In this document: piece after piece, positions 1 to 64,000 of the stretch
Numbering within the stretch: position 1 is the first letter of the stretch
How the letters are laid out: the number at the start of each line of letters is the position of its first letter
Notes under the pieces: model-generated
The model's database searches: none
What the model was told of the DNA's origin: nothing
What the model saw: only the letters and a program-made list of their open reading frames with translations
Position numbers and translations under genes: made by a program
Origin: a virus
Taxonomy: Duplodnaviria; Heunggongvirae; Uroviricota; Caudoviricetes
DNA: 64,000 bases
Direction: 5' to 3' (one strand)
Virus record (IMG/VR): IMGVR_UViG_2700989400_000004
Span: 1-64,000 of that record

Positions 1-201
1 TCATCGTCTCGGTTTGTCCGGTTTCCGCCACTGATACGGCCTCACAACATCATGCTGGTGGCGTTCCTGTTGCAGCACAACGGAAACAGGCACTGAACAC
101 CTGTTAATTTTGCTTCGTGGCGGCTTGATTCCGGTAATGCTGCGGATCATCTCCAGCAAATCGGCTTCGGTGATGGTCATGGCTTTCCTGTCAGCACTCA
201 T
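1..201 (-). CDS. hypothetical small protein
   Basis: Complete 66-codon ORF with stop at 1-3; internal ATG (MTITEADLL) preceded by GGAAAG; no motif recognised. Confidence 0.25.
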   Translation of the reverse strand: MSADRKAMTITEADLLEMIRSITGIKPPRSKINRCSVPVSVVLQQERHQHDVVRPYQWRKPDKPRR

Positions 202-229
202 ATCACATTAATACGTTCATTACGATGGA

Positions 230-814
230 TTATCCCGTTTTAGTGACTAACCATTGCAGAATAACGATAATTAAATATGTTAATGTACCAGTTCCAAGAA
301 GTATTAATAATTGATAACAACGTAGAGCAATATTACTAATCGATTTTTGCATTACGATATTCACTAACTCAGCCACACACTCTTTAGATCTTATCGATAG
401 AATGCTTGGAACTTCTCTATTTATTGATAATATTTCACATTGAATAGACTCACCTGGTGCGAGGCTTTCAAGCCTGATAATATAGCGACCATCCTTTTCA
501 ATATTTTCTTCAACATGGTGGACAGGCCAAAAATTAATATGCATTGGCTTATAGTTAAAAACCAATGATATATTAGTAGCACTTTCTCGCCCTTCATTAA
601 CAAGAATAATCGATCGTGTATACACCAATTGTGAGTTAGATATTACTTCACCACTGGTGTCCCGTAATGGTTCATGAACAAGAAAAGTAAATCCATGCTG
701 ATAACCATAGGATAACTTTGCCTTGCTTTTAAATCTGTTATTCAGCATCCATGTAAAAATAGCAATAAAAAAAGAAAATATTTCTTTCCCATAAAGACTA
801 AAAAAACTCATCAC
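230..814 (-). CDS. hypothetical membrane protein with hydrophobic segments at both termini
   Basis: 194 aa ORF in markedly AT-rich DNA; hydrophobic N- and C-terminal stretches; no family recognised. Confidence 0.45.
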   Translation of the reverse strand: MMSFFSLYGKEIFSFFIAIFTWMLNNRFKSKAKLSYGYQHGFTFLVHEPLRDTSGEVISNSQLVYTRSIILVNEGRESATNISLVFNYKPMHINFWPVHHVEENIEKDGRYIIRLESLAPGESIQCEILSINREVPSILSIRSKECVAELVNIVMQKSISNIALRCYQLLILLGTGTLTYLIIVILQWLVTKTG

Positions 815-929
815 AAACTTCCCTCAGTAACCTGATTCTGTTGTTAAAGTTACCAGCACTATAGTCATTCATTCACATTGCGACAAGAAGGTTACAGCAC
901 GCTCAATCACACCTCAGAAAATCTTAGAG

Positions 930-1146
930 AAGGTTGACACACTTGACACTTTTCCGCGAAAAACCTTAACAAAACTTAGCATTTCTAAGCATGGCAACTT
1001 GACACTTTTCGCGATTTTTTCTGCTTTTTGATGTGGCAAACATGGCGCAAGACCAGTAATGACGGGGCTTACAGCGAGGTTGACACTTTTTCGTGTTCAG
1101 AGTGTAAAGTGTCAACCTTGCAAGCTGCTCAACTTGACACTTTTTG
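930..1146. repeat. cluster of TTGACAC(TTTT) repeats: five direct copies plus one inverted
   Basis: Direct copies near 933, 943, 999, 1080 and 1134; inverted GTGTCAA at 1110; seen directly in sequence. Confidence 0.6.
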
Positions 1147-1152
1147 CGGCCG

Positions 1153-1695
1153 TTAATGACCTGTTTTCTCCCATTCAGCCAGGGCGTTTAGTCCTGCCTC
1201 GCTCCATGATTCAAGTTCATCAGGATAATCACCTGCAACATAGCAGAGTTCACAGCGCAGCATACGAATTGCCAGCCTGGCATTACCCCGCAAATTGTAT
1301 TGTTCAAAGTAATGCTGTCCTTCATCATCCTCAAGGCAGATAGCACCATCATCAAGAAAGTGTGCTTCCCAGCCTAATTCCCCGGCTGCATCCTGCACAC
1401 ACTGCTTTATGTCATCGTCCGTTACTGGCGCAGGAATTTTACCGTCTCTGTCCCTGACAGCTTTCCAGAACTCGCCCCACGTCATTTCCAGCGTTCTCTC
1501 AGGCCACATTTCAGAAACAGTGTCTTTTCCCTGTGATGGTGGGCTGTTTCGCCACTCTGTCGCCTCCATATCAATTTTTTTACCCGACATGACCACCTCG
1601 CCTTTCTCGATCCAGTCGTAAACTGTCTGGCGGCTTACACCTTTGTATTTGGCGTATTCGGCTTTACTCATCAACATGTGGCTCACCTCATGCAT
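1153..1695 (-). CDS. helix-turn-helix DNA-binding protein (Nu1/excisionase-like N-terminal HTH)
   Basis: N-terminal MSKAEYAKYKGVSRQTVYDWIEKGEV resembles winged-HTH of small-terminase/excisionase-type proteins; start uncertain. Confidence 0.45.
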   Translation of the reverse strand: MHEVSHMLMSKAEYAKYKGVSRQTVYDWIEKGEVVMSGKKIDMEATEWRNSPPSQGKDTVSEMWPERTLEMTWGEFWKAVRDRDGKIPAPVTDDDIKQCVQDAAGELGWEAHFLDDGAICLEDDEGQHYFEQYNLRGNARLAIRMLRCELCYVAGDYPDELESWSEAGLNALAEWEKTGH

Positions 1696-1776
1696 ATACG
1701 ATAAACATTCACTTCATGCGAAAAAGGAATTCGTTGTGGGTATGGCGGAGAGGGGCAATCACCGCCCCTTGCGGAT

Positions 1777-2049
1777 TCAGTTACGCCAGGATGGCTGGCT
1801 AAGCGTGGTTTTCATTACATCGTTGACGACCTGTTTTACGATTTCTGTGTTGGCAGTCGTGCTTTCAACATCAACAAAACCATAATCGCCAATTTCCACC
1901 GTCAGAGATTCCAGTTTTTTCCCCAGCGCGTCTGGCAACTCTCCACTGAACCGGTGCTGAAGATTTTCCACCAGCAACGCCCTGAATGCCTCGCTGTTCT
2001 CTTTTTTCTGCCATAGCTGGCGTTTATCCACTCTGATATTTAATTTCAC
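1777..2049 (-). CDS. hypothetical acidic protein
   Basis: 90 aa ORF; start overlaps stop of upstream small gene (ATGA). Confidence 0.35.
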   Translation of the reverse strand: MKLNIRVDKRQLWQKKENSEAFRALLVENLQHRFSGELPDALGKKLESLTVEIGDYGFVDVESTTANTEIVKQVVNDVMKTTLSQPSWRN

Positions 2050-2213
2050 AGTCTCACCTCTTTAAGTGCCTTATCCATCAGTTGCCGGGCTATAACATGA
2101 ATTGACGGTGCCACACCAAGCACAGATTTCTGACGCTCTTCGTCCTGGATGCGTTGCAGGGCTTCGATCTGCCTCCGGGAAAGTAAAACTGGCTTTACTC
2201 CGTGATTTTTCAT
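2046..2213 (-). CDS. small ribbon-helix-helix-like protein
   Basis: 55 aa from internal ATG; beta-strand then two helices pattern (KPVLLS / RRQIEALQRI / APSIHVIARQLM). Confidence 0.35.
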   Translation of the reverse strand: MKNHGVKPVLLSRRQIEALQRIQDEERQKSVLGVAPSIHVIARQLMDKALKEVRL

Positions 2214-2302
2214 GATGATCCCTTCTGAATGACAATAATTGCAATTATTGCAATTATTGAAATGATACCAGAGACAATTGCAATAAATGAAACGAAAAGC
2301 AT
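2210..2302 (-). CDS. small hydrophobic peptide (30 aa)
   Basis: MLFVSFIAIVSGIISIIAIIAIIVIQKGSS; AAGGTTGG Shine-Dalgarno upstream; stop overlaps next start. Confidence 0.25.
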   Translation of the reverse strand: MLFVSFIAIVSGIISIIAIIAIIVIQKGSS

Positions 2303-2491
2303 CAATAAACCAACCTTCGGCACTGAATGCTCTGATTTTTCTGCAAAGGTATGGCAGATGTTGGTGCATGCAAACATAAAGGCAATAGCAGAAGAAGCTG
2401 CGGGGAGTGAAAAGGGGAAGTTTTTATAAATACACGATTGTCGCCTCACTGCAGGTTAACAGCCACAAGCTCCATGATAATAACTTGTTAA

Positions 2492-2815
2492 TTATTTCAT
2501 CAGATTTTTCATTATTTGCGCGATTGAGTACACAAGCAAAAACTCGGCAGCCGCAAGAGTATAAAAAACATAAATTCGCTTAGCCCACCGACGATGAAAG
2601 AACTCCTCAGCATGGCCGGATGTTCGAGATACAAGCCATGCACCTACTGCACACAGAGCAGGTGCAATGAGCACAGTTATAAACCAGATTGTGATGCCCA
2701 TCCCATGCCTACTGATAATAGCCATTGGTATTGCAAAAATGAATGTTAGAGCAGCATTAGCTAATAGAATATCTTTTAAAGTATTTTCAATTAGTTTTGC
2801 TAGATTATCTTTCAT
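2492..2815 (-). CDS. hypothetical multi-pass membrane protein
   Basis: 107 aa, several hydrophobic helices, AT-rich. Confidence 0.4.
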   Translation of the reverse strand: MKDNLAKLIENTLKDILLANAALTFIFAIPMAIISRHGMGITIWFITVLIAPALCAVGAWLVSRTSGHAEEFFHRRWAKRIYVFYTLAAAEFLLVYSIAQIMKNLMK

Positions 2816-2844
2816 CTAATCCCCCACGTTGAACATTAATATAT

Positions 2845-2865
2845 AAAAGCCCCTTACTAAGGGGC
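2845..2865 (-). terminator. rho-independent terminator after lipoprotein gene
   Basis: GCCCCTTA/TAAGGGGC stem followed by T-tract on minus strand. Confidence 0.55.
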
Positions 2866-2879
2866 TTTGCACGGATTGT

Positions 2880-4022
2880 TTAAAGGGAACTTTTTTTCGC
2901 CCCTTCAATTTCTGCCTGACAAATTTCGTCATTTGTAAATGAGTACTGCAGATAGACATATCCCTGAGTGGAATTGTTCGCTCTGGCCTCAATAGATATA
3001 GTATCAATATTGTTTTTTAATGGTATTTCTTTTGTTCCCTTCCATGTGGCAGATAAGAAGCGTTCTTTTTTGTTTAGCCCCCTCATCCAGTCCTGAGGAT
3101 CTTTCCAAATTGAACCAGCCAGCAAAAAGTCTGTAGTATCAGCCTTTCCATACAGAGAACTTAAAGAATTACTCAATTCTTCAAACTTTGATTTAAGAGC
3201 CAATCCATAGCTATCAGTATCAATATTTTTTCCTAAAGCCCGTATTTGACATAAACCAGCTTTCGGGGAGATCAGCAAACCATACATTTCAAAATCTGCG
3301 TTTTGCTTCGGTAATTTATCAGAAGTATACAGATTCACACTGTCTGGTAGTGGCTTGAGCTTAGCACCGATCATATCTTCGATGTTTTTCTGTGTAAGAC
3401 CGGCTTCTAAGCCAAACGGACCATCCGCTGGCGGGAGTAAAGGAAGTTGCTCTTGGGAATTTTTGGCTGTTACTTCCGTTTCAGTACTGTTTTTTGCGTC
3501 ATTAGCTTGTACTGATGCCAGCTTAACTTCAGCGAGGCCATACTTGGCTGTGAGGTACTTTTGCTGCAACATTGCCATGGTCTGCTCTTCAGTGGCAACA
3601 GTAGATAATTTTAGTACCTTTATCAGACCACCACTATACTGACGAGCATCAGCTTTGGCTTCGTTGATTTTTGCATCTAAGCTGTCAATTTCAGTTTTAA
3701 TTGAAGCCGCAAGCTCAGGATCAGGTTTTACTCCAGATACAACAACATCAATTTTGGCACCTGATTCAATAGCATTAATACGCTGTTCCAAAAGCGCTTT
3801 ATTAGTTCCTAATATTTCCAGTCTTGCTGTTGTCAGATTTTTTATCAACCCACCAGAAAACTGCTGGTCAACTTCCTTAGCTGCTGATATTTCACCTTCC
3901 GTTTGCGACAGTTCAGCTTTAAGAGCAGCTACTTCCTGTTTCTGTTCTGGAGTTAACTCTTCTGGCCCACATCCGGTTAACATTACTATACCGACTAATG
4001 TTGCAATTAAAGTTTTATTCAT
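2880..4022 (-). CDS. lipoprotein with repeated QxxSGGLIK motif
   Basis: Signal peptide plus lipobox LTGC; 380 aa; two copies of (Q/R)Q(F/Y)SGGLIK. Confidence 0.6.
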   Translation of the reverse strand: MNKTLIATLVGIVMLTGCGPEELTPEQKQEVAALKAELSQTEGEISAAKEVDQQFSGGLIKNLTTARLEILGTNKALLEQRINAIESGAKIDVVVSGVKPDPELAASIKTEIDSLDAKINEAKADARQYSGGLIKVLKLSTVATEEQTMAMLQQKYLTAKYGLAEVKLASVQANDAKNSTETEVTAKNSQEQLPLLPPADGPFGLEAGLTQKNIEDMIGAKLKPLPDSVNLYTSDKLPKQNADFEMYGLLISPKAGLCQIRALGKNIDTDSYGLALKSKFEELSNSLSSLYGKADTTDFLLAGSIWKDPQDWMRGLNKKERFLSATWKGTKEIPLKNNIDTISIEARANNSTQGYVYLQYSFTNDEICQAEIEGAKKSSL

Positions 4023-4156
4023 ATCCCTATTCCAAATGAAAATATTCAGATTAATCTTATCAGGAACCCAGATGCAATTGAATATTCATCTGCTCAGCAA
4101 CGTAGTAGATTTCCTCAGAAAGCATCAACAAAAAACCAAGAGAATCCCATCCTCTG

Positions 4157-4444
4157 TTACTGACTACAATTGTTCTTTTTTTGGTATTTCCTGAATGCCT
4201 CACCATTGGGCTGATGTAATCCCATCCCGGCATGTGCCCGGCTGATGGTTTCGCGCATCTCCCCGAAATTATCCTGCCTTGCTGGTGGGCGTGCTGCCTT
4301 GTGGATACATTCCGCGCGACGTTTTGCCGCCTGTTCCCGTGCCTTGTCATCATTCGCCAGCATGATGACCTCAGCCCACCGCGCCGCCGCTCTCCGGTAC
4401 AGTCCACGCGCTTCCAGTGCTTCCGCTTTGCTGTCGTGAATCAT
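4157..4444 (-). CDS. PerC family transcriptional activator
   Basis: 95 aa; N-terminal MIHDSKAEALEARGLYRRAAARWAEV typical of PerC-like proteins of P4-like elements. Confidence 0.6.
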   Translation of the reverse strand: MIHDSKAEALEARGLYRRAAARWAEVIMLANDDKAREQAAKRRAECIHKAARPPARQDNFGEMRETISRAHAGMGLHQPNGEAFRKYQKKNNCSQ

Positions 4445-4998
4445 GCGCCTGTTTTCTCCCTGGCTGCCCGGCGCTGGCGTTTGCGCTTCTCATTCAGCGC
4501 CATCAGCCGCATTTCTGCCTCGTTCTGTTTCTGTGGTGTCACCTCGCCGCACGGCTGGCCTTTCAGGTCATAGCGCACCCCACCAGCCATTAAGGCGCGG
4601 TAATAGCGCGGACACTGCGCATAAGATGCCAGCGTCGCACGTAATGCCCCTGGACCGAATGCCAGCCCCCTGACGGCGATATCCTGCATCAGGTCGTCGA
4701 ATATCCCCACCTTAAGTGGCTTCGGTGCTTCCCGGCTGAATAATTCAGGCCACAACTCAGTGAGACGGTTAACGCGCCTGCGGTTTTTGCGCTGGCGTTT
4801 GGTCATATGCCGCCACGGTGTCGCCCCTGTGGGCTTCTGCTGCGCTTTCTGGTTACCGGGCATCACTTTATGTGCCGATGTGGTTTTATCCTGCTTCTGT
4901 GCCGCCTGCGTCGTTTTCTGCGGCGTGCCGTAAATACCTTTCGGTTTTCTGTTAATGGTCAGTTTTGTCATGCTCTGCCCCATCATTGTTGCCGTCAT
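4441..4998 (-). CDS. ProQ/FinO-domain RNA chaperone-like protein
   Basis: LKVGIFDDL, RATLASYAQCPRYYRAL and RYDLKGQPCGEV align with the ProQ N-terminal domain (LKIGIFQDL, RSALRLYTSSWRYLYGV, RVDLDGNPCGEL). Confidence 0.6.
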   Translation of the reverse strand: MTATMMGQSMTKLTINRKPKGIYGTPQKTTQAAQKQDKTTSAHKVMPGNQKAQQKPTGATPWRHMTKRQRKNRRRVNRLTELWPELFSREAPKPLKVGIFDDLMQDIAVRGLAFGPGALRATLASYAQCPRYYRALMAGGVRYDLKGQPCGEVTPQKQNEAEMRLMALNEKRKRQRRAAREKTGA

Positions 4999-5149
4999 AT
5001 CGGCACGTAAAAATAAAACAGTCTCATTGTCAGTTACCTGTCAGCTTTTATGCCTTTTCCGGGTGGGATGGCTGACAGTAGTCAATCGTAATACAAAATT
5101 TGAACAACCTTTTTTTCTGTACTCTATAAGGCGTAAAAAAACATTTTTT

Positions 5150-5430
5150 ACCGGGATATCGGGATATAAACAAAAAAACCCCATTTATTTCATAGCGTTA
5201 TGTGATTTTTCATATCCCGCCATATCCCGGTAAGTTTTTTTTTGCTTATGCATCAATAAGATATTGCGGGATACATTCCGGGATACGGTTATTTTGTTTG
5301 TTTTACAACCACTCGTAAACCTAAATACCGGGATACGGCGGGATACAGCGGGATACGACAACAACACATAAATAACTGATATTTATGCAATATATTTTTC
5401 ATATCCCGATATCCCGCATATCCCGCGATT
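5150..5430. repeat. iteron cluster, about 12 copies of CGGGATA in both orientations (putative satellite replication origin)
   Basis: AT-rich 300 bp immediately 3' of the primase gene; direct and inverted CGGGATA/TATCCCG groups near 5152, 5210, 5265, 5330 and 5400. Confidence 0.6.
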
Positions 5431-5457
5431 TTTGACCCTCTGCGAGCGTAGGTTGTG

Positions 5458-7590
5458 CTATTCGTCTTCTGCCTGATCAATCAGCACGATAAATCGCTGC
5501 TGTGTTCCGTTAATCTTCACTGTTTTCGATGTCCAGCGACCAGGTTCTGCACAAACCAGCATTCCGGCTTCTTCCAGCGCCTGACACCCAAAGTTCCTGG
5601 ATATACCGCATAAAATTTCGCTATCAAACACTGACGGGATAATGTGATATTCGGGTTTTCCATCCTCACGCTTACCGCTGACAAGATAGCCTGCAAGATT
5701 GCTTATACGGGATGCATAGTGGTTATCCATATCCCCATTGCTTTTCCCGTAGGTATAAGGCTGAAAACGACTCAGGGCATGGCGCTGAATAAAGTCACGG
5801 GCGCGACTGATGACCTGATATTTTTCCCGGTTTTCCAGCCCGAAATCCTGTAGCCAGTCATCAAAAGCCCGTTGCGTTGCTTCCCGGCATTCTTCAGCTG
5901 TCCAGCCAGTAATTGCGGTGGCAAGCTCTCCGGCTGCATCCAGCATGGCGAATCGCGATGCCACTCGCCTTACCTGTGACGAGGCATTTTCAGGCAGATT
6001 TCCCAGCCAGGCATTTTCTTTATCTGAAGTGGTGTTGATAGCCAGCTCCTTGTGAGCGGATAACCAGCGCACCCACTCACGTCCCGCAGCGCCACAATAA
6101 TTTGATGAAAGTCGCTTTATGGCCCTGGCATGTTGATCACCATCGTCATAACCGTTAAACACCGTTGTATCGGTAAAGGGAATGCTTAGCAGTCGCACCA
6201 GTTGCCCTGCCTTTGGGGCAATTCCCCCTTTTAACAGGAAGGTTTCAAAATCTTCTTCTCCGGTGCTTAGTGCCGCTATTTTCCAGCGCATTACCGCACG
6301 ATTACCGCCGTCCTTGCGCCCCTGAATCCTGCCCACACCGTTAAACAGGCTGTAGGCGGATTGCGCAATGTCATTAACCCTTCCTCCCTGACCAATTTCA
6401 TCAATAGGGATAAAACCGTCATTACGTGCAGCTGCTTCCACTGTCAGCCCGTGCCGGGTGGCATCCCACGAGAGTTTAAGCATTTCAGGGTCGCCATAAA
6501 GGCTGGTGGCGGCCTCCACAGTCGTGGTTTTCCCCGCTGACGACTGCGCGAAAAGATGAATACCAAAACAACTACCACCCACAAGGGAATTTAGCGGGGC
6601 TGCCAGCCCGACCAGCACCCCAAGCATCATTGAGTGATTGCCACGCATCAGAGAAGCAACATTATTTCGCCATTCATGCACCGTGCCCCTGACAATATAG
6701 CCTTTGATGGCGGCAGATCCGCCGCAGAATGCTACGGGACGGTCAGGCACACCAATCACCTCGCCATCAGGCATAACATAGGCTCCACAATGCCAACCTG
6801 CTGTTGATGTGACCTCCCACACCGTGCGATCTCCATGACGTTGCAGGTATTCCGCCAGTTTGTTCAGTAAATGGGCACTGGTAGTGATTGCAACTCCCCG
6901 CCCACGTAATCGCGCCCATCCTGCGGGCATACCGATTTCATTGCGCGGCATCGCTTCGTAAATAATTTTTTGTGTCCCTTCCGGGATCATTTCAATGATC
7001 AGATACGCTTCCCTTCCGTCGTTACCAATACCTGCCGTGCGCATCCGGTCACTCAGCCAGGTTTCTTTATAATTCATCTCCTCTGCCCTGGTGTTGGGGA
7101 TTGGCTCGATATACCAGAGCGCCCCGTCTTTTTCGGTAATATGCGGTTTCATGGGGTCTGTTTTACCGGGTGATCCACCAGCTATTCCGATTCCTTCAGG
7201 AATGGTTTCCCCGCGCTCTGTCTGTTCGCGGATCCGTTGCAGGTAGTCGCGCCAGTTCTCCGGCTCCCGGTCGGTGATGCCTTTGTATAATTTCGCATCC
7301 TGTACGCCAGCCAGCGCCAGCTTTTCAGCGATAGCATTGATCTGGATTGGCTCTATCTCCCCCGCGATATAAACACGCGCAAAGCGGCGCTCATCGTCGA
7401 TAATGCGGATATTAGCCAGATCTGCCAGTTGCGTTGGCCCCAGGTAAACAGGTGGCACGTTATCGCCGTGTTTTCGTCCTTCGCTTTCAATCCAGTGTTG
7501 AGCATGGGCGTAAGCATCCGTCCCGGCAAAAATGATTACCTCGGTGAATTTATCCTTTGGCTGATATTTTAAATTCGGTGCGTTTTTCAC
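5458..7590 (-). CDS. primase/helicase replication protein (Toprim plus NTPase, P4 alpha-like)
   Basis: 710 aa; Walker A-like AQSSAGKTT; domain order typical of satellite primase-helicases. Confidence 0.8.
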   Translation of the reverse strand: MKNAPNLKYQPKDKFTEVIIFAGTDAYAHAQHWIESEGRKHGDNVPPVYLGPTQLADLANIRIIDDERRFARVYIAGEIEPIQINAIAEKLALAGVQDAKLYKGITDREPENWRDYLQRIREQTERGETIPEGIGIAGGSPGKTDPMKPHITEKDGALWYIEPIPNTRAEEMNYKETWLSDRMRTAGIGNDGREAYLIIEMIPEGTQKIIYEAMPRNEIGMPAGWARLRGRGVAITTSAHLLNKLAEYLQRHGDRTVWEVTSTAGWHCGAYVMPDGEVIGVPDRPVAFCGGSAAIKGYIVRGTVHEWRNNVASLMRGNHSMMLGVLVGLAAPLNSLVGGSCFGIHLFAQSSAGKTTTVEAATSLYGDPEMLKLSWDATRHGLTVEAAARNDGFIPIDEIGQGGRVNDIAQSAYSLFNGVGRIQGRKDGGNRAVMRWKIAALSTGEEDFETFLLKGGIAPKAGQLVRLLSIPFTDTTVFNGYDDGDQHARAIKRLSSNYCGAAGREWVRWLSAHKELAINTTSDKENAWLGNLPENASSQVRRVASRFAMLDAAGELATAITGWTAEECREATQRAFDDWLQDFGLENREKYQVISRARDFIQRHALSRFQPYTYGKSNGDMDNHYASRISNLAGYLVSGKREDGKPEYHIIPSVFDSEILCGISRNFGCQALEEAGMLVCAEPGRWTSKTVKINGTQQRFIVLIDQAEDE

Positions 7591-7877
7591 TTCTTACCTC
7601 CCGCAACCAACATTGCCCGGATTTTTTTAATATTCGAGGCTGCACGTCTTGCCACCGCCAATTGTTTGTTTTCCACCAGAATAAAATCACGCTCAAACTG
7701 ACGGCGCGGCATTACGCAGTCATATTCGTAAGCCTCACGGCGGTAGGTGATATTGCCTGGCGTAACGTGACGAATAACCACTCGTCCCCCACGTCTGGTG
7801 TCGCGGTAAATATCGCCAGAGCGAATTGCAGACCGAGAGAGGCCGCTGGCAGTAAAGCCAGAATTTTTCTTTTTCAT
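7587..7877 (-). CDS. hypothetical basic protein
   Basis: 96 aa ORF in operon with 4-nt overlaps. Confidence 0.4.
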   Translation of the reverse strand: MKKKNSGFTASGLSRSAIRSGDIYRDTRRGGRVVIRHVTPGNITYRREAYEYDCVMPRRQFERDFILVENKQLAVARRAASNIKKIRAMLVAGGKK

Positions 7878-7881
7878 GGTT

Positions 7882-8082
7882 TTATTTTCCTGTCAGCAGT
7901 TCCGGTTTTATTCCTGCACGAATACATAGTTCAGAAAAGCCTTCTACCGTACTTACAATTTCATTATTTCGCAGTCGGCATTGTGATTTCACTTTCCCTT
8001 TATCCAGGTAAACCAGTACGCGCCCGGTGAAATCATCTGGCACATTCAGGGTAATTGTCATTGTTGCTGGCTGATTACCCAT
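7882..8082 (-). CDS. hypothetical protein, one copy of FTGR...FSEL domain
   Basis: 66 aa; paralogous to the repeated domain in 8075..8440. Confidence 0.4.
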   Translation of the reverse strand: MGNQPATMTITLNVPDDFTGRVLVYLDKGKVKSQCRLRNNEIVSTVEGFSELCIRAGIKPELLTGK

Positions 8083-8440
8083 GACTTCCCCCCTGAATGA
8101 TCCGGTAATCGCAACGGGTCAGCAGTTCGCTAAATTCCGGCAGTGTTCCGAAACAGCAATCATCACGCAGCCGTTCGCGGGATACCTCGACGCCGTTTTC
8201 GTAGTGACTCACCATGCGTCCGGTAAAATGCAGATCATCATCGTGATGGTTCGTTAACGGCTTAATAAGTCGCGCACGTTCTGCCAGTTCCAGCAATGCT
8301 TCAACGCTTCCGGCAATTGCACCATCCGGCAGGTGATAATTACTTACCACGCGTCCATTCTCCACGTTAACCAGTAGCTGCTCGGTGAATTTCTCACGAA
8401 ACTGAATGCTGTTAAGGTCAGAAATTGACAGGTTATGCAT
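8075..8440 (-). CDS. hypothetical protein with two tandem FTGR...FSEL-type repeats
   Basis: 121 aa; internal duplication visible by eye. Confidence 0.45.
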   Translation of the reverse strand: MHNLSISDLNSIQFREKFTEQLLVNVENGRVVSNYHLPDGAIAGSVEALLELAERARLIKPLTNHHDDDLHFTGRMVSHYENGVEVSRERLRDDCCFGTLPEFSELLTRCDYRIIQGGSHG

Positions 8441-8798
8441 GGTGCACCTCCTGGCGAATACGGGCAGCGAATACCATCACGCAGCCATCAGGAGATTGCT
8501 GACGCGCTTCCTGTTCGCTGGTGGCCTCGATGTGAATTACGCGCGGTTGTGCTGTGCTCAGGGCGATAAAACGCCAGATAAAATTGTTCTCGCATTTCTG
8601 AATAAACAGCGTGTTTTCTTCGCGCCCTTTCCATGTTGCCGAGATATAGCCCATGTCATTGAGCATCTCGCAGGCATCAACCAGCGTATCAGCGGCTACG
8701 TGTACAGTGTTTTTACCGTCAGCTATGCAATCACGGTGCACCGCCAGGAAGGTGTATATAAATTTAGGGTGAGTTTGGGTATGCTGTGTTCCAGCCAT
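8433..8798 (-). CDS. hypothetical protein, first gene of leftward operon
   Basis: ATG at 8798 with GAGGT Shine-Dalgarno; 121 aa; same frame remains open upstream to 10019. Confidence 0.5.
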   Translation of the reverse strand: MAGTQHTQTHPKFIYTFLAVHRDCIADGKNTVHVAADTLVDACEMLNDMGYISATWKGREENTLFIQKCENNFIWRFIALSTAQPRVIHIEATSEQEARQQSPDGCVMVFAARIRQEVHHA

Positions 8799-8863
8799 AA
8801 TCGTTACCTCGTTTAACGGTTTGGTTAGACGCCCTGCATGTGTGCCACCACTGCGGGGCGTTG

Positions 8864-8898
8864 CTGTATATACACCACAATCATTAGTGTATATACAG
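8864..8898. promoter_or_regulatory. operator-like perfect inverted repeat CTGTATATACAC-N11-GTGTATATACAG
   Basis: 12-bp perfect arms seen directly; lies between divergent 8433..8798 (-) and 8989..9294 (+). Confidence 0.6.
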
Positions 8899-8988
8899 AT
8901 TAGATTTAAGTGTGCTACAGTGTCAAGTGTTTTATCAACACACCTTTTGGTGTAATGTGTACACACCTCAAAATAACCGGACATTCTG

Positions 8989-9294
8989 ATGGCAACAGGA
9001 AACATCAACAGCAGATCGCAAATGAAAAATATCCGCTTCCCCCATGATGTAATCGAGGAAATGGAAAATTCGAAAACGGAAGGGGAAACAATAGCCGCTT
9101 TCGTGATTACAGCCGTTCGCGGTGAAATCGCCCGCCGCCAGGCAGAAGGAAGCGGAGAAAATCCCCTGGTTTCTTCGCTCGATGCACTGGCGCAGGTGGA
9201 AAAAATCGGTGTCAAAGCAGCCGAGGAGATCGGGCAACTCGTCACCGTCGCGCGTGAAGAACTCCAGCGGCGCAAGGCCAAAGAACAGGAGTAA
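8989..9294 (+). CDS. putative Arc/Mnt-like ribbon-helix-helix regulator
   Basis: KNIRFPHDVIEEMEN...AAFVITAVRGEIARR resembles the Arc repressor fold pattern; conflicts with a long open frame on the opposite strand. Confidence 0.35.
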   Translation: MATGNINSRSQMKNIRFPHDVIEEMENSKTEGETIAAFVITAVRGEIARRQAEGSGENPLVSSLDALAQVEKIGVKAAEEIGQLVTVAREELQRRKAKEQE

Positions 9295-10011
9295 CCATCA
9301 CCAGCGCCGTGGTGTGAGGAACTACGGTGCATCGTTTTACAGGGCAGCGCCATGACCAACAAAGAATCAACCAATACACCATCACCGGCACGGAAAAGAC
9401 AGCGCAGAAAGATAGCGTACGAGCATGAGTCAGACAGATTCGCGCCCTGTGCGTTTATCCTTGAGAAATTCCTTAAAGAGTACAGGCGCACAAAAATGGG
9501 GTCGCATACCTGGAAAACATCGCGGCATGGCGATGTTAAAGAGCAGGAATAGCCCACCAGCAAGCCAGCATATTCACCATAATGACCCTCAGTTAAACCT
9601 AGAGTCATTGGTGCAAAGCTGACACATTGCCCACCAGCCGCAAATGTGGCATTGTTGGTGATGCGTTCAAGTATGTAGCTTTTCCACTGGCGGCTCTCTG
9701 CGGTCGCCTTTGTTTTATCCAGAACGAAATCAGACATCAGATTGATCAGCACCTGGCGACCTGACAAAATCGCATCAGTCGCGCCACCAGCAGTATTTTT
9801 TGCTTTCCGGACAGCTTGGCCAACTGCATTTTGCAGCAAAATATTCTGCATTTCTGGCTTACTGTGATAACAGTGATCAGCGCCTTCACTCTGTACGACC
9901 ACAACGCTATAATCTGCCTCGTAGACAGTAAGCAATATGGCGCAGTAAGCGACTTGTTCACAAAGGCGCTCCGGCAACGGGGCGCTTTTTCTTTTTGTAA
10001 CGGTCAGAGCA

Positions 10012-10812
10012 TTACACATGGCTGTTTTCCTCCATGCGACGGGCTAACCAACGCTGCGAAAGACGAATTAATTCAGCTTTCCGCTGGTGGTAGTCCTGGC
10101 CTAACTCAATCAGCGTGATATTGCTCTGCTCAAGGTAAGAAAGATGCTCAAGCTGCAACGTGCTCATGTGGTCGCGTGGTTCGCCTGTGATGCCGTTCGC
10201 CTGCGCCCACTGTTTTGCAGTCATGCCACCCAGCACGATACGCGCCAGCATATTGGCTTCCGTGGTGTAGTGGTGCTGTAGAGTGTTTTTACCCAGCTCA
10301 GCCCGGTACGCCTCCAGCGCGGCACACATTGGCTTAAAGTAGCTGGCAACTGTGATACGGGCTTTCAGTTCCCGGCGTAACACTGCGGAACGCACTGGCG
10401 CTACCTTGTGTAGCTCCTCCTCGCATTTGATAAAGTACTGACGAACGGCGCGGCCCTGTTCGGTGCGTTCGACCATCGCCAGTTCTTTCGCCATGTTCAC
10501 TGTGATGATGTACTCAAGAGCTGTTTGCTGGCGAGATTTTGCGCTCACCGGATCGGGTCGGCTCAAATATTCAACAACCTCATAATCCACGCCTTCCGTG
10601 AACCCGTATTCTTCAATGCGCCCCTTGATCCACGAACGGAAAACGCGCCCTACACCTAACGCCTTATGTAACGCTCTGGCGCTAACAATAGTGGTTTCAC
10701 GCCCACCAATAACGCCGGAAATAACCGGAATAATTTCAGCGAAATTTTGCAGATTCTGTTTTTCAGGCCGAACGAAGCCCCGCCCCTGTACAGGCGTATA
10801 TCCAGTATTCAT
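10012..10812 (-). CDS. phage antirepressor-like protein (Bro-N/AntA-type N-terminus)
   Basis: N-terminal IIPVISGVIGGRETTIVSARALHKALGV...EYGFTEGVDYEV. Confidence 0.6.
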   Translation of the reverse strand: MNTGYTPVQGRGFVRPEKQNLQNFAEIIPVISGVIGGRETTIVSARALHKALGVGRVFRSWIKGRIEEYGFTEGVDYEVVEYLSRPDPVSAKSRQQTALEYIITVNMAKELAMVERTEQGRAVRQYFIKCEEELHKVAPVRSAVLRRELKARITVASYFKPMCAALEAYRAELGKNTLQHHYTTEANMLARIVLGGMTAKQWAQANGITGEPRDHMSTLQLEHLSYLEQSNITLIELGQDYHQRKAELIRLSQRWLARRMEENSHV

Positions 10813-10864
10813 GGTTAAATCTCTGTATTAGTGGATGGGAGGCGGCTGTGTGCCGCCAGCCTGA

Positions 10865-11053
10865 TTAGTGAACTGCCTCGCGGCTGTCCTTCCATGCCAG
10901 AACTTCGGATAAAGACCAGCCAACGGAACGACCACCGAGTTTACGCCGTGATGGGAATTGTCCGGCTTTTTCCAGGCGGTAGCGGCATGAACGGCTCAGG
11001 CCTGTAAGTTGCTGACATTCTTTTTCACGTATAAAGCGATCTGTGCTTAACAC
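10865..11053 (-). CDS. alpA: AlpA family transcriptional regulator
   Basis: 62 aa; LTGLSRSCRYRLEKAGQFPSRRKLGGRSVGWSLSEVLAW is the AlpA-type HTH signature. Confidence 0.75.
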   Translation of the reverse strand: MLSTDRFIREKECQQLTGLSRSCRYRLEKAGQFPSRRKLGGRSVGWSLSEVLAWKDSREAVH

Positions 11054-11416
11054 AATTCCCCCTTTGTTGTTTCTTAAAGAGTCATTGGGTGGATTATTGG
11101 GTTGGGTCGGATTGTGTCAGGGTGTTTATGGAATGGCAAACACTGGTGGCGGTCGTTTTACAGAAGTGGGGTAATGAGAATAAAAACTTTTTTAATTCAT
11201 TGTGATGCAGTAGCGTAAAATTCTGTTTTTACGCCCTTTTTTACATGCTTTTAAGAGTGATTCGCCAATGTACAAAAAGCCAGTAAAACGACTGAAAATC
11301 AACTTTTTAGGGTGTCGGTCAGATGATAATCAAGTTTGTTCCAGATTGTTCGCCGTTGTTCGTCGTGGTGTCTCGTTGTTTCACGTTGTGTCCGTTCTGA
11401 AAAATCGCGAAAAAAA

Positions 11417-12667
11417 TTATATTTCTCTGGCTATTGGCAGTGTGGTTACGTTTTCGTGAGCACCTGCCAGTATCTCTAATCGCTCTGTCCACATATCCAG
11501 CGCGTTACGTTTCGCATCAATATAGCGGGAGTGGTTATAGACTCGTTGCATCCCTGGCATCTGGTGGGCGGTAAGTTGCTCGACAATATGCGGATCCACG
11601 CCTAAATCGTTCAGCATCGTGGTAAACGTGCGCCGTATATCGTGCAGGGACCAGTGAGGATGGTTTAATTTTTTGTGCGTAAATCTGCCGTATTGTGACA
11701 CGCTGGCTTCCTGTTTCAGTTCTCCGAGTAATAACCCTGTGTGCCTGTTCTGCTCCACCAGTTGCGTGACGAACGGCAAAATGCTTTCCGGTATTGGCCT
11801 GAATATGGCGACCTTCGTTTTGCTGTGTTCTTTCGGTACCGTCCAGAGCATTTCCTTAAAATCCCACTCCCTGATCTCCGACAGCCTCAGTTCTCCAGTT
11901 CGGCAGCCAAACACAATCAGGAGGCGGATTAGCGCGCTGTAGTAGGGCGGGAATATTTTTTTATCCAGCGCCTGTAATAATTCGCCCAGTTCTTTGTTAC
12001 TAAGCACGCGTTCGCTTATGCCTGGCTTTTTGCCAACGTCCACCACGTTGAGATCATCCAGAACGTTACTGACTGCGTAGCGACGTTTTCGGCAGAACTT
12101 AAGCGCCTGTTTACACGCCTGCATCATGTGACCAGACGTTACAGGGGATTTTTTGCGTATCCGGTCAAAACAGGCCAGCCAGTGACGTAACTCGCATTTA
12201 TCCAGTGGCATATTGCCAATATGCTGTATGACGTGATTATTCAGGCGGCTGTTCAGGGAGACGTAATCGACACGGTTTTCCTTTACGTGCATTTCCAGCC
12301 AGTAGCTGATCGCATCACCCACCGTTACCGGCTTTAGTGCTTCCTGTATGGAGTAATTAAGCTCATGGCGTGGATTTTTTCCTTCTGCCAGCCATGCGCG
12401 ACACTGTGCCGCTTTTTCCCTGGCTGCTTTCAGGCTCAGATCAGGATAATTTCCCAGCTTCAGGCGTTCCGGTGATACCAGGCGTCCAGCTCCTGCCCTG
12501 TAGGTGAAATACCAGGTTAACAAGCCGCTGGTGGAATGCCTGACGCTCAGGTTTCCACCGTCATTAAGAAATGTGGTTTTTGGGGCTGGTGTGCCGTTGA
12601 TTTTTCTTAGCTGTGTATCGCTCAGTTTGTTAAGTGCTCTGCTCATAATTTTGAATCCGGTCATCAC
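11417..12667 (-). CDS. int: tyrosine-type site-specific integrase (P4-like)
   Basis: 416 aa; N-terminal arm-binding-like domain and C-terminal catalytic region (HxxR...Y); start uncertain. Confidence 0.85.
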   Translation of the reverse strand: MMTGFKIMSRALNKLSDTQLRKINGTPAPKTTFLNDGGNLSVRHSTSGLLTWYFTYRAGAGRLVSPERLKLGNYPDLSLKAAREKAAQCRAWLAEGKNPRHELNYSIQEALKPVTVGDAISYWLEMHVKENRVDYVSLNSRLNNHVIQHIGNMPLDKCELRHWLACFDRIRKKSPVTSGHMMQACKQALKFCRKRRYAVSNVLDDLNVVDVGKKPGISERVLSNKELGELLQALDKKIFPPYYSALIRLLIVFGCRTGELRLSEIREWDFKEMLWTVPKEHSKTKVAIFRPIPESILPFVTQLVEQNRHTGLLLGELKQEASVSQYGRFTHKKLNHPHWSLHDIRRTFTTMLNDLGVDPHIVEQLTAHQMPGMQRVYNHSRYIDAKRNALDMWTERLEILAGAHENVTTLPIAREI

Positions 12668-12668
12668 A

Positions 12669-12692
12669 ATTAACTACACCATTAACTACACC
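12669..12692. repeat. tandem 12-bp direct repeat ATTAACTACACC x2 next to int start
   Basis: Seen directly; candidate arm-type or regulatory site. Confidence 0.5.
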
Positions 12693-12910
12693 GATCATTG
12701 CACAAGGGGGTACAACGTGGAACAAATTGGAACAAGAAAAATTGCAATGAGTTTAAAAATCAAAAACATAATGAACAACGTGGCACATTATGAAACAGCA
12801 AAAAACACTAATTTATAAAATCACGATATTAATAATGTAACTTATATTTTCGTGAAATCTGTCACTGAAGAAAATTGGCAACTAAAGGTTAAAACCGTTA
12901 TAACACAGTC

Positions 12911-13005
12911 ACCGGCGCAGAGGAGACAATGCCGGATTTAAGACGCGGATGCACTGCTGTGTGTACTGTAGAGTCTGGCGGATGTCGACAGACTCTATTT
13001 TTTTA
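12911..13005 (+). ncRNA. mcaS: McaS (IsrA) small regulatory RNA
   Basis: Matches recalled McaS sequence ACCGGCGCAGAGGAGACAAUGCCGGAUUUAAGACGCGGAUG..., ends in a GAGTCTG...CAGACTC hairpin plus U-tract, convergent with abgR as in K-12. Confidence 0.7.
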
Positions 13006-13012
13006 TGCAGTT

Positions 13013-13921
13013 TTAACTTTGCAGATAGCCGCATTCTCGCCGGAATTGCGTGATTAATGACGCGGTCAGTGGTGTCTGGCGACTATCACGCCGCTGAATC
13101 AAATAATAGGCCGCTTTCGGTAAAATTTCGCTAACCGGCAACATCACCAGCCCCTGTCCGTGCAAGGGATCGCAGCCCATTTCTTCAGGCAGTATGCTGA
13201 GAAAATCGCTTTTTGCCACCAGACTGATACAGGCTGAGAACGTCTCGCAGACTACACCGACCTGTGGCGTTTGCGCCTGATCGTCAAGCAATTCACTCAA
13301 CTGTTTGTAGTAGCTGCCGTGTGGCGTCGGCATTGTCCAGCTGTAATCCAGTAACTGTTTGATCGAACGGGCACCAATGGCGGGGTGTCCCGGGCGGCAA
13401 AAGATCGCGAATTGCTTTTCCAGTAATTTCTCAAAAGTAAATTCGTGGTCGTACGGTCCCTGATAATAGGTATTGATGGTGAAATCCAATTCTCCCTGAC
13501 GCAATTCATTAATCATCGACACCAGTTGCCCTTCCATAATGCGTACTTTTACCTGCGGATGCTGCTGATGAAAACGAGATATGACAGCTGGCATCAGACT
13601 GCGGGAAATACTGGCCCCCATGCCGATATTAATCTGCCCTGCCAGTTGCCCTTGTCGTTGGCGAATATCCTCTTGGGCTGCGCGCAGTTCTTCAAGAATA
13701 AGACTGGCGTGCTGATAAAAACTTTCACCGGCATCAGTTAACGTCACGCCTTTACTACGGCGAAAAAAGAGTTGCGCCGCTAATCCTTCTTCCAGCTCCT
13801 GAATAGATTTACTCAGTGCCGGTTGCGACATATTCAACATTCGGCTCGCTCCGCGAATGCTGCCCTGACGAGCCACTTCAACAAAAGCACGAATTTGATG
13901 AATTTTTACCTGAAAAGCCAT
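13013..13921 (-). CDS. abgR: LysR-family regulator AbgR
   Basis: 302 aa LysR-type HTH plus substrate domain; divergent from abgAB-abgT. Confidence 0.9.
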   Translation of the reverse strand: MAFQVKIHQIRAFVEVARQGSIRGASRMLNMSQPALSKSIQELEEGLAAQLFFRRSKGVTLTDAGESFYQHASLILEELRAAQEDIRQRQGQLAGQINIGMGASISRSLMPAVISRFHQQHPQVKVRIMEGQLVSMINELRQGELDFTINTYYQGPYDHEFTFEKLLEKQFAIFCRPGHPAIGARSIKQLLDYSWTMPTPHGSYYKQLSELLDDQAQTPQVGVVCETFSACISLVAKSDFLSILPEEMGCDPLHGQGLVMLPVSEILPKAAYYLIQRRDSRQTPLTASLITQFRRECGYLQS

Positions 13922-14096
13922 GACGCCACCGATAACCGTTATTTATCAGACCAAAGAAACTGGCATCTACTTTAATGCAGATGATTGTGTCAGGGTAATT
14001 TATGAACGGTTAAAACTGTGAAAAATCAGTTAGTGATAAGTAAAAACTATCGCTACGTGAACCGGGTCACACTTTTTACTGATGACGGGAAAGGTT

Positions 14097-15407
14097 ATGG
14101 AGTCTTTGAATCAATTTGTTAATTCGCTTGCCCCAAAATTATCGCACTGGCGACGTGATTTTCATCACTATGCAGAGTCTGGCTGGGTGGAATTCCGCAC
14201 TGCCACCCTTGTTGCGGAAGAATTGCAGCAGCTCGGCTATTCACTGGCGCTGGGCCGCGAAGTAGTTAATGAAAGTAGCCGGATGGGACTACCTGATGAA
14301 CTCACTCTACAACGCGAATTCGAGCGCGCTCGTCAACAGGGTGCGCTAGCACAATGGATTGCGGTTTTTGAAGGTGGTTTCACTGGTATCGTCGCCACCC
14401 TGGATACCGGTCGCCCCGGTCCGGTGATGGCTTTCCGTGTCGATATGGACGCGCTGGATCTCAGTGAAGAGCAGGATGTCAGCCATCGCCCCTACCGCGA
14501 CGGTTTTGCGTCATGTAACGCCGGAATGATGCATGCCTGTGGTCATGATGGACATACCGCCATTGGGCTTGGGCTGGCGCATACCCTTAAACAATTCGAG
14601 TCCGGACTACATGGCGTCATCAAACTGATTTTTCAGCCTGCAGAGGAAGGTACGCGTGGCGCGCGGGCGATGGTCGATGCAGGTGTCGTAGATGATGTTG
14701 ATTATTTTACTGCCGTGCACATTGGCACTGGCGTACCTGCGGGCACCGTGGTGTGCGGCAGTGATAATTTTATGGCAACCACCAAATTTGACGCGCACTT
14801 CACCGGTACCGCCGCTCACGCAGGCGCAAAACCAGAAGACGGTCACAATGCCTTGTTGGCGGCAGCACAAGCCACTCTTGCACTGCATGCAATCGCCCCG
14901 CACAGCGAAGGAGCTTCCAGAGTAAACGTGGGCGTTATGCAGGCAGGAAGCGGTCGTAACGTTGTTCCTGCCTCGGCGTTGCTGAAAGTGGAAACACGCG
15001 GGGCCAGCGACGTCATTAATCAATATGTTTTTGACCGTGCACAACAAGCGATTCAGGGCGCAGCAACCATGTATGGTGTCGGCGTTGAAACTCGTCTGAT
15101 GGGTGCAGCTACCGCCAGTTCTCCTTCGCCGCAATGGGTCGCATGGTTGCAAAGTCAGGCGGCTCAGGTCGCGGGGGTCAATCAGGCCATTGAACGTGTT
15201 GAAGCGCCTGCGGGTTCCGAAGATGCCACATTAATGATGGCCCGCGTGCAGCAACATCAAGGGCAAGCCTCCTACGTGGTGTTTGGCACACAGCTGGCGG
15301 CAGGTCATCACAACGAAAAATTCGATTTTGACGAGCAGGTTCTCGCTATTGCCGTCGAAACGCTGGCGCGCACCGCGCTCAATTTTCCCTGGACGCGAGG
15401 TATCTGA
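14097..15407 (+). CDS. abgA: p-aminobenzoyl-glutamate hydrolase subunit A (M20 peptidase)
   Basis: 436 aa from MESLNQ start; M20 family metal-binding motifs. Confidence 0.9.
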   Translation: MESLNQFVNSLAPKLSHWRRDFHHYAESGWVEFRTATLVAEELQQLGYSLALGREVVNESSRMGLPDELTLQREFERARQQGALAQWIAVFEGGFTGIVATLDTGRPGPVMAFRVDMDALDLSEEQDVSHRPYRDGFASCNAGMMHACGHDGHTAIGLGLAHTLKQFESGLHGVIKLIFQPAEEGTRGARAMVDAGVVDDVDYFTAVHIGTGVPAGTVVCGSDNFMATTKFDAHFTGTAAHAGAKPEDGHNALLAAAQATLALHAIAPHSEGASRVNVGVMQAGSGRNVVPASALLKVETRGASDVINQYVFDRAQQAIQGAATMYGVGVETRLMGAATASSPSPQWVAWLQSQAAQVAGVNQAIERVEAPAGSEDATLMMARVQQHQGQASYVVFGTQLAAGHHNEKFDFDEQVLAIAVETLARTALNFPWTRGI

Positions 15408-16852
15408 TGCAGGAAATCTATCGTTTTATCGACGATGCGATTGAAGCCGATCGCCAACGTTATACCGATATTGCCGATCAAATCTGGGATCATCCAGAAA
15501 CACGTTTTGAAGAGTTCTGGTCAGCGGAGCATCTGGCTTCGGCGCTGGAATCTGCAGGCTTCACCGTTACCCGCAACGTAGGCAATATCCCAAATGCCTT
15601 TATTGCTTCGTTTGGTCAAGGCAAACCGGTTATCGCCCTGCTGGGAGAATATGACGCCCTGGCAGGTTTAAGTCAGCAAGCAGGTTGCGCGCAACCTACA
15701 TCCGTGACGCCCGGTGAAAATGGTCACGGTTGCGGACACAATTTGCTGGGAACCGCCGCCTTTGCCGCTGCAATAGCCGTCAAGAAATGGCTGGAACAAT
15801 ATGGGCAAGGCGGCACAGTGCGCTTTTATGGTTGTCCTGGCGAAGAAGGCGGCTCGGGTAAAACGTTCATGGTCCGCGAGGGGGTATTTGATGATGTGGA
15901 TGCGGCACTCACCTGGCACCCGGAAGCCTTTGCCGGTATGTTCAATACACGCACGCTGGCAAACATTCAGGCATCATGGCGCTTTAAAGGGATCGCAGCA
16001 CATGCCGCGAATTCCCCTCATTTGGGACGCAGCGCCCTTGATGCCGTAACGTTGATGACCACTGGCACCAACTTCCTCAACGAACATATTATTGAAAAAG
16101 CGCGCGTACACTATGCCATCACAGATAGCGGCGGGATCTCGCCCAACGTGGTCCAGGCGCAGGCAGAAGTGCTTTATCTTATCCGTGCCCCCGAAATGAC
16201 CGACGTGCAGCATATTTATGATCGGGTCGCCAAAATCGCCGAATGTGCGGCATTGATGACCGAAACCACGGTTGAATGCCGCTTCGACAAAGCCTGTTCC
16301 AGTTATCTCCCGAATCGCACCTTAGAAAATGCCATGTACCATGCCCTATCCCATTTTGGTACCCCGGAATGGAACTCCGAAGAACTGGCTTTTGCGAAAC
16401 AAATTCAGGCTACGCTCACCCCCAACGATCGGCAAAACAGTCTGAATAATATCGCCGCAACCGGTGGCGAAAACGGCAAGGTTTTTGCACTACGTCATCG
16501 TGAAACGGTACTGGCGAATGAGGTCGCTCCATATGCCGCCACCGATAACGTGCTTGCGGCATCGACTGATGTCGGCGACGTCAGTTGGAAACTGCCTGTT
16601 GCCCAGTGTTTCAGCCCCTGTTTTGCCGTCGGTACACCGCTACATACGTGGCAACTGGTTAGCCAGGGGCGAACATCTATTGCTCATAAAGGAATGCTGC
16701 TGGCGGCGAAAACTATGGCAGCAACCACAGTCAATCTCTTCATTGATTCAGGGCTATTGCAAGAATGCCAACAAGAGCATCAGCAAGTTACGGACACGCA
16801 ACCGTATCACTGCCCTATCCCGAAAAACGTGACACCGTCACCTTTAAAATAA
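15407..16852 (+). CDS. abgB: p-aminobenzoyl-glutamate hydrolase subunit B (M20 peptidase)
   Basis: 481 aa; start overlaps abgA stop. Confidence 0.9.
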   Translation: MQEIYRFIDDAIEADRQRYTDIADQIWDHPETRFEEFWSAEHLASALESAGFTVTRNVGNIPNAFIASFGQGKPVIALLGEYDALAGLSQQAGCAQPTSVTPGENGHGCGHNLLGTAAFAAAIAVKKWLEQYGQGGTVRFYGCPGEEGGSGKTFMVREGVFDDVDAALTWHPEAFAGMFNTRTLANIQASWRFKGIAAHAANSPHLGRSALDAVTLMTTGTNFLNEHIIEKARVHYAITDSGGISPNVVQAQAEVLYLIRAPEMTDVQHIYDRVAKIAECAALMTETTVECRFDKACSSYLPNRTLENAMYHALSHFGTPEWNSEELAFAKQIQATLTPNDRQNSLNNIAATGGENGKVFALRHRETVLANEVAPYAATDNVLAASTDVGDVSWKLPVAQCFSPCFAVGTPLHTWQLVSQGRTSIAHKGMLLAAKTMAATTVNLFIDSGLLQECQQEHQQVTDTQPYHCPIPKNVTPSPLK

Positions 16853-16888
16853 CAACAACAACGCAAACACAACAACCGAGGAATGCCC

Positions 16889-18334
16889 ATGAGTATGTCA
16901 TCCATACCGTCGTCCTCCCAATCCGGGAAGCTCTATGGCTGGGTCGAAAGAATTGGTAACAAGGTTCCCCATCCTTTTTTGCTCTTTATCTATTTGATAA
17001 TCGTACTCATGGTGACGACGGCAATTTTGTCAGCCTTTGGCGTCAGTGCGAAAAACCCGACCGATGGTACGCCGGTGGTGGTGAAAAACCTGCTCAGTGT
17101 GGAAGGATTACACTGGTTTTTACCCAATGTGATTAAAAACTTTAGCGGTTTTGCTCCACTTGGAGCGATCCTGGCGCTGGTTTTAGGTGCCGGCCTAGCG
17201 GAGCGCGTCGGCTTACTGCCAGCGCTAATGGTTAAAATGGCATCGCATGTTAATGCCCGCTACGCCAGTTATATGGTGCTGTTTATTGCTTTTTTCAGCC
17301 ACATTTCTTCCGATGCGGCGTTAGTGATCATGCCACCGATGGGTGCGCTGATTTTTCTGGCGGTGGGCAGGCATCCAGTTGCAGGTTTACTGGCTGCCAT
17401 TGCAGGCGTAGGTTGCGGCTTTACGGCTAATTTACTGATTGTCACAACCGACGTGTTGCTGTCGGGGATCAGCACGGAAGCGGCGGCTGCGTTCAATCCG
17501 CAAATGCACGTCAGTGTAATTGATAACTGGTATTTTATGGCCAGCTCCGTAGTCGTACTGACGATTGTTGGCGGCCTGATAACCGACAAAATCATCGAGC
17601 CACGATTAGGTCAATGGCAGGGAAACAGCGATGAGAAACTGCAGACATTGACCGAAAGTCAGCGTTTTGGTTTACGCATAGCAGGTGTCGTATCGCTACT
17701 TTTTATTGCTGCGATCGCGCTGATGGTGATCCCGGAAAACGGGATATTGCGCGATCCGATTAATCACACCGTGATGCCATCACCCTTTATTAAAGGTATC
17801 GTGCCACTGATCATTCTTTTTTTCTTTGTTGTCTCGCTGGCTTATGGCATCGCTACCCGCACAATTCGACGTCAGGCGGATTTACCGCATTTAATGATTG
17901 AACCGATGAAAGAGATGGCGGGATTTATCGTGATGGTTTTTCCCCTCGCCCAATTTGTCGCCATGTTTAACTGGAGCAACATGGGGAAATTCATCGCCGT
18001 GGGGCTGACCGATATACTTGAAAGTTCAGGGCTTAGCGGCATCCCGGCGTTTGTCGGTCTGGCGTTGCTTTCCTCTTTCTTATGCATGTTTATTGCCAGC
18101 GGTTCCGCAATCTGGTCGATTCTGGCCCCCATTTTCGTACCAATGTTTATGCTACTTGGCTTTCACCCGGCATTTGCGCAAATCCTCTTTCGTATTGCCG
18201 ACTCATCCGTATTGCCTTTAGCGCCGGTATCTCCTTTTGTTCCACTGTTTCTTGGATTCCTGCAACGCTACAAACCAGACGCAAAACTGGGTACTTACTA
18301 TTCGTTAGTCTTGCCCTATCCGCTTATCTTTTGA
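16889..18334 (+). CDS. abgT: p-aminobenzoyl-glutamate transporter AbgT, apparently C-terminally shortened
   Basis: Polytopic AbgT-family protein; 481 aa from MSMSS start versus about 508 aa recalled for K-12; prophage DNA begins right after the stop. Confidence 0.85.
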   Translation: MSMSSIPSSSQSGKLYGWVERIGNKVPHPFLLFIYLIIVLMVTTAILSAFGVSAKNPTDGTPVVVKNLLSVEGLHWFLPNVIKNFSGFAPLGAILALVLGAGLAERVGLLPALMVKMASHVNARYASYMVLFIAFFSHISSDAALVIMPPMGALIFLAVGRHPVAGLLAAIAGVGCGFTANLLIVTTDVLLSGISTEAAAAFNPQMHVSVIDNWYFMASSVVVLTIVGGLITDKIIEPRLGQWQGNSDEKLQTLTESQRFGLRIAGVVSLLFIAAIALMVIPENGILRDPINHTVMPSPFIKGIVPLIILFFFVVSLAYGIATRTIRRQADLPHLMIEPMKEMAGFIVMVFPLAQFVAMFNWSNMGKFIAVGLTDILESSGLSGIPAFVGLALLSSFLCMFIASGSAIWSILAPIFVPMFMLLGFHPAFAQILFRIADSSVLPLAPVSPFVPLFLGFLQRYKPDAKLGTYYSLVLPYPLIF

Positions 18335-18432
18335 ATGGGTAGTTTATTGTAAAATATATTTATATTCAATGCGTTATGTTTTATTTTTGATTTTGATTTA
18401 TCAATTTGGTCACTATTTGGTACACAAAAAGA

Positions 18433-18452
18433 AACGAGGCGTTAGCCTCGTT
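18433..18452 (-). terminator. rho-independent terminator after tail fiber gene
   Basis: AACGAGGC/GCCTCGTT stem, T-rich run on minus strand. Confidence 0.5.
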
Positions 18453-18483
18453 TCGCGCGGCGATGTTCTTCGCACATCACCTT

Positions 18484-20568
18484 TTACTCTTCGCTTCCGG
18501 TCAACTGCTTAACAAGCGCAACCAGTTCGCTTACCTGATTTTCAAGCGCGGTAATGCGTGCATCTTGAGTAACTATGGCTATATCTTGATCCTTACATAC
18601 TCTGACGAGATATCCAACGATGCCGGAGTAATTAACACCCAAAACAATTTTTTCACCAGTAAGCACGGTGCCGTCACTTGTCGGTCCTGGCATCTCTTTT
18701 GTTATTGTTACTTCGCGAACTACTTGCGGCAATATCTTTTGCCATTCCTGTGCTATAACACCAGCGCACGCCCTATTATCACCAATAAAATTGAATGTAT
18801 ATCCGTTAACGTGCTGCAATAATTTTCTGGCCTCCTGTATTTCCATAATATTTTCTTTTTCATTTATATCTGATGTTTGTGTTAATTCTGAGCAGGAGAC
18901 TTTACCGGATGTGAAGATATCTGCGGTTGATGTTATTTTTTGTGAGAAGTTGGCTGTTGCTGTTACGTTCATTTTTCCAGCAAATACAGCGTTGGAGTCC
19001 GACTGAAGTTTTGTTTTTGCTCTTACTGTACCTGCGGTTATTGTTGTTGGCGATGATAACTGCTCCGCATAGGATTGCGCATTGGCTTCTGATTCTGCGG
19101 CTGCGGCTGCTGCTGCTGCTGCGTTTTCCGCTTCAGATGTTGCGGTGGCGGCACGCTCTTCAGCCAGCACGCTGTAACCCTCTGCAGCGTCTCTCGCGGC
19201 TATGGCTTCATCCCGCGCGCTGGTCGCTGTGTTAGCGGCGCTGGTCGCGGCGGTCGCGGCACTGGTAATGGTAGCCGCCTGTTCAGTTGCAGTGGTTGCC
19301 TGCGCCACTGCTTCATCGCGGGCCGCTTCAGTGGCGGTCTGCGCGGTCTGTGCCGCTTCTGCGGCTTGGGTGGCGGCGGTTGCTTTTTGGGTTGCTGTAT
19401 TTACGGCGGCTGATATCTTCGATTCGTCTATAGCAATACTACTAGCGCTTGCTTCCGCTGCTTCTGCGGCGGTTTCTGCGTCGTTTTTATGCTCAAGCGC
19501 TGCGGCGGCGGCAGTGGTTGCCTCATTCGCTTTTTGGGTCGCTGTGTTAGCGGCGCTGGTCGCGGCGGTCGCGGCACTGGTAATGGTAGCCGCCTGTTCA
19601 GTTGCAGTGGTTGCCTGCGCCACTGCTTCATCGCGGGCCGCTTCAGTGGCGGTCTGCGCGGTCTGTGCCGCTTCTGCGGCTTGGGTGGCGGCGGTTGCTT
19701 TTGCTGCCAGTTCTTTTTCATCGATAGCGATATTAGCGGCGGTTGTTTCTGCTGCTGCGGCTGCGGCTTCGGATTTCTCCGCTTCTTCCTTCGCATACAT
19801 GCGCAATTCATAAACAGCGGCACGATCTGCCGCTACGGCTTCGGCATCTGTATTGGCTGCTGCGGCGGCTTGGGTGGCGGCTGACGCCTGTTCAGTTGCT
19901 ACTGTTGCTCGTTCAGTTGCGACGACTGCTCTCGCGGTAGCTTCGTCGCGTGCTGCTTCGGTAGCAGTCTGCGCGGTCTGTGCGGCGGTGGCGGCATTGG
20001 TGGCGGTAGTAGCTTGTTCGGTCGCTACGGTTGCCTGTGTGGCGGCGGTGGCGGCTTGTTCACCAGCCAGCACGCTGTAACCTTCTGCGGCATCTTTCGC
20101 GGCAATAGCTTCATGCCGCGCGGCGGCGGTTGTTTCAACGTCTGCGGCGGTGGCGGCGGCGTTGGCGGTTGATTGCGCTGTTTCTGCCTGAATAGCGGTT
20201 AACAGTGCTTCTACCTGCGCGGCATCACCATAATTTTTCCAGTATTCAACGGCGGCATAGATCTCTGATTCCTGCCCGGTGAAATAGCGTAATGCTTCCG
20301 CTACGTCTTGCGCCAGCCCGTCAACTGAGATCGAATCGCACAGTAAAATACTGTAAGCAGTACCCGCCGGAATATCCGGTGATGCTGCCGGGGTTATAGA
20401 TAATTCCGTTTCACTGACAATTTCAGTGATGGAAAAGATCTGAATAGGGTCGCTTTTTACAATAACTGTGCACCCCACGCGGATCATGGATAAGGGTGCT
20501 TTAAAATTTGTACCCGTCCCGGTCAGCGTGTTACCGGATACGGCAATACTTCCAATGGTGTAGATCAT
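18484..20568 (-). CDS. side tail fiber protein with Ala/Thr-rich tandem repeats and C-terminal intramolecular-chaperone (S74-like) domain
   Basis: 694 aa; repeated ATQKATAATQAAEAAQTAQTATEAARDEA units; C-terminal SDINEKENI autoproteolysis-type motif. Confidence 0.7.
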   Translation of the reverse strand: MIYTIGSIAVSGNTLTGTGTNFKAPLSMIRVGCTVIVKSDPIQIFSITEIVSETELSITPAASPDIPAGTAYSILLCDSISVDGLAQDVAEALRYFTGQESEIYAAVEYWKNYGDAAQVEALLTAIQAETAQSTANAAATAADVETTAAARHEAIAAKDAAEGYSVLAGEQAATAATQATVATEQATTATNAATAAQTAQTATEAARDEATARAVVATERATVATEQASAATQAAAAANTDAEAVAADRAAVYELRMYAKEEAEKSEAAAAAAETTAANIAIDEKELAAKATAATQAAEAAQTAQTATEAARDEAVAQATTATEQAATITSAATAATSAANTATQKANEATTAAAAALEHKNDAETAAEAAEASASSIAIDESKISAAVNTATQKATAATQAAEAAQTAQTATEAARDEAVAQATTATEQAATITSAATAATSAANTATSARDEAIAARDAAEGYSVLAEERAATATSEAENAAAAAAAAAESEANAQSYAEQLSSPTTITAGTVRAKTKLQSDSNAVFAGKMNVTATANFSQKITSTADIFTSGKVSCSELTQTSDINEKENIMEIQEARKLLQHVNGYTFNFIGDNRACAGVIAQEWQKILPQVVREVTITKEMPGPTSDGTVLTGEKIVLGVNYSGIVGYLVRVCKDQDIAIVTQDARITALENQVSELVALVKQLTGSEE
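19226..19706. repeat. in-frame tandem duplication (315-bp period) inside tail fiber gene
   Basis: Near-identical about 165-bp segments at 19226-19392 and 19541-19706. Confidence 0.7.
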
Positions 20569-20608
20569 CGCAATGACTCCATTATGTTAATTAACGGAAT
20601 AATTCTAC

Positions 20609-20651
20609 CATTTTGTGATCTGCGTTGCATTTTATGCTTGCACAAAATGTA
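20609..20651. promoter_or_regulatory. palindromic element CATTTTGTG-N25-CACAAAATG upstream of tail fiber gene
   Basis: Perfect 9-bp inverted repeat enclosing TTTTGTGATCTGCGT; related copies upstream of L, tape measure and M. Confidence 0.5.
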
Positions 20652-20753
20652 TTTATTGATTTATGCCAATACAATAAATCATTTACAGTGAATGTAACTT
20701 GCCACAATTTATGATGTAAATTATTGGCGTAAAAATAAAAACAATGCATAAAA

Positions 20754-20771
20754 ACGGGGCTTATGCCCCGT
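20754..20771. terminator. bidirectional hairpin terminator between J and tail fiber
   Basis: ACGGGGC TTAT GCCCCGT flanked by T-tracts on both strands. Confidence 0.5.
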
Positions 20772-20778
20772 TTTATTT

Positions 20779-23700
20779 TTATGCTGTAGTTGATGCGCTA
20801 AATGATCCTGTTCCTCTTGATACTAGCATTGTCGGAGAATACAAAGCCATACAATATGAGTAGCCTTCTGATGCTGATGTTTGTGGGCAATATATTTCCC
20901 CGGTAATCCTTGATGTTGTTAAACCAGAAAAAGCGCATTGCACTGTTAATGTGCATCCACCATAAGGTACGTAGTATTGAATTGTTTTACTTTGACCTCC
21001 GCAACTAAACGTTACGTTATAAGTTGATCTATATTCACCAGATGTCAATGTAATCGTTGCCATAAGCATAACTGATTTCGTCAATGCACTGGTTGTGCTG
21101 TCGTTATATGTGATGGTTGCTTTATAACTTCCGTTATACCCAAGTACTCGATCTGGACCAACACCCATGTTAGCAACGTCACCAACAAATGATGTGGCTT
21201 CAACTACTCCCTTAAATTTACCGTCAGTTGCGTTAATAGTACCATTAAACACCCCAGAATTAGCGTATACCGTGCCGCGTACTGTTACGTTATTAAATTC
21301 AGCGTTACCATTCTTATTAATCATCCACCCGGCGGAACCGGAAACATAATTGGATGATTGGATTTGCTGCGCAATTTTTGCGGTAGTAATCGATGCGTCT
21401 TTAATAAACGCTTCGCGCACATACATTGCACCATTCGTAACATAGAAAGGTGTCGTATATGTGCCGTTTGCCGCCGTCATTAACACAAAGCGGTCAACAA
21501 GGAAAATGCACTGCGATTGTGTGCTTGTGCCGCTGCCAGTCAGGCCAAGCGAGATACCGGAAAAATATTTCATTCCGTTACTGTCTGCGGCGATCTTAAC
21601 GCTCCACGTTGCCGACATGTCTGATTCAAGGCTGGTGATAGCGGTTTTGTTTTCCTCAATTGATACTGATTGCCCCTCAATTGACGCCGTGATACTTTCG
21701 ATCTGTGTGGCGGTCGATTCCTGGTAAGACGTAAACGCTTCGCTCCACTCCGTAATCGACGCCTCGTTTGCTTCCAGTGATGCGCTAATCTGCGCAAACT
21801 GTGTAGCGTTGGCTTGTTCATGTGTGGCTAATGCCTGATCCACGCTGCTGATCGCTGATGAGATATCGCCGTCTACTTTCGCCTCAAGGTTATTGATGGA
21901 TTCAGCCGTGGATGATTCCAGATCGGTGATTGTCTGGTTGATCTCCGTTAAGCTGGCCTGGATATCCTCGTTTACCTGGCTTTCCAGTTTTTCGATTGAT
22001 TGGCTTGTTGAGCTTTCAAGCGTCGCGATGGTCTGCTGTAGTTCGGTTACGTTAGCGCTGATTTCGTCATTAACCTTGCTTTCAAGCGTGGTAAGCGCCT
22101 GCGCGGTCGCTTCCTTCTCTGTAGCAATAACTGAATCAATGCGCTCGATTTCCGCCTTCGTTTCTGCTTTCTGGTTTTTATATTGCGCCGTTAACGTGGT
22201 GCGGGTGCTGGTGTTAGCCAATGAGTTATTCATAAGCGCAATGGCTGCGTTTTGCAGGCTGGCGCGGGTCTGCATTAGCTCGTTTTCTTGCTCCGTCAAT
22301 TCTACGCTGATTTCGTTAATCTGGCTTTCATGCTCCCCGATCCCGTCCTCGTTGTTTTTTACACGTTCTTCCAGATCGGCGGTTGACTCCTTCAGGTCGG
22401 TAACAGCCTGGTCAATGTCTACCGTGGTTTGTTTCAGTTCTTCCACGTCACCCATTAAACCGCCTGTTACTTCGCCTATGGAGTCCTTGATCATGTTCTG
22501 GAATTGCTCGCCTTCCATAACTTCATTCAGCACGGCGTCTGTAATTTCCTCGAAGTTTTCGGAAGGTTTACCGCTGGCTTCGATAAAGTCAGATACACCG
22601 AAAGCGTTTTTTGTGCGCACGTAAACGTAATACGTATGGCCCGTTGCCATACCGCCGAAGGTCCATTGATACCCGCGCCCGGTGAATTGCGCTGATGTTG
22701 TTACCTGGCTGAAGTCAGTGATCTGGTTTTCTCCGGCATAATAGAATTCGTAACTGGTATCGGTCGTTAGCGTGGTGCTGCTGATCGGGTAAACAGTCGC
22801 CTGGAAAACACCTGGCACCCAATTAACGCCGACCGGGGCCGCTGGCGCACCAATCACCAGATCTACAATACTTTCCGCCCCCTTCATGCCAGTGTCATTA
22901 CGCCCGCGAATACCCAACGTGTAATTCCCTGCGTCGAGGCCATAAAATTCATAACGGTAATTCGTGGTTTCATAACTTGCCACCACGCGCCCGTCTGCGT
23001 TATATACGCGGATTTCGAAGGTCAGGGGATGCGTTGTTGTCTGCGTCTCCCAGGTGGCGCGGCATTGAACCGTTTCTGACCCAACGTTTACCACTTTCAA
23101 ATTTTCGATGTTCGGGACACGGAAGTGATTTAGCGTGTCGCTACTGATTTCGAAGATTGCGCCTTCATCGACTACCGCCTGTTTGTTCGGGTCGTGCTGC
23201 GCGGCTTCGATGGTGTATACGCTGTTATTTTCGGTTTCGGCTACGCTGGTGATCCGGCATAAAACGGGTTTTGCTGCTTCAGTGGATACAGCGAAAACGG
23301 TCCCGTTACGAATCCACGCCGGGGCCGCCGCTAAGGTGATCTCATTTCCATTCACCCCGGTGATCTGGTGTTTTTTAAATTTGCCATCACTATCGAGCAA
23401 GCTGATGGTGTCGCCTGCGGTGATGTATTCTGAATCAACCTTATCGACCGTTATCACCTTGCCATTGTTCGCCACGATACGACCGCCTAAACGAGCGCCC
23501 GCGCGGTTATTGTCGAGGATCTCGATGATATCCCCTGGTGTAAAGTGAATCGCGTCACGGGCCATTTTAAACGTGAATTTTGACGGCTCGCGTTTTGCTG
23601 TTTCTATCAGCCACTTGCCCGCGCGGTACGCTTGCCCGCGTGATGTGCACCCGAACGCCTCTAACGTGGTTTCGTTGTAACCATCACGGGCGATCAGTTC

Positions 23701-24960
23701 ATCGTCTGCTACATACTCTTTTGATTGCTCCCAGCCGTTCTTCGGGTCAGTCCAAGATACGATCACGGCGTTATAACATTCCGCACGGGCGATACTTGAA
23801 CGAGTAAACGCGCCATCAACGACATTTGCATTTGTAATAGTGGCGATCGGATCTTGTGGCGCATCGATCATCACCGTAAGGCGTTGTCCGTCCCATAGCG
23901 CCATACCTCTGAACATCCCGGCGATATTGTCCAGTAAGTCGCGGGCGCTCATCTGCTCTGTAATGTACGCATTAAGCGTAACGCGCGGCTCAAGGCCGCC
24001 GTAACCATCATTGACTAACTGGTCGCAGTATTGGGAAAGCGTATATAATGCGCCGTCATCAACATCAATATAGCCAGCATGACGGGCAAGGCCAAAACGC
24101 TCGTTTTTAACCAGATAACGGAAGATCCAAGCGGGGTTATTAGTGTACGCCTGCTTGAAGCCGCCAAGCCATAATCCTGAGTAAGTGCGCGTTTCCGGGT
24201 TGTAGTTATCAGGGATATCAACAATCAGCCCGCGGAGGTGATAAGTGCGGGTAGGCGTGTCAGCGTACTGATCATGGTCGATCACTGCGCCAGCTATAGC
24301 CGTGTGAGGGTAAGATAGGTTATCGTCGATAATTTCACTGTAACTATTCCATCGTGTATTGTTGTTCAATAAATCGCCAGTGCTATCGGGTGTAATACGA
24401 CGAACCCGAATATCGAACGGGCTTTCACTAGGTGCGCAAATAATATGAGACTCAAGATATTCACCGCTAATTTTACCGGTAATAGAAACGGCTTTAACAG
24501 GCGTCCATATCGTTGATGATGATGGTTTTACGTCAATCATCATCATAACGGTTGAATTGTATTGATTCCCTTCATCATCGCTTTCTACAAGAACATCCAC
24601 CCCAACATTCAACCTGACTCGCGTCACGTTGGGATCGGATACAGTGCGAACTAACGGGGTGTCGTGTGTTACCTCGGTGTTAACCATAACGGTCGATTCA
24701 ATAGCATTAAAACCATTGATCGGCGATTGGTTAAGTGTACCAGGACGCCAGGCGACACTAACGCCGGGGATACTGACATGACCCGCAGTATCCGTAATAG
24801 GTGTATCATTAAGCATCACGCAGTTCAACGGCGCGGCAGCATTAACCGGACCGTAGATCGGGCCTTCACTCAATATATCTAATACGCGATAAAACTGTTT
24901 ATGATACAAATTGTCATTAAGTAAATCTGGTGTGCTACCGCCACCACCACCACCGCCCAT
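20779..24960 (-). CDS. host specificity (central tail fiber) protein, lambda J-like
   Basis: 1393 aa; size, position after I/K/L and N-terminal conservation; divergent coiled-coil-rich C-terminal half. Confidence 0.8.
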   Translation of the reverse strand: MGGGGGGGSTPDLLNDNLYHKQFYRVLDILSEGPIYGPVNAAAPLNCVMLNDTPITDTAGHVSIPGVSVAWRPGTLNQSPINGFNAIESTVMVNTEVTHDTPLVRTVSDPNVTRVRLNVGVDVLVESDDEGNQYNSTVMMMIDVKPSSSTIWTPVKAVSITGKISGEYLESHIICAPSESPFDIRVRRITPDSTGDLLNNNTRWNSYSEIIDDNLSYPHTAIAGAVIDHDQYADTPTRTYHLRGLIVDIPDNYNPETRTYSGLWLGGFKQAYTNNPAWIFRYLVKNERFGLARHAGYIDVDDGALYTLSQYCDQLVNDGYGGLEPRVTLNAYITEQMSARDLLDNIAGMFRGMALWDGQRLTVMIDAPQDPIATITNANVVDGAFTRSSIARAECYNAVIVSWTDPKNGWEQSKEYVADDELIARDGYNETTLEAFGCTSRGQAYRAGKWLIETAKREPSKFTFKMARDAIHFTPGDIIEILDNNRAGARLGGRIVANNGKVITVDKVDSEYITAGDTISLLDSDGKFKKHQITGVNGNEITLAAAPAWIRNGTVFAVSTEAAKPVLCRITSVAETENNSVYTIEAAQHDPNKQAVVDEGAIFEISSDTLNHFRVPNIENLKVVNVGSETVQCRATWETQTTTHPLTFEIRVYNADGRVVASYETTNYRYEFYGLDAGNYTLGIRGRNDTGMKGAESIVDLVIGAPAAPVGVNWVPGVFQATVYPISSTTLTTDTSYEFYYAGENQITDFSQVTTSAQFTGRGYQWTFGGMATGHTYYVYVRTKNAFGVSDFIEASGKPSENFEEITDAVLNEVMEGEQFQNMIKDSIGEVTGGLMGDVEELKQTTVDIDQAVTDLKESTADLEERVKNNEDGIGEHESQINEISVELTEQENELMQTRASLQNAAIALMNNSLANTSTRTTLTAQYKNQKAETKAEIERIDSVIATEKEATAQALTTLESKVNDEISANVTELQQTIATLESSTSQSIEKLESQVNEDIQASLTEINQTITDLESSTAESINNLEAKVDGDISSAISSVDQALATHEQANATQFAQISASLEANEASITEWSEAFTSYQESTATQIESITASIEGQSVSIEENKTAITSLESDMSATWSVKIAADSNGMKYFSGISLGLTGSGTSTQSQCIFLVDRFVLMTAANGTYTTPFYVTNGAMYVREAFIKDASITTAKIAQQIQSSNYVSGSAGWMINKNGNAEFNNVTVRGTVYANSGVFNGTINATDGKFKGVVEATSFVGDVANMGVGPDRVLGYNGSYKATITYNDSTTSALTKSVMLMATITLTSGEYRSTYNVTFSCGGQSKTIQYYVPYGGCTLTVQCAFSGLTTSRITGEIYCPQTSASEGYSYCMALYSPTMLVSRGTGSFSASTTA

Positions 24961-24973
24961 AGTAACCCCCTTA

Positions 24974-25456
24974 TTAACTTACAACATCTAAGGCGTCTTT
25001 ATTATTGGTTGTGTCAATACCCAGGGAACCAACATTTGACCCTATTTTCATTTCACCCAATAAGATTGGAACGGGTCGCCCCTGGCCTACTCTGTTTTCT
25101 ACACTGGTGTAAGTGTTATTAGTGATGCGCCCATCCTGCGCACTTTCTGCTGATGTTTGCGGCTTCATGTTGCGATACATATAAATAGAATAAGCGACGC
25201 TCGCCACCGTAAGGCCAACCAAAAGCCAACCAACAAGACCAATCCCAGCTACCCCGCCCTCGATTAACGGCGCGATAATAATTGTCGTTCCGTCTGGATA
25301 TTTGTTATTAACAGCCACTACGCAATTTTTTTCATCACAATCCCTTCCTGCGATCCGCAATCGTAATGGCGTACCTAAAAATGCTCGCTTAAAATCCTGA
25401 TTTTGTGCAACCAGCAAGCGAAGTCCCTGCGCTGGTGTTTCGACATTTAGACACAT
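24974..25456 (-). CDS. tail assembly protein, lambda I-like
   Basis: Position and size; hydrophobic central segment; start from internal ATG. Confidence 0.65.
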   Translation of the reverse strand: MCLNVETPAQGLRLLVAQNQDFKRAFLGTPLRLRIAGRDCDEKNCVVAVNNKYPDGTTIIIAPLIEGGVAGIGLVGWLLVGLTVASVAYSIYMYRNMKPQTSAESAQDGRITNNTYTSVENRVGQGRPVPILLGEMKIGSNVGSLGIDTTNNKDALDVVS

Positions 25457-26178
25457 TTTGCTGTAATATCTTCGGAAATTGCCCGTAAATCTAAATCTGA
25501 GCATTTGTTATACCTCCATACTGAATGCATTTGCTTGATATACGCGGGGCGCATTTGCTCTCTACGACTTAACAAACCAGCGATATCGTGATGTAAAATA
25601 GTGTTATTGCCTAAATAAACCATTGCGTGGCACGGATCAGCGCCTTTAAACGGCTGCCTGATGATCACGTCCCCCGGCTGAATACTTTGCGCGTCAACCT
25701 GGAAAAACCCGTTTAACGGCAAGTTTTTTAAATACAGGTTTTCACCACGTAACCACCACCCATCAACGCTTTCGAAGTCAGGCAGATCCACACCGCAAAG
25801 GTGATAAGCATCCCGAAAAAGCGTGTAACAATCAGTTGTCCCGTATATGAATTTTCGGCCTAACAGGTGCGCCACCGGACGGAATTTTCTAATCTTCCCG
25901 CCGGAGTATAAGAACCACGGCAGCCCGGAAATAACTTGCCGTTGTCGATCTATTGCCGACAACACCGGAACATCATCAACGTGAGAGTGAAAAACGGCAG
26001 TTATAACTCCTAACTCGTCCGCCTTGATGTAATCGTCCGGCGAGATTTTGAAACTGTTGCGCGGCGTTTCTGACACGTTAGCGCACGGGTAAAAATACTC
26101 GTTATCTACTACTAATCCGCAGACTTCCTCAAACGGGTGAGCGGCGGCATAACGAGACATTAAATCTTCCATCACCAT
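25447..26178 (-). CDS. tail assembly protein, lambda K-like (MPN/JAB plus NlpC/P60-type)
   Basis: Start MVMEDLM with AGGGTGA Shine-Dalgarno; HSHxD-like metal-binding region. Confidence 0.7.
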   Translation of the reverse strand: MVMEDLMSRYAAAHPFEEVCGLVVDNEYFYPCANVSETPRNSFKISPDDYIKADELGVITAVFHSHVDDVPVLSAIDRQRQVISGLPWFLYSGGKIRKFRPVAHLLGRKFIYGTTDCYTLFRDAYHLCGVDLPDFESVDGWWLRGENLYLKNLPLNGFFQVDAQSIQPGDVIIRQPFKGADPCHAMVYLGNNTILHHDIAGLLSRREQMRPAYIKQMHSVWRYNKCSDLDLRAISEDITAKCV

Positions 26179-26180
26179 AA

Positions 26181-26885
26181 TCACCCTACCTTGCTGGAAC
26201 CAGGGAAACAGGCGATCGGTAGCGCTGCTGGACGCGGGAAACGTAAACGACAACCGCTTAGGCGGTGACTGCATCTATCTAAATTCAGATCATTGGTTGG
26301 TACATCCTTATCAGTAGCCACCGGACCGCCAGAATACATACATCCATCGCCCCTATATTGCCATTGACAAACATCCGCCAGGATAGTCCGGCCTGGGATA
26401 ATCGCTTTATCTGCGTCAATCGGCGTTGATAACTCATACTGAACCTGATCTGCTGTTTCTTCTGCCATTGCTTCAATGACGTAAAAAGATACAGCCTCAA
26501 TAGATGGATCTGCGTCTGGATTGCCGTTAGGGAAGTTAACGGCGTCCAGGTATTTAACCTCCACCTGGCGGCGCGTAACCTTCATTCCTCTAAGGTCGTT
26601 GAAATCGTTATTCATCCCCGTAATGAGTCCGCCGATATTGGCTACAGCCATTTGAGGACGTGAATAAACGCCCTCGTTTTTCATTTCGAAGCCAGTAGCC
26701 TCGATCGGGTAGCTGTTGTAAGTTAATCCCTTCCAGATAACCGGGCCGTAATAGCCATTCGCGCCGGAATGGAAGCGGATAACCTCGCCACCCAGGGGCG
26801 ACAAGTCCAGTTCGAACAAGTCAATCACCGCGCCCACACCAGCGTCCACGGAATCAATAATCATCTCTGTAGGTATATTGCGCAT
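26181..26885 (-). CDS. minor tail protein, lambda L-like
   Basis: Start MRNIPTEMII with AAGGTGA Shine-Dalgarno; position before K. Confidence 0.75.
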   Translation of the reverse strand: MRNIPTEMIIDSVDAGVGAVIDLFELDLSPLGGEVIRFHSGANGYYGPVIWKGLTYNSYPIEATGFEMKNEGVYSRPQMAVANIGGLITGMNNDFNDLRGMKVTRRQVEVKYLDAVNFPNGNPDADPSIEAVSFYVIEAMAEETADQVQYELSTPIDADKAIIPGRTILADVCQWQYRGDGCMYSGGPVATDKDVPTNDLNLDRCSHRLSGCRLRFPRPAALPIACFPGSSKVG

Positions 26886-26900
26886 TTTCTCACCTTCTGA

Positions 26901-26938
26901 TTTTGTGATCTGCGTCACGCTAAATCATACCAAAATGG
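26901..26938. promoter_or_regulatory. conserved TTTTGTGATCTGCGT...CAAAATG element upstream of L
   Basis: 15/15 identical core to the stf-upstream copy. Confidence 0.5.
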
Positions 26939-27014
26939 ATTGATCGCGGTTTATACAATATGTATATTTTACTCAAACGGAAGCACAGTTAACAAAATGG
27001 CGCGGAGGTGTGAG

Positions 27015-27170
27015 ATGGCTGATAAGGTGTGGAGGTTGAAGGTATTCCTGTCAGGTGGCAGGGAAATGACTGTAGCTCTGTATAAAGACGAAGGCGAGGC
27101 ACTGACTGACGCGCTATTACTCACTGAAGACGAACGCGTTTTGGGGTACAGAATCGAACCTGTCAAATGA
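27015..27170 (+). CDS. small hypothetical protein (antisense cassette)
   Basis: 51 aa with GGAGG Shine-Dalgarno. Confidence 0.3.
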   Translation: MADKVWRLKVFLSGGREMTVALYKDEGEALTDALLLTEDERVLGYRIEPVK

Positions 27171-27182
27171 GAGGTTAACGAA

Positions 27183-27530
27183 ATGCAAAAATATAGTCTT
27201 GATGTGTGGTTAAGTGGTTGCAAGGAGTGTTTCGGATTATTTGATAGCGAAGAGGCAGCTTTGGAAGAAGGAAGGATTCTTGAATGTAGTTTAGGCCATC
27301 CAGTGAAATATGCCGCTAATCCGGTGCAGATAATTGATGAGGTGGAAAACATGAACCCGAAAGATATTAACTTTAACGTCAATGTTGAATTTGCTGATTC
27401 TATGGATCAGTCTTGCCCTGGTGAAATACACGTAAAAGGTTTCCCGGCAGACGACATGAAAGCGAAACATGAATACGAAAAAGCGGCGAAAGATTTCTGC
27501 ATCGACAATCTGAGCGCGTTTAATAAATAA
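27183..27530 (+). CDS. hypothetical protein (antisense cassette)
   Basis: 115 aa ORF on strand opposite to tail operon. Confidence 0.45.
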   Translation: MQKYSLDVWLSGCKECFGLFDSEEAALEEGRILECSLGHPVKYAANPVQIIDEVENMNPKDINFNVNVEFADSMDQSCPGEIHVKGFPADDMKAKHEYEKAAKDFCIDNLSAFNK

Positions 27531-27539
27531 GGCGGCAAT

Positions 27540-27788
27540 ATGGCGCGGCGTAATCACGGGGATTATGTGTACACGTTGAAACAAGCCGCCCGCCTTATTG
27601 GCTATCATGAGCATGAATTTATTGATTTGCTGATTGAGCGCGGGATTCTGTACCAGGTTTGTTTAACGTTGTACCCAAAAGCTAAATACCTACAGGAAAA
27701 ATTATTCATCATCATGACGGATGAAAACCAAGTTAATCATTCATTCGTCACTGACAGGGGCGTTAATTATCTGCGTGATAACTTATAG
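27540..27788 (+). CDS. hypothetical protein (antisense cassette)
   Basis: 82 aa; tightly spaced after previous ORF. Confidence 0.4.
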   Translation: MARRNHGDYVYTLKQAARLIGYHEHEFIDLLIERGILYQVCLTLYPKAKYLQEKLFIIMTDENQVNHSFVTDRGVNYLRDNL

Positions 27789-27880
27789 GCGGTAATTATG
27801 GATGAAGTAATCGAAAATGTTTTGGTAGTGGCTGGCGCGATTGCCATCGTTTATGCCTTTCTGAATTAATGGGGTGAATC

Positions 27881-28018
27881 ATGAAAATTGAAGTTTTAGC
27901 ACTAATAGCAATGGGCTTGATAGTATTTGGCGTGCACGCTGCGGATTGGGACTGGTGCGCAATAGCTGAGAACATGGCGCACGCTCACCCAATAGGCTTG
28001 ATGCACATGAACTTCTAA
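27881..28018 (+). CDS. small protein with signal-peptide-like N-terminus
   Basis: 45 aa MKIEVLALIAMGLIVFGVHAADWDW... Confidence 0.25.
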   Translation: MKIEVLALIAMGLIVFGVHAADWDWCAIAENMAHAHPIGLMHMNF

Positions 28019-28022
28019 CACG

Positions 28023-28044
28023 AAAAACCCCGCTTCGGCGGGGT
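28023..28044 (-). terminator. hairpin terminator
   Basis: CCCCGC ttcg GCGGGG with T-tract on minus strand. Confidence 0.45.
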
Positions 28045-28062
28045 GTTATAGGTAGGTGAGAC

Positions 28063-28239
28063 ATGAAAGAAGGTGTGACTTATCAGCATGTGTATACATT
28101 TGAAATTTACCGCATATGTGATGGTTATGTTGAAGAGTATAAAATCTTCCCCCGTGGATACTGGAAGAGAGTTAAGATTTCTGTAAGGTTATTAAAGAAA
28201 ATGTTTAAAAGAGGATTAATTCAAGAAATTGATTTTTAG
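28063..28239 (+). CDS. small hypothetical protein
   Basis: 58 aa, followed by strong hairpin. Confidence 0.3.
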   Translation: MKEGVTYQHVYTFEIYRICDGYVEEYKIFPRGYWKRVKISVRLLKKMFKRGLIQEIDF

Positions 28240-28243
28240 TAAA

Positions 28244-28278
28244 CAATAAGGGGGTTACCCCCCTTATTGTTTTATTTG
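28244..28278 (+). terminator. rho-independent terminator (bidirectional)
   Basis: CAATAAGGGGG/CCCCCTTATTG stem plus T-tract. Confidence 0.55.
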
Positions 28279-28359
28279 TCGTGACGACTTTCTATTTCAT
28301 AGATGATCGCCATTCCTACCGCGATAATAAATACCATTACCAAGCCATCAACCAGCATA

Positions 28360-28545
28360 TTAAACGCCCTCAATCAAGAATAAATATTCCTTCCCTTCGT
28401 AAGATCTGCATCCCACATACCCGTCGCCGTAGTCATGCAGATACCAGGTGTTCCCCTTATCACTCACCACTGTGAGATTATCGATCTGGTAGTCTTCGAA
28501 TAGCGTAAATGATTCATCGCCAGTCTTAACGCACATCCCGTACAT
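28360..28545 (-). CDS. hypothetical small protein
   Basis: 61 aa ORF between M-like gene and antisense cassette. Confidence 0.3.
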   Translation of the reverse strand: MYGMCVKTGDESFTLFEDYQIDNLTVVSDKGNTWYLHDYGDGYVGCRSYEGKEYLFLIEGV

Positions 28546-28555
28546 ATTGCCCCCT

Positions 28556-28909
28556 TTAATTCATCACTTGCTCAAACATCGCGGTTAGCGTGAATACGGG
28601 GCCATCCTTCGTCATGTTCCATTTTCGGCAGACAAAAAGCCTTTGCACTCCATCCATCGACGGCGACCAGTAAAACGCCTCGACCGCGCCGCGCGCCCGT
28701 AAAAACGCCTCCGCCTGGATCGCTGGATTGCCAGCGTCACCGCATCCGGCGCTCGACCCCTTAAAAACCACGCTGTAATCGTCGAGCAAGGGATTAATCC
28801 CTTTAACCTGGCGTTGCTCATAGCCATCACCCAGCTTGACGACCGACACGTTCGGCTCCCTGGTTACGCTGTAGCTACGCTGCGGCGTCCAGGTAAACAC
28901 TTCCGGCAT
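28556..28909 (-). CDS. minor tail protein, lambda M-like
   Basis: 117 aa, position after tape measure. Confidence 0.5.
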   Translation of the reverse strand: MPEVFTWTPQRSYSVTREPNVSVVKLGDGYEQRQVKGINPLLDDYSVVFKGSSAGCGDAGNPAIQAEAFLRARGAVEAFYWSPSMDGVQRLFVCRKWNMTKDGPVFTLTAMFEQVMN

Positions 28910-28927
28910 AATTCCCCCTATAAATTA

Positions 28928-28971
28928 CATTTTGTATACATCTTTACGCGCTTCTACGCGAAAAATGAGAA
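28928..28971. promoter_or_regulatory. CATTTTGTA plus CGCGTA-N4-CGCGTA element upstream of M
   Basis: TACGCG direct repeat also present upstream of portal (42121-42140). Confidence 0.4.
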
Positions 28972-29078
28972 CTTCATCACAAGAATTATAACCAGTTTAC
29001 AAAATGGCTTCACACAGGACGCAACAAGATGTATACAGAAAGCAAGAAGAAAAGCAGTACCAACAAAGGAGGCCCAAG

Positions 29079-29246
29079 ATGAAACGCAACGATAAACACT
29101 ACGCGGTCGTAATGCTTAATAACGCATTTGAACAAGTAGAAGTGGCGATCGTTAAAGGCTTTGATGATGCATTCAAAATGGGCCAGTTCTACATGAACGT
29201 GAAGGAAAACGAATACCGGGATTTCTACCTGAAAGCGGTCAACTAA
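29079..29246 (+). CDS. small hypothetical protein (antisense cassette 2)
   Basis: 55 aa with AAGGAGG Shine-Dalgarno. Confidence 0.35.
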   Translation: MKRNDKHYAVVMLNNAFEQVEVAIVKGFDDAFKMGQFYMNVKENEYRDFYLKAVN

Positions 29247-29263
29247 GGATGATGGGGTGAGCT

Positions 29264-29518
29264 ATGAAACTGGTAGCGATTGATAAAAATTTGAAGGTAC
29301 AGAAAAACGCGCAGGACCGGATCATCAAAAAGGGTAAGGCTTTATTAAATGCTTTCCTGAAAAAAGAAGCTCACCCCAAAAAGTTACGCGATGGTTACGG
29401 TTATAAATTTGATATCAACCCCGATTGGCGGTTATTCAGCGATGATTTGAAGGTGTGGTTAATTATCGAGCATCATTATTATAATGTTAAATGTGGGGTT
29501 AAGGGGGCGCATAAATGA
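29264..29518 (+). CDS. hypothetical protein (antisense cassette 2)
   Basis: 84 aa; translationally coupled to following short ORFs. Confidence 0.4.
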   Translation: MKLVAIDKNLKVQKNAQDRIIKKGKALLNAFLKKEAHPKKLRDGYGYKFDINPDWRLFSDDLKVWLIIEHHYYNVKCGVKGAHK

Positions 29519-29752
29519 GATGGCGTGAATTACATAGCTACGGCATCCGGTTTTCCCTGGTTGTCCTGAAAGATTGGTTTAATCGCCAGGTGGCAAACGA
29601 TGCGTTAATCCCGTTTGCTGATAACAAGCCTTATAAGCGCGATGGGGTGAGATATGGAAGATGATAAATTTACATGGCGGGAGATCTGGAATATTTGGCA
29701 GGTAATTTTCGGAAGGGGATATATTGCGCGGAATGGTCGATTGTAGAGGTAA

Positions 29753-29935
29753 ATGATGATTATTCATGAAACGGAAGAATGTCGGCGGATTAATCTTAGT
29801 ATTGAGTATGACGAAAGATTATGGCTTGAAAGCGACTGCGAAATAATCGTAATAGACAAAAAGCAAGCCGCCGAACTGATAAGCGCATTACAGCTTTATG
29901 TAAACAACGAATTTAAAAATGACGAAGTTGAATAA
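29753..29935 (+). CDS. hypothetical protein (antisense cassette 2)
   Basis: 60 aa, followed by hairpin plus T-tract. Confidence 0.35.
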   Translation: MMIIHETEECRRINLSIEYDERLWLESDCEIIVIDKKQAAELISALQLYVNNEFKNDEVE

Positions 29936-29941
29936 AGAAAA

Positions 29942-29976
29942 CCCCCAGCTTTCGCCGGGGGTATTATTTTATTTTT
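29942..29976 (+). terminator. rho-independent terminator
   Basis: CCCCCAGC tttc GCCGGGGG then T-rich run. Confidence 0.5.
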
Positions 29977-32854
29977 TGCGCGGTTGTAACATGCCACCGG
30001 GGCGTGTGCTTTGTTCCCTAACTACCCCCATAGCCACGCGTTTCATTGTGTCTTCAAGTCTGCGGCTATCCTCATCACTAAAACCGTTTGTCGTTTGAAC
30101 GGTAATACTAACAGGCATGTTGATGCTGCCACCACCGCCCAAGTCGCGGTTAGGAGTAATACGCCCACCTTCACCGGGGATTATGTACTGTTTCCCGCCA
30201 GTAGTGGTAAACAGCTCCGGTTTACCGTGCTCACCAACCCTATAAAGATTGCCGCCATTAACCGCACCGCCGTTGTAGCGTCCGCCACCGAAAATGGACG
30301 TCGCCAGCGACATGATTGCAGACAATGCCGCCGCACCAGCCGCCGCCCAGCTACCGCCAGTTGCCGCCGCCGTCGCCGCCGCCGCCGGGGCCGCCGCCGC
30401 TGCAATCTGACCTTGCGCCGCTACCGCGCCCGCCGTGGTGCTGGCTTGCGTTGCCTTGCTCTGACTTTCCATCATGATTTGGTCGGCTATCCAGTTTGCT
30501 GCAATCTGAGATAAGCGGTTGCCTACCGTGCCGAGAATGTTGCTACCCAGGTTAGCAAACATCTCGCTTAGGGATTGTGTGCCGTTGAGCAATCCGGTAA
30601 TGGCGTTACCCATGCCGCTTGTTAAGCCGTTGACGCAATCGCCGATAAGCGCGTTAGTGTCGCTTTGCGCTTGCCATTGCTCCCACTTAAGCGCGGTTAG
30701 CTGTTGTTCATAGGCTAACTCTTCCATTTTCAATTGGGCCTGTGTAGCGCCTAAATCAGTGAGCATTTGCTTTCTGATAGTCCATTCATTTTGCAACTGC
30801 TGAATAGGGTCTACCTGGCCTTTTTTCTTGTCTTCATCAGAAACAAGGCTATCCCATTTGGCTTGTTGTTCTTCCTCGCGTAGCTGTTTCAGCGTGTCAG
30901 ACAACGCCTTGCTTGCGCCCTCCTTCGCGGCTGTATATTCCAGATAAGTGATCTTACCTTGCTTGTACGCTGCATCCAGGGCTTTTTGTTCTTCGCCAAG
31001 TTTACGCATAGCGGCGGCGTCTTTGTTGTACTGGTCGGAAATATTTAAGCCTTCATCGCCTAACTTATCCCAATCGGATTTTTTCGACTTCTTGCCCTTC
31101 CCGTCCTTGCCGCCACTGCCACCGCTGCCGCTTCCCGTTCCGGTTGGTTTCGGCGGAACATATGTACCATTAATACGGGCTTGTGCTTCGTCGGCTTTCT
31201 CGTTGGCTTTTTCAAGGTTTTTATTAGCCGTGTCTAACTTACCTTCTAAGGTCTTCTGAGTATCCCCGGCGACACCTAGCGCCGCTTTTGCAGGTCCGGC
31301 AATTTCTGGATCATCACTCTGCGCTAATTTTTCCAGGATGGCGCGGTTTTTCACCATGCGATCCAGTTCGGCTTTTGCCTTCCGGGCGTTTTCCTCAATG
31401 TCTTTGAGTTGTTTGTTTATCTCAATCAAAGCCGCTTCCAGTTCATTTTTGCTCATATCGTCGAACGACATAGCCAATTCGTCGATTTTGGCTTTTGCGT
31501 TGGCGGCTTTCTCTTCAGTGCTTTCCATGTTAAGGATAAGCGTACCCAGGCAGATCGCAGCGGTCATGATTGCGCCAGCGGGGCCACCAAGTAACCCTAA
31601 CGCGCCATTGAAGATCCGCATCCCGATGCTGGCGGCTTTTGCTGCTGTACCGGACGCAACGATTGCCGCGTTAGCCGTGGTGGCAGCGGTGCGCATAGTC
31701 GTGTAAGCGGCGGCGGTTTGCGCTTGCGCTACACGGAGGCGAGCAAGCGCGGCGGTGTGGGCGTTTGTACCCTGCGCGGCCTGGTAGTGGGCGCGGGCCT
31801 CCCCTTCTGCCTGCAATGCTGCTTTAAGTCCGGCGGCGGCTGTGTGTAGCTGCTGGCGTGCCAGGTTGGCTTCTGCTGCTGCCTGCTGCGCGGCGGCCTG
31901 TGCTGCTTTCTGGTTGGCGGCTGCCAGCCGGATGTTTTCCGCCGTTGCCTGGATGATGCCACCTAACGCCCGTCCACCCATTACAGCACCAAGTGCAATG
32001 GCGGAGGCGGTTACAACGTCCAGGTTTTCAGATAGGGTGATCAGCGTGCTGTTAAACGCGTTAATCCCGCTACGGATCACAGAGTTTTCACCAAAATACT
32101 TAGTCGCGTTGTTGGTGGCAACTGTGAAGGCATCCGACATAGTGATCGCCATATTGTCGAACTCTTTATCTACTTCGGACTTCATCGCCCGGACCGCTGC
32201 GATAATTATATCTTTCGTGATCTTGCCGTCCTTCGCCATTTCACGCAATGCGGTACTGGATACGCCCATTGATTTTGCGATACCTTCCGCCAGGCGTGGC
32301 GCGTTCTCCATTACGCTATTGAATTCATCGCCGCGCAATTCACCAGATCCCAAGGCCTGGGCCAATTGTCTGATCCCGCCTTCCATTTCGCTTGCGGATG
32401 CGCCGGACACCTGAAAGGATTTGTTAATCGTTTCCACGATGCTTGCCAGGTCACGCCCGCTTAGTCCGCTGTCACGCGTTGCGCGTTCCAATTTGGAGTA
32501 AAGCGCGGCGGTCGCATCCAGTGGTGACATTGATTTCTGTGCGGCCTTAAAAACCCGGTTTGTAACTTCTTCCAGTGATTCATTTGACCGGACGGAGTTA
32601 ACCAGCTTGTTGTTTACTTCTTGCCAGGCGTTGGCGTACTCAATGATCTTTCTTGTCACCAATGCCGCACCAACCGCGCGGGCAACCGTGGATAGGCTCG
32701 CCAGGGATTTACTTGCCTTATCAGCGGCGGTGTCTACCCGTTGCAGGTCTTTTTCCATCGCTCCGGTTGCCTTGTCTACTTCTTTCTGTGCAACCAGTAG
32801 CGATCCGGTTTTGGCGTCGATCGTGTATTCAATCGCGCCTACATTTTTAGCCAT
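29969..32854 (-). CDS. tail tape measure protein
   Basis: About 960 aa, coiled-coil rich, Gly/Ala-rich C-terminal region; start MAKNVGAIEY with GGAG Shine-Dalgarno. Confidence 0.85.
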   Translation of the reverse strand: MAKNVGAIEYTIDAKTGSLLVAQKEVDKATGAMEKDLQRVDTAADKASKSLASLSTVARAVGAALVTRKIIEYANAWQEVNNKLVNSVRSNESLEEVTNRVFKAAQKSMSPLDATAALYSKLERATRDSGLSGRDLASIVETINKSFQVSGASASEMEGGIRQLAQALGSGELRGDEFNSVMENAPRLAEGIAKSMGVSSTALREMAKDGKITKDIIIAAVRAMKSEVDKEFDNMAITMSDAFTVATNNATKYFGENSVIRSGINAFNSTLITLSENLDVVTASAIALGAVMGGRALGGIIQATAENIRLAAANQKAAQAAAQQAAAEANLARQQLHTAAAGLKAALQAEGEARAHYQAAQGTNAHTAALARLRVAQAQTAAAYTTMRTAATTANAAIVASGTAAKAASIGMRIFNGALGLLGGPAGAIMTAAICLGTLILNMESTEEKAANAKAKIDELAMSFDDMSKNELEAALIEINKQLKDIEENARKAKAELDRMVKNRAILEKLAQSDDPEIAGPAKAALGVAGDTQKTLEGKLDTANKNLEKANEKADEAQARINGTYVPPKPTGTGSGSGGSGGKDGKGKKSKKSDWDKLGDEGLNISDQYNKDAAAMRKLGEEQKALDAAYKQGKITYLEYTAAKEGASKALSDTLKQLREEEQQAKWDSLVSDEDKKKGQVDPIQQLQNEWTIRKQMLTDLGATQAQLKMEELAYEQQLTALKWEQWQAQSDTNALIGDCVNGLTSGMGNAITGLLNGTQSLSEMFANLGSNILGTVGNRLSQIAANWIADQIMMESQSKATQASTTAGAVAAQGQIAAAAAPAAAATAAATGGSWAAAGAAALSAIMSLATSIFGGGRYNGGAVNGGNLYRVGEHGKPELFTTTGGKQYIIPGEGGRITPNRDLGGGGSINMPVSITVQTTNGFSDEDSRRLEDTMKRVAMGVVREQSTRPGGMLQPRKK

Positions 32855-32869
32855 AGCGTTGATCTCCGT

Positions 32870-32930
32870 TTTTGTGATCTGTGTAACTATTTTATACAAA
32901 ATGGCTTTGCTTTAACGACTCCATTTTGTA
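32870..32930. promoter_or_regulatory. conserved TTTTGTGATCTGTGT element plus 10-bp inverted repeat TACAAAATGG/CCATTTTGTA upstream of tape measure
   Basis: Seen directly. Confidence 0.5.
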
Positions 32931-32984
32931 TAAAGAAGCCATAGGGAATAGGTAGTTAAACAAACAAGTTAAGTGGGGTGGGTT

Positions 32985-33167
32985 ATGAACGTATACGAAG
33001 CCATCAGAAATATTAGAAATATCGAGAAAAATGTAGGTAACGAGGCGGCGCAAGAAGAATGCAAAATGTACATGAAGAAGCTACCACGCCGTGAACAATT
33101 TGTTTTGGGTGGCCCTAGCCTAGCGATGGAATTCGCAAGATTAAGAAAAGAAATGCTCAATAACTAA
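32985..33167 (+). CDS. small hypothetical protein
   Basis: 60 aa with GGGGTGG Shine-Dalgarno. Confidence 0.3.
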   Translation: MNVYEAIRNIRNIEKNVGNEAAQEECKMYMKKLPRREQFVLGGPSLAMEFARLRKEMLNN

Positions 33168-33185
33168 TATTTAACTGGGTGAAAC

Positions 33186-33923
33186 ATGAAAAACGTAATT
33201 AAAGCGGCTCTTATTGGTGTTATGGCTTTCGGTCTTGTAGGTTGCGCACCTTCATATTCAGAGCAAGTAAAAGCAATAGAAAAAGGCGTGCTAATGCTGG
33301 ATAAAACGGGGGTTAACAAGGATGCATGGAAAGTAAAAGCAGATGATTATGTCGCCGATTGCAACAACCTTAAGAGATACAAAGGAAAAACAGGTGAAAC
33401 CGCCGTACTATTATGCGAACTAATCATCAAAGAAGATGAACTAACAGAAAGCGGACTATATACAAGCGCGGCTAACCTCGGCGTCGATATAGCGGGCCTT
33501 TATGATGTACTAAGTAATAAAAATTCAGCCGCTGCATTATCAGCCGAACGTGTAGCAAAACTTGTGATAAGTGCTAATAAGTCAGCATTTCGCAATAGAC
33601 AACAAGTTATAGAAAATGAATGCCGCGGCTTTATGGATAAAAACTTTAAAGGCTGGAGTGAGTTAAACCCTATAGATGACGAAATTTATAATAATTGCCG
33701 GAATGCCGCAATGTTCTCTGATGAAAGCAAAAACAGAATGGGGAGCATAATTTCTACAACGCTCGCATATAGAGTAAGACACCTCGATCAAAAAACAAAA
33801 ACAAATGTATTAACTAACGCATTCATAGCAGTTCAGGCAGGCTGGAGTATAGGGAATGGATATCACGCCGTAAAACCGACTCCGGCAGAACTACAAGCGA
33901 TTGCGCTACGCGATGCAAAGTGA
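33186..33923 (+). CDS. lipoprotein (moron, antisense to tail operon)
   Basis: Signal peptide plus lipobox LVGC; 245 aa; own terminator. Confidence 0.6.
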   Translation: MKNVIKAALIGVMAFGLVGCAPSYSEQVKAIEKGVLMLDKTGVNKDAWKVKADDYVADCNNLKRYKGKTGETAVLLCELIIKEDELTESGLYTSAANLGVDIAGLYDVLSNKNSAAALSAERVAKLVISANKSAFRNRQQVIENECRGFMDKNFKGWSELNPIDDEIYNNCRNAAMFSDESKNRMGSIISTTLAYRVRHLDQKTKTNVLTNAFIAVQAGWSIGNGYHAVKPTPAELQAIALRDAK

Positions 33924-33930
33924 CACAAAC

Positions 33931-33956
33931 GCCCGGTTAATTCCGGGCTTTTTTCT
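33931..33956 (+). terminator. rho-independent terminator
   Basis: GCCCGG ttaatt CCGGGC followed by TTTTTT. Confidence 0.6.
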
Positions 33957-34629
33957 GTTTTAATTTTTTCATTCTTTCCAGTGCCTTTCTTGCGGCCTGC
34001 ATCCCATCGTCATAAGCCTTTTTATCTATGGCGGCATCTGGTCGTCTTTTCTCGTTTTTCGCTTCTGGCGGCGTTTTAGCGCGTACAGCGGCCCTATATC
34101 CGGTCATGGTCATGGCCCATGCTTCTGATTCAGATAATCCCAGGTGAGCAACGGCGGAATAAACGTAATCAAGAACATCGAACGTTGATTTATATTCCCC
34201 TTCCTGCTTATCAGTTTGTTGTTTGCTGCCGGGAATATCACCGATTAAACCGTGGTACATGCAATGCTGCGCCAGCGTGATGACGTCCTGAGTTGGCAGC
34301 AAGCCAGGGCGTAAACGTAATTTACCCGCCGGAGTAAATCTACATTCGCCCACCAGCGGCCCTATTTCGCTTTCTGCGCATGATTTCAGGATGTGTATAG
34401 ACGTTTGCACCAGTTCACCATAACACCGCGCCAAAACCCGTTTACGAAGCTCTGGATCGGTAGGGAAGATCTTCGGATACCTTCCACCATGAACAATGGC
34501 AAAGTAGCGCACCAGTTCGGAATCATCACCGATCCGCGCCATAGCTGCGAAGGATGGATTAAATATATATGCGCGACCATCAACCTTAATTTCAAATTGT
34601 CCAGTTCGAACATGAATCATAATCATCAC
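33937..34629 (-). CDS. putative tail assembly chaperone
   Basis: Position between tail tube and tape measure; 230 aa. Confidence 0.4.
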   Translation of the reverse strand: MMIMIHVRTGQFEIKVDGRAYIFNPSFAAMARIGDDSELVRYFAIVHGGRYPKIFPTDPELRKRVLARCYGELVQTSIHILKSCAESEIGPLVGECRFTPAGKLRLRPGLLPTQDVITLAQHCMYHGLIGDIPGSKQQTDKQEGEYKSTFDVLDYVYSAVAHLGLSESEAWAMTMTGYRAAVRAKTPPEAKNEKRRPDAAIDKKAYDDGMQAARKALERMKKLKQKKARN

Positions 34630-34665
34630 CCTAAAAGAAAGGGGCCGTTTGGCCCCGTTGCGTTG

Positions 34666-35178
34666 TTATTCGACTGGTGTCTCTTGTTCAGTTCCGGCGT
34701 CTTCCTCTGCCGGGAGATCATCGACGGTTACTTGTCCGGCGCTGGAACATTCGATCGACCAGGTGCAAGCGTCATCATGCGGATCGTCTTCCTCAAAGTT
34801 GGTGCAAAGGAATGGACCCTCGGTCACGTCCACCGGGGAAACCATTTTCAACCACACATAAGGCTGTCCACCAGTGGCTTCGCCTGGATTAATGGTATGA
34901 CGTTTCAATGCCTTCTGGTTGTAGATCTCTTCGGTACGGGATACGCCATCACCGGAGAAAGAAACAGATTTGTAAGTTACCAATGATTCCTTAGTGTAAT
35001 CAGCGGATTTGTCAGCGGTGGCATCTGCGACTTCCCATTCGACGGAAAGCGTTTTACCGCGCATCATGCCAAGCTCTAAATAATCTTCATCCGCTGGCTT
35101 CGCGTTAGGGCAAGCAATAGCGAAAAACACCGCGACGTCGCGCCCTGTGAATGCGCCTTTCTGGCAAGTTGTAGACAT
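34666..35178 (-). CDS. putative major tail (tube) protein
   Basis: 170 aa; position in structural operon. Confidence 0.45.
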   Translation of the reverse strand: MSTTCQKGAFTGRDVAVFFAIACPNAKPADEDYLELGMMRGKTLSVEWEVADATADKSADYTKESLVTYKSVSFSGDGVSRTEEIYNQKALKRHTINPGEATGGQPYVWLKMVSPVDVTEGPFLCTNFEEDDPHDDACTWSIECSSAGQVTVDDLPAEEDAGTEQETPVE

Positions 35179-35191
35179 ATTCTTTTACCTC

Positions 35192-35578
35192 TTATCTAGA
35201 TATTATGGTTTGGAAAGCTACTGTGAATATATAGCGCCCTTCCTTCGTCATGATCGCCGGAATAGCACCAGTTGGTTTCATGTGAATAATTTTATCAGTT
35301 TTAAATTCAGTTAACATACTTTGCCGGATAGCATCGGCAAGGTCTTCCACTTCACTGATATTTTCATCATTGCGCGCGGAAATAACCAAGATGCGGAAAT
35401 AATCGCGGGTGATGGCTTCTTCCCCCGCCGCGCCGCCGTTTTGCTGGATAACGATATAACGGGCGTTATTTGTATCCGGGCGCTCATTCCAGAAACGGGC
35501 CTGCAAAATATAACCTTCATCATAGCCGTGGGACTGAATCCAACCCCTTATATTGTCGTAGACTTCGCTGCGTTTCAT
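35192..35578 (-). CDS. putative tail terminator/head-tail joining protein
   Basis: 128 aa; position. Confidence 0.4.
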   Translation of the reverse strand: MKRSEVYDNIRGWIQSHGYDEGYILQARFWNERPDTNNARYIVIQQNGGAAGEEAITRDYFRILVISARNDENISEVEDLADAIRQSMLTEFKTDKIIHMKPTGAIPAIMTKEGRYIFTVAFQTIISR

Positions 35579-36009
35579 ATTTGATAACCTCGCTCAATCT
35601 CTCGCGTAATTTCTCCTAAGTTTTCGTCAATGCCTTTGCGCAAGAATTCCGGCTCCGCGTTTGGATCCCAATATTCACCATTCCCCGTGCCGCCGCCGAA
35701 CTCCACCCCGTCACTAGTGCGCCCGAAGTTTTCGCGCGGCTGGCCTTTTAATTTACCCGGCATATCGTGCACCCATTCCGCATAGCGGGCCGTATATCCT
35801 AAGCGCAATTGCATTCCGGCGGGCGTGTTATCAATTTCCTGATATTGGCTATTGATTAAAAAACTGGTATCCACTGGCGTTAATAATGCCGCATATCCGC
35901 CGCCAATCATGCCTACACGCCATAAAACTTCGGCGGTTTTCTTATCGGCTATCTCTTTTAATTCTTGCTTTATACGCTCGCGTACACGCTTAACACCCTT
36001 AATAGGCAT
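35575..36009 (-). CDS. putative tail completion protein (HK97 gp10-like)
   Basis: 144 aa; position; 4-nt overlaps. Confidence 0.4.
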   Translation of the reverse strand: MPIKGVKRVRERIKQELKEIADKKTAEVLWRVGMIGGGYAALLTPVDTSFLINSQYQEIDNTPAGMQLRLGYTARYAEWVHDMPGKLKGQPRENFGRTSDGVEFGGGTGNGEYWDPNAEPEFLRKGIDENLGEITREIERGYQI

Positions 36010-36020
36010 AGAAAACCCCT

Positions 36021-36407
36021 TTAATATTTACTTTGCACGCTGTTACCTGTAATGATTTTATAATCCGGCGTGTCGTTAAACATGCTCATATCCCATTCAA
36101 CCACGCCTGAGATCTCATTCGCGCCAGCCTCAAGCGGATCAGAAAAAGCCGTGGTGTCACCTGGTGCAATCATCCACCCTTTCCGGGGCCGCTCCACTGG
36201 TTGCAGGTTGTAAAGCAGTTCGGTAAATATGACGTAACTGACATCGGTTTCACTCCCGCGCTCGTCTTCGTCTTTCCCTTCCGTCGCTGTCCAGGCGCAA
36301 TCAATCAGGTAAGGTTGCCCGTATACCTTCGAATTATTCCAATCGTCATAGGTTACGGGGTAAATGGTGGCTAACGCCTTATAACTAAATCGCGCGATCT
36401 TACTCAT
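36021..36407 (-). CDS. putative head closure protein
   Basis: 128 aa; position. Confidence 0.4.
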   Translation of the reverse strand: MSKIARFSYKALATIYPVTYDDWNNSKVYGQPYLIDCAWTATEGKDEDERGSETDVSYVIFTELLYNLQPVERPRKGWMIAPGDTTAFSDPLEAGANEISGVVEWDMSMFNDTPDYKIITGNSVQSKY

Positions 36408-36591
36408 AACCGTAACTCCATTTAATGACCTTCGGATGTGTTTTCGCCACGCGCGGGCAAAGAATTACCCATTGACCAGCATCATTGAGATAGGCGGCAA
36501 CCTGTCGCCCGGTGTCAGTCTTCACCCACACGCGGGTAAATAGCTTCGGTAATACAGGGTCCGGTAACGTTAGGTCGTTCCACATAGTCAC
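36400..36591 (-). CDS. hypothetical small structural-module protein
   Basis: 63 aa, overlaps neighbours. Confidence 0.3.
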   Translation of the reverse strand: MTMWNDLTLPDPVLPKLFTRVWVKTDTGRQVAAYLNDAGQWVILCPRVAKTHPKVIKWSYGYE

Positions 36592-36974
36592 ATCCTCCCG
36601 CTCTTACCAATCCAGATCCCGGCGTGCGCGGTGGCTTCAGGATCTGCCGGAATCAGTTCGGCTGTGCAATGGTACTTGTCAACGGAATAAAGCAACGTCC
36701 GCGCCGCTTTCAGTTTCTTGTTGAAATCGACATAGCGGTAGGACTGGCTTGCACCGTTCGGCCCTGTCTGTGAGGAAATATATTTATTCGCCTGCGTGAG
36801 TCCTAACAGGCCGATCAGATAAAGTTGTATTAGCGTTGCAGTGGAGGCTGGATAGTTGGCATCAAGACATTCATTAACGCTATTTGCCTGCTCCACCAGC
36901 AAAGATAAGATAATGTCCGGCAGGTCAATACCCTAGCTTTCAAGATATCCCCGCGCCTGTTCTGTCGTAACCAT
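36588..36974 (-). pseudogene. head-tail connector gene interrupted by in-frame amber (TAG) at codon 14
   Basis: ATG at 36974 with GGAG Shine-Dalgarno; MVTTEQARGYLES-TAG-GIDLPDIILSLLVEQ...; frame otherwise open to 36588. Confidence 0.45.
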
Positions 36975-36992
36975 TTTGTTTGCTCCACATAC

Positions 36993-37020
36993 AAAAAAAA
37001 TCCCCGGCATCGCGCCGGGG
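36993..37020 (-). terminator. rho-independent terminator after major capsid gene
   Basis: CCCCGGCGCGATGCCGGGG hairpin followed by T8 on minus strand. Confidence 0.6.
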
Positions 37021-37040
37021 AGTTACAGGAAACATTCAGA

Positions 37041-38090
37041 TTAATTGTGACCGTAAACGACACCGGAACGGCCCAGCATGTCGGAAGTGATTTGTAAACC
37101 TTCAGCCGACATAATGCGGAAGTTGTAGTTATCGGTCGGCATAAAGCGCGGCAGCGGTACTACACCAGTAGTCATACCGATCAGCGGGGTGACTACATCC
37201 TTGCGGCGCTGATAACCCAGGATCTCATTACCTTTCAGTGCGAAGGTCTGAGTAATTTCACCGACCGGGGCGAAAGGTTTGATAACATCCAGGACGCTAC
37301 CAACGATTGCACCGTTAACGATGTGCGGACGTGCCAGGTTAGCCATAATTTCAGGCGATACCCACAGACGATCATACTTAGCAACGAAGTTATTACGTGC
37401 CAGTACGCCGAACTCGCCAATGGTGAAGAAGTCGATCAGGTCTTCAAAGCCTGCGGTAGTCAGATCAATAGTCAGAGTAAGCTGTTGGGTGTTTTTGTGG
37501 TTTTTCATGCCCATTGCTTTATGACCATCGACAACGATACGCTCGTTACCGTTCAGGTAGAAGTCAACGCGTGCTTTGTTGAATTTTTTCAGTTTCAGGC
37601 GCTGGCTGTCCAGTGCAAGGTCAATCCCTACGGTATTCAGACCAGCGGCATGACGCCAGTTAACACCGTAACCCGCTGCGAACATCGGGATCGGGTCGCC
37701 ATCGCTGCCGTATTCGGTGTGGTCGAAACCGTGTGGTACTTGACCGTCCATAGACATTACGACTTCATCGTTAATGTCGCCTGCTACGCTGTACATTTTC
37801 AGCGTTTTACCGATAGGTAGCACGGTTTGTACAGCCATCAAGTCATTCACGATTTCAATACCGATCTCTTCGGTATTCAGTTCGATGATCTGGTTATCAA
37901 TTTCTTTCCAGAATTCCTTCTCGAAGCCGCCAACGGCGTTACAAGCCAGCATTTCAGCGGTCATGTTTGCTTTGTTAGCTGCAATCATGGCGTTATGCTG
38001 ATCGTTGAAGATGTTACGTTGCGCCCACAGTTCAGCCCAATGTGCCTGAAGGCGGCTATTAGCGGCTAAATTTTCTTTAGTAAAGTACAT
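37041..38090 (-). CDS. major capsid protein
   Basis: 349 aa; position after decoration/scaffold genes; strong terminator downstream. Confidence 0.7.
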   Translation of the reverse strand: MYFTKENLAANSRLQAHWAELWAQRNIFNDQHNAMIAANKANMTAEMLACNAVGGFEKEFWKEIDNQIIELNTEEIGIEIVNDLMAVQTVLPIGKTLKMYSVAGDINDEVVMSMDGQVPHGFDHTEYGSDGDPIPMFAAGYGVNWRHAAGLNTVGIDLALDSQRLKLKKFNKARVDFYLNGNERIVVDGHKAMGMKNHKNTQQLTLTIDLTTAGFEDLIDFFTIGEFGVLARNNFVAKYDRLWVSPEIMANLARPHIVNGAIVGSVLDVIKPFAPVGEITQTFALKGNEILGYQRRKDVVTPLIGMTTGVVPLPRFMPTDNYNFRIMSAEGLQITSDMLGRSGVVYGHN

Positions 38091-38108
38091 GTTTTTCCCC
38101 TTCTAAAA

Positions 38109-38480
38109 TTAAGCGACGCGGACGCGGACAAAATCAACGTCTTCTAAGGTGACGTTTTCCTGGCAGAAAGCTACGGTTACTTCGCCCAGCTTGATAGCCT
38201 GGTCTTTCACGTATTCACCAGCATCAAGGCGCATTGCGAACTCGCGACCTTCTTCCACGTAGTCAGCTACAACGGTTTCACCTGCTGCGATAGCATCGCC
38301 AATACCCTTACCTTCATGATATGCAGGGTTAACGATATACAGGCGGCCTGTTGCGTCGGTAGCGTTCATAAATACGCCATCAACCAGGGAAACCAGTTTA
38401 CCCGGTAAAACTTCCTCGCCTGCTGCGTAGGTTTCGGTAATGGATTTACCGTCAATATTTACACGACGAAAACGAAACAT
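38109..38480 (-). CDS. putative head decoration/cement protein
   Basis: 123 aa directly upstream of capsid gene. Confidence 0.4.
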   Translation of the reverse strand: MFRFRRVNIDGKSITETYAAGEEVLPGKLVSLVDGVFMNATDATGRLYIVNPAYHEGKGIGDAIAAGETVVADYVEEGREFAMRLDAGEYVKDQAIKLGEVTVAFCQENVTLEDVDFVRVRVA

Positions 38481-38496
38481 TGCGATCCCCTCTTAA

Positions 38497-39831
38497 TTAG
38501 AAATAGGTGTTAAAGTCTGGTACTTCGCCTTTTTTGCCTTCTTCAGCGGCATTGGTTGCCAGCGGCGCGGCTTTGCCCAGGTTTTTAAACATTTCTTCTA
38601 ACGCTTCACCACTCAAAGCATTAGCAACAATTTCGCCGTGAACTTTCATTACTGCGGCGCGTTTTTCTGCTTCTTTTTTATTTGCGTTTGCTGCGATCTC
38701 TTCTTTGATCGCTTTCTGGTTGGTCTGCAATTCTTCTACGCTTGCCTGTACTGGTTTTAATGCTTCCGCTACTGCATTAGCGATATTAGCGGCTAAGCCT
38801 TCGTTAATTTCTTTTACCAGATCGGCGCGTTCTTCAGGTGTTAAAGGCATATCGATTTCCTCTTTTTTATTAGCCTGGATTTTTTCTTTCAGGATAAACA
38901 AATCGGATAGGTGTTCGGCGAATTGAGTAAACCAGGATTTCGAATCCTCGTTAGTTTGCAGTTCGCCATCATTGAGAATTATTTTACCAGTCTGTTTTTT
39001 GTATGTGCAAACTTGAGCAATTTCACGTTGTTTTGCTTCATGATATACACCATCAACCAGGATGCCACCATCATAAGCACAATAAACATAGCTTACTTGT
39101 TCGTCATTGAAGTCATGAATATAAACATAGTCGGCGTCTTTATGTTTTTCTTGGAGCGCTGCGTAAAGCATTTTCTCTGTGGCACGATAGCTACCCTCCA
39201 TCATCGCTTTTTGTGTCAGCGGTCTGGCGGTTGCGGTATTAACCATCAGGCCAACCCCTTGTTCCGGGGATGCAGCGGGCGGCTCATGCAGTAAAATAGC
39301 GTCATGGTCGATCGACATAATTTTAACAACGCTGTCAGCACCCTGGGCTTTCATCTCTTCAGTAGCTGGCATACGTTGACGATATACGGCGACGGATGAC
39401 CAGATCGGCTCTTTGCTTTCGCCTTTCTCCAGTGCTTCCAGTCGGCTTAATAATTCGCGACCTTGTTCTGAATGGCTGGCGGTTTCCACGTCTACCCATT
39501 TTTCCACATAAACACGATTGCCGCGTAATTCAACGTTTCTGTTCCACGCTCCACAAAAACCCGTATTCAATCCTTCCGGGCTAAATGCGGATACAAATTT
39601 ACCGTCCACGGTAGGATGACCCAGCGGGGCAAGCGTTCCCTCCAGCGACTGGTAATTAGCGATAATTTCAGCTTCCGGGTAATATTCACGATTCATAACG
39701 ATGTTAAAGGGTAACGTGTAGGAAGGGACGACAATATGCTCTCTCCCGTTATACGTTTCCCGGCGGATTGTATTAGCGGTTAATTTGGTATTAACCTGAA
39801 TCAATTCTTTAGTCACGGTTTCTACTCCCAA
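38497..39831 (-). CDS. putative scaffolding protein
   Basis: 444 aa; coiled-coil Lys/Glu/Ala-rich C-terminal third. Confidence 0.45.
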   Translation of the reverse strand: MGVETVTKELIQVNTKLTANTIRRETYNGREHIVVPSYTLPFNIVMNREYYPEAEIIANYQSLEGTLAPLGHPTVDGKFVSAFSPEGLNTGFCGAWNRNVELRGNRVYVEKWVDVETASHSEQGRELLSRLEALEKGESKEPIWSSVAVYRQRMPATEEMKAQGADSVVKIMSIDHDAILLHEPPAASPEQGVGLMVNTATARPLTQKAMMEGSYRATEKMLYAALQEKHKDADYVYIHDFNDEQVSYVYCAYDGGILVDGVYHEAKQREIAQVCTYKKQTGKIILNDGELQTNEDSKSWFTQFAEHLSDLFILKEKIQANKKEEIDMPLTPEERADLVKEINEGLAANIANAVAEALKPVQASVEELQTNQKAIKEEIAANANKKEAEKRAAVMKVHGEIVANALSGEALEEMFKNLGKAAPLATNAAEEGKKGEVPDFNTYF

Positions 39832-40772
39832 TCTTCGCCATATTTAGCGTGCGCAACCTTATAGTTTTCTTGCGCCCGTTGTTTGATTCGGTTGTTTAAT
39901 ATATTACCGTCTTCATCCACCAATACGGTAATTGTGGTACATTTACAGTTAATGGAATTGGGGGAAATACTCCACCATTCGCGCTGTTGTTCGATGGTAT
40001 AAGTTTTCCCGTGTCGCTGTGCGTGAGTTAGGCGCGTCGTCGGTGATAATGCCGAAATATGCATTTGCATAGTGCGCAGATTAAATTCTTCTATTGCCGC
40101 TTCAGCTTCATCCATACGCGCTGTGCGTAACGCTGTGCATATTTCCGTTCGGGCAATACGTTTGCACCTGTATAGCGGCAATTGCGTTTCCTGCTGCAAT
40201 GTGCGCGCTATTTCCAGTGGATTTAAACCACGGGCCATCCCTTCGGTTAATCGCCGGGCCATATCCTTCTTGATCTGTGCTGTTAGCCCGCGCATTTCCT
40301 CAAATACACGGGTACGAACAAGGATCAGGCGCGTGCGGTAGGCTGTGCTGCTTAATACGTCCGCCACTTCAGGATAAGCCCTGGCATATGTGACCGACTG
40401 GTTAGCCAGGTTAGCATGTTCTTGTGACGTCCCGCGCTGATAAGCGACCTTCACATAGTTTTGCCAAAACCAAAATGAGTCAGGATCAGATAGTTCGAAT
40501 ATTTCATCAATCATCCCACCAGCATCATCAAGCAATGTTTGCAGTTCGTCCATGTATATTTGGAAGGTGTATTTCTTATTCAGTGACTTTTGCGCGGGTA
40601 TCTTGTCCAGGATGTCGATATAAGGTTGCGCCACTTTCTTTAAGCACGCCTTAAACCGCTTATCAGCCCCCGACCGTAACTTACCTGTCATGGTCGGGTC
40701 TTCGGTATTACTTGGCATTATTGCGGACGGCGGAATCTTTTTGATTATTTTCTTTATCTTCATCTTCATCAT
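39822..40772 (-). CDS. head morphogenesis protein (SPP1 gp7 / Mu F-like)
   Basis: Position after portal; start uncertain among three ATGs. Confidence 0.5.
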   Translation of the reverse strand: MMKMKIKKIIKKIPPSAIMPSNTEDPTMTGKLRSGADKRFKACLKKVAQPYIDILDKIPAQKSLNKKYTFQIYMDELQTLLDDAGGMIDEIFELSDPDSFWFWQNYVKVAYQRGTSQEHANLANQSVTYARAYPEVADVLSSTAYRTRLILVRTRVFEEMRGLTAQIKKDMARRLTEGMARGLNPLEIARTLQQETQLPLYRCKRIARTEICTALRTARMDEAEAAIEEFNLRTMQMHISALSPTTRLTHAQRHGKTYTIEQQREWWSISPNSINCKCTTITVLVDEDGNILNNRIKQRAQENYKVAHAKYGEDWE

Positions 40773-42111
40773 CCCCGTCTTTCTCTTCTTCCAGTTCTAC
40801 TTCCTGCGTTGGCCCTTCATATCCGGCAGCTTCGCGGATCTCTTCACCGTCGAATATTTGCTCCCCGGTGGCTAAGCACGCCTGATTGATTTGCGCCATC
40901 TTATGGGCCGCTTCCAGCATTTCAGCCTTAGTCATGGCGTTTAGGTCGTCCCATATCACTGATATGTCGGCAGGCATTGCAATCAAGCGAAGGTCAGCCA
41001 GCTTGCGGAATAGATCCTCAAGCTCCCCGCCGATTTCCTCGCGTCGGGTCATACAGCGATTGTTGAAATAGCGTAGATCTTCGGTTGATGCGCGTTCACC
41101 CTGCTGATTGCCAACCAGGATACGCGTCGGGATGTCGATACCAGCGGCTGCGGTTTGCAGGTTGACGTCATAGGTTGCAGTCGGATCAGGAACGGTTGTT
41201 ACCAGTGGATTGACGGTAGCGCCTTGTAACGCCATCATCACATCATTACCCTTATTGATTTCAGCGGTGGCCTCATTGAACTTCTCGCGTAGCTCTGTGA
41301 CGTCGCAATCATAGGTTGCAGCCAGGGACCGGAAATCAATCTCTTTATCGAACGAGATAGCCAGTTGACGCGCTGCGTTTTTCAGGAATGACTCACCGCT
41401 ACCACCTTCCACTTTCTCCAGTGAAACAAAGGCGTTGTAGGACGGCTCAAGAAAGGCTATGGCGTCTTCAGAATAGTCCCCGAAGATAAAAACCCGGTCT
41501 GCGTGAATCTTCCTGTTTACGGTCTTCCCGTTAATGCGTTCTTTGTACTCCCACCAGGTAGGCAGGCCATAGTTCGGCTCATCTGGATCTGCTTCGAAGT
41601 CTTTCGGTGTTAATGCACCAGCCCACACAGGCGTAAACTTCTCGATCGCTGTTCCCTTAGTTACGGGCTTATCCCACGGTTGGTTATCTTTGACGTGGAT
41701 TAATAGTCCGGCATAACGACCGATGAGGCGGCGACGGTCGCATTCTGAGATAGTGCGCCAAAAACGATTATCAAATTGCTTTTTAATCGCCTTTTCCCAG
41801 GGTGTTTCTTTTTCGGCGCGTTCATCTTCCGTCCCCTCGATGATAACCGGGGATGTGCGCCAGCAAGTGGTAATTATCTTTTCGATGGCCCCGTGAGCGA
41901 TGCCACCGCGACGGTACAGCTTATATAAATCGGTGTAGGTGATTTCTTCTTTGAATCCGTATTCACTCCATGCTGCGTTACGTTTCGCATCAATACCCAT
42001 TGAGAATGGATGCGCGGCAGCATAGCGGGTCATGGCTGCATGACGTTGTGATAATGCAGCATTGACCGCCAATTCAAGGTTTGAAGGCATAATGTTTACT
42101 CCTGAATACAT
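40708..42111 (-). CDS. portal protein
   Basis: 467 aa; acidic C-terminal tail; position after large terminase. Confidence 0.75.
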   Translation of the reverse strand: MYSGVNIMPSNLELAVNAALSQRHAAMTRYAAAHPFSMGIDAKRNAAWSEYGFKEEITYTDLYKLYRRGGIAHGAIEKIITTCWRTSPVIIEGTEDERAEKETPWEKAIKKQFDNRFWRTISECDRRRLIGRYAGLLIHVKDNQPWDKPVTKGTAIEKFTPVWAGALTPKDFEADPDEPNYGLPTWWEYKERINGKTVNRKIHADRVFIFGDYSEDAIAFLEPSYNAFVSLEKVEGGSGESFLKNAARQLAISFDKEIDFRSLAATYDCDVTELREKFNEATAEINKGNDVMMALQGATVNPLVTTVPDPTATYDVNLQTAAAGIDIPTRILVGNQQGERASTEDLRYFNNRCMTRREEIGGELEDLFRKLADLRLIAMPADISVIWDDLNAMTKAEMLEAAHKMAQINQACLATGEQIFDGEEIREAAGYEGPTQEVELEEEKDGDDEDEDKENNQKDSAVRNNAK

Positions 42112-42167
42112 GTTTACGCGTTGCTACGCGGAAAATAGAAAAATTCGTGAGGATTGTGAGGCAGATT

Positions 42168-43652
42168 TTAAAATCCGCGTAGGCGCTTGGGTAACATAAG
42201 GCCCATCGCCTGGGGTTGGCTCAATTCAGTGATACCCCACACCATCGCGTCGAGTCGGTCCGGGGATTTTTTAGCGGTAGCTGGCACGTATTCCATCATT
42301 TGATTTTCCAGCATGTACAGGCTGCCTGTGTGGGCCACCCTTCCTTGTGCATACAGTGCTGATATTGGCTCGGCGCGGGCGAATTTACCCTTGCTTGCGT
42401 GCACCTTAACAATGCGGCCCTTGAATCCGGCGTTACGTAGCGTGGCCTCTGCCATTTCGCCGCCCTGGTTGGTTTCGATAACTATCGCGTCAGCTTCATG
42501 GATGTTGTAAGCGTTCATTGAGGCTTGCGCCCATTCGTTAGGAGACATGCGGCCTGAGTAGTCACCGTCTACAGAATACTGAGCGTGCTTACCGCCACCA
42601 TAAGCGGAACACGCCACGATCCCGGTTTCGTCAGACTCATCAGATGATGTTGTTGCCGGGTCGATTGCTATCACCGTGCGGATCTTGTCCTGCGTTATCT
42701 GCATCCGGTGCGCGGCGGTTATCATCACTTCCGACCACAATGCGCCCTCTTGATCGAACTTGCGCGGACGCTGCATATATTGAGCTTCGAATGTTCGGCG
42801 ATGTGATTTAAGAGTTGATTCATCTTTATCACTATGCTTATGCAACCATAGCCAGCCGTCCGGCAGGTTGTGAGGAACAGGAATAGCGAATTCGTTTTCC
42901 GGGTATAGATCCCAATAGTCAAGACTGTTGTCGATCTTCACTGGCAGGCAAAGGTGATGCCATTTCTCACCACTACCGCCACGTAACAGGTAGCCGGACA
43001 AATCATCGTAGTGGATGCGCTGCATAATGACGATAACTGGCGTTGTTTGCACAGCCAGACGTGAAGCAAGCGTATCGTTGTAGTTGGTGTTAACTTTATT
43101 CCGCATCACATCAGAGTAAGCGTCAGCGGGCTTTAATGGGTCGTCGATAATCATCGCGCCGTTAAAGCCTGGCTCCATGTAACCAGCACGAAAACCCGTA
43201 ATCTGACCGTGTGACGATGCGGCATATACCCCGCCGCCATATTCCGTCCACCACATTGATTTGGAATTGGCGTCATTACGGATCCTCATGGGCCATAATT
43301 TCTGGTACTCCTGCGAACAAATCATGTTTCTGACTGTCGAGGAATTGAGTAACGCAAGATTGTCAGAATAGGAAACGTGAAGAAATCGTGTGCGGGGACT
43401 TATTGCGAGGGACCGCGCCATCATGTTGATTGTTGCGATCGCGGTTTTACCATACCCTGGGGGAATGTTAATGATGAGGCGGGTAATTTCACCATTAATA
43501 ACACGTTGTAGCGCATCATGGATGGCTATTTGATGGCCTGATATTAACATCTTCGCGCCGTTTGCCTGCTTGTAGAAATAACGGTTGAAGAACAGGCCAT
43601 CGTTTTCGCATTTTGACTGAATAACCTCTTCTTTGATGGTCAACATAATCAC
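42168..43652 (-). CDS. terminase large subunit
   Basis: 494 aa; Walker A PPGYGKT; C-terminal nuclease-type acidic residues. Confidence 0.85.
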   Translation of the reverse strand: MIMLTIKEEVIQSKCENDGLFFNRYFYKQANGAKMLISGHQIAIHDALQRVINGEITRLIINIPPGYGKTAIATINMMARSLAISPRTRFLHVSYSDNLALLNSSTVRNMICSQEYQKLWPMRIRNDANSKSMWWTEYGGGVYAASSHGQITGFRAGYMEPGFNGAMIIDDPLKPADAYSDVMRNKVNTNYNDTLASRLAVQTTPVIVIMQRIHYDDLSGYLLRGGSGEKWHHLCLPVKIDNSLDYWDLYPENEFAIPVPHNLPDGWLWLHKHSDKDESTLKSHRRTFEAQYMQRPRKFDQEGALWSEVMITAAHRMQITQDKIRTVIAIDPATTSSDESDETGIVACSAYGGGKHAQYSVDGDYSGRMSPNEWAQASMNAYNIHEADAIVIETNQGGEMAEATLRNAGFKGRIVKVHASKGKFARAEPISALYAQGRVAHTGSLYMLENQMMEYVPATAKKSPDRLDAMVWGITELSQPQAMGLMLPKRLRGF

Positions 43653-44134
43653 ACCTCATTTTCTACTTCCTGGACGATGCGGGCGATCTCTTCTTTCGTG
43701 ATTTCAATCTGGACGGGCGCTTCTTCCTTGTTGCCGACGATCTCCTGTGTGACGCGTTCGCCGTATTTGCGCGACTGAAGTTTTGCCAGTAGCCACTTGC
43801 GCGTTTCAATCATTAGTTGGTGGCGTCGCAACTGATCTTTATCTGCGTTCTCTGCTGCATCAGCCAGATCGATGATTTCATCAGCCAATACCTCGAAGCC
43901 GATCTCCTTCGCGCGCGCGTACATGATCGAGAATTCCGGTACATCCCTAAACCATTTCAGGATTGTTGAACGGGTAGGCATACCAGGCATTTTCGAAATT
44001 TTATTAATACTCTGACCATCCGCCACCAGTTCACATATTTCTAACGCTTTTTCTTCTGTATAACCATGCGGACGGCCCACCCTTTTTGCGGCTGGCCTTT
44101 TATCGTCAGCTTTTGCCTTTTTAGTGCGGACCAT
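43649..44134 (-). CDS. terminase small subunit (HTH)
   Basis: 161 aa; N-terminal HTH; 4-nt overlap with large subunit. Confidence 0.6.
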   Translation of the reverse strand: MVRTKKAKADDKRPAAKRVGRPHGYTEEKALEICELVADGQSINKISKMPGMPTRSTILKWFRDVPEFSIMYARAKEIGFEVLADEIIDLADAAENADKDQLRRHQLMIETRKWLLAKLQSRKYGERVTQEIVGNKEEAPVQIEITKEEIARIVQEVENEV

Positions 44135-44224
44135 AATTCACCTCTCAATATCTAATGATGATATATACGCAACCCACACAACTTGCGCAGTATGTTAAAA
44201 CTTCCAACCAGTCGAATAGCTCTT

Positions 44225-45082
44225 TCATTGTTTACCCTTGAATCTCTGTTTTGCTTCTTTGTAAATAAGCCCGGTAATCATTACGATCACGTATACGCAT
44301 AACAGTAACGCGGCAATAAGCACGCATGAGCAAACTAAGAACATTAACAGATCGATGAATTCAAACATAATTATCCCTTTACGTAATCGAAAACGCCCAG
44401 ATAATAATGACGATAGCCAAAACCATATAGATAAAATCTGACTCTCTCATCTTTTTAACCCTCGATAAAAATCAACGGCAATAACTACAACTACAGCCAC
44501 CAGCAATAGCATTTCATATGCGTTCATTGACACTACCTATAACCAGACCAATGATTATGATTATGGCGACAATGCCTAACATCATTCCGCACATAATCGC
44601 CAGTAATTCGAATATATCCATACTGTCACCTATGGGCGATCTCTGAACATCGCATAGAAAAACCATATAACAATCGCCAGAATAACCAGCGGTATTAACT
44701 CATAGAATGGGCCGTACATAAATTCACCTATACAACATTCTTCCACCAGAAATAGATAATGACGGCGACCAACGACCACCAGATGAGATCGTAAATATTC
44801 ATGGTGAATACCTTTAGCTTTCAATGAATATCATGATCGCCAGCCATACAGCGACGCAGGCAGAAAGGATAATGAGCTGGTCAATCATATTGTCACCCAT
44901 CTAATATTTGCTCTTTACGGTTATCAGTACGGCGATAACAAAGCCAACCAGAAATATAGATATACCTATTAATCCGGCGATGGTGCTATCGTCCATAATC
45001 AACCTACGGGCCATTTTGGGGAAAACATTACAATCGCAGTTGCAGCCGCGCCGATAAATACACCTAGCAGGAAAGTAAACAT
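44225..45082 (-). other. tandem array of nine tiny hydrophobic peptide ORFs (22-47 aa each)
   Basis: Individual ORFs 44999..45082, 44901..44996, 44814..44900, 44728..44802, 44630..44719, 44514..44621, 44447..44527, 44379..44450, 44225..44368; most have Shine-Dalgarno or overlapping stop/start; no longer ORF on either strand. Confidence 0.45.
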
Positions 45083-45084
45083 AA

Positions 45085-45627
45085 TCACCCCCGTTTAAAG
45101 CTCATAACGCGCGGCACAAGCGCTTCTTTTGCTTTCGGCTTACGTTTGCCTTTCTTCGCGGTTTTTTCTTCTTCCTTCGGCTGTTCTGCCTGTTCTAATG
45201 CCTGCTCAACGACTTCAGCCGCCTGCATTGCTGCAACCTGTGCTTCGTTTGATTCTGCCAGGATAGGGAAAAATGCATCAAAGATGCGGCCTACCATGTA
45301 AGCGTAAGTCTCATTCGCCGGATGAGATGGATCAGTGGTAGCCACGACGCCTACATCGCTTAAAACGTGAAATGTCGTGTGCGCCGCTTCATGTACCAGC
45401 GTTCCTAACTCATTGTCGAATACTGCGATCACGTAGAAGTTACCGCCTTTCTCACCAGTGCAAGTAAGCGTCAATCCTCCTGCCAGTTCGAAATCAGGCT
45501 CAATTGGAATTCCTGCCTTTTCGCAAAATTCATAAAACATCTCGCGGGTCGGGCAAAAGAAAACGGTTGTATGCTCAAAGAGCGGTACTTTGAATTGAGG
45601 CAATTTAATGCCTTTAGCCTTAGCCAT
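45085..45627 (-). CDS. hypothetical protein with HEAAH (HExxH) motif
   Basis: 180 aa; LVHEAAHTTFHVL; Lys-rich C-terminus. Confidence 0.4.
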   Translation of the reverse strand: MAKAKGIKLPQFKVPLFEHTTVFFCPTREMFYEFCEKAGIPIEPDFELAGGLTLTCTGEKGGNFYVIAVFDNELGTLVHEAAHTTFHVLSDVGVVATTDPSHPANETYAYMVGRIFDAFFPILAESNEAQVAAMQAAEVVEQALEQAEQPKEEEKTAKKGKRKPKAKEALVPRVMSFKRG

Positions 45628-45912
45628 CAGAATAATCTCCTATTCTGAAAAATATAACCCCCGCAAAACTCGACACCGCAGGGAGTGAAAACAGCTATAA
45701 AACACTGAAAACGGCGCTTCATCAGTACCGTTTCCAGAATTTTATAAAATTGGTGAATGGCGCTTTCTTCTACCCAGGTAGCGCCGACCTGTCAATGGGA
45801 TGGATGATCCGGTATTACGTGTTTTCGACTATTCCGCCGTCGCTCGCGGGAAGGATTGGCCCGGTTATGGCTGGCTGGCAGAAACGGCGACACGTCCACG
45901 CACTGCCTGTAT

Positions 45913-46215
45913 TTACTCCGCGATCTTACCGATCTTGCTCATCTTCCACTCGTTCCCATGATGGCAATTACATGGCTTGTGTATTGACCGGACTGTTTCG
46001 AATTTCTCATTAATGATGTATGCCTCCGCATGTTCAGGAATATCCACCGTCGCCCAGCCGCCGTGCTCGTCCAGTACGCCCTTAACCTTCATTTGATATT
46101 TGCCAAAAACGTTTTCTTTTATTACGGAAAATGAAGGTGATAACTCAAAGTAATCCTCACTTTCTTTTAAAATTGTGTCGGTATGTTCTTTAACAATTAA
46201 TTTCAGGAATAGCAT
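45913..46215 (-). CDS. hypothetical protein
   Basis: 100 aa ORF after spanin genes. Confidence 0.35.
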   Translation of the reverse strand: MLFLKLIVKEHTDTILKESEDYFELSPSFSVIKENVFGKYQMKVKGVLDEHGGWATVDIPEHAEAYIINEKFETVRSIHKPCNCHHGNEWKMSKIGKIAE

Positions 46216-46224
46216 AATCTACCT

Positions 46225-46707
46225 CTATTTCTGTCTTGTGCATTGTGTTCGTATGTAGTTTTGTAGTTCAGTTATTTTTGCATCTTTCTGTGCTAACCCT
46301 TCTCTGAGGGATAGATAATTTGATTGAGCGCTGGCAGTAGGTCTACAGGTGGCTCCATCAATGCGGCCGGTGGTTCCGGCGGGATCGGACACTCGCACAG
46401 GTATTGCGTTGACGTGCAACCGGATAGCACCGCTATCAATACCAGCACGCAGATCAGCAATGTCGGACCTGATAGCTTTAATTTCATCGTGATACCTCTT
46501 ATCAAGTTTTGACAGTTCGGCGTTTCGCTCCTTCATTTGCTGTATGGTGTTACTCGCTGTTTTTAATGCGCCTTGCGTCGTCGTTAGTTCTTCCTGTAAG
46601 CGCGTTACAGCTCCCTGTGTCTGACATAGTGCAGCGGTAAGCCCGACGATAATGCAAACAACCACGGCGATGATTAACGCCTTTATCTTGTCCACGTTTC
46701 CCCCCAT
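46225..46707 (-). CDS. i-spanin (Rz-like)
   Basis: N-terminal TM then coiled-coil periplasmic domain; follows endolysin. Confidence 0.6.
46293..46487 (-). CDS. o-spanin (Rz1-like lipoprotein) embedded in Rz
   Basis: Lipobox LSGC, Pro-rich; embedded in +1 frame of Rz. Confidence 0.55.
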   Translation of the reverse strand: MKLKLSGPTLLICVLVLIAVLSGCTSTQYLCECPIPPEPPAALMEPPVDLLPALNQIIYPSEKG

Positions 46708-47174
46708 TCACAAACGGCATATTCAACATCACGGCGGTTAATTAACCCTTGCCATTTCTGACCACCAGCATAAATCCAGCGTTTAAGCTGTGCGCACGCT
46801 TCTGATTTCTTGCCGTCATTGAGTAGTTTTAATAAGGTTGATGTTTTGAAGTTGGTAGCGCCTACGTTATAGGCGAACGAGTAAAGCGCGGCGCGGGTAA
46901 AGTCGGAGATTTCTACCTTGATATAAGGGTCAATAGCTTTCGCCACCTTGTGAAGATCTTTATTAAGCAATGCCTCACATTCTGCCGGGGTGTAAGTCTT
47001 GCCTAGCATAATGTCTTTTCCGGTGTGACCTGCGCATACGGTCCAGACACCAATAACATCACGGTATGGCTTGTATTCCACGCCCTCCAGCGGTTTAATC
47101 ATCACGGCAGCAATTGCTATTGCCCCACCCGCCGCAGCCGCCAGAATCTGGCGTTTTAGCGTTTTGCTAATCAT
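46683..47174 (-). CDS. SAR endolysin (phage lysozyme)
   Basis: 163 aa; N-terminal signal-anchor-release-type hydrophobic segment followed by lysozyme-like domain. Confidence 0.75.
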
Positions 47175-47440
47175 AACTTATTCATCTCCAGGTTGTGCCT
47201 TTCCTGTTCGCGCTTGTTCTCCTGTCGCTTGTAGTACCAATTAACCGCGAATGTGCCTATCGTGCACCCGATACCAACTATCACGGCTATGTCATTCAGG
47301 GATAAACCGCCAATTATGGTTGTCAGAATACCAGCTACATAGCTTGCGGCCTCCCTTGTTCGCGTGATTAACGTGGCGATCATTAATACCCCCAACAAAA
47401 CAAAAACCCGGCGCGGGGCCGGGTGGATACAATTTCGCAT
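47171..47440 (-). CDS. holin
   Basis: 89 aa, two hydrophobic helices, charged C-terminus, immediately upstream of endolysin. Confidence 0.55.
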
Positions 47441-47502
47441 TGTTAGGAAATATTTTAATCCGTTTGTTTAATCCATACAAATATGGCTTACATCTTCCTT
47501 TC

Positions 47503-47676
47503 TATAAGGTCGTTATCCAGTAATAAACGCATGTTATCGCGACGCATACTACTTACTTTCCAATACTGGTCACTTAGTGTCTTTATGAAAATTTTGTCAC
47601 CTTTTACCATATATGCAATCGAGTGATATTTATGGATATATACACCATCTTCGATCTCATTCATAAATCACCAACC
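47503..47676 (-). CDS. hypothetical small protein
   Basis: 57 aa; ATGA overlap with upstream ORF. Confidence 0.3.
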
Positions 47677-47858
47677 TTAATCCAGAATCCGCGCTTAATC
47701 GCCCTGATGATAACTTTTGTTGTCCCACGGAAAGGCGGTTCAATCCACGGCTCAAACTTATAAAGTCGCGTCAAAACGTGTTCACCCTCAAGGCGATAAT
47801 AAGCGCGTGTAATCAACGATTGATATACGCCGTCATATTTATGGTCGCTATTTCTCAT
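47661..47858 (-). CDS. hypothetical small protein
   Basis: Q-to-lysis island ORF. Confidence 0.3.
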   Translation of the reverse strand: MRNSDHKYDGVYQSLITRAYYRLEGEHVLTRLYKFEPWIEPPFRGTTKVIIRAIKRGFWIKVGDL

Positions 47859-48051
47859 TTTTGCGTTCCTTAATGGCTCTTTTGATCTGCGTGCGCGTGG
47901 CATCGACGAGAGCGATAAACACCGCTATAGGCCAAAAAGGGATGAGCCCTCCACGGTCGAGATCGTTACTTGTGATGAAACAAGCCATCAGGATAGCGCC
48001 AGCGATATAAAGGAGAACTACCGCCAGGATAAGCAATTCAATCATTCTCAC
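47848..48051 (-). CDS. hypothetical membrane protein
   Basis: 67 aa, two hydrophobic helices. Confidence 0.35.
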   Translation of the reverse strand: MRMIELLILAVVLLYIAGAILMACFITSNDLDRGGLIPFWPIAVFIALVDATRTQIKRAIKERKNEK

Positions 48052-48154
48052 CCCCTAAGCGTTGATATATTTCCTCTGCATCCTCCCCGCGCTCAAAGCA
48101 AAAGTTTTCAAATAGCCGCCAGTATTCAGCAAACGCTGATAAATTAGTCATTGT

Positions 48155-48508
48155 TTATTCTCCTTCGTAAAAAGTCGTCACCAGTTCGGCATCAATTAAG
48201 GTGTTATGTTCTACCCAAACCCCGTGGCGCATTGCGAAAGCTATCTCACCAGCTATTTTTCGCCACATAGGAATAGATTCATCAAAATATGTTTTTTCCA
48301 ATTCCTCATTGTATGTCAATTCGCAAAACCGACCACGATTAACATCTTCAATCACGCGGGAGTACTCGCCATCAAACCTACTAACTCCGCGCCATAGTTT
48401 GATCACAACCATAATTAAACTCCGTTTGATGGGGCCATCCGGCCCCGTGGTAAATTTATATTCGTTACAAGTTGTGCGGCAAAACATCCGGTCAAAATAG
48501 CTTTCCAT
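48155..48508 (-). CDS. hypothetical protein
   Basis: 117 aa island ORF. Confidence 0.35.
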   Translation of the reverse strand: MESYFDRMFCRTTCNEYKFTTGPDGPIKRSLIMVVIKLWRGVSRFDGEYSRVIEDVNRGRFCELTYNEELEKTYFDESIPMWRKIAGEIAFAMRHGVWVEHNTLIDAELVTTFYEGE

Positions 48509-48759
48509 CAGAAAACCCCTTTATAATCGACCGTGTATTTCGCTATCAGGTTCCAATCGCAATAATTAAGCATGTCGCGCGGTTGCCAGCCTTTCATGCC
48601 AACCGCCCGCCGCGCAGCGTGGCGGCGATAATCGTCATTAAGATCCGCAATGCACCACGGCTGGAGTACAAACATATAATTGGCCTCATTAATCAGGATA
48701 GCTACCCGTTTCCCTGTTGCCTTATCTTTTGCCCTGAAATAATTCACTTTCACTTTCAT
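48508..48759 (-). CDS. hypothetical protein
   Basis: 83 aa island ORF. Confidence 0.35.
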   Translation of the reverse strand: MKVKVNYFRAKDKATGKRVAILINEANYMFVLQPWCIADLNDDYRRHAARRAVGMKGWQPRDMLNYCDWNLIAKYTVDYKGVF

Positions 48760-48971
48760 TTTAATACCTCGTCGATCAGCATTTCTTCTTCCAGGTTAGC
48801 CGGACGTTTACGGAATATCCCGGCGAAGACAAGATCTTCCAGTAGGTCTTTGCGCTTAAATAACCATTCCTTCATTATTACCCCGTCATCGCTGCGATAT
48901 ACGACGCCGTTTTTCAGAAAATAAAAAGTATGGGTATTCGTCTGAAGGTATAAGTCTTCGTAAACGTCCAT
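48756..48971 (-). CDS. hypothetical protein
   Basis: 71 aa island ORF. Confidence 0.3.
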   Translation of the reverse strand: MDVYEDLYLQTNTHTFYFLKNGVVYRSDDGVIMKEWLFKRKDLLEDLVFAGIFRKRPANLEEEMLIDEVLK

Positions 48972-48975
48972 GATA

Positions 48976-49203
48976 TTAACCCTCGACTACTTGCAGCCCA
49001 CGCCCCTTGTCGCCCACGAAGTCGCCCAAGCTGAACGTGTACGACCACGCCGGATTGATATAATTTTCATCAGCACCGTGAGCAATAAGGTCTTTACCCA
49101 AAATGACGCAGGTCACATCATCAGAGTGAATAACGTCTACCGTTTCACCGACTACGCGTTTTAATGACGGGTATCCGTGATCGTGCAAAAACTTAACCTT
49201 CAT
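48976..49203 (-). CDS. hypothetical protein (N-terminus duplicated at 49385-49452)
   Basis: 75 aa; MKVKFLHDHGYPS start region repeated nearly identically 260 bp upstream. Confidence 0.35.
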   Translation of the reverse strand: MKVKFLHDHGYPSLKRVVGETVDVIHSDDVTCVILGKDLIAHGADENYINPAWSYTFSLGDFVGDKGRGLQVVEG

Positions 49204-49375
49204 TATCCACCCCGTCTTTTTTGATTATTTTTCGAATCCCTTCAAAAATTTCCACGCTTGAGCTATCTATAATCATTTTTACATGTGGGTTATAGCGTTC
49301 CGATAGGTATTTTTGTATGTTTTCAATAGATTTAATAAACATCCGATCTTCATCTTTAGTAAAATTACTGTTCAT
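49193..49375 (-). CDS. hypothetical protein
   Basis: 60 aa island ORF. Confidence 0.3.
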   Translation of the reverse strand: MNSNFTKDEDRMFIKSIENIQKYLSERYNPHVKMIIDSSSVEIFEGIRKIIKKDGVDNEG

Positions 49376-49451
49376 AATTCAATCTCCTAGCGGTCAATGC
49401 TTATTAAAAAATTCAATGATGGGTAGCCGTGATCGTGCAAGAATTTAACTT

Positions 49452-49739
49452 TCATATTTCTTTCTCTTGTAAGACCAACAATACCGCCAGCATTTCCCCG
49501 TCATGTAATGGGTCTGGAATAGCAAAAAATATGTCGCTGTTTCTGTCCGGCACTACAACGCGCATATTTCCTTGTTTGTCTTCATGAACAAACCACGGCT
49601 TTTCGTGTGGCTCAAACATACCAAAAAGCAATTTAAGATCTATTTCTTCGCCCTTCGTGAATAACGATACATCCGTTGTGGCGATAACTAACGCTTTCTT
49701 GTCTGCCATTTTCTTCGCTCTCATTACTCTGTATCCCAT
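49452..49739 (-). CDS. hypothetical protein
   Basis: 95 aa island ORF. Confidence 0.35.
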   Translation of the reverse strand: MGYRVMRAKKMADKKALVIATTDVSLFTKGEEIDLKLLFGMFEPHEKPWFVHEDKQGNMRVVVPDRNSDIFFAIPDPLHDGEMLAVLLVLQEKEI

Positions 49740-49954
49740 CGTTCAATACTGATTAAAAAGTCCCGGATAGCGTGGCGCTCGTCTCGCGTAGGTTTGCGCT
49801 TCCGGTAAATTTTAAAATCAAACCATTCTTTTTCTTGTTCGAAATCCAGATCGTAAGCAAGCGCCTCAATATATCCGCATTCGTGATACTGGTACGCTAC
49901 GCCAGCACGAACAAAAAAGCGGGTTTTATCCCGCTTATGCTCATAGATACGCAT
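49724..49954 (-). CDS. hypothetical protein
   Basis: 76 aa island ORF. Confidence 0.3.
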   Translation of the reverse strand: MRIYEHKRDKTRFFVRAGVAYQYHECGYIEALAYDLDFEQEKEWFDFKIYRKRKPTRDERHAIRDFLISIERWDTE

Positions 49955-49964
49955 ATTTCCCCCG

Positions 49965-50195
49965 CTATGCAGTCGTGTAGCTGTCTACTAACTTCTCATC
50001 CTTCATTCTGGCAAGCTGGCTAATATTCATCGTGTAGCCGCCATCAGAGAAAAGCCACTCCGCCGCCTTGCGACGAAAAGTAGTATCATCATGGTTGCGC
50101 GTCCATGTGGCGATCACCACGCGCTTTCCGTCAGTGGCAAACATAGATAATTCATTATCAACTACGTCGATAGCCTGCCAGATTTTTAGCTCCAT
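49965..50195 (-). CDS. hypothetical protein
   Basis: 76 aa island ORF. Confidence 0.3.
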   Translation of the reverse strand: MELKIWQAIDVVDNELSMFATDGKRVVIATWTRNHDDTTFRRKAAEWLFSDGGYTMNISQLARMKDEKLVDSYTTA

Positions 50196-50551
50196 GATTT
50201 ATCCCCGTAAATTTTGAATAATTCCTGTGCTTCCTGATCTTCGAATAACTTCATATGCAGATCATGCAGGCGTCGCATTGTGCGGAAGCGTGGTCTGAAT
50301 TCTTGACTTCGTTTAATGCATTTACCACCTATTGAGTAAATATGTCCGTATGAATACCATCTGTTACCTACCCAAATTTGATATTCTTCACCATCATAGT
50401 TAATTTTGATTGTAAACTCGTCAACCTCCATTATTAATCCTTTATCGAGGATATCATTTAACATATCATCCCATTCTTTGAGAAATGGCTGTTGATAGAA
50501 ACCGAAAAGTGTATTTGCAGCGTGGCAAAGGTAATCAAGGATTATTTGCAT
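50186..50551 (-). CDS. hypothetical protein
   Basis: 121 aa island ORF. Confidence 0.35.
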   Translation of the reverse strand: MQIILDYLCHAANTLFGFYQQPFLKEWDDMLNDILDKGLIMEVDEFTIKINYDGEEYQIWVGNRWYSYGHIYSIGGKCIKRSQEFRPRFRTMRRLHDLHMKLFEDQEAQELFKIYGDKSWS

Positions 50552-50555
50552 ATTA

Positions 50556-50774
50556 TCACCACATCATATAGTAAACGTTATCATCAGCTAATGCGTCGGC
50601 GTCTTCCTGCGTCATGTGCCGCGCTTCCAGAAAGAAATCATCATCATGCCATTCACTAACAAGCATACGCGCCCATTTACGGCGGCGTCGCTTATTGCGT
50701 CGCAGATCATCAAAAGCCATTAATGCTTTGTCGTATGCCCTTACAAGGCGCTTACGGTTACTTTTCATTTTCAC
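50556..50774 (-). CDS. hypothetical basic protein
   Basis: 72 aa, Arg/Lys-rich. Confidence 0.3.
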   Translation of the reverse strand: MKMKSNRKRLVRAYDKALMAFDDLRRNKRRRRKWARMLVSEWHDDDFFLEARHMTQEDADALADDNVYYMMW

Positions 50775-51069
50775 CTCTCAACATCCAATTTCTGTCACAT
50801 TTAATTGCGAATACCTTAACAGGATCAGGGCCGAATAATGGATGAGTGATAGTTTTTACTTCGTACCCAAAATAAGGAAGGTTAATAATCCTGTGTTTTT
50901 CGTGGTTGGCAGGGTATCCCCATTTAATAATCAGGCGTTCATATTCCCGCCCTTCAAGACGTTTACGCCAATAGTCATTATAAAGCCGGTATTCCTCCAC
51001 CTTCTTTCCAGTCCATATGGCGTGAAAGTATTCACCTTTCAGATTCAAATGTAGGTCTTTACTTGCCAT
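50758..51069 (-). CDS. hypothetical protein
   Basis: 103 aa island ORF. Confidence 0.35.
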   Translation of the reverse strand: MASKDLHLNLKGEYFHAIWTGKKVEEYRLYNDYWRKRLEGREYERLIIKWGYPANHEKHRIINLPYFGYEVKTITHPLFGPDPVKVFAIKCDRNWMLRGENEK

Positions 51070-51331
51070 CGCTATGATCCTGTAAACAGTCGTTATAGCC
51101 TTCTATATATCCGGTTAATCCGGTGTTACTCACTGACCATTCAGCCGTCCGGCGCTTGATGGCCTCGTCCATCGTGATTTCACCTTTGCGATGACATCCG
51201 GCATCAATATAGCGGTTAACAACCGAAGATAGCCGCCCGCGTAGCTGTTGTGTTCCGGCGTAATATCGGGCCGTATCCGCAAGCTCGTTAATCAACTGGC
51301 GGTAAATATGTTCTTTTAATTTAGGCTTCAT
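51059..51331 (-). CDS. hypothetical protein
   Basis: About 90 aa from internal ATG. Confidence 0.3.
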   Translation of the reverse strand: MKPKLKEHIYRQLINELADTARYYAGTQQLRGRLSSVVNRYIDAGCHRKGEITMDEAIKRRTAEWSVSNTGLTGYIEGYNDCLQDHSDGK

Positions 51332-51521
51332 TATCGTCACCCCGCTTGTAAATTTTGACAGGCTTAATAGGGATGGCGGGCAATTCGCCTTCATTTAATG
51401 CGCTTGCCATACCCAATATTAAACGCGCTTCCGCACCAGTGACTTTCTTACACCATGCGCCGCCTTTTTTATCTTGAAATAAGATAACAGCAAACTGATC
51501 GTTTATTTCCAGCTTATCCAT
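51321..51521 (-). CDS. hypothetical small protein immediately downstream of Q
   Basis: 66 aa; may instead be leader of late transcript. Confidence 0.25.
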   Translation of the reverse strand: MDKLEINDQFAVILFQDKKGGAWCKKVTGAEARLILGMASALNEGELPAIPIKPVKIYKRGDDNEA

Positions 51522-52249
51522 TATTCACCCCGTGTAACTCGTTTAATTTCGCTTTCAGCGCGGGCCTCTTCTTTGAATAGCTCAGCTATGGCGTCTTCAT
51601 AGAAAACCCGGTATTTCTTCCACCATGTTGATCGGCTTACCGGAAAAACAAGCTGATTAACCGCCTGCCGGACGAGATCTACAGGGAAACGCGAGTACCC
51701 GCGCCCGCCGCAATGCTGGCACGTTTTGAATACTGGCATTTCCGCCGCTTCGCTGGCTGTTTTATCCGGTACTTCGCCGCGCCCCTTGCACCGCTGGCAA
51801 TGGTTTTTAACGTAGCCTTTGCCGCCGCACCGTGCGCAAATTGTTGATGTGTATTCGCATTCATGGTGAGGTAAAAGCCCGTTACCGCCGCACTTAGGGC
51901 AAACTTTTTCGGTCGCCGCACTCTGGCAATAATCCCGAAACGCGAAAACGGCAACAAGAATAATAAGTCCATTGCGCTGATCCTCGTTTAACTCCATCAC
52001 GTATTCGTAATCTTTTGCCATCGATTTTAAGCGGTCTATAAGCAACGACACGGCTTTATTTTTTTCAGCTTGCGATAGCTCCATCTTTCCCAAAAAAGCG
52101 CTATAACCCAGTGTTACGCGCGATTGCGCCATACCCGCAGCGGTTAGCGCATCCGTTGTATTAAGCGCATCCGGGGACGTGCCCCGGCTTTCATCTGATA
52201 ATCGCGGTGATTTGGGAAAGTGGAATTTCAGAATGGATTCTAAATTCAT
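51521..52249 (-). CDS. late-gene antitermination protein Q (lambda Q family)
   Basis: N-terminal MNLESILKFHFPKSPRLSDE...AAGMAQS closely parallels recalled lambda Q N-terminus; CxxC zinc-binding pairs. Confidence 0.75.
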   Translation of the reverse strand: MNLESILKFHFPKSPRLSDESRGTSPDALNTTDALTAAGMAQSRVTLGYSAFLGKMELSQAEKNKAVSLLIDRLKSMAKDYEYVMELNEDQRNGLIILVAVFAFRDYCQSAATEKVCPKCGGNGLLPHHECEYTSTICARCGGKGYVKNHCQRCKGRGEVPDKTASEAAEMPVFKTCQHCGGRGYSRFPVDLVRQAVNQLVFPVSRSTWWKKYRVFYEDAIAELFKEEARAESEIKRVTRGE

Positions 52250-52464
52250 TATTTGCCCCCGTAACGCGCTGCCAGTCGTTTACGATCAGAAATAGACTGG
52301 ACTAACTTTCTCTCAAGCTCTTTCAGTGCTAGCAATTCGCGCATGTGAAAAGCCTGGATTTGTCGGACCGTCTCTAAATCATGCTCGTCGCGCTGAATAC
52401 CTATTTGCAGATCTTTAATTTCGTTTTTCATTGTCACCCCACATATTAGTCGCGTATTCGTCAA
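52249..52464 (-). CDS. hypothetical small protein
   Basis: 71 aa between RusA and Q. Confidence 0.3.
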   Translation of the reverse strand: MTNTRLICGVTMKNEIKDLQIGIQRDEHDLETVRQIQAFHMRELLALKELERKLVQSISDRKRLAARYGGK

Positions 52465-52834
52465 TATCCGGTAGTAGGTCGCCGCGTTCGCGGATCTTAA
52501 TAAACAAGCGCCCGCCTTTTACCTTCCGGCAGCGGACAATTTTTATTGAGTCGATTTGCCCGTCATCCTTCCAGAATCCGGCATAAGTAAGGCTGTCAAA
52601 AAGGCATTTAGGGATATTGTCCAGATCTCTGATCCGGTTATCCGGCGGCGCGGCATAAATGGCGATTGCCAGTCGGCAAGATAGGTTAATGTTTAAATTT
52701 AATAGCTCGATGATGTCTCTTACTTGTTCCCTGTATTCCTTCCCCACTTTGCTGATATAGTGAAAACCGCGCGAATGTCGGTAATAGCGGTTATTCGACG
52801 GCGGGTAAGGCAGGCTAAAAGAATATTCATTCAT
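52415..52834 (-). CDS. rusA: Holliday junction resolvase RusA
   Basis: SLPYPPSNNRYYRHSRG...RDLDNIPKCLFDSLTYAGFWKDDGQI matches recalled RusA signature. Confidence 0.8.
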   Translation of the reverse strand: MNEYSFSLPYPPSNNRYYRHSRGFHYISKVGKEYREQVRDIIELLNLNINLSCRLAIAIYAAPPDNRIRDLDNIPKCLFDSLTYAGFWKDDGQIDSIKIVRCRKVKGGRLFIKIRERGDLLPDIDEYATNMWGDNEKRN

Positions 52835-53436
52835 GCTGCCTTTCTCCTTAAGGCGTCCAATTTAGCCTGATAGATGTTTATTAGCTCCTTACATTCTGCG
52901 ATCGTCCATTTATGCGTATCATTGTTGTTTTCCAGTGCTACCACCCTTGCGAGGCCAATTTTTCGAATCAGTGCCGGGCGATACCCTCCTATGTTTCCGT
53001 CTAATGTCTGGTTGCAGTGCCTGCATTGTTTATGGCAATTATCCTCGTTAAAGCGAAGGTGTCCTGCGGCGGCAACCGTCCTGTAATGGCCCGCATCCCA
53101 CCCGCATTGCTCACCGTAGTAAGTCCCGCAGGATATACACGGCAAGCGCGCGTCACGTTCGCGGATATAGGCGTTGAATACGTTTTGAACTTGCTTGATC
53201 CAGTAGCTGCGCGGATTTAACTGTTTCCGCTTCCGGTTGCGTTCTTCCCGCTGGCTATCGCGGCGTTTCTTCCGTTCCATCGCCTTCATAGCCTTTTCAC
53301 GGTCGCGGCATAGCTGATCAAACTTCAGTTCTTCCAGACATTCATCGCTGCACCACGTCTGATTGTGATATTTAGGCTCAAAAAAAACGCCGCAGCACTT
53401 GCAACGGCGTCTTATGGGTTTTTTAGGGTTTTGCAT
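52831..53436 (-). CDS. NinG/Rap-like recombination protein
   Basis: Cys-rich N-terminus and HYRTVAAAGHLRFNE...CHKQCRHCN; start at internal ATG. Confidence 0.6.
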   Translation of the reverse strand: MQNPKKPIRRRCKCCGVFFEPKYHNQTWCSDECLEELKFDQLCRDREKAMKAMERKKRRDSQREERNRKRKQLNPRSYWIKQVQNVFNAYIRERDARLPCISCGTYYGEQCGWDAGHYRTVAAAGHLRFNEDNCHKQCRHCNQTLDGNIGGYRPALIRKIGLARVVALENNNDTHKWTIAECKELINIYQAKLDALRRKAA

Positions 53437-53790
53437 AAAATCCACCCCAATTATTTTCGATTTTCGATTTCGTTCGGCTTTGCGGCGGCTCCGGCCCTTA
53501 GCCAATGATCTACGCATTTGTTGCACTCGTTACAGTCTCCTTTGTTTGGGTTACACAAATTGCACATTGCCCGCATTACGCATTCGCGCTCGTAGTCGTC
53601 ATGCCACGCATACCTGTCATCGTTCATAATTTGATCTCCTTCTGTTAGGCGATGTGTTTCCGCATTTCAGCGGGGCCGGATTTTTAAAGAGCATTTCGTT
53701 TGATTGCAGTATACAAAATGGATGCACCTGGACAAAGTAAAAAGCGCCATTATGTGACGCTAATCACACAATGACGCCATTTTGTAAACT

Positions 53791-54555
53791 TTAGTCCGGT
53801 AAAACGCGGTTAAGCGTCGTCCGCGTGATGGCCCGGTCGTTAGCCAGGAATACAGCACGGGCGAAGCCGCGCGGCGTTAGTGAGCGGATCATCTTAGTGC
53901 GCTTCGACTTTCCGCCTAACTTCGCGTGCTGCTTACTGTCTTCCCATTCATCCGGCATTGGTACAGGCCGGAATAGCGGCTGCTTAAATCCATTCCCACA
54001 CCAAATACATGTTTTCTTCGTGTAGGCGTCGCGGGCGGCGATGTATTCCGGGAAAGCGGGATGTTTATCATCTTCCGGCAGGTAGCCACCATAAGCGCAC
54101 GGATTGAAGATAAAATCCGGTTTACGCCATAACGTTGATAGTGCGCCTACCGGATTTTCTACCATCCACGGCACGTTATACATATTCGCCAGTTTTTCTA
54201 CCAGTTTTGCGTTATGCGCCGCCTTCACCTGGAAGTCAGGGTCTTTTTTCCGTTTATCAGCGAACCAGCGAGCGCCTGAAACGGCGAGATTGTCGCATGG
54301 AGGAAAGCCCAGGATAATGTCAGGATCTGGATATACAGACAATTCAGGGGAGAACATTACCAGGAAATGGCTATCAATCCAGACATTGACATATTCAATA
54401 TTGGGATGAATTATTTTTACCCCGTCATAATCCCCGTGATTAGCGCCGTCATAGTTGAAGCAATAACATTTATAACCAGCGTCCGCCCAATCTTTAACGG
54501 CGTACCCGCTGCCGTCATATAGCGACCACACCACCCAATTTCTAAGCCCGCTCAT
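53791..54555 (-). CDS. putative DNA (cytosine-5)-methyltransferase-like protein
   Basis: Motif I-like SLYDGSGYA, motif IV-like GFPPCDNLAVSG, motif VI-like MVENPVG; short (254 aa). Confidence 0.5.
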   Translation of the reverse strand: MSGLRNWVVWSLYDGSGYAVKDWADAGYKCYCFNYDGANHGDYDGVKIIHPNIEYVNVWIDSHFLVMFSPELSVYPDPDIILGFPPCDNLAVSGARWFADKRKKDPDFQVKAAHNAKLVEKLANMYNVPWMVENPVGALSTLWRKPDFIFNPCAYGGYLPEDDKHPAFPEYIAARDAYTKKTCIWCGNGFKQPLFRPVPMPDEWEDSKQHAKLGGKSKRTKMIRSLTPRGFARAVFLANDRAITRTTLNRVLPD

Positions 54556-55055
54556 TTTCTACCCTCAAACGTGAAATAGCGGCGCATGATGATAGTAATC
54601 ACCGTTACCGCTGCCATTTTTGAGATAAATTGCATAGCTGATATTTCCGGCATAAATGCCATAAACGATAGCGTTGGGAAAATTAACGCATCACCTATGG
54701 CGGACGCTATATTTGCAGGCCATCGTTTTGAATCAAAGTCACCAGGCAAAACCCGGTAAACGCCGCCAGAAATAAGCGCACCGGAAACAACCGCGACAAA
54801 TGACGCGATCGCCACCATTCCGGCATCGTAATTTATCAGCACAGTGATTGCGCCAGCGGCGGCGCATGTTGTAGCCGACCATTTCAGGCCGCCGTCATAT
54901 AACAGGAAGTCACGGATCATCATATTGACACACACAGCGGCTACCGTGGTGATCGGAATTACCCACGGGCCGCAATGGTTAACAATAAGATTGATGATCA
55001 CGAAAACGGCGACATAAACGCAGGCTAATAACCTGTCAATTGTCACCCTTTCCAT
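54552..55055 (-). CDS. integral membrane protein (possible VUT/YhhQ-like fold, weak)
   Basis: About 167 aa, multiple hydrophobic helices. Confidence 0.4.
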   Translation of the reverse strand: MERVTIDRLLACVYVAVFVIINLIVNHCGPWVIPITTVAAVCVNMMIRDFLLYDGGLKWSATTCAAAGAITVLINYDAGMVAIASFVAVVSGALISGGVYRVLPGDFDSKRWPANIASAIGDALIFPTLSFMAFMPEISAMQFISKMAAVTVITIIMRRYFTFEGRK

Positions 55056-55557
55056 TTTTATGATACCCCGCCGCGCGTAATAGTGATTCGTTGTCAAACT
55101 TCACATCAAGCCGATTAATAATCTCACCACCGTTAAACATCACAGTTGGGATTGTCCCTGGTGCAATAGATGGCTCTGGTCCAGCAAGATCAGCAAAAGT
55201 TTTCTTCAATCCACCGATAGGGAGATCAAAAACGCCCTGTTTTTTCTTTTGTTCTTCCTCCCGCTCCGTTAATATTTGCTCCGCTTTTAGCGCGTTGTAG
55301 CTAATCAAATCAATTAGCGTGTCTGTCGGATCGCTATTATTGCTCAAAATAGCTTCTAATCGCGCCTCCTTGAGACAAATTAGTAGATCCCATACATCAA
55401 GCGGGGTTAAATTTGCCCCCTTCTTAGCGTTGTAAATAGCGGCTATTTTTGGCGCTGATTTTTCCTCTTTTTTGTCGTATCCGTTTTGCTTACCTCTTTG
55501 CTCTATGGTTTCCGCCGCAAGTCTCAATAAATCTGTTGCCTTAGTCATTATTTGCAC
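55036..55557 (-). CDS. hypothetical protein
   Basis: 173 aa between Dam and membrane protein. Confidence 0.4.
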   Translation of the reverse strand: MQIMTKATDLLRLAAETIEQRGKQNGYDKKEEKSAPKIAAIYNAKKGANLTPLDVWDLLICLKEARLEAILSNNSDPTDTLIDLISYNALKAEQILTEREEEQKKKQGVFDLPIGGLKKTFADLAGPEPSIAPGTIPTVMFNGGEIINRLDVKFDNESLLRAAGYHKNGKGDN

Positions 55558-56029
55558 CTCTTGCGTATAGCTCTTTACGTGTTATCTGCGTGAAAATACA
55601 TTCATGTTTGCACCGTGGATGCCAGATCAAGAACAAGCTCCCTTTATTGTTTCCGCTTGCTGGCTTACCCGTCGCAGCATTAATAAACGCCAGCCGCCCG
55701 CGCGTGATTAAGCGACATTCGCTTGCCGTCTCCAGGCCGTTCATAAACCAGTTAACAGAGATATCAGCGGGCAACAACATTACACAGCCAATATGATTTC
55801 GGTGATGTTCCATCGCTGCCTTATCTACGAATGGCCCCGGATTCGAATATGGCGGATTAAGCCAGACATATTCACCAGGCATTGCTACCGCTCCCCACGG
55901 ATAATGGAGTGTGTCCATCTCTTCGGTTATATATCGCGGAACTAATGCGTTTGCCTTGTTTGCCGCCACATCCGCGACGAATTCGAATTCACGGTCCATT
56001 CCTCTAAAACGGGTTTTGGCGTTTGCCAT
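55541..56029 (-). CDS. phage-type DNA N-6-adenine methyltransferase (Dam family)
   Basis: VWLNPPYS catalytic motif and GCVMLLPADISVNWF...GRLAF. Confidence 0.7.
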   Translation of the reverse strand: MANAKTRFRGMDREFEFVADVAANKANALVPRYITEEMDTLHYPWGAVAMPGEYVWLNPPYSNPGPFVDKAAMEHHRNHIGCVMLLPADISVNWFMNGLETASECRLITRGRLAFINAATGKPASGNNKGSLFLIWHPRCKHECIFTQITRKELYARGANND

Positions 56030-56088
56030 AAGTCCTTTATTTCTTTTGGCGTATGGCTTCCGCCGTAATCATTTTTCATTACGCCCCC

Positions 56089-56436
56089 TTAGAAATAATC
56101 CTGATCTGCTCCCCAGCGGTTATTCAGATATCCCACCAACCACACAAAACGCTCAATACTGATTAGCGGGGCGACCTTGCGATAATGCTTATCTAATATC
56201 AGCCGCGTGGCTTTATCGCTATATCCGTTTCTTTCTACCTCTGCTTTGCAGGCAGAAAGCGCCGCGCGTGCGGCAGTTTTTACGGCGTTGAATTGCGGCT
56301 CTGACAGGTTGAATAAAGCCATATAATCACCACGGATCATCTCAATAAGTCGAGGCCACCCAGAAAAAACCCACGAAAACACTAAAAGCGAATAGCACGC
56401 GTATACCCAAAAGCAATTCCGCCCACGACTGAACAT
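56089..56436 (-). CDS. hypothetical protein
   Basis: ORF in early leftward operon; start uncertain. Confidence 0.3.
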   Translation of the reverse strand: MFSRGRNCFWVYACYSLLVFSWVFSGWPRLIEMIRGDYMALFNLSEPQFNAVKTAARAALSACKAEVERNGYSDKATRLILDKHYRKVAPLISIERFVWLVGYLNNRWGADQDYF

Positions 56437-56563
56437 CAGGAAGCGACCATGTGATAAACATTGCGCCGACGATCAGGACGGCAATAACAACGGCGCACGC
56501 CAGGAAAAATAAAAGCGCGGCTGAAAGCCACGCCCCAAAAAAGTGAAACACTTCTCTTAACAT
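56342..56563 (-). CDS. hypothetical membrane protein
   Basis: 73 aa, two hydrophobic helices. Confidence 0.3.
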   Translation of the reverse strand: MLREVFHFFGAWLSAALLFFLACAVVIAVLIVGAMFITWSLPDVQSWAELLLGIRVLFAFSVFVGFFWVASTY

Positions 56564-56767
56564 TTAAACGTCCTCAATTACCCCGCCTTTCACGCGTTCT
56601 TTAATATCCCATACGTGAGGCTTACACATTTCTTGATAATAGTGATCCGGCCTGCTGCCGAAATACCATTTGCCATCCATATAAAAATAAACGCCCGAAA
56701 AATTACCAGGTGCGGCCTTTGTTGCTGCTTCTGGAATTTTCCATTCTCTGTAGTGTTTAAACTTCAT
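56564..56767 (-). CDS. hypothetical protein
   Basis: 67 aa. Confidence 0.3.
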   Translation of the reverse strand: MKFKHYREWKIPEAATKAAPGNFSGVYFYMDGKWYFGSRPDHYYQEMCKPHVWDIKERVKGGVIEDV

Positions 56768-56960
56768 ACATTAACACCGCCTTTTTAAGTTCGCTTAATT
56801 CAAAGTGCATCAAGCGAAAATGCTGTACACCGCCAACAATACTGACCTGATAAATATCACCAACGCAGTTATAGTAATAACAACCCAATTGACCGATTCC
56901 GGCTAATTTAGCGTTATCCGGTATCATGTATTCGCCAACCTTTTTCATATTCAGCCTCAC
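56757..56960 (-). CDS. hypothetical protein
   Basis: 67 aa. Confidence 0.3.
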   Translation of the reverse strand: MRLNMKKVGEYMIPDNAKLAGIGQLGCYYYNCVGDIYQVSIVGGVQHFRLMHFELSELKKAVLMYEV

Positions 56961-57058
56961 AAATATTTTTCAATCACCCAGCGGAGAAACAAACCAACCG
57001 CCACGATCCCCCAGCAACAAACCATGAAGTAAAACTCGGCCTCATTCGCACTCATTCC

Positions 57059-57545
57059 TTACCTCCCGTGGTTTTCATGATACCCGTACTCGATTTCAGC
57101 TTTACGCCTCGCTTCGATCGCTTCATCTATGCTATCTGAGTAGCATAGATATTTTTTCTTTCCGTCAACGGTAATATAAGATCTCCATTTCTGAGTTAAT
57201 TTATCCCAATAAACACCCGTGCATCCAGAAGTGTTATTTTTCTGCTTAGCTCTATTCTTTGCGTTTTCCTGTCTCGTCACTATTCGAAGGTTATCAAGCC
57301 TATTATTAAGGCGATTATGTCTATATGGTCTATTTGATAGCCTTCCGGGATTGGGCCGTTGTGCATCTCCCATATTATCCTGTGAACGCAATACCTTTTC
57401 CCGCAAAACATAAACCCCTGTACCCACCCTCATACAGAGTACTCCCTGCTACGTCTCCGGCTTTAACCCTGAAACCAGTAGGTTTCTTCCAAATTAGATT
57501 GACTCCGTCGTAATAAAACCACTCTCGCCAGTCAATAGCGTCCAT
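57059..57545 (-). pseudogene. HNH homing endonuclease (HNH plus AP2-like domain) disrupted by two frameshifts
   Basis: Frame 1 MDAIDW...GYRGLCFAGK; frame 3 RYCVHRIIWEMHNGPIPEGYQIDHID; frame 2 NRLNNRLDNLRIVTRQEN...GVYWDK...EEAIEARRKAEIEYG; shifts near GGAAAAGG and GACATAATC. Confidence 0.6.
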
Positions 57546-57635
57546 TGTGTTTTCCCTCTTCCCAAGCGAAATACCCGACAAAACCAACCAGAACAATCAA
57601 CCAGCAAGCCAGGATTAAATCAATCAGCCACATGA

Positions 57636-57875
57636 TTAAGCCTCCATAACCGCGTAATCGAAGCGCCCTAAATACATCTCGATGCCGATCATCTCGACGC
57701 CCTGGACGTCCGCGCCCCATACAGTTACGTGATAAGCGTCCTCCCGCCATTGTTCATGGCTTAGCACTTCGTTTGCTGGATATTTCCGCCCCGCGACGTA
57801 AGCGCCCGGACCTACGCCACCTTCTACGCAATACAGCATGATCTGGTTTTCCATATCGCACCTCGTTAATAGCAA
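57636..57875 (-). CDS. hypothetical protein
   Basis: 79 aa ORF; start uncertain. Confidence 0.3.
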   Translation of the reverse strand: MLLTRCDMENQIMLYCVEGGVGPGAYVAGRKYPANEVLSHEQWREDAYHVTVWGADVQGVEMIGIEMYLGRFDYAVMEA

Positions 57876-58048
57876 ACTGCGTACATACAGATCCCGTTGT
57901 TAAAGGCTTTGATGATCATGTCGATGACCATGTAAACGAGCATTACAGCCGCCGCTGGGACAAGGATCGCGAATAGTCCGCCTAACGTGCGCTCAATAAT
58001 GAAATGCGGGTTTACTTTGCTTTTGTGGTTACGTTCAAAGTTTGTCAT
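57866..58048 (-). CDS. hypothetical small membrane protein
   Basis: 60 aa, hydrophobic. Confidence 0.3.
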   Translation of the reverse strand: MTNFERNHKSKVNPHFIIERTLGGLFAILVPAAAVMLVYMVIDMIIKAFNNGICMYAVCY

Positions 58049-58147
58049 CTTCCCGCCCTCCGTGCTGTATACCTTTCGACTTCAGTTTACAAAACGGATA
58101 CAGCGGGACAATACAAAATGTATATTTATGTGATCGGTATCACGCGA

Positions 58148-58768
58148 TTAATGCAGTACACGTTTTTCCGGGTGAGGCATTGGCTGTGCACGTTTCCGCG
58201 CTTCATTCAGCACTGACGCCACCGCCCGGACGCCAAAATCATTAGCCCGCATATCATTGCCGACCATCTCGCCATAAATAAGCGGCATAAATTGCCTTGC
58301 GTTATCCTCGATGTGTCCATTTTCAACCGCTTTCTGAAGTACGCCAGCCTCAAGGATATCGCGCATCAGTTCACGGATTGTATATAATGAAGCACTACCC
58401 ATCGCCCCTTCGCCCAGCGGGACAATCACCGCGCTACCATATGCAAGCGGATCCAGTTCTTCCGGTACTGGTACACGTCCAAAATCTTCTTCCATGCGTT
58501 TTACGAAAGTAAGGCAGAAGACGTAACGCGCTACCGATGTTTTCTCTTCCGCATTCAAAGATACGTAATCGCGCATTGACGCATCCATTACAAGATCAGC
58601 AATTTGTAGCGCCAGGTTTAAATCCCCGTCATACACGCCCGCGTCCATATCTTTAATGACTTCGTGGTAGTTCTTTGTTTCCACTTCATGAAAACATGCG
58701 TCCTCTGTGTAGCGAGTGATTAACATGCCTTCGCTGCCAAGTGAATAAGCTGTTTTGATGTCGTTCAT
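58148..58768 (-). CDS. hypothetical protein
   Basis: About 206 aa from internal ATG. Confidence 0.4.
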   Translation of the reverse strand: MNDIKTAYSLGSEGMLITRYTEDACFHEVETKNYHEVIKDMDAGVYDGDLNLALQIADLVMDASMRDYVSLNAEEKTSVARYVFCLTFVKRMEEDFGRVPVPEELDPLAYGSAVIVPLGEGAMGSASLYTIRELMRDILEAGVLQKAVENGHIEDNARQFMPLIYGEMVGNDMRANDFGVRAVASVLNEARKRAQPMPHPEKRVLH

Positions 58769-58779
58769 GATATTTATCC

Positions 58780-59112
58780 TTATAACGGGTGATGCCATCG
58801 CATTTCAGTTTCTGAATTAAACGGGATACCTTCGCTTGAAAGGAATAAATCACGCTCCCGTTTCAGTTCTTCCGGGCTTATTTCTATTTCATCAATCTGA
58901 CCGAACGATCCCGGCATCATTCTTTTTAAATCAGATAGCGGACGCATAAGGCCGCAACCGCGTAACAGCATATCGACCGCGAATTGTCTACGTCCGGCGG
59001 CGTCATTAAAGCGCCGTGCCCAGGGCACAACCACGATCCGGCGTTCGAATTCGATAAATAGTGATAGCTTGTTTGTTTCGCTATCATATGCTTTATGGAA
59101 TTTAATTTTCAT
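58780..59112 (-). CDS. hypothetical protein
   Basis: 110 aa. Confidence 0.35.
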   Translation of the reverse strand: MKIKFHKAYDSETNKLSLFIEFERRIVVVPWARRFNDAAGRRQFAVDMLLRGCGLMRPLSDLKRMMPGSFGQIDEIEISPEELKRERDLFLSSEGIPFNSETEMRWHHPL

Positions 59113-59293
59113 TTAACACCTCGACGTATTGCTCAAGATGCCATTTACCCACCTCGTCGTCTTCTTCATCAAATAATGTTACTTGACCCCCTGGCCCGAA
59201 AGAAAAGGCAGCGACAATAAATTTATAGCCATACCACGTGCGGATCTTTTCGCCGCCTTTCAGGTCTTTAACTTTCACTAATTTTATAGCCAT
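59102..59293 (-). CDS. hypothetical protein
   Basis: 63 aa. Confidence 0.3.
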   Translation of the reverse strand: MAIKLVKVKDLKGGEKIRTWYGYKFIVAAFSFGPGGQVTLFDEEDDEVGKWHLEQYVEVLNEN

Positions 59294-59559
59294 ACGCCAA
59301 ACATCCCATTCAATCCGGCGAACAACTGCCGCCAGTGGTCTTCAACATAAGCCCGGAAAGGCTTAACGCGAACATTGCGGGCCTTCAGCGTGATACTGTC
59401 AAAATAACGCGGCTCGATCAGCGTACCATCAAGGTATTGAACGAGGATCGGGCGCTCAAAGTCGCTACATGTTTTATTCAGCACGACCAGACCGGGGTCA
59501 CTACGATATGCGGGCAAAACAACGAGATCACCCGCCTTTGCATCCCATAACATCATCAC
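59284..59559 (-). CDS. hypothetical protein
   Basis: 91 aa. Confidence 0.35.
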   Translation of the reverse strand: MMMLWDAKAGDLVVLPAYRSDPGLVVLNKTCSDFERPILVQYLDGTLIEPRYFDSITLKARNVRVKPFRAYVEDHWRQLFAGLNGMFGVWL

Positions 59560-59675
59560 ATCACCCCTTTACCAATAAGGCCAATCACCGCCGCCAGTGC
59601 GCCACAAAAGACAACCGTAAACAGGAAGCAAATAACGCAAAACGCGACCGTTACAATATCCTTACTGACTTTCAT
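59559..59675 (-). CDS. small hydrophobic peptide (38 aa)
   Basis: MKVSKDIVTVAFCVICFLFTVVFCGALAAVIGLIGKGVM. Confidence 0.3.
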
Positions 59676-59683
59676 AATTAGCC

Positions 59684-59797
59684 TCACATATTAGTAATCA
59701 GTTTGATGATCGCCACCGTAATATAAAGCGATACGCTGAGATACAGCACCGCCACCGCTACCGCCGCCAGCAATGCGGCAATTTTTGCGAGATTCAT
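59684..59797 (-). CDS. small hydrophobic peptide (37 aa)
   Basis: MNLAKIAALLAAVAVAVLYLSVSLYITVAIIKLITNM with GGAGGG Shine-Dalgarno. Confidence 0.35.
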   Translation of the reverse strand: MNLAKIAALLAAVAVAVLYLSVSLYITVAIIKLITNM

Positions 59798-60246
59798 TTG
59801 CCACCCTCCGCTATGAATTTATCAAGCCATTTATTATTCGCCAGGCGTTCGGCATCTTCGCCAAATGATTTACGGTCGCTTAATTCCTGGCGCGTTGGAA
59901 AATTCCAGTGGTCATGCCAACCCGCAGACGTTTCGAATTCATATAAGCCGCCGCTAAAAGTAACAAGCTCGTCAGCACCGTCGGGTATTTCTTTATCGAC
60001 TTCTTTATCTTCGATCATGATTGACACCTCATTAATCGTTAATAACCTGGCCCATACGCCCGCGATATTTGCGCATACGTGGATCGACATATTCAGGCCA
60101 ATGCATATCCTGTTTTCTTTGCAGTGGGTAAAAACTTGCCTGCCAGTTGTCGAACCATATTTGCTTTGCGTACAGGTCACTAAATCTTTTCGCCATCCGT
60201 TCAGCCGAACTACCAGCAATAAAAAACCCGCGATCGATTTGATCAC
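59794..60246 (-). CDS. hypothetical protein
   Basis: ORF; start uncertain. Confidence 0.3.
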   Translation of the reverse strand: MIKSIAGFLLLVVRLNGWRKDLVTCTQSKYGSTTGRQVFTHCKENRICIGLNMSIHVCANIAGVWARLLTINEVSIMIEDKEVDKEIPDGADELVTFSGGLYEFETSAGWHDHWNFPTRQELSDRKSFGEDAERLANNKWLDKFIAEGGK

Positions 60247-60376
60247 GGGCTTCTTTCAATACTTGCTCTTTTGTTCGTGGTGGCGGCGGCGGTTTTAAAT
60301 AATCGCCCATCACTAACCTATCGATTCTAAAACGGGATATCTGGATCGAAATCATCCGGCGGCGGATAGTTTCCAT
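60032..60376 (-). CDS. hypothetical protein
   Basis: ORF with polyproline stretch; start uncertain. Confidence 0.3.
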   Translation of the reverse strand: METIRRRMISIQISRFRIDRLVMGDYLKPPPPPRTKEQVLKEARDQIDRGFFIAGSSAERMAKRFSDLYAKQIWFDNWQASFYPLQRKQDMHWPEYVDPRMRKYRGRMGQVIND

Positions 60377-60740
60377 TATTGTTTTGCGGTTGCGCTTTCT
60401 GCTGCTGGCCTTGCTGCTGGCCCTGTTGGTTAACGTTCATGAATTCAAACTCACTAACCACCACTTCTACCGCAGTCCCCTTCGTGCCGTCATTCCGGTC
60501 ATATTGCCGAACATCCAGGCGACCGCTTACAACAATTTTTCCACCCTTGCGGATATGTGGCGCTAATTTTTCCGCACGCTCACCAAATACCAGACAAGTG
60601 ATCCACATTACCCGCTTATTATCACCGTAGCCATTCGTTACAGCTAACGGGAAGTTACCGATCGCTTTACCGTTTTGCGTGTAGCGGACTTCCATGTCAT
60701 TTCCGATATTCCCGCCCAGCGTAATTGAATTTAAACTCAT
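60327..60740 (-). CDS. ssb: single-stranded DNA-binding protein
   Basis: OB-fold N-terminal region, Gln/Gly-rich linker, acidic C-terminal DDFDPDIPF tail. Confidence 0.85.
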   Translation of the reverse strand: MSLNSITLGGNIGNDMEVRYTQNGKAIGNFPLAVTNGYGDNKRVMWITCLVFGERAEKLAPHIRKGGKIVVSGRLDVRQYDRNDGTKGTAVEVVVSEFEFMNVNQQGQQQGQQQKAQPQNNNGNYPPPDDFDPDIPF

Positions 60741-61381
60741 TAACCCATCTCCCCGTTAAGCTCTGATTTTCTGATCTGGTATACGTCGCTTGCTTTCTGT
60801 CGTTGCTCTGAATTTTCAGGTAATAACTTCCAGCATTTAGCAAAAATATCTTTAAGCGCTTTTTCGTCCGGCGCTTTCGATGCTGCATCACAGAAACGCG
60901 CTAATACTTCATCAGGATTTGGCGGCGCTTTCGGCTGCTGTGGTTGTTGTTTTGGCGGGTTTTTCTGCTGTCGCGGCTGTTGTCCTGTCTGCTTAGCGTA
61001 AGCATCAGTATCTAAATCTTTCGCGTCATCAATACAGAACAAGCCGTTTAAAGCATATTTTCGCGCGTAACTTGATGTCGCCCCTGTTAACTGGCCCGCC
61101 GTCATGCCCTTTTGCTCTTTTTCCTCCCTGGCGAACGCAGTAGCTGAGATTGAATCTTCACCGTCGCTTAGTGTCGCCGTAGCTTTCACATAATAGCGAT
61201 CACCAATCAGGACAATTTCATCACTAACCATTAATGTGACGTTTTGAAGCAGTGGCTTGACAGCCTCTAAAATATCCTCAGCCGACCTATAGCTATAGCC
61301 ACCGAATTTATTGTATTGCCCTTTTGGCGCGTTCAGTGTTTGCTGAATCGTCCACAGTTTTTTGTGTAACTCTGTTTTCAC
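60740..61381 (-). CDS. putative single-strand annealing protein (Erf-like)
   Basis: 213 aa; position next to ssb; Gln/Pro-rich C-terminal linker. Confidence 0.5.
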   Translation of the reverse strand: MKTELHKKLWTIQQTLNAPKGQYNKFGGYSYRSAEDILEAVKPLLQNVTLMVSDEIVLIGDRYYVKATATLSDGEDSISATAFAREEKEQKGMTAGQLTGATSSYARKYALNGLFCIDDAKDLDTDAYAKQTGQQPRQQKNPPKQQPQQPKAPPNPDEVLARFCDAASKAPDEKALKDIFAKCWKLLPENSEQRQKASDVYQIRKSELNGEMG

Positions 61382-61530
61382 TATTTGATCTCCTTCGCTG
61401 TTAACACTACGTATAAGGCTTTATTCGCGGCGCTCCACATTTCGGCATCGTGAAGCATTTCCGCTACTGCCAGTTTGAATTGAAGCGCCTGAATAACCAT
61501 AATGTCACCTCCGATTGTATACATTTTGTA

Positions 61531-61821
61531 TTAATGGTATCGAACTTTATCTAACGGGATCTCCCAAAGCTGGCGCGGCTGCGTTGCGTGGAAGTAGTTG
61601 CCGCTTTCATTTTCCTGATACCATTTTGTCGCGCCCTTGCGACGTTCTTTAACGCTATTTGATTTGCATCTTTCCTCATTTGCAAAGCGAATAGCTTTTT
61701 CCACTTTATCAATCTTCTGTATGTGCGGGCCTTCGTCTTGTTCGGCTGCCCGCTTCATCCGGCGGCGCTTCCGTGCATTTAATTTGCTCTCACAGTTACC
61801 GTAAATGATCTTCGCATTCAT
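61531..61821 (-). CDS. putative N-like antitermination protein (arginine-rich motif)
   Basis: NARKRRRMKRAAEQ near N-terminus resembles N-protein arginine-rich motifs; first gene downstream of repressor. Confidence 0.4.
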   Translation of the reverse strand: MNAKIIYGNCESKLNARKRRRMKRAAEQDEGPHIQKIDKVEKAIRFANEERCKSNSVKERRKGATKWYQENESGNYFHATQPRQLWEIPLDKVRYH

Positions 61822-62266
61822 AATCTTTTCTCCTTAGTTAAAATCATGTTTGCTACATTTCAGTAGCGACCAGATTGTTAAAGAGAATGGCTTAACATCG
61901 TTCAACTAATCCCGCAATCATCGCCGTTTCCGGTGTGACACCACTCAATCCAAGTGATCTGACTCGTCGCCTTGCGTGCGGTTTCGTGGGGGATGTAACG
62001 CTTTAAACACCCCATGCGCCTTGTTATCAGTGCCGCTTTCGGTCCCACATCGGGGAGTTACTCCACGGTTGACAAGGTGTTAAGCCTGATTTTTAAAGTG
62101 CCTGGAAGGTGTTTTTGTTTCCTGTCTCCTTCCTTTGACTCGCAATATACGCCCTGTGATATGTCGAGTCAATCCATTTTGTATACTTTTTTAAAATATT
62201 TTCTATCTCATTGATATTTAAATGATAAAACCCGTTCTCGGTTTACATTTTGGTGCTTTCTGGGCA

Positions 62267-62289
62267 AAGAAAAGCCGCCATCCGGCGGC
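62267..62289 (-). terminator. rho-independent terminator after repressor gene
   Basis: GCCGCC atcc GGCGGC with T-tract on minus strand. Confidence 0.55.
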
Positions 62290-62295
62290 TAATGT

Positions 62296-62943
62296 TTATG
62301 GCAGATTTACGATCTTCGCGTCCACCACCACGCCAATAATTTTTGATTCAGGATTTAGCGGGATTGGTGGATACAACGGATTAAGCGAACGTAAAAGCCT
62401 TTGACCTCCATCAATAATCAACTGTTTAAACGTCGGCGTTTGCCCTTCCTCCAATTGGGCTATAACCAGTTTGCCGTCAATAGCTGGCGCGTGTGGATCA
62501 ACAAGTATCATCGTTCCCGCCGGGATGCTCAATCCTTGCGGCGCGTTCATCGATTCACCTTTTGCAACCAGCCAATAACTATCATCCGAACAAATCACGC
62601 TAGTGTTAACGTGCGGTAATGATGCGCGTTTTGCTTCTTCCATGTAGTTTCCTGCGTCTTTCCAGTCAATCACCGGATAACGCCCTACGTCGAGCGGTGG
62701 CGCTCCCGGCAGTGTATTAGAAAGTGAATCATCAATAACCATCCCATCATGTGTGACCGTAAACTGCCGACGACCAAGCGCCCGCATGATCCGCGCAATA
62801 TCTTCCAGGTTAGGCTCACGACGACCATTTAGCCAGTGTGATAAGCCGCCCTTTGTGATCCCCATGAGATCCGCCAATGAATCCTGGCTCATACCTTGCG
62901 CCCGCATGAGTTGTTTAGCTAAGTCATACCATTTTGTTTTCAT
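62296..62943 (-). CDS. cI-like repressor (HTH plus S24 LexA-like peptidase domain)
   Basis: N-terminal HTH; C-terminal GESM (Ser) and K dyad typical of LexA/cI autocleavage domain. Confidence 0.8.
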   Translation of the reverse strand: MKTKWYDLAKQLMRAQGMSQDSLADLMGITKGGLSHWLNGRREPNLEDIARIMRALGRRQFTVTHDGMVIDDSLSNTLPGAPPLDVGRYPVIDWKDAGNYMEEAKRASLPHVNTSVICSDDSYWLVAKGESMNAPQGLSIPAGTMILVDPHAPAIDGKLVIAQLEEGQTPTFKQLIIDGGQRLLRSLNPLYPPIPLNPESKIIGVVVDAKIVNLP

Positions 62944-63028
62944 GTCGCTACCCTATCGCCCTAAAAAGTTTGATGCAAGTCACAAAATGTATTTTTCAAG
63001 TCTTGACCTAAAAACGCCATTCTGTAAA

Positions 63029-63067
63029 CTTGCAGACAAGGTAAAGCCAGACTTGCAAGGATGCAAG
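63029..63067. promoter_or_regulatory. operator-like repeats in divergent immunity promoter region
   Basis: ACTTGCAGACAAGG and CTTGCA agga TGCAAG palindrome between repressor and rightward genes. Confidence 0.4.
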
Positions 63068-63250
63068 AAAAAAGATAAGGGAATAGCACAAAAAGGCGCA
63101 TACCTTAAAAGCTCTTTAAAAACCCGGTGTCGCTGCGAAGCGAAAAACAAATATCACGCAACGGCGGGATCTGTTGAGCGGTCAATCACTGCTATCTAAT
63201 GCTAATGGGATACCCGCCCGCGCGTTCATTTTAACCATAGGAGAAAAATC

Positions 63251-63506
63251 AATGAGTATGCACATGATGACTGAAGCCTGGAAAGTGGAACTTAACAGCC
63301 CGATTCAAAAACTTGTCTTAATGGCTTTGGCTGAAAAGGCGGATAACCGCCGCCACGCCAGGGTGTCACACCAAGAAATCGCAAAAATGTGTGAACTTCC
63401 TGTAAATACGGTAATGGTTGCTATCGACGGATTAACGCACAAAGGATTTATTTGTAACCCTTACCCGGTAAATGACGTTTACCTGGTAATGCTGCCGGAG
63501 GAATGA
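63251..63506 (+). CDS. small DNA-binding regulator (Cro/CII-position)
   Basis: 85 aa with AGGAGA Shine-Dalgarno; first gene of rightward operon. Confidence 0.45.
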
Positions 63507-63509
63507 TCC

Positions 63510-64000
63510 ATGAAGTGGTTTAAGCATGATAGCGATGCGAACCGCGATGAAAAACTTCAAAACGTTTTGCTCGATTATGGTCTGGAAGGATACGGTCTTT
63601 ATTGGTACTGCCTCGAACTAATCACTTATGACGTAGATCAGCATAATCTCACTTTCGACCTTCGACATGACGCGAGAATCATCGCGCGAAATGTCGGTTC
63701 GACTGAAAAACGTGTAGAAGAAATGATGAAATACTTCATCGAAATTGGTTTATTTGAATGTTCTCAAGGCCATATAACATGCTTAAAGTTATTGAAAAGG
63801 CTGGACCAATCAATGACTTCTAAGAGTGGTTACAGAGCTGCTATAAATGCAGCAAAAGAACAATTCAAATTAGAAAAGTTAATCAACCCAACGCCAAAAG
63901 GTCATGATAGGGTCATGACCGGGTCATGGCAGGGTCATGAATTAGAATTAGAAGAAGAATTAGAAGAAGAAATAGAAAAAGATATATACACTTCGTGTAT
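63510..64000 (+). CDS. replication initiation/replisome organizer protein (partial, continues past window)
   Basis: GGAGG Shine-Dalgarno; N-terminal MKWFKHDSDANRDEKL typical of phage replisome-organizer N-domains; contains iterons. Confidence 0.6.
   Translation, partial: MKWFKHDSDANRDEKLQNVLLDYGLEGYGLYWYCLELITYDVDQHNLTFDLRHDARIIARNVGSTEKRVEEMMKYFIEIGLFECSQGHITCLKLLKRLDQSMTSKSGYRAAINAAKEQFKLEKLINPTPKGHDRVMTGSWQGHELELEEELEEEIEKDIYTSC
63900..63940 (+). repeat. four direct GGTCATG(A) iterons at about 11-bp spacing inside replication gene (putative ori)
   Basis: Copies at 63900, 63911, 63922 and 63933. Confidence 0.55.

Follow-up and report, generated by a model that had tools for sequence, protein, structure and literature searches.

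We consider it likely that a recent point mutation, private to one E. coli strain, changed the CAG codon for Gln14 of a DUF7370 gene to an amber codon (TAG) and so eliminated a conserved virion protein that is encoded by an mEp021-group prophage integrated in abgT. The stretch of DNA analysed (64,000 nucleotides, hereafter the window) shows no differences over 7,050 nt from contig LIVK01000004.1 of the E. coli draft genome GCA_001420135.1, and coordinate arithmetic places it at positions 47797-111796 of that contig on the same strand, window position 36935 being contig position 84731.

The interrupted gene and codon 14 in its relatives

On the minus strand, a Shine-Dalgarno sequence (GGAG, 36986-36983) is followed by an 8-nt spacer and an ATG at 36974-36972. 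From this ATG the codons read ATG GTT ACG ACA GAA CAG GCG CGG GGA TAT CTT GAA AGC TAG, and beyond the TAG (36935-36933) the frame continues with GGT ATT GAC CTG and stays open for 114 further codons up to a TGA at 36590-36588. The whole gene (36588..36974, minus strand) comprises 128 codons, and translation across the amber gives MVTTEQARGYLES before the stop and GIDLPDIILSLL... after it. If no suppression takes place, MVTTEQARGYLES, encoded by the residual 13-codon open reading frame (36936..36974, minus strand), would be expected to be the sole product. An earlier, sequence-only reading had reported the in-frame TAG at codon 14, the GGAG and the start codon at 36974, and its coordinates and translation proved exact on rereading; its description of the product as a protein of connector length is one of size only, and family membership was tested separately. 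The Shine-Dalgarno sequence is conserved in all relatives, and the record of phage mEp021 annotates a ribosome-binding site, TGGAG, at this position.

With the stop read as glutamine, the 128-aa product matches the Pfam family DUF7370 (PF24085) along the full length of the profile, at positions 1-124 of 124 (E 2e-45; 154.5 bits against a cut-off of 27), as well as phrog_786 (1.7e-44), and it is 97% identical to the ortholog in the RM9245 prophage, with a single stop within the alignment. Since the homology continues across the TAG without a change of frame, this is no chance open reading frame. An intact protein that differs only in carrying Gln14 (P0121; the other 127 positions are identical) is encoded on nine contigs, and it agrees with the window at all 13 residues ahead of the stop and at all 114 beyond it, as is characteristic of a nonsense pseudogene.

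Comparison with orthologous phage genes, which the sequence-only reading had proposed as a check, returned CAG at codon 14 in every relative examined. The codon is CAG (Gln) in all 10 orthologs aligned as DNA and protein, namely six E. coli prophages, mEp515, mEp010, mEp044 and MagusPhagus, among which some 30 nt around codon 14 are almost invariant, and it is also CAG in mEp021. The TAG (36933..36935, minus strand) derives from CAG by a C-to-T transition at nucleotide 40 of the gene. On the nine P0121 contigs the gene differs from that of the window at 2-7 nt, and all of them have C at nucleotide 40; the changes private to the window gene are two, the nonsense change C40T and the synonymous change G126A. 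A 29-mer carrying CAG at codon 14 is found on 32 IMG/VR contigs, whereas the same 29-mer with TAG gave no match in pattern scans of the IMG/VR viral, JGI metagenome and GTDB genome collections. The window's own assembly, on contig LIVK01000004.1, is the only place where this allele is on record, and exact look-ups of the truncated DUF7370 products likewise returned that contig only. Exact-match queries with the tape-measure and scaffold-like proteins returned nothing or only the window's contig, and look-ups of the capsid and Dam proteins led to different mosaic prophages. By these comparisons, the TAG is a derived, single-step and private allele. The lesion is also young, since the nearest relative has 3 differences in about 1,800 bases around the gene and the one other private change within it is synonymous. 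As a separate observation, codon 9 (36948-36950, minus strand) is GGA (Gly) in the window and its nine closest relatives, GAA (Glu) in the mEp phages and other E. coli prophages, and mostly Glu or Gln in the wider family.

Alternatives to a strain-private nonsense mutation

The sequence-only reading had offered three explanations for the amber codon, namely an inactivating nonsense mutation, a sequencing error, or a site that requires suppression or reinitiation. The CAG of the relatives and the private C-to-T change favour the first, while the lack of tRNA genes in the window and of Shine-Dalgarno sequences ahead of the possible restart codons speaks against the last.

It is possible, though unlikely, that the strain in fact has CAG and that the T was miscalled in the draft consensus. 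The TAG allele occurs in one assembly only, the databases have no second, independent assembly of this prophage variant, and the gene is otherwise perfectly conserved, all of which would be compatible with a miscall. However, the difference is a substitution that lies in no homopolymer (AAAGC[T]AGGG), and consensus errors of the substitution type occur far less often than true divergence. From its nearest relatives the prophage diverges by 3-8%, and true differences should thus vastly outnumber plausible consensus errors; a second private substitution, G126A, is present in the same gene. Moreover, those other RM9245 prophage proteins that match the window show no stop within their alignments. 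The assembly also looks sound in this region, in that the one suspicious homopolymer difference nearby, in the Dam methylase gene, is confirmed by an independent assembly. A sequencing error is therefore less likely than a true nonsense mutation.

The Dam methylase gene (55541-56079, minus strand) has, near its 5' end, a run of four T at 56006-56009 where RM9245 has five, which splits a 179-aa frame and leaves a 162-aa open reading frame from an ATG at 56029. The T4 allele is also present in an unrelated Logan assembly, SRR33511316, in a different background, and the 162-aa form is common, which together rule out an assembly error or a private lesion as the source of the frameshift. The T4 allele is thus a real polymorphism.

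A second possibility, also improbable in our judgement, is that the stop is real but leaky, either through an amber suppressor in the host, such as a supE-type glnV allele, or through basal read-through by tRNA-Gln, and that the prophage is conditionally or weakly viable. Natural read-through of UAG by tRNA-Gln, at a low level, would restore Gln14, and with it the exact wild-type protein, and the phenotype could then be leaky. Across the family, position 14 varies (L, Q, Y, M and others), such that most amino acid insertions should be tolerated there, and a suppressor elsewhere in the genome, if present, would probably restore function to the DUF7370 protein as judged from this variability. 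In addition, about 12 copies of the adaptor per virion suffice in siphovirus necks, and the remaining late genes are intact. Against this, ARAGORN finds no tRNA gene in the 64-kb window, which rules out a suppressor tRNA in cis. TAG is also the normal stop in three of the 41 prophage genes (ending at 39822, 46225 and 60327), the genes for the MuF-like head protein and Rz among them, and efficient suppression would extend those proteins. Finally, no relative keeps a stop at codon 14, and nothing thus indicates selection for read-through. To the narrower claim, that the prophage is still viable through a Gln-inserting suppressor or basal tRNA-Gln read-through, we give only a small chance. If it were true, this would be a naturally occurring conditional-lethal (sus-like) prophage whose particle output hinges on the translational fidelity of the host.

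The chances appear slimmer still that a shorter functional protein is made by reinitiation at the ATT of codon 16, the TTG of codon 25 or the GTG of codon 27. The frame is open from codon 15 to its end, the ATT lies 3 nt past the stop, where a terminating ribosome could in principle rescan, and the databases do carry short products of this locus: a 113-aa 'DUF7370 family protein' in RefSeq (WP_252322280.1) that starts at the ATT (window 36588-36929, minus strand), and a 102-aa protein in GenBank that starts at the GTG. However, E. coli initiates very poorly at ATT, no purine-rich Shine-Dalgarno sequence precedes the ATT, the TTG or the GTG, and the DUF7370 frame has no in-frame ATG 3' of the amber. 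The N-terminus that such products lack is also a constant part of the family. The 13 N-terminal residues, modelled as a confident helix (pLDDT 94-97), are present in all 84 diverse homologs aligned, and nearly all of the 119 relatives retrieved at E up to 0.001 by a full-library HMMER search are 120-135 aa long and align from residues 1-4. An AlphaFold2 model of the protein (pLDDT 89.4 overall) has a first helix at residues 4-13 and a second at residues 20-31, both at pLDDT 94-98; judging from this model, a restart at codon 25 or 27 would remove the first helix and half of the second, which are structured and conserved parts of the protein. The 113-aa and 102-aa entries are annotation work-arounds for the nonsense mutation rather than a genuine short isoform, and WP_252322280.1 can be flagged as an annotation artefact.

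Programmed recoding, be it regulated read-through or an alternative code with a reassigned TAG, has nothing in its favour beyond the in-frame TAG itself and appears effectively refuted: the stop is conserved in no relative, as it should be in programmed read-through, the window holds no suppressor tRNA, the host is an ordinary E. coli, and the three other genes of the same prophage that end in TAG rule out a reassignment of the code.

The prophage and the probable role of the DUF7370 protein

In the left part of the window lie abgR, abgA, abgB and abgT, which are 99.8% identical to E. coli chromosomes. They are followed by a prophage of about 45 kb whose late genes span about 47 kb to 18.5 kb, running on the minus strand. 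The Pfam profile of abgT (16883-18334, plus strand) is matched only up to position 476 of 502, the 3' end being missing, and the gene adjoins the tail-fibre end of the prophage (18484 onward). The prophage is thus inserted in the 3' end of abgT. This arrangement is shared with RM9245, whose prophage is the closest complete relative (about 94% identity), and the 3' end of abgT is one of the integration sites of the mEpimmI phages, along with the 5' end of ydaM and mppA (PMC11893012). The prophage is a member of the mEp021 ('mEpimmI') group, which consists of Nus-dependent, non-lambdoid temperate siphoviruses: a 901-nt query is 84-88% identical to mEp515, mEp010, mEp013, mEp044, mEp554 and MagusPhagus, and the 25-kb late region aligns with mEp phages at 81-83% identity over 50-63% of its length, with the gene order shared. 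A second integrative element lies beside abgR, at about 5458-12667 on the minus strand, with a tyrosine integrase (11417-12667) and a 710-aa DUF927 protein (5458-7590); the stretch 5400-18300, which includes this element, is covered to at least 80% in only 7 of 5,426 complete E. coli genomes.

Apart from the DUF7370 gene, the late genes of the prophage are intact. When the 79 annotated proteins of the RM9245 prophage were compared with the window by tblastn, an internal stop showed up in the alignment of the DUF7370 protein alone. Terminase, portal, MuF-like, scaffold-like, decoration and capsid proteins, the neck proteins and the tail terminator are essentially full-length and free of stops, and so are the tube, chaperone and tape-measure proteins, the M/L/K/I/J-like tail-tip proteins, holin, lysozyme and Rz. 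With the other matched proteins free of stops, the amber lesion is isolated and young and no part of an advanced decay.

Several features of these and neighbouring genes are worth recording for annotation. The portal protein (window 40708-42111; 23827-25200 in the RM9245 prophage, L023) belongs to Pfam Phage_portal_3 and phrog_146, and in many E. coli genomes PGAP calls it 'anti-CBASS protein Acb1 family protein', a name that is likely an artefact. The MuF-like minor head protein of the window (39822-40772) has 316 aa and is without an intein; in two related prophages (L015 and L020; 5300-7204) it has 634 aa and contains one (PF14890). Between the tail chaperone and tape-measure genes, an open reading frame of 245 aa lies on the opposite strand (33186-33923, plus strand) and has no Pfam match; several relatives, including RM9245, L014 and L016-L018, have a VasI/TagO-like gene (PF11319) in this slot, and the 245-aa frame looks like a swapped moron. 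Two further opposite-strand accessory genes in the tail module (29264-29518 and 27540-27785, both plus strand) are shared with relatives; one encodes a ParE-like toxin-domain protein and the other a KilAC antirepressor-domain fragment.

The DUF7370 gene lies between the head genes and the neck genes. Upstream is the intact major capsid gene (DUF6260; 37041..38090, minus strand), which is identified by Pfam (3.3e-109), by its PGAP name in RM9245 and by a full-length tblastn match. Between the two genes is an intrinsic terminator (36993..37021, minus strand) with a 9-bp stem, including seven GC pairs, that is followed by T8. A terminator scan and an alignment show the stem region to be nearly invariant in 11 sequences, terminators are annotated in the mEp phages, and in HK97 a terminator likewise follows the capsid gene; presumably, it sets the ratio of capsid to neck proteins under late antitermination. 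Directly 3' of the DUF7370 gene is a 61-codon gene (phrog_1261; 36400..36585, minus strand) whose ATG, at 36585, lies 2 nt past the DUF7370 stop codon and which has its own GGAGG. It is followed on the minus strand by genes that are all intact, for a 128-aa protein (phrog_797; within 34666..36407), a Neck1/tail-completion-like protein (phrog_5; 35575-36009), the tail terminator (PF23842; 35192-35578) and the tail tube (34666-35178); these genes were assigned from Pfam and PHROGs hits, and their tblastn matches are full-length and free of stops.

This position suggests what the DUF7370 protein may do. The order in the window (capsid, terminator, DUF7370, 61-aa protein, 128-aa protein, Neck1/tail-completion-like protein, tail terminator, tail tube) follows the same plan as that of HK97 (gp5, terminator, gp6, gp7, gp10, gp11, gp12), with DUF7370 at the place of the adaptor gene, and by this analogy the protein probably works as a head-to-tail adaptor. 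Both Pfam and PHROGs file the family (DUF7370, phrog_786) as of unknown function. Its member in mEp021, mEp021_57, is 91% identical as a protein and labelled 'virion structural protein' in GenBank. The virions of mEp021 have been analysed by mass spectrometry (PMC11893012), but neither the DUF7370 protein nor mEp021_57 is named in the text or supplements of that study, and we found no test of essentiality for the protein in members of the group.

Other hints at a role in the neck are weak. The best match of the family profile among PDB sequences is the 'Head completion protein gp1' of 7kln (E 0.6), two of 84 family members match DUF4054 in a Pfam scan, two of 84 fall into phrog_302 ('virion structural protein') in a PHROGs scan, and one record in nr is named 'head to tail adaptor'. 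At E<=1, neither the window protein nor any of its 84 relatives matches PF05135 (Phage_connect_1), the gp6 family, and hhalign gives a probability of 0.4% for the family alignment against that of HK97 gp6. Foldseek finds no significant match of the model in the PDB, and BFVD returned unnamed proteins only. As far as sequence comparison can tell, the DUF7370 protein is thus no demonstrable member of the gp6 family. 'Head-tail connector', the label that the sequence-only reading had given the gene, is accordingly best taken as a hypothesis, plausible from a gene position as in HK97 but unproven.

Expected consequences and known systems

In siphoviruses, the head-to-tail adaptor binds to the portal as a 12-mer once the DNA is packaged and makes it possible for the neck and tail to attach; when it is lost in lambda, SPP1 or HK97, packaged heads fail to retain their DNA or to bind tails. 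In the prophage of the window, ribosomes would start normally at the ATG at 36974 and RF1 would terminate translation after 13 residues; with no usable restart site, essentially no DUF7370 protein should be made. Some 345 nt of message would then be untranslated before the next gene, and the neck genes further along might be subject to some loss of translational coupling or to Rho-dependent polarity, an effect that the late-operon antiterminator (PF03589; 51521-52249) may blunt. Since the DUF7370 protein is encoded at the adaptor gene position, few or no infectious particles are to be expected upon induction: by analogy with adaptor mutants, lysis would release DNA-filled heads and free tails, possibly with some leakiness. 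The otherwise intact prophage is thus probably unable to make infectious particles, with the adaptor role of the protein, its essentiality and the assembly-defective phenotype all being inferred.

As an event, this is ordinary and already well understood, a nonsense point mutation in a late gene of a prophage, with a single occurrence in one draft genome. Its relevance hardly extends beyond annotation, for which it flags the prophage as probably non-infectious despite late genes that otherwise look complete, a point of relevance for predicting inducible prophages in the strain of GCA_001420135.1. For the mEp021 group, the DUF7370 family gains a tentative role as head-to-tail adaptor, and the strain offers a natural null allele with which this assignment could be tested.

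Among known adaptors, those of the HK97 gp6/SPP1 gp15 type (PF05135) differ from the DUF7370 family in that no PF05135 hit, no hhalign match and no significant Foldseek match in the PDB connects the two. A close counterpart in a known phage is mEp021_57, which has the same upstream terminator, ribosome-binding site and start; mEp021 differs in having CAG at codon 14, and it is viable and forms plaques. In its nature, the lesion resembles the classical amber (sus/am) mutants in adaptor or head-completion genes, such as lambda W and FII, P22 gene 4 and SPP1 gene 15, which share with it an early CAG-to-TAG change in a small neck gene. The phenotype to be expected is likewise one of filled heads that are unable to join tails, rescuable by a Gln-inserting suppressor. 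Unlike these mutants, the amber of the window was encountered in a draft-sequenced E. coli isolate rather than in a laboratory phage stock, and it shows no sign of a suppressor host or of a history of mutagenesis. A further parallel is provided by the decaying ('grounded' or cryptic) prophages of E. coli, in which a single point mutation can likewise inactivate a late gene of an integrated temperate phage and the lesion is neutral for as long as the phage stays a prophage. However, classical cryptic prophages have accumulated many deletions and disruptions, whereas the prophage of the window has one visible lesion and would thus stand at the earliest possible stage of such decay.

Follow-up and report, generated by a model that had tools for sequence, protein, structure and literature searches.

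Does the gap between the lysis and terminase genes of this phage carry genes, and if it does, what could a row of very small hydrophobic peptides be for? We addressed this question in a window of 64,000 nucleotides, the whole stretch of DNA that was analysed. The host element is a temperate E. coli phage of the mEp021 type ('mEpimmI'), and related phages of this group served for comparison.

Ten small ORFs fill the interval upstream of the terminase genes

A preliminary description had reported nine minus-strand ORFs at 44225-45082 and placed them between a lysis cassette and the terminase. All nine were found, and the placement was borne out, with a class II holin, lysozyme and Rz/Rz1 upstream and TerS (Sf6_terminase) and TerL downstream (Table 1). 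Just beyond those coordinates lies a tenth such ORF, 27 aa long (44145-44228, beginning MKELFDWLEV), so that the minus strand of 44145-45082 carries ten ATG-started ORFs of 23-47 aa, each with a Shine-Dalgarno (SD) site. The sizes first given as 22-47 aa were right in that the ORFs are tiny, but the range becomes 23-47 aa once comparison with relatives fixes four starts, namely the ATGs at 45082 (gene 1), 44996 (gene 2), 44888 (gene 3) and 44527 (gene 7); an upstream ATG of gene 3 at 44900 is not kept in relatives. ORFs that combine an ATG, an SD site and a hydrophobic product take up 91% of the coding strand in this interval (n=10) and are absent from the opposite strand, while the chance expectation for such ORFs is a mean of 0.35 and a maximum of 3 in 2000 dinucleotide-preserving shuffles. 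No competing ORF of the two strands exceeds 64 aa, and the one of that length is an upstream TTG extension of gene 5. As had been noted, the gap is AT-rich, with a GC content of 37-43% compared to 45-55% in the flanks, and its coding strand is T-rich. The interval is occupied by a run of ten tightly packed genuine genes, here called the array.

Table 1. Features of the array and its surroundings, with occurrence and pN/pS of the peptide types among related loci.
Feature	Coordinates	Strand	Product and remarks	Related loci	pN/pS
Peptide gene 1 (type A)	44999..45082	-	27 aa, MFTFLLGVFIGAAATAIVMFSPKWPVG; starts 2 nt past the stop of the 180-aa ORF	26	0.32
Peptide gene 2 (type B)	44901..44996	-	31 aa, MDDSTIAGLIGISIFLVGFVIAVLITVKSKY	38	0.26
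Peptide gene 3 (type C)	44814..44888	-	24 aa, MIDQLIILSACVAVWLAIMIFIES	48	0.28
Peptide gene 4 (type D)	44728..44802	-	24 aa, MNIYDLIWWSLVAVIIYFWWKNVV; two pseudogene copies in other loci	35	0.38
Peptide gene 5 (type E)	44630..44719	-	29 aa, MYGPFYELIPLVILAIVIWFFYAMFRDRP; rare cassette	known only from the window and L052	
Peptide gene 6 (type F)	44514..44621	-	35 aa, MDIFELLAIMCGMMLGIVAIIIIIGLVIGSVNERI; 14-nt overlap with gene 7	22	0.14
Peptide gene 7 (type G)	44447..44527	-	26 aa, MNAYEMLLLVAVVVVIAVDFYRGLKR; core cassette	51 of 52 arrays	0.29
Peptide gene 8 (type H)	44379..44450	-	23 aa, MRESDFIYMVLAIVIIIWAFSIT; ATGA overlap with gene 7	51 of 52 arrays (H/I family combined)	0.26 (H/I family combined)
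Peptide gene 9 (type L)	44225..44368	-	47 aa, MFEFIDLLMFLVCSCVLIAALLLCVYVIVMITGLIYKEAKQRFKGKQ; longest basic C-terminal tail		0.27
Peptide gene 10 (type M)	44145..44228	-	27 aa, MKELFDWLEVLTYCASCVGCVYIIIRY; core cassette; ATGA overlap with gene 9	51 of 52 arrays	0.25
Terminase small subunit (TerS, Sf6_terminase family)	43649..44134	-	downstream boundary; identical protein named from E. coli		
180-aa ORF (phrog_1365, family of no assigned function)	45085..45627	-	upstream boundary; invariant HExxH motif		
Terminator-like double hairpin and U-run	45648..45747	-	conserved; ends ~20 nt before the ATG of the 180-aa ORF		
Lysis cassette	46225..47383	-	class II holin, lysozyme, Rz with embedded Rz1		
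Class II holin	~47171-47383	-	Phage_holin_2_3, E 1e-18		
Lysozyme	46683-47174	-	Gly/Ala-rich N-terminal hydrophobic segment (SAR-like)		
Rz with embedded Rz1	46225-46707	-			

The array ORFs are protein-coding genes under purifying selection

For comparison we used 52 arrays of related E. coli phages of the mEp021 type (mEpimmI). In this set, pN/pS pooled across non-independent pairs, without tree correction, was 0.28 in the called frame compared to 0.93 and 1.28 in the other frames, and the TerS control gave 0.23. The values for individual families ranged from 0.14 to 0.38, and variable sites at codon positions 1, 2 and 3 numbered 138, 95 and 230, respectively. A share of the constraint seen in pN/pS could be plain upkeep of hydrophobicity. 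Furthermore, 475 of the 481 cassette copies found by DNA similarity (98.8%) are intact ORFs. The mean SD duplex energy was -7.1 kcal/mol for the array, compared to -6.65 for the 27 long ORFs of the window and -3.98 for random ATGs. An SD site of its own or a stop/start overlap, previously ascribed to most of the genes, was seen for each of them, and SD strength matches that of the window's long genes. Thus, purifying selection, conservation of frame and the intactness of nearly all copies establish that the array ORFs are real protein-coding genes rather than a non-coding leader with a drifting frame, which had been named as the finding that would speak against them.

The peptides share one build

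In the encoded peptides a single hydrophobic helix follows an acidic N-terminus, and the C-terminus is often basic. The maximal 15-residue Kyte-Doolittle hydropathy lies between 1.9 and 3.4 in all ten, in line with the original reading of a single hydrophobic helix each. The N-terminal flank is net negative in nine of the ten and the C-terminal flank net positive in seven; over the 19 peptide types compared, acidic residues have a mean relative position of 0.36 and basic residues of 0.81, a difference matched by none of 5000 shuffles. The shared N-terminal pattern that had been noticed was recovered as D/E within positions 2-8 in 16 of 19 types (shuffle mean 8.4, maximum 15). GxxxG motifs occur in several peptides, with two in gene 6 (type F). 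Sequence features and selection agree with membership of the class of small membrane proteins (≤50 aa, single TM). From the charge dipole and the positive-inside rule, the peptides are predicted to insert into the inner membrane in an N-out/C-in orientation, like the Pf3 coat protein; this topology is uncertain for some of them because types D, G and M have an uncharged core of no more than 13-16 residues and type C lacks basic residues altogether.

The peptides lie outside described families

Searches of Pfam, PHROGs, NCBIfam and PADLOC with all ten peptides gave nothing above noise; the PHROG matches were weak (E ≥0.01) and led to families of unknown function. Nine of the ten exact peptides are absent from a collection of 15 billion proteins, the sole exact match being that of gene 2, which is named 'hypothetical protein' there. 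A homologue search with the 47-aa type L peptide yielded just 16 clusters at ≥70% identity, all unnamed or 'hypothetical', and an exhaustive search of 1.84 billion representatives with the type L family profile retrieved two clusters, both its own; in these two type L searches no homologue was found outside the mEp021-type phage group. In PGAP annotation the region is either blank or crossed by an antisense ORF, and the GenBank record of mEp021 has a 485-bp gap at this site. The array is not described in the literature searched, which covered the mEp021 group, small-protein surveys, phage small genes and the exact peptide strings. Within Pfam, PHROGs, NCBIfam, PADLOC, Rfam and these papers, the earlier remark that this was not recognised as a described phage module stands.

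The array is remodelled at gene borders

In every relative examined, the slot between the 180-aa ORF and TerS holds members of about 19 peptide types in a fixed order. The number of genes varies from 3 to 13 per phage, and the 52 arrays show 40 architectures with a single order throughout. The minimal relative, L018, has three genes only (A, B and M), so most of the array is dispensable. Peptide-peptide alignments gave z-scores of up to 7.9 (d-G 7.9, H-I 6.0) and link many of the types in this way. The suggestion of a tandemly amplified family is upheld as far as kinship is concerned, but 'amplified' is too strong a word: the array has no DNA repeats apart from SD/start motifs, which rules out recent tandem amplification. 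Other micro-TM ORFs of the window were rejected as members of the same family (z weak, ≤5.3).

Gains, losses and chimeras sit at gene borders, and indels lie between SD and ATG. Types D and G have the 5' end ATGAAyNNNTAYGA in common. Type b is a chimera that carries the N-terminus of B on the core of A, P0016 joins the N-terminus of G to the C-terminus of L, and a B-C read-through fusion was also seen. By these comparisons, this is an old, diverged array of paralogues in fixed order that has been remodelled through recombination at gene borders.

The array belongs to a tightly coupled block

Between the 180-aa ORF and TerS there are 11 junctions, each of them either an overlap (4-14 nt) or a gap (2-12 nt), and gene 10 stops 10 nt short of TerS. 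In relatives, the median gap of 425 junctions is 8 nt; 92% are ≤15 nt and 33% are overlapping. Up to TerS, stop codons lie inside or beside the SD of the next gene or overlap its start as ATGA, an arrangement that suggests that translation may be handed from gene to gene by coupling. The 180-aa ORF, the array and the terminase form one tightly coupled block, the start of which is marked by the double hairpin; another terminator-like site (47424-47406) lies upstream of the lysis cassette. Simple consensus scans returned 5 promoter-like sites compared to 10.5 expected from shuffles, with one, weak, on the coding strand and three on the opposite strand. Consensus scans of the array thereby gave no convincing coding-strand promoter and no 3' terminator of the kind that morons carry as their own, and Rfam gave nothing across 43500-46500 at E up to 1. 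From the lack of an internal promoter in these simple scans, the operon layout and the upstream terminator-like hairpin, we infer late expression: transcription would take place only within the late lytic transcript and, since the block lies behind the double hairpin, would need read-through of that element.

The 180-aa protein has an invariant HExxH...ANETY motif, and its AlphaFold model, built without an alignment, is too poor for use (pLDDT 48). A functional tie between the array and this protein was rejected, as its homologues in ST64T and HK620 are not trailed by peptide arrays. The array was likewise rejected as a general trait of phages with an Sf6-type TerS, as the genes that precede TerS relatives of 39% and 34% identity are ordinary ones.

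Candidate functions of the array peptides

The products of the array are probably real microproteins that are expressed late, reside in the inner membrane and have an accessory function directed at membranes. The peptides may act through helix-helix contacts with other membrane proteins, and each would be accessory on its own, given the highly variable content and the relative with only three genes. As their likeliest specific role we tentatively put forward a tuning of the membrane step of lysis, i.e. pinholin triggering or release of a SAR-type endolysin. The membrane step relies on an energised membrane, and the genes for it are found immediately upstream. The link is a weak one, consisting of the position of the array after the gene for a class II holin and that for a lysozyme whose N-terminal hydrophobic segment is rich in Gly and Ala; array and lysis cassette are kept apart by a terminator-like element and two ORFs, the 180-aa one and a variable one of 100 aa. 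Since L018 lacks most of the array, any role in lysis would have to be modulatory. A precedent is the small Mu protein gp25, a membrane-tethered helper of SAR endolysin release (PMC9239132). An origin of the peptides as copies of other membrane helices of this phage was rejected, as none is significantly similar to the holin, the SAR segment, Rz or a 67-aa 2-TM ORF; the best case, type F against holin TMD2, had an uncorrected p of ~0.001 in ~96 tests and is not significant after correction.

It is also possible, if doubtful, that the same late microproteins form an arsenal directed at the host or at competitors, in which each binds a different inner-membrane protein and variation in content reflects an arms race. 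This keeps the anatomy set out above and competes only with the lysis-tuning role. The targets could be host transporters or injection co-factors, which would exclude other phages in the lytic cycle, membrane effectors of abortive infection (anti-defence) or enzymes of envelope synthesis (host takeover). Purifying selection on each gene in spite of 40 architectures is typical of accessory, conflict-related loci, recombination yields new chimeric peptides, and the slot also takes up other accessory genes: mEp013 has an HNH endonuclease there, L014 and L053 an acidic protein of 48-54 aa, and the window the 100-aa ORF. Exclusion of other phages by small phage proteins of the inner membrane is known, e.g. 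from HK97 gp15 (PMC3594210). However, the array has no independent promoter that we could find and has terminator-like elements upstream, which makes expression from a repressed prophage, as required for classic exclusion, unlikely, and late expression would come too late against superinfection. Furthermore, no PADLOC or PHROGs match to a defence or exclusion family was obtained, and pN/pS is below 0.4 in all families, with no sign of diversifying selection in the sequence.

A further and rather unlikely reading takes the array as a recombination-diversified library of transmembrane 'helix decoys', each a specific intramembrane inhibitor or modulator of a different membrane protein of the host, of a defence system or of the phage. 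Unequal crossing-over between similar gene starts would then keep making new combinations and chimeric helices. If true, this would make the array a phage locus of a new class, serving counter-defence or takeover, and a resource from which natural minimal binders of membrane proteins could be drawn.

That the peptides are membrane-depolarising toxins akin to the type I toxins (Ibs, Ldr, TisB, ShoB, DinQ, Hok) or to small single-gene-lysis proteins, i.e. auxiliary lysis or kill factors that permeabilise or depolarise unaided, is improbable. Their size and extreme hydrophobicity resemble type I toxins, whose loci also occur in tandem repeats in E. coli (PMC12648545); several contain GxxxG motifs, and an adjacent pmf-triggered lysis system would make depolarisers effective. 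Nevertheless, neither Pfam nor NCBIfam returned a toxin family at thresholds as lax as E 1, opposite-strand promoter-like sites were not above chance, and Rfam gave nothing. The strong SDs and coupling in an operon are at odds with the individually repressed mRNAs of type I toxins, and 10-13 toxins made before packaging ends would seem counter-productive.

It is very improbable that the peptides are functionless and that their ORFs serve just to retain ribosomes on a long leader, as a coupling relay that sets terminase expression or as a shield against Rho and RNases, or that the region is non-coding packaging or regulatory sequence. The tight junctions with stops within the following SD run right into TerS, and the very variable gene number is what would be expected if single peptides were unimportant. 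However, amino-acid conservation is like that of TerS while the off frames are neutral, the hydrophobic helix and charge dipole are kept over ~19 types, and copies are nearly all intact. Moreover, a relay has no need for hydrophobic, potentially harmful products, and neither an RNA family nor a long repeat was found. Least credible of all are precursors of exported peptides (bacteriocin-, microcin- or RiPP-like) that the adjacent 180-aa HExxH protein might process, for although tandem small genes adjoin a protein with this invariant motif and ELLAIMCG in peptide F looks, by eye, vaguely like a double-glycine leader, the peptides have no common leader and are uniformly hydrophobic rather than amphipathic or cationic, their neighbourhood holds no exporter, immunity or modification gene, and homologues of the 180-aa protein in P22-like phages have no peptide arrays after them.

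Significance

Small single-helix membrane proteins are an under-annotated class, and here up to 13 adjacent genes of this kind, almost none of them annotated, occur in a common group of human-gut coliphages. The array offers an unusually clean comparative case for protein-level selection on ORFs of 22-47 aa and displays a route by which such genes evolve, with border-precise loss, gain and chimera formation in a fixed order. The system is tractable, with E. coli K-12 as host, the isolated phages mEp010, mEp021 and MagusPhagus, and natural variants with 3 to 13 genes. If the peptides modulate lysis timing or target membrane proteins of the host or its defences, they would constitute a compact, naturally diversified toolkit of membrane-protein modulators.

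Relation to known systems

HK97 gp15 is a small E. coli inner-membrane phage protein, dispensable for growth and encoded in the late/structural operon (PMC3594210). Like gp15 and similar 'moron' proteins, the array products are small, predicted to reside in the inner membrane, dispensable and encoded inside a late operon. In contrast, gp15, a homologue of host YebO, is made from the prophage by a lone gene that has a promoter and a terminator of its own, whereas the array comprises 3-13 coupled genes without a detectable promoter and with much shorter products (22-47 aa). No match to defence or superinfection-exclusion families was found in PADLOC, and no PHROG match was so annotated.

Known membrane-embedded lysis regulators modulate holin triggering or SAR-endolysin release. 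The array peptides resemble the Mu gp25 'releasin' (DUF2730) and the antiholins lambda S107 and S21-71 in that they are predicted to be membrane-anchored and are encoded near lysis genes. The known regulators are single genes or alternative starts of holin genes and have functional soluble domains; unlike them, the array peptides are nearly helix only and form large sets of variable make-up, and other genes intervene between them and the lysis cassette. They have no Pfam match to DUF2730, whose members join an N-terminal TMD to a cytoplasmic domain, and no soluble domain. None of them matched a holin family in Pfam or PHROGs, and whereas holins usually exceed 55 aa and add a charged C-terminal domain to one or more TMDs, a sizeable charged tail is seen in type L only. 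As to spanin features, they have no lipobox, and their N-termini are acidic. Features of class II or leaderless bacteriocins, microcins and RiPPs were also lacking, with neither a common leader nor transporter or modification genes nearby.

Among the type I toxin loci of E. coli, some form tandem repeats, and annotation overlooked most of them for a long time (review PMC12648545; DinQ PMC3567139). Like these toxins (Ibs/Sib, Ldr/Rdl, TisB, ShoB, DinQ, Hok; 18-50 aa, inner membrane), the array products are single-helix hydrophobic peptides. Type I toxin genes stand alone, each paired with an antitoxin in the form of antisense RNA and transcribed into an mRNA whose translation is repressed, whereas the array genes, unlike Hok, Ldr, Ibs, TisB, ShoB, DinQ and Zor, have strong SDs, are tightly packed and are co-directional with the flanking genes. 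The features checked speak against membership of the type I toxins, as no family matched, no independent repressed mRNA unit was seen and only size and hydrophobicity fit.

The single-gene lysis proteins phiX174 E and levivirus Sgl can bind a host membrane enzyme and readily evolve de novo. The array peptides are likewise very small with one transmembrane helix, but E and Sgl serve tiny ssDNA and ssRNA phages as their only means of lysis, whereas the array phage has a full holin-endolysin-spanin cassette. The Pf3 coat protein, a virion structural protein of a filamentous phage, is a model N-out/C-in single-span protein inserted by YidC; work on its insertion is cited in the review PMC12648545. 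It has no homology to the array peptides. Like them it has fewer than 50 aa, with a hydrophobic helix between an acidic N-terminal tail and a basic C-terminus, and this likeness concerns only their probable insertion route and topology.

Ten coupled micro-ORFs encode single hydrophobic helices

We found ten consecutive ATG-started ORFs on the minus strand, beginning 2 nt past the 180-aa ORF that forms the upstream border of the array and followed by the gene for the terminase small subunit, TerS. The nine ORFs of the preliminary description are all present, and that observation is confirmed and extended: the count was incomplete, with a tenth ORF just beyond the stretch it covered. Neighbouring genes overlapped by 4-14 nt or were separated by 2-12 nt, and the stop codons of several genes sat within the Shine-Dalgarno (SD) sequence of the following gene (ATAGGTGAnnnnATG). 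GC content of the stretch was 37-43%, and its coding strand was T-rich.

Under a single set of criteria (ATG, SD-like motif, 22 codons or more and a hydrophobic 15-mer), the coding strand of the array yielded 10 ORFs with 91% coverage and the opposite strand none, compared to a mean of 0.35 and a maximum of 3 in 2000 dinucleotide-preserving shuffles. Throughout the 64-kb window, these criteria returned the ten array ORFs, within 940 bp, and just 13 further candidates elsewhere on that strand. The mean SD-anti-SD duplex energy was -7.1 kcal/mol in the array, -6.65 for the long genes of the window and -3.98 for random ATGs. Other single-helix micro-ORF candidates (23-60 aa, ATG and SD) occupied gaps between long ORFs elsewhere in the prophage, one gap being filled exactly by an adjoining pair of 37 and 39 aa; the candidates resembled the array families only weakly (z at most 5.3).

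Coordinates of the array genes and of other features in the window
Feature	Position	Strand	Size or remark
Endolysin	46683-47174	minus
100-aa ORF	45913-46215	minus	100 aa
Hairpin element	45648-45747	minus	~100-125 nt
31-aa ORF	45627-45722	minus	31 aa
180-aa ORF	45085-45627	minus	180 aa
Gene 1	45082-44999	minus	27 aa
Gene 2	44996-44901	minus	31 aa
Gene 3	44888-44814	minus	24 aa
Gene 4	44802-44728	minus	24 aa
Gene 5	44719-44630	minus	29 aa
Gene 6	44621-44514	minus	35 aa
Gene 7	44527-44447	minus	26 aa
Gene 8	44450-44379	minus	23 aa
Gene 9	44368-44225	minus	47 aa
Gene 10	44228-44145	minus	27 aa
TerS	44134-43649	minus	starts 10 nt past end of gene 10
Micro-ORF candidate	59556-59797	minus	ATG + SD
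Micro-ORF candidate	57532-57633	minus	ATG + SD
Micro-ORF candidate	56957-57055	minus	ATG + SD
Micro-ORF candidate	57866-58048	minus	ATG + SD
Micro-ORF candidate	27798-28018	plus	ATG + SD
Gap filled by adjoining pair	59559-59794		37 + 39 aa

The region matched Escherichia phage MagusPhagus, the Mexican phages mEp010, mEp554, mEp044, mEp013 and mEp021, and 35 of 5426 complete E. coli genomes, in a patchy manner (18-91% of the query covered). The phages belong to the 'mEpimmI' group of Nus-dependent non-lambdoid coliphages, whose description does not discuss the array region (PMC11893012). TerS was identical to an E. coli entry, and every named relative at 80% identity or more was from E. coli. 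TerS relatives with 39% and 34% identity lacked such an array, and in P22-like phages the genes homologous to the 180-aa ORF were not followed by one.

For comparison, GenBank phages and IMG/VR supplied 51 related loci. Every relative had a slot of 320-1160 bp from the 180-aa ORF homologue to TerS, with ORFs of this kind taking up 75%-93% of its length, and the peptides clustered into about 19 types, denoted by letters (window genes 1-10 are A-H, L and M). Variable sites were distributed 138/95/230 over the three codon positions. Pooled pN/pS, from pairwise counts between related sequences without a tree, was 0.28 in the called frame versus 0.93 and 1.28 in the other two, and 0.23 for TerS of the same loci; by type it was 0.14-0.38 (14 types with enough alleles). 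Furthermore, 475 of 481 cassettes (single peptide-gene copies, detected by DNA similarity) had intact ORFs, the other six comprising a start-codon loss, a frameshift and one lesion common to four closely related loci.

All ten peptides reached a maximum 15-residue Kyte-Doolittle hydropathy of 1.9-3.4; the N-terminal flank was net-negative in nine and the C-terminal flank net-positive in seven. An acidic residue lay within positions 2-8 in 16 of 19 types (shuffles: mean 8.4, maximum 15; n=5000), and the difference between the mean relative positions of acidic (0.36) and basic (0.81) residues was reached by 0 of 5000 shuffles. By the positive-inside rule, this distribution predicts an N-out/C-in single-span topology, as in the Pf3 coat protein. 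The topology is not secure for every peptide, because the uncharged cores of types D, G and M span just 13-16 residues and type C lacks basic residues. Altogether, the analysis shows that the array ORFs are genuine genes, tightly coupled and under selection, each encoding one hydrophobic helix with a charge dipole, and the earlier structural reading was largely right.

The array is remodelled at gene borders

Types always followed one order, [A|a|Z|O][b]B[N][d]C D E F G [H] I J K [H'] L M, and content varied from 3 to 13 genes per array, giving 40 distinct architectures in 52 arrays. Types M, G and H/I each occurred in 51 of these and type C in 48; type E was confined to the window and a single further locus. 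The 425 junctions had a median gap of 8 nt, with 92% at 15 nt or less and 33% overlapping. Presence/absence breakpoints fell between SD and ATG, as where the G coding sequence was joined straight to the C-D spacer; types D and G have the 5' end ATGAAyNNNTAYGA in common. Recombination within the array was confirmed by chimeras: type b has the N-terminus of B and the core of A (LFIGMAAAVIL), P0016 the N-terminus of G and the C-terminus of L, and locus L041 carries a read-through B-C fusion.

The suggestion of a tandemly amplified family held for paralogy and not for recent amplification. Between-type similarity exceeded composition-preserving shuffles (z: d-G 7.9, H-I 6.0, G-J 5.4, b-J 4.7, E-G 4.5), and the array contained no DNA repeats other than start motifs. 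Thus, the sequences indicate an old, diverged paralogue family remodelled at gene borders. Two loci carried an extra acidic, non-membrane ORF of 48-54 aa (MVSNEELKMADEIRKALDAAENN...) past the final peptide gene and ahead of TerS (L014, 773-920; L053, 754-919, in locus coordinates), and in mEp013 an HNH endonuclease adjoined a 180-aa ORF homologue that is truncated. The slot is thus a hotspot for accessory genes in general.

The array probably belongs to a late read-through block

Upstream of the array lay a class II holin, with a strong terminator-like site ahead of it, the lysozyme and Rz/Rz1. A second element, nearly invariant in mEp021, mEp010 and MagusPhagus while sequence further upstream diverged, ended about 20 nt before the ATG of the 180-aa ORF and comprised a long hairpin of about 22 bp, then a GC-rich 9-bp hairpin and a U-run (MFE -37.6 kcal/mol, z -3.4). 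It had no Rfam match and looks like a tandem terminator or a regulatory RNA in mid late operon. Wholly over it lies a 31-aa ORF (MKRRFQCFIAVF...), called as a CDS in MagusPhagus, which is probably not a gene. Between this element and Rz, a low-GC patch (~39%) holds a 100-aa ORF, absent at this position in MagusPhagus and without Pfam or PHROG match, which looks like an inserted accessory gene.

Promoter-like sites were below the shuffle count, with only one, weak, on the coding strand. Given this scarcity and the upstream terminator-like elements, we infer that the 180-aa ORF, the array, TerS and the large subunit gene TerL are most simply a read-through-dependent section of the late transcript. 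In the repressed prophage this block is probably silent. The 180-aa protein belongs to phrog_1365, a family without assigned function; its invariant HExxH and downstream ANETY motif, both common to ST64T gp49 and HK620 HkcC of P22-like phages, suggest a small zincin-like metallopeptidase fold. The last third of the protein is a low-complexity tail of variable sequence, first acidic and then basic; AlphaFold, run on the single sequence, gave no usable model (pLDDT 48).

Possible roles of the peptides

The peptides would be expressed late in the lytic cycle, insert N-out/C-in into the inner membrane and act through helix-helix contacts. Our specific proposal, a tentative one, is that they may modulate the membrane step of lysis, i.e. 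pinholin triggering or SAR-endolysin release, because they would be co-expressed late with the lysis genes and Mu gp25 is a precedent for a membrane helper (PMC9239132). Genes intervening between the array and the lysis genes weaken this proposal, as does the lack of significant similarity between the peptides and holin. By reading, the first 28 residues of the lysozyme, which is the endolysin, include a SAR-like, Gly/Ala-rich hydrophobic segment, and three basic residues precede this segment. [quoted passage not shown]

The extremely variable gene content, and precedents such as HK97 gp15 (PMC3594210), would also suit an arsenal directed at host, competitors or defence, a reading as tentative as the first and weakened by the lack of a promoter and by selection that was purifying, not diversifying. 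We consider self-acting depolarising toxins unlikely. A function-less coupling relay is very improbable, since selection acts on the amino-acid sequence, and precursors of exported peptides are scarcely credible.

Relation to described systems

Searches with the ten peptides against Pfam, PHROGs, NCBIfam and PADLOC yielded nothing above noise, and Rfam gave no match. The 47-aa type L had only 16 close clusters, each unnamed or 'hypothetical', and its profile found only two clusters among 1.84 billion representatives. Nine of the ten exact peptides, some present in dozens of loci, were missing from a 15-billion-protein collection. PGAP left an 810-bp unannotated gap over the array of strain RM9245 (667-1476 of the locus) and called a 129-aa antisense CDS, probably spurious, across that of O157:H7 LSU61 (NZ_CP038336; 650-1039 of the locus); the mEp021 GenBank record has a 485-bp gap without annotation. 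PHANOTATE/Pharokka-type annotations called some array genes, as hypothetical proteins.

In the databases and literature searched, no comparable set of as many as 13 micro-TM genes in constant order is described. The array departed in testable defining features from a type I toxin locus, a holin, a releasin (DUF2730), a spanin, a moron and a bacteriocin/RiPP cluster; we rate it as belonging among the phage small membrane proteins.

Follow-up and report, generated by a model that had tools for sequence, protein, structure and literature searches.

The 64,000-nucleotide stretch of viral DNA analysed here (the window) very probably carries the left ~45.7 kb of a prophage that is integrated at abgT and belongs to the mEpimmI (mEp021-like) group of E. 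coli siphoviruses. The module order is normal for that group. The preliminary description had placed the repressor, N-like, recombination, nin, Q, lysis and structural genes in one leftward direction, with replication diverging rightward. All these genes are found at the places and on the strands given there, and the layout departs from that of lambda exactly as claimed. A comparison with known phage genomes, of the kind proposed as the check, confirms the order and matches it to the mEp021 group at 72-92% DNA identity. Since this order is the standard published layout of mEpimmI prophages of E. coli, the description is right but adds nothing new.

The group's architecture, its repressor and its N-like/three-nut system were published in 2023-2025 and have little weight as a discovery. 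For annotation, the window adds another mosaic member, at abgT, to a gut-prevalent E. coli prophage family. It also indicates that N-then-Q cascades work in a flipped lambda early order in which replication sits, uncoupled, on the other arm and a Cro cannot be recognised. Specialists in the group can draw cheap, testable leads from the rare Ala-Gly allele of the repressor, the element that recurs at promoters and the swappable initiator/iteron modules.

Gene order, integration site and relatives

Leftward of the repressor, the minus strand carries the N-like, Erf, SSB, methylase, NinG, RusA, Q, lysis, terminase, head and tail genes (Table 1), with about 20 small ORFs between Q and the lysis genes. 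The pair of replication-initiator genes is on the plus strand and diverges from the repressor. The annotation of mEp021, the archetype of the group (MH706966), matches the window in order and strands. Genes gp63, gp65-68 and gp71-74 in the mEp021 tail region are on the opposite strand, and the matching region of the window also has plus-strand ORFs. The right arm past position 64000 is known from relatives alone. In the prophage of E. coli UMNK88 it is comprised of an HTH gene, a Lin1244 initiator, Ant, a DnaB helicase, NinB, a convergent integrase and a fragment of abgT.

The homology of the host DNA to E. coli strain 442/2 (99.8%) stops at position 18332, and the attR of the UMNK88 prophage has the same att core, at the abgT fragment. 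The published integration sites of mEpimmI phages are ydaM, abgT or mppA, each used via the matching tyrosine integrase; the abgT site is shared with the integrase type II members (PMC11893012). The group comprises mEp021, mEp010/013/044/515/554, MagusPhagus and prophages such as that of UMNK88, which is listed as a member at abgT. The DNA of mEp021 is collinear with blocks of the window from 22115 to 63246 at 72-92% identity, and the seven phage records are 83-88% identical to it over 67-77% of positions 44000-64000. The window shares with the group the collinear genome and strands, the repressor type, a Gp17-type N-like protein, three nut sites and the Q, nin, lysis and structural modules, but is a mosaic variant with several replaced segments. 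At least 80% of positions 51521-64000 is present in 34 of 5,426 complete E. coli genomes. The same layout is found in seven sequenced phages, 34 complete E. coli genomes and 43 IMG/VR contigs. Replication upstream on the opposite strand, with N-like, Erf and SSB genes downstream, is seen at 40 of the 43 IMG/VR loci, the remaining three of which stop before one arm.

The lambda-type order, int-xis-recombination-N-cI // cro-cII-replication-nin-Q-lysis-structural, is not that of the window, which reads like lambda with the early segment from exo to P flipped. Shared with lambda are a CI-like repressor with an S24 domain between divergent early promoters, N-type boxA/boxB antitermination, Q-type late antitermination, nin-type genes before Q, iterons and an AT-rich stretch inside the initiator gene, and a J-type tail tip. 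The window differs from lambda in its effectively inverted early segment: the N, recombination, nin, Q and late genes all point the same way on a single arm, whereas replication (in relatives also the integrase) occupies the other. Neither Cro nor cII was found beside the repressor, there are three nut sites instead of two, the recombination genes are Erf/SSB instead of Exo/Bet, and Q is ~4 kb from the terminator that it presumably overrides. In the lambdoid Salmonella phage P22, as in the window, the leftward operon next to the repressor contains an N-like antiterminator gene and, after it, one for an Erf-type recombinase. P22 departs from the window in having its replication, nin, Q-like (gene 23) and late genes behind cro on the rightward arm, which is the lambda arrangement.

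Table 1. Features of the window, in order of position
Feature	Position	Strand	Basis or detail
Left prophage junction (attL core, about TATCCGCTTATCTTTT)	18316-18332	none	abgT 3' end
Tail tip/host-specificity protein J	20779-24960	-	Pfam Phage_Tail_Tip, FNIII-A_GpJ, Ig_J, Phage-tail_3; collinear with mEp021 gp79
Tape measure protein	29969-32899	-	Pfam TMP_3, E 1e-59
Large terminase (42168-43652), small terminase (43649-44134), portal (40708-42111)	40708-44134	-	Pfam Sf6_terminase, Terminase_6C, Phage_portal_3
Lysis cassette: holin (47171-47440), lysozyme (46683-47174), Rz-like (46225-46707)	46225-47440	-	Pfam Phage_holin_2_3, Phage_lysozyme, Phage_lysis
Candidate late promoter and Q-utilisation block	47406-47480	-	TTGTAT-17-TAAAAT, then TAACAAT; predicted promoter/qut roles
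Q-type late antiterminator	51521-52249	-	Pfam Antiterm PF03589, E 4e-31; PHROG 127, E 5e-78
nin-type genes: RusA (52415-52834), NinG (52831-53526), NinF-like (53451-53627)	52415-53627	-	Pfam RusA, NinG
nutR2	53660-53692	-	boxA GCTCTTTAAAAA (53692-53681); boxB CCGC-UGAAAU-GCGG (53673-53660)
Strong terminator (53778-53743, 16-bp stem), then promoter-like TTGTCC-16-TATACT (53735-53708)	53708-53778	-	Scan; immediately upstream of nutR2
Accessory early genes, including two DNA methyltransferases (53791-54555, 55541-56029)	53791-56029	-	PHROG 757, PHROG 111; mEp021 gp33, gp30
Promoter-like TTGTCC-16-TAAACT	58111-58084	-	Read from sequence
Recombination genes: Erf (60740-61381), SSB (60327-60740)	60327-61381	-	Pfam ERF, E 1e-40; SSB, E 2e-24
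N-like antiterminator (Gp17 homologue)	61531-61821	-	Arginine-rich motif ARKRRRMKR
nutR1	61852-61886	-	boxA TCTCTTTAACAA (61886-61875); boxB GCUAC-UGAAAU-GUAGC (61867-61852)
Optional ~200-nt leader insert	61889-62112	-	Inverted ends (GGCTTAACA...TGTTAAGCC); 37-aa ORF (gp16 equivalent)
Early leftward promoter-like site (lambda pL equivalent)	62144-62172	-	TTGACT-17-TATATT; scan
Terminator after repressor gene (t1 equivalent)	62273-62290	-	Scan; identical in mEp021, annotated TERM_1
CI-like immunity repressor	62296-62943	-	Pfam HTH_3 and Peptidase_S24
Early rightward promoter-like site (lambda pR equivalent)	63003-63030	+	TTGACC-16-TAAACT; scan
nutL	63111-63143	+	boxA GCTCTTTAAAAA (63111-63122); boxB UCGCU-GCGA-AGCGA (63130-63143)
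84-aa protein, replication-initiator-type DNA-binding domain	63252-63506	+	Pfam HTH_36
Replication initiator/replisome organiser (Lin1244_N), runs off the window end	63510-64000	+	Pfam, E 1e-11
Putative origin: four GGTCATG iterons (63900-63939), then GAA/AT-rich repeat (63939-63980)	63900-63980	+	Inside Lin1244_N gene

Immunity repressor and early promoters

The 62296-62943 gene had been claimed to encode the immunity repressor. Its product has 92% identity to Rep021 across 198 residues and 89-100% identity to 43 IMG/VR homologues, and this repressor type is highly conserved in the group. Plasmid-expressed Rep021 blocked six mEpimmI phages but not lambda (PMC11893012), and the 92% identity of the two proteins argues for the claimed role. 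The closest solved-structure match of the repressor is lambda CI. In the alignment to lambda repressor 3BDN, Ala97-Gly98 is at the lambda CI cleavage position, a rare allele; the mEp021 repressor has Val-Val there.

The preliminary description had recognised that the operon logic would be conventional if this gene were not the immunity repressor. It could then be, for example, a LexA/UmuD-like accessory gene, with the true switch located elsewhere. The HTH_3 and Peptidase_S24 domains by themselves are no proof of an immunity role, but the match to Rep021, an experimentally immunity-conferring protein (PMC11893012), contradicts this explanation, and the flanking divergent promoter-like sites and nut sites, the lambda CI match and the finding of no second HTH repressor or Cro nearby also speak against it, making it highly improbable. 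That the gene order arose by a single inversion peculiar to the genome of the window, or by faulty assembly, is scarcely conceivable: nothing was found in favour of this, and the seven independently sequenced phages, the 34 complete chromosomes and the 40 IMG/VR loci contradict it. The gene is taken below as the immunity repressor and the order as that of the group.

The leftward promoter-like site is the best promoter match of the region (10/12), and its hexamers are invariant in six divergent relatives. The TTGA..-TAAACT arrangement of the rightward site is kept in 41 of 43 relatives. No other ORF is present between the rightward promoter and the 63252-63506 gene, and the Pfam search found no HTH among the early-left ORFs. 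As no Cro-like gene was found, the switch must differ in some way from that of lambda; a functional equivalent of Cro without an HTH is conceivable. The leader insert downstream of the leftward promoter is missing in 10 of 44 relatives, in which nutR1 is ~50 nt past the promoter; the leader folds better than shuffled sequences (z = -2.6).

Replication arm

The "small regulator" that had been described at the head of the rightward operon is really a replication-initiator DNA-binding domain. Residues 1-67 of the 63252-63506 protein match PHROG 4617 (E 7e-17) and six further replication-initiation (O-like) families. The protein is 33% identical to mEp021 gp14, and has 36% identity to an internal part of mEp021 gp13 that lies close to the gp13 N-terminus, at a distance of a few residues. 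Cro was considered as an identity for this protein and rejected: the matches to initiator families, and an identity to gp14 of only 33% beside an operator/promoter region that is almost identical between the window and mEp021, place the gene in the replication module.

The Lin1244_N protein is 99% identical to a 356-aa protein of UMNK88, in which a DnaB-type helicase is encoded further downstream. This replisome-organiser gene carries GGTCATG iterons, as had been described. The four copies start at 63900, 63911, 63922 and 63933, an exact 11-bp period, and the whole window has 16 copies of the heptamer against 6.4 expected, a number reached by none of 100 shuffles. Helically spaced repeats and an AT-rich stretch within an initiator gene are the sequence attributes of a lambda O/ori-type origin. 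UMNK88 has four iterons with identical 11-bp spacing. At the same place mEp021 has another N-terminal half of the initiator and other repeats (GGTTGCTCTCTGCCACTACC), and the replication module of the window is thus of the UMNK88 type, not the mEp021 type. Between the window and mEp021 the repeats swap together with the N-terminal half of the initiator, as swappable modules.

Antitermination and late genes

The N-like gene matches PHROG 271, 'anti-termination protein N-like' (E 6e-8), and Pfam N_peptide weakly, under the cut-off. Its product is 72% identical to mEp021 Gp17, and its translation contains R17, R19, R20, R21 and R24; the Gp17 arginines reported as conserved include 17, 19, 20 and 24 (PMC11893012). 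The allele is only ~70% identical to all seven sequenced phage alleles and is accompanied by its own nutR1 boxB stem. The boxA consensus is GCTCTTTAA(A/C)AA, and the boxB loops are GCGA or U-GAAA-U. nutL is nearly invariant in 42 relatives, nutR2 has an exact boxA match and is present as the same element in mEp021, and the nutR1 boxB stems of relatives show fully compensatory changes (GCCGC/GCGGC, GCUAC/GUAGC, UGCAC/GUGCA). The folding of the three short nut hairpins is not clearly better than that of shuffles (z = 0.29, -0.34 and -1.98). An arginine-rich protein with boxA and GNRA-like boxB RNA sites is the combination that characterises a lambda N-type system.

All three sites are located where those of mEp021 were published: nutL adjoins the repressor gene, nutR1 precedes gp17 and nutR2 lies just ahead of the nin/Q genes, and Gp17 is reported to act in antitermination at each of them, as summarised in PMC11893012. 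The proposed N-dependent read-through toward Q agrees with this published action of Gp17 and with the three nut sites. The mEpimmI phages are reported to depend on host Nus factors and to give no viable hybrids with lambda (PMC11893012).

The NinF-like label is purely positional, relative to the NinF/NinG/resolvase annotation of mEp021. Q is ~4 kb from the pre-holin block of TAAAAT, TAACAAT and terminator, whose promoter and Q-binding roles are putative. Conservation of about 85 bp of the block between the window, mEp021 and UMNK88 holds even next to unrelated upstream sequence. A strong terminator found by the scan (47424-47406) closes the block directly before the holin ribosome-binding site; the true holin start is probably near 47383. 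This terminator corresponds to TERM_5/t5 of mEp021, which is listed as experimentally demonstrated, and the published experiments also cover t1 and t2 (PMC11893012).

A regulatory circuit can be proposed by homology with the mEp021 experiments and from predicted promoters and late promoter/qut assignments. The CI-like repressor, transcribed toward the N-like gene, would silence the early promoters in the lysogen. The promoter just beyond the repressor terminator would drive one long minus-strand array, from the N-like gene to the tail genes, and the divergent promoter would drive the replication arm, with the origin-binding domain protein and the initiator with iterons inside its gene, which in relatives goes on with helicase and NinB and ends at the convergent integrase. 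After derepression, the N-like protein and host Nus factors would load at boxA/boxB on both arms, at nutR1 and nutR2 leftward and at nutL rightward. RNA polymerase thus loaded would pass the intervening terminators, resulting in synthesis of Q, which would let transcription pass the pre-holin terminator into the lysis and structural genes. The layout had also been taken to imply a different timing of late genes. It does not, because lambda Q expression likewise relies on N-mediated read-through, and Q is here fed by the arm of N.

Internal promoter-like sites

The promoter-like sites at 58111-58084 and 53735-53708 suggest that the leftward array may not be a single transcription unit. The array could be a relay of separately promoted units, in which these TTGTCC-16-TAWACT sites start new transcripts besides those of the 62172-62144 promoter, nutR2 loads the N-like protein onto transcripts that start at a promoter dedicated to nin-Q, and the late genes have their own promoter before the holin gene. 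Consistent with a relay, the putative 53735-53708 promoter directly follows the 16-bp-stem terminator and precedes nutR2 by 8-15 nt, its hexamers are conserved in mEp021, it has its look-alike at 58111-58084, and both sites share with the rightward promoter CCATT(T/C)TGTAWAC over the -10; a relay would also account for the third nut site of the group (PMC11893012). However, these are only consensus matches, the promoter scan gave 21 hits against 23.2 expected from shuffles, the 58111 site scores 8/12, under the scan threshold, and the published model puts nutR2 in the same rightward (here leftward) operon. A relay is therefore possible but unlikely, and a single N-dependent read-through operon is the preferred description of the array.

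A conserved 13-nt element, CCATTTTGTAWAC, is found at the early promoters. At the rightward promoter it overlaps the -10, as it does at the two internal sites. It is a speculative and rather doubtful idea that the element, bound by the repressor or another protein, serves as operator for a control network spanning the genome in a Cro-less switch. If it did, a promoter of its own, under the control of the repressor and paired with nutR2, would feed nin-Q, and the timing of the late genes would be unlike that of lambda. Further copies of the element are found directly next to the -35 of the leftward promoter and at additional junctions between genes, and in places it forms the palindrome ATACAAAATGTAT.

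Gene layout

The genes of the window were identified from an ORF map and from domain searches (Pfam, PHROG), and all those named in the preliminary description were confirmed on the strands it had assigned to them. Compared with lambda, the map is that of lambda with the segment from exo to P flipped. A single directional array carries N, the recombination genes, nin, Q and the late genes, and the other arm consists of replication, plus integrase in relatives. Plus-strand ORFs are found within the tail-gene region at about 27000-34000 (for example, 33186-33923), and the equivalent region of mEp021 contains the opposite-strand genes gp63, gp65-68 and gp71-74, including a putative antirepressor. 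To call the structural region "all leftward" may thus not be quite exact.

Features of the window and their coordinates
Feature	Position	Strand	Remark
ProQ/FinO-like protein	4441-4998		second element
DUF927 protein	5458-7590		second element
AntA-like protein	10012-10812		second element
Tyrosine integrase	11417-12667		second element; Arm-DNA-binding domain
J-type tail tip protein	20779-24960	minus	
Small and large terminase, portal, tape measure	left of lysis genes	minus	
Holin, lysozyme, Rz	46225-47440	minus	
Pre-holin terminator	47424-47406		
Small ORFs, about 20	between Q and lysis genes	minus	
Terminator between Q and holin	49936-49917		
Q protein	51521-52249	minus	PF03589
RusA	52415-52834	minus	
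NinG	52831-53526	minus	
nutR2	53692-53660	minus	boxA and hairpin, loop U-GAAA-U
Terminator upstream of nutR2	53778-53743		16-bp stem
Two DNA methyltransferases	53791-54555, 55541-56029	minus	
SSB	60327-60740	minus	domain search
Erf	60740-61381	minus	domain search
N-like protein, 96 aa	61531-61821	minus	PHROG 271 "anti-termination protein N-like", E 6e-8; Pfam N_peptide, weak
nutR1	61886-61852	minus	boxA and hairpin, loop U-GAAA-U; boxB 61852-61867
Leader segment	61889-62112	minus	
Leftward promoter match	62172-62144	minus	TTGACT-17-TATATT
Terminator at end of repressor gene	62290-62273		
Repressor, 215 aa	62296-62943	minus	HTH_3 and Peptidase_S24
Promoter-like site of divergent arm	63003-63030		TTGACC-16-TAAACT
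nutL	63111-63143	plus	boxA and hairpin, loop GCGA
HTH_36 protein, 84 aa	63252-63506	plus	
Lin1244_N protein	from 63510, past window end	plus	

Relationship to the mEpimmI phages

The module order, unusual by the standard of lambda, is real, and comparison with related phages and prophages shows that it is the norm of the mEpimmI group, the mEp021-like phages and prophages of E. coli. Positions 44000-64000 are 83-88% identical, across 67-77% of their length, to seven phage records, all of them mEp021-like (mEp021, mEp010, mEp013, mEp044, mEp515, mEp554 and MagusPhagus). In a direct BLAST comparison mEp021 aligns with 22115-63246 in collinear blocks of 72-92% identity, with a few segments replaced, and its GenBank annotation has the gene order and strand pattern of the window. 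A homologous repressor is carried by 43 IMG/VR loci. In 40 of these the replication genes are upstream, on the strand opposite to the repressor, and the N-like, Erf and SSB genes are downstream on the repressor strand; the remaining three break off on one side. At least 80% of 51521-64000 is present, with 85-93% identity, in 34 of 5,426 complete E. coli genomes. The occurrence of the same layout in phage records, IMG/VR loci and complete genomes excludes an artefact or a one-off inversion. Three distant repressor homologues (L046-L048, 37-38% identity) were examined for the layout outside the group; of these, L046 (37% identity) has a conventional cI/cro/replication region. The layout is already described in the literature for the mEpimmI group, of which this prophage is a further mosaic member.

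Over the left flank (1-18332) the window has 99.8% identity to E. coli strain 442/2, and this homology breaks off at the abgT 3' end. The left junction and the abgT fragment that borders the UMNK88 prophage on its right have a core of about TATCCGCTTATCTTTT in common. From the end of host homology and the common core, the leftmost ~45.7 kb of a prophage integrated at abgT lie in the window; abgT is one of three published mEpimmI insertion sites (PMC11893012). The UMNK88 prophage, which has the replication module of the window, probably shows in its right arm what lies past position 64000: a 356-aa Lin1244 initiator, Ant, a 372-aa protein, a DnaB-type helicase, NinB and small ORFs, followed by a convergent tyrosine integrase, the abgT fragment and ogt.

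Immunity repressor

The gene at 62296-62943, on whose identity the proposed operon scheme hinged, is by homology the immunity repressor. Its product is 92% identical to Rep021, the repressor of mEp021, and its best relative of solved structure is lambda CI (3BDN, E 1e-20). With this gene as the repressor, the layout departs from the conventional one. Plasmid-borne expression of Rep021 blocked six mEpimmI phages and did not block lambda (PMC11893012).

Residues Ala97-Gly98, encoded at 62650-62655 on the minus strand, align with Ala111-Gly112 of lambda CI, the site of RecA-stimulated cleavage (YPVIDWKDAGNY versus YPVFSHVQAGMF). The same position is Val-Val in mEp021 and Ala-Val in UMNK88. Among the 43 IMG/VR relatives it is Thr-Val in 29, Ala-Val and Ala-Ala in four each, Val-Val and Val-Ala in two each, and Ala-Gly in only two. 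The poor UV induction of the group has been explained by a missing cleavage site (PMC11893012). The prophage in the window, unlike most mEpimmI members, may be SOS-inducible.

N-like protein and nut sites

With Gp17, the N-like antiterminator of mEp021, the N-like protein shares 72% identity; in the phage collection, homologues of Gp17 were found in the seven mEpimmI records only. The protein of the window retains arginines 17, 19, 20, 21 and 24, as reported conserved for the group (PMC11893012). In the three nut sites a boxA close to that of the E. coli rrn operons (GCTCTTTAA(A/C)AA) is followed, 8-10 nt downstream, by a short hairpin, and the sites match the positions published for mEp021 (PMC11893012).

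The boxB stem of nutR1 is GCCGC/GCGGC, GCUAC/GUAGC or UGCAC/GUGCA among the relatives (loci L003-L045), and these fully compensatory changes support the prediction of a functional hairpin. Because the enrichment of boxA in the whole window is marginal (27 copies versus 16.2 expected, 27 being reached by 1 of 100 shuffles) and the stability of the folded hairpins does not clearly exceed that of shuffles, the putative nut assignment is based on position, conservation and stem covariation. In Rfam, 44000-64000 had no match at E <= 1. The U-GAAA-U loop of nutR1 is paired with the N-like allele of the window (loci L003 and L004), and a UGGAAGU loop with the common N-like allele, which is about 70% identical to that of the window.

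Transcription of the leftward array

The repressor gene ends at a strong terminator. Just past it is the best promoter match of the region, the hexamers of which are unchanged across six divergent relatives. A ~200-nt leader segment with a 37-aa ORF lies between this promoter and nutR1; its ends form an ~18-nt imperfect inverted pair (GGCTTAACACCTTGTCAAC / GTTGAACGATGTTAAGCC) and boxA-like sequences flank it. The segment (fold z = -2.6) is found in mEp021 and most relatives and is missing in 10 of 44, in which about 50 nt separate nutR1 from the promoter. It resembles an inserted element or an optional structured leader.

The window, mEp021 and UMNK88 have in common an ~85-bp block before the holin gene, which is conserved even next to unrelated upstream DNA. 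It contains TAAAAT, TAACAAT and a terminator, in this order, from which we infer a putative late promoter with a terminator that Q would override; the block corresponds to the published terminator t5. Q is separated from this presumed target by about 4 kb with about 20 small ORFs (47406-51521), whereas the lambda late promoter comes directly after Q. A second good terminator in this interval, at 49936-49917, is kept in mEp021.

The early promoters are most likely silenced by the repressor, as judged from homology with mEp021. On derepression, the N-like protein and Nus factors would modify RNA polymerase, at nutR1 and nutR2 on the arm leading to Q and at nutL on the replication arm, after which Q would open the late genes. 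Alternatively, the leftward array could be a relay of promoters. A TTGTCC-16-TATACT sequence sits between the strong terminator and nutR2, a look-alike is present at 58111-58084, and such a relay would account for the third nut site, although the promoters in question are consensus matches only.

In lambda, Q depends on N too, so the different late-gene timing that the preliminary description derived from the layout does not follow. The real differences from lambda are the arm that feeds Q, the third nut site, the apparent lack of both Cro and cII, and the distance of ~4 kb from Q to its presumed target. The layout and the repressor of that description stand; the timing and the small regulator proposed for the rightward operon do not.

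Replication arm

The GGTCATG iterons ascribed to the rightward replication gene were found as four copies with an exact 11-bp period (63900, 63911, 63922 and 63933), followed by a GAA/AT-rich repeat, all inside the Lin1244_N gene. The whole window contains 16 copies versus 6.4 expected, and 0 shuffles reach 16. The supposed small regulator, the 84-aa HTH_36 protein, fits replication-initiation families rather than a Cro-type regulator: seven such PHROG families match it over their first ~67 residues (best E 7e-17). A stretch of the mEp021 initiator gp13, lying a few residues in from the N-terminus, has 36% identity to it. Its identity to mEp021 gp14 is only 33%, while the adjoining promoter/operator/nutL DNA is nearly identical. 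The reading of this protein as Cro was rejected because initiator N-termini match it and because it changes along with the replication module, the operator region remaining constant. The search for a Cro equivalent found no ORF in the interval from the rightward promoter to the HTH_36 gene and no HTH domain among ten early-left ORFs; at L046 a 72-aa HTH_3 gene occupies the Cro position.

The N-terminal half of the initiator and the internal repeats vary jointly (four GGTCATG in the window and UMNK88, GGTTGCTCTCTGCCACTACC in mEp021), and the C-terminal half is constant, with 84-92% identity among relatives. In locus L003 an identical repressor is accompanied by a different initiator, and the separate small gene is absent. 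By these comparisons the replication module is of the lambda O/ori design, with a predicted origin within the initiator gene, and is swappable. The stretches compared are 63252-64000 in the window, 9601-10860 in locus L001 and about 4587-5693 in L003, alongside a constant immunity region. Loci L014 and L022, like L003, are missing the separate 84-aa gene.

A recurrent 13-nt element

The sequence TACAAAATG occurs nine times in the window versus 1.0 expected, every copy being intergenic (28928, 28998, 32895, 32922, 53712, 53778, 58112, 61522 and 62175), with variants at 20609, 20642, 62244, 62982, 63018 and 58086. Its longer form is GTWTACAAAATGG, and at some places the palindrome ATACAAAATGTAT is formed. 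Sites of CCATTTTGTAWAC are at 62175, 62982, 63018, 58113, 53713, 53778, 61522, 32896/32922 and 28928/28999. There are ten TACAAAATG copies in mEp021, mostly at corresponding intergenic spots. In 42 of 43 relatives the element adjoins the -35 of the leftward promoter. At the rightward promoter-like site, where 26 relatives have it in exact form, it overlaps the -10, as it does at two internal promoter-like sites. It also flanks the terminator before nutR2, and an inverted pair lies upstream of the tape-measure gene. A plain promoter -10 was rejected, as most copies have no -35 at the proper distance. We know of no convincing match to the DnaA, IHF, LexA, TyrR or FNR consensus sites. The element may be an operator-like site.

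A second element in the left flank

The first 12.7 kb of the window hold a separate integrase-bearing integrative element that adjoins abgR. The G+C content of the first 4 kb is low (41-43%). At least 80% of the 18.4-kb flank is present in only 6 of the 5,426 complete E. coli genomes.
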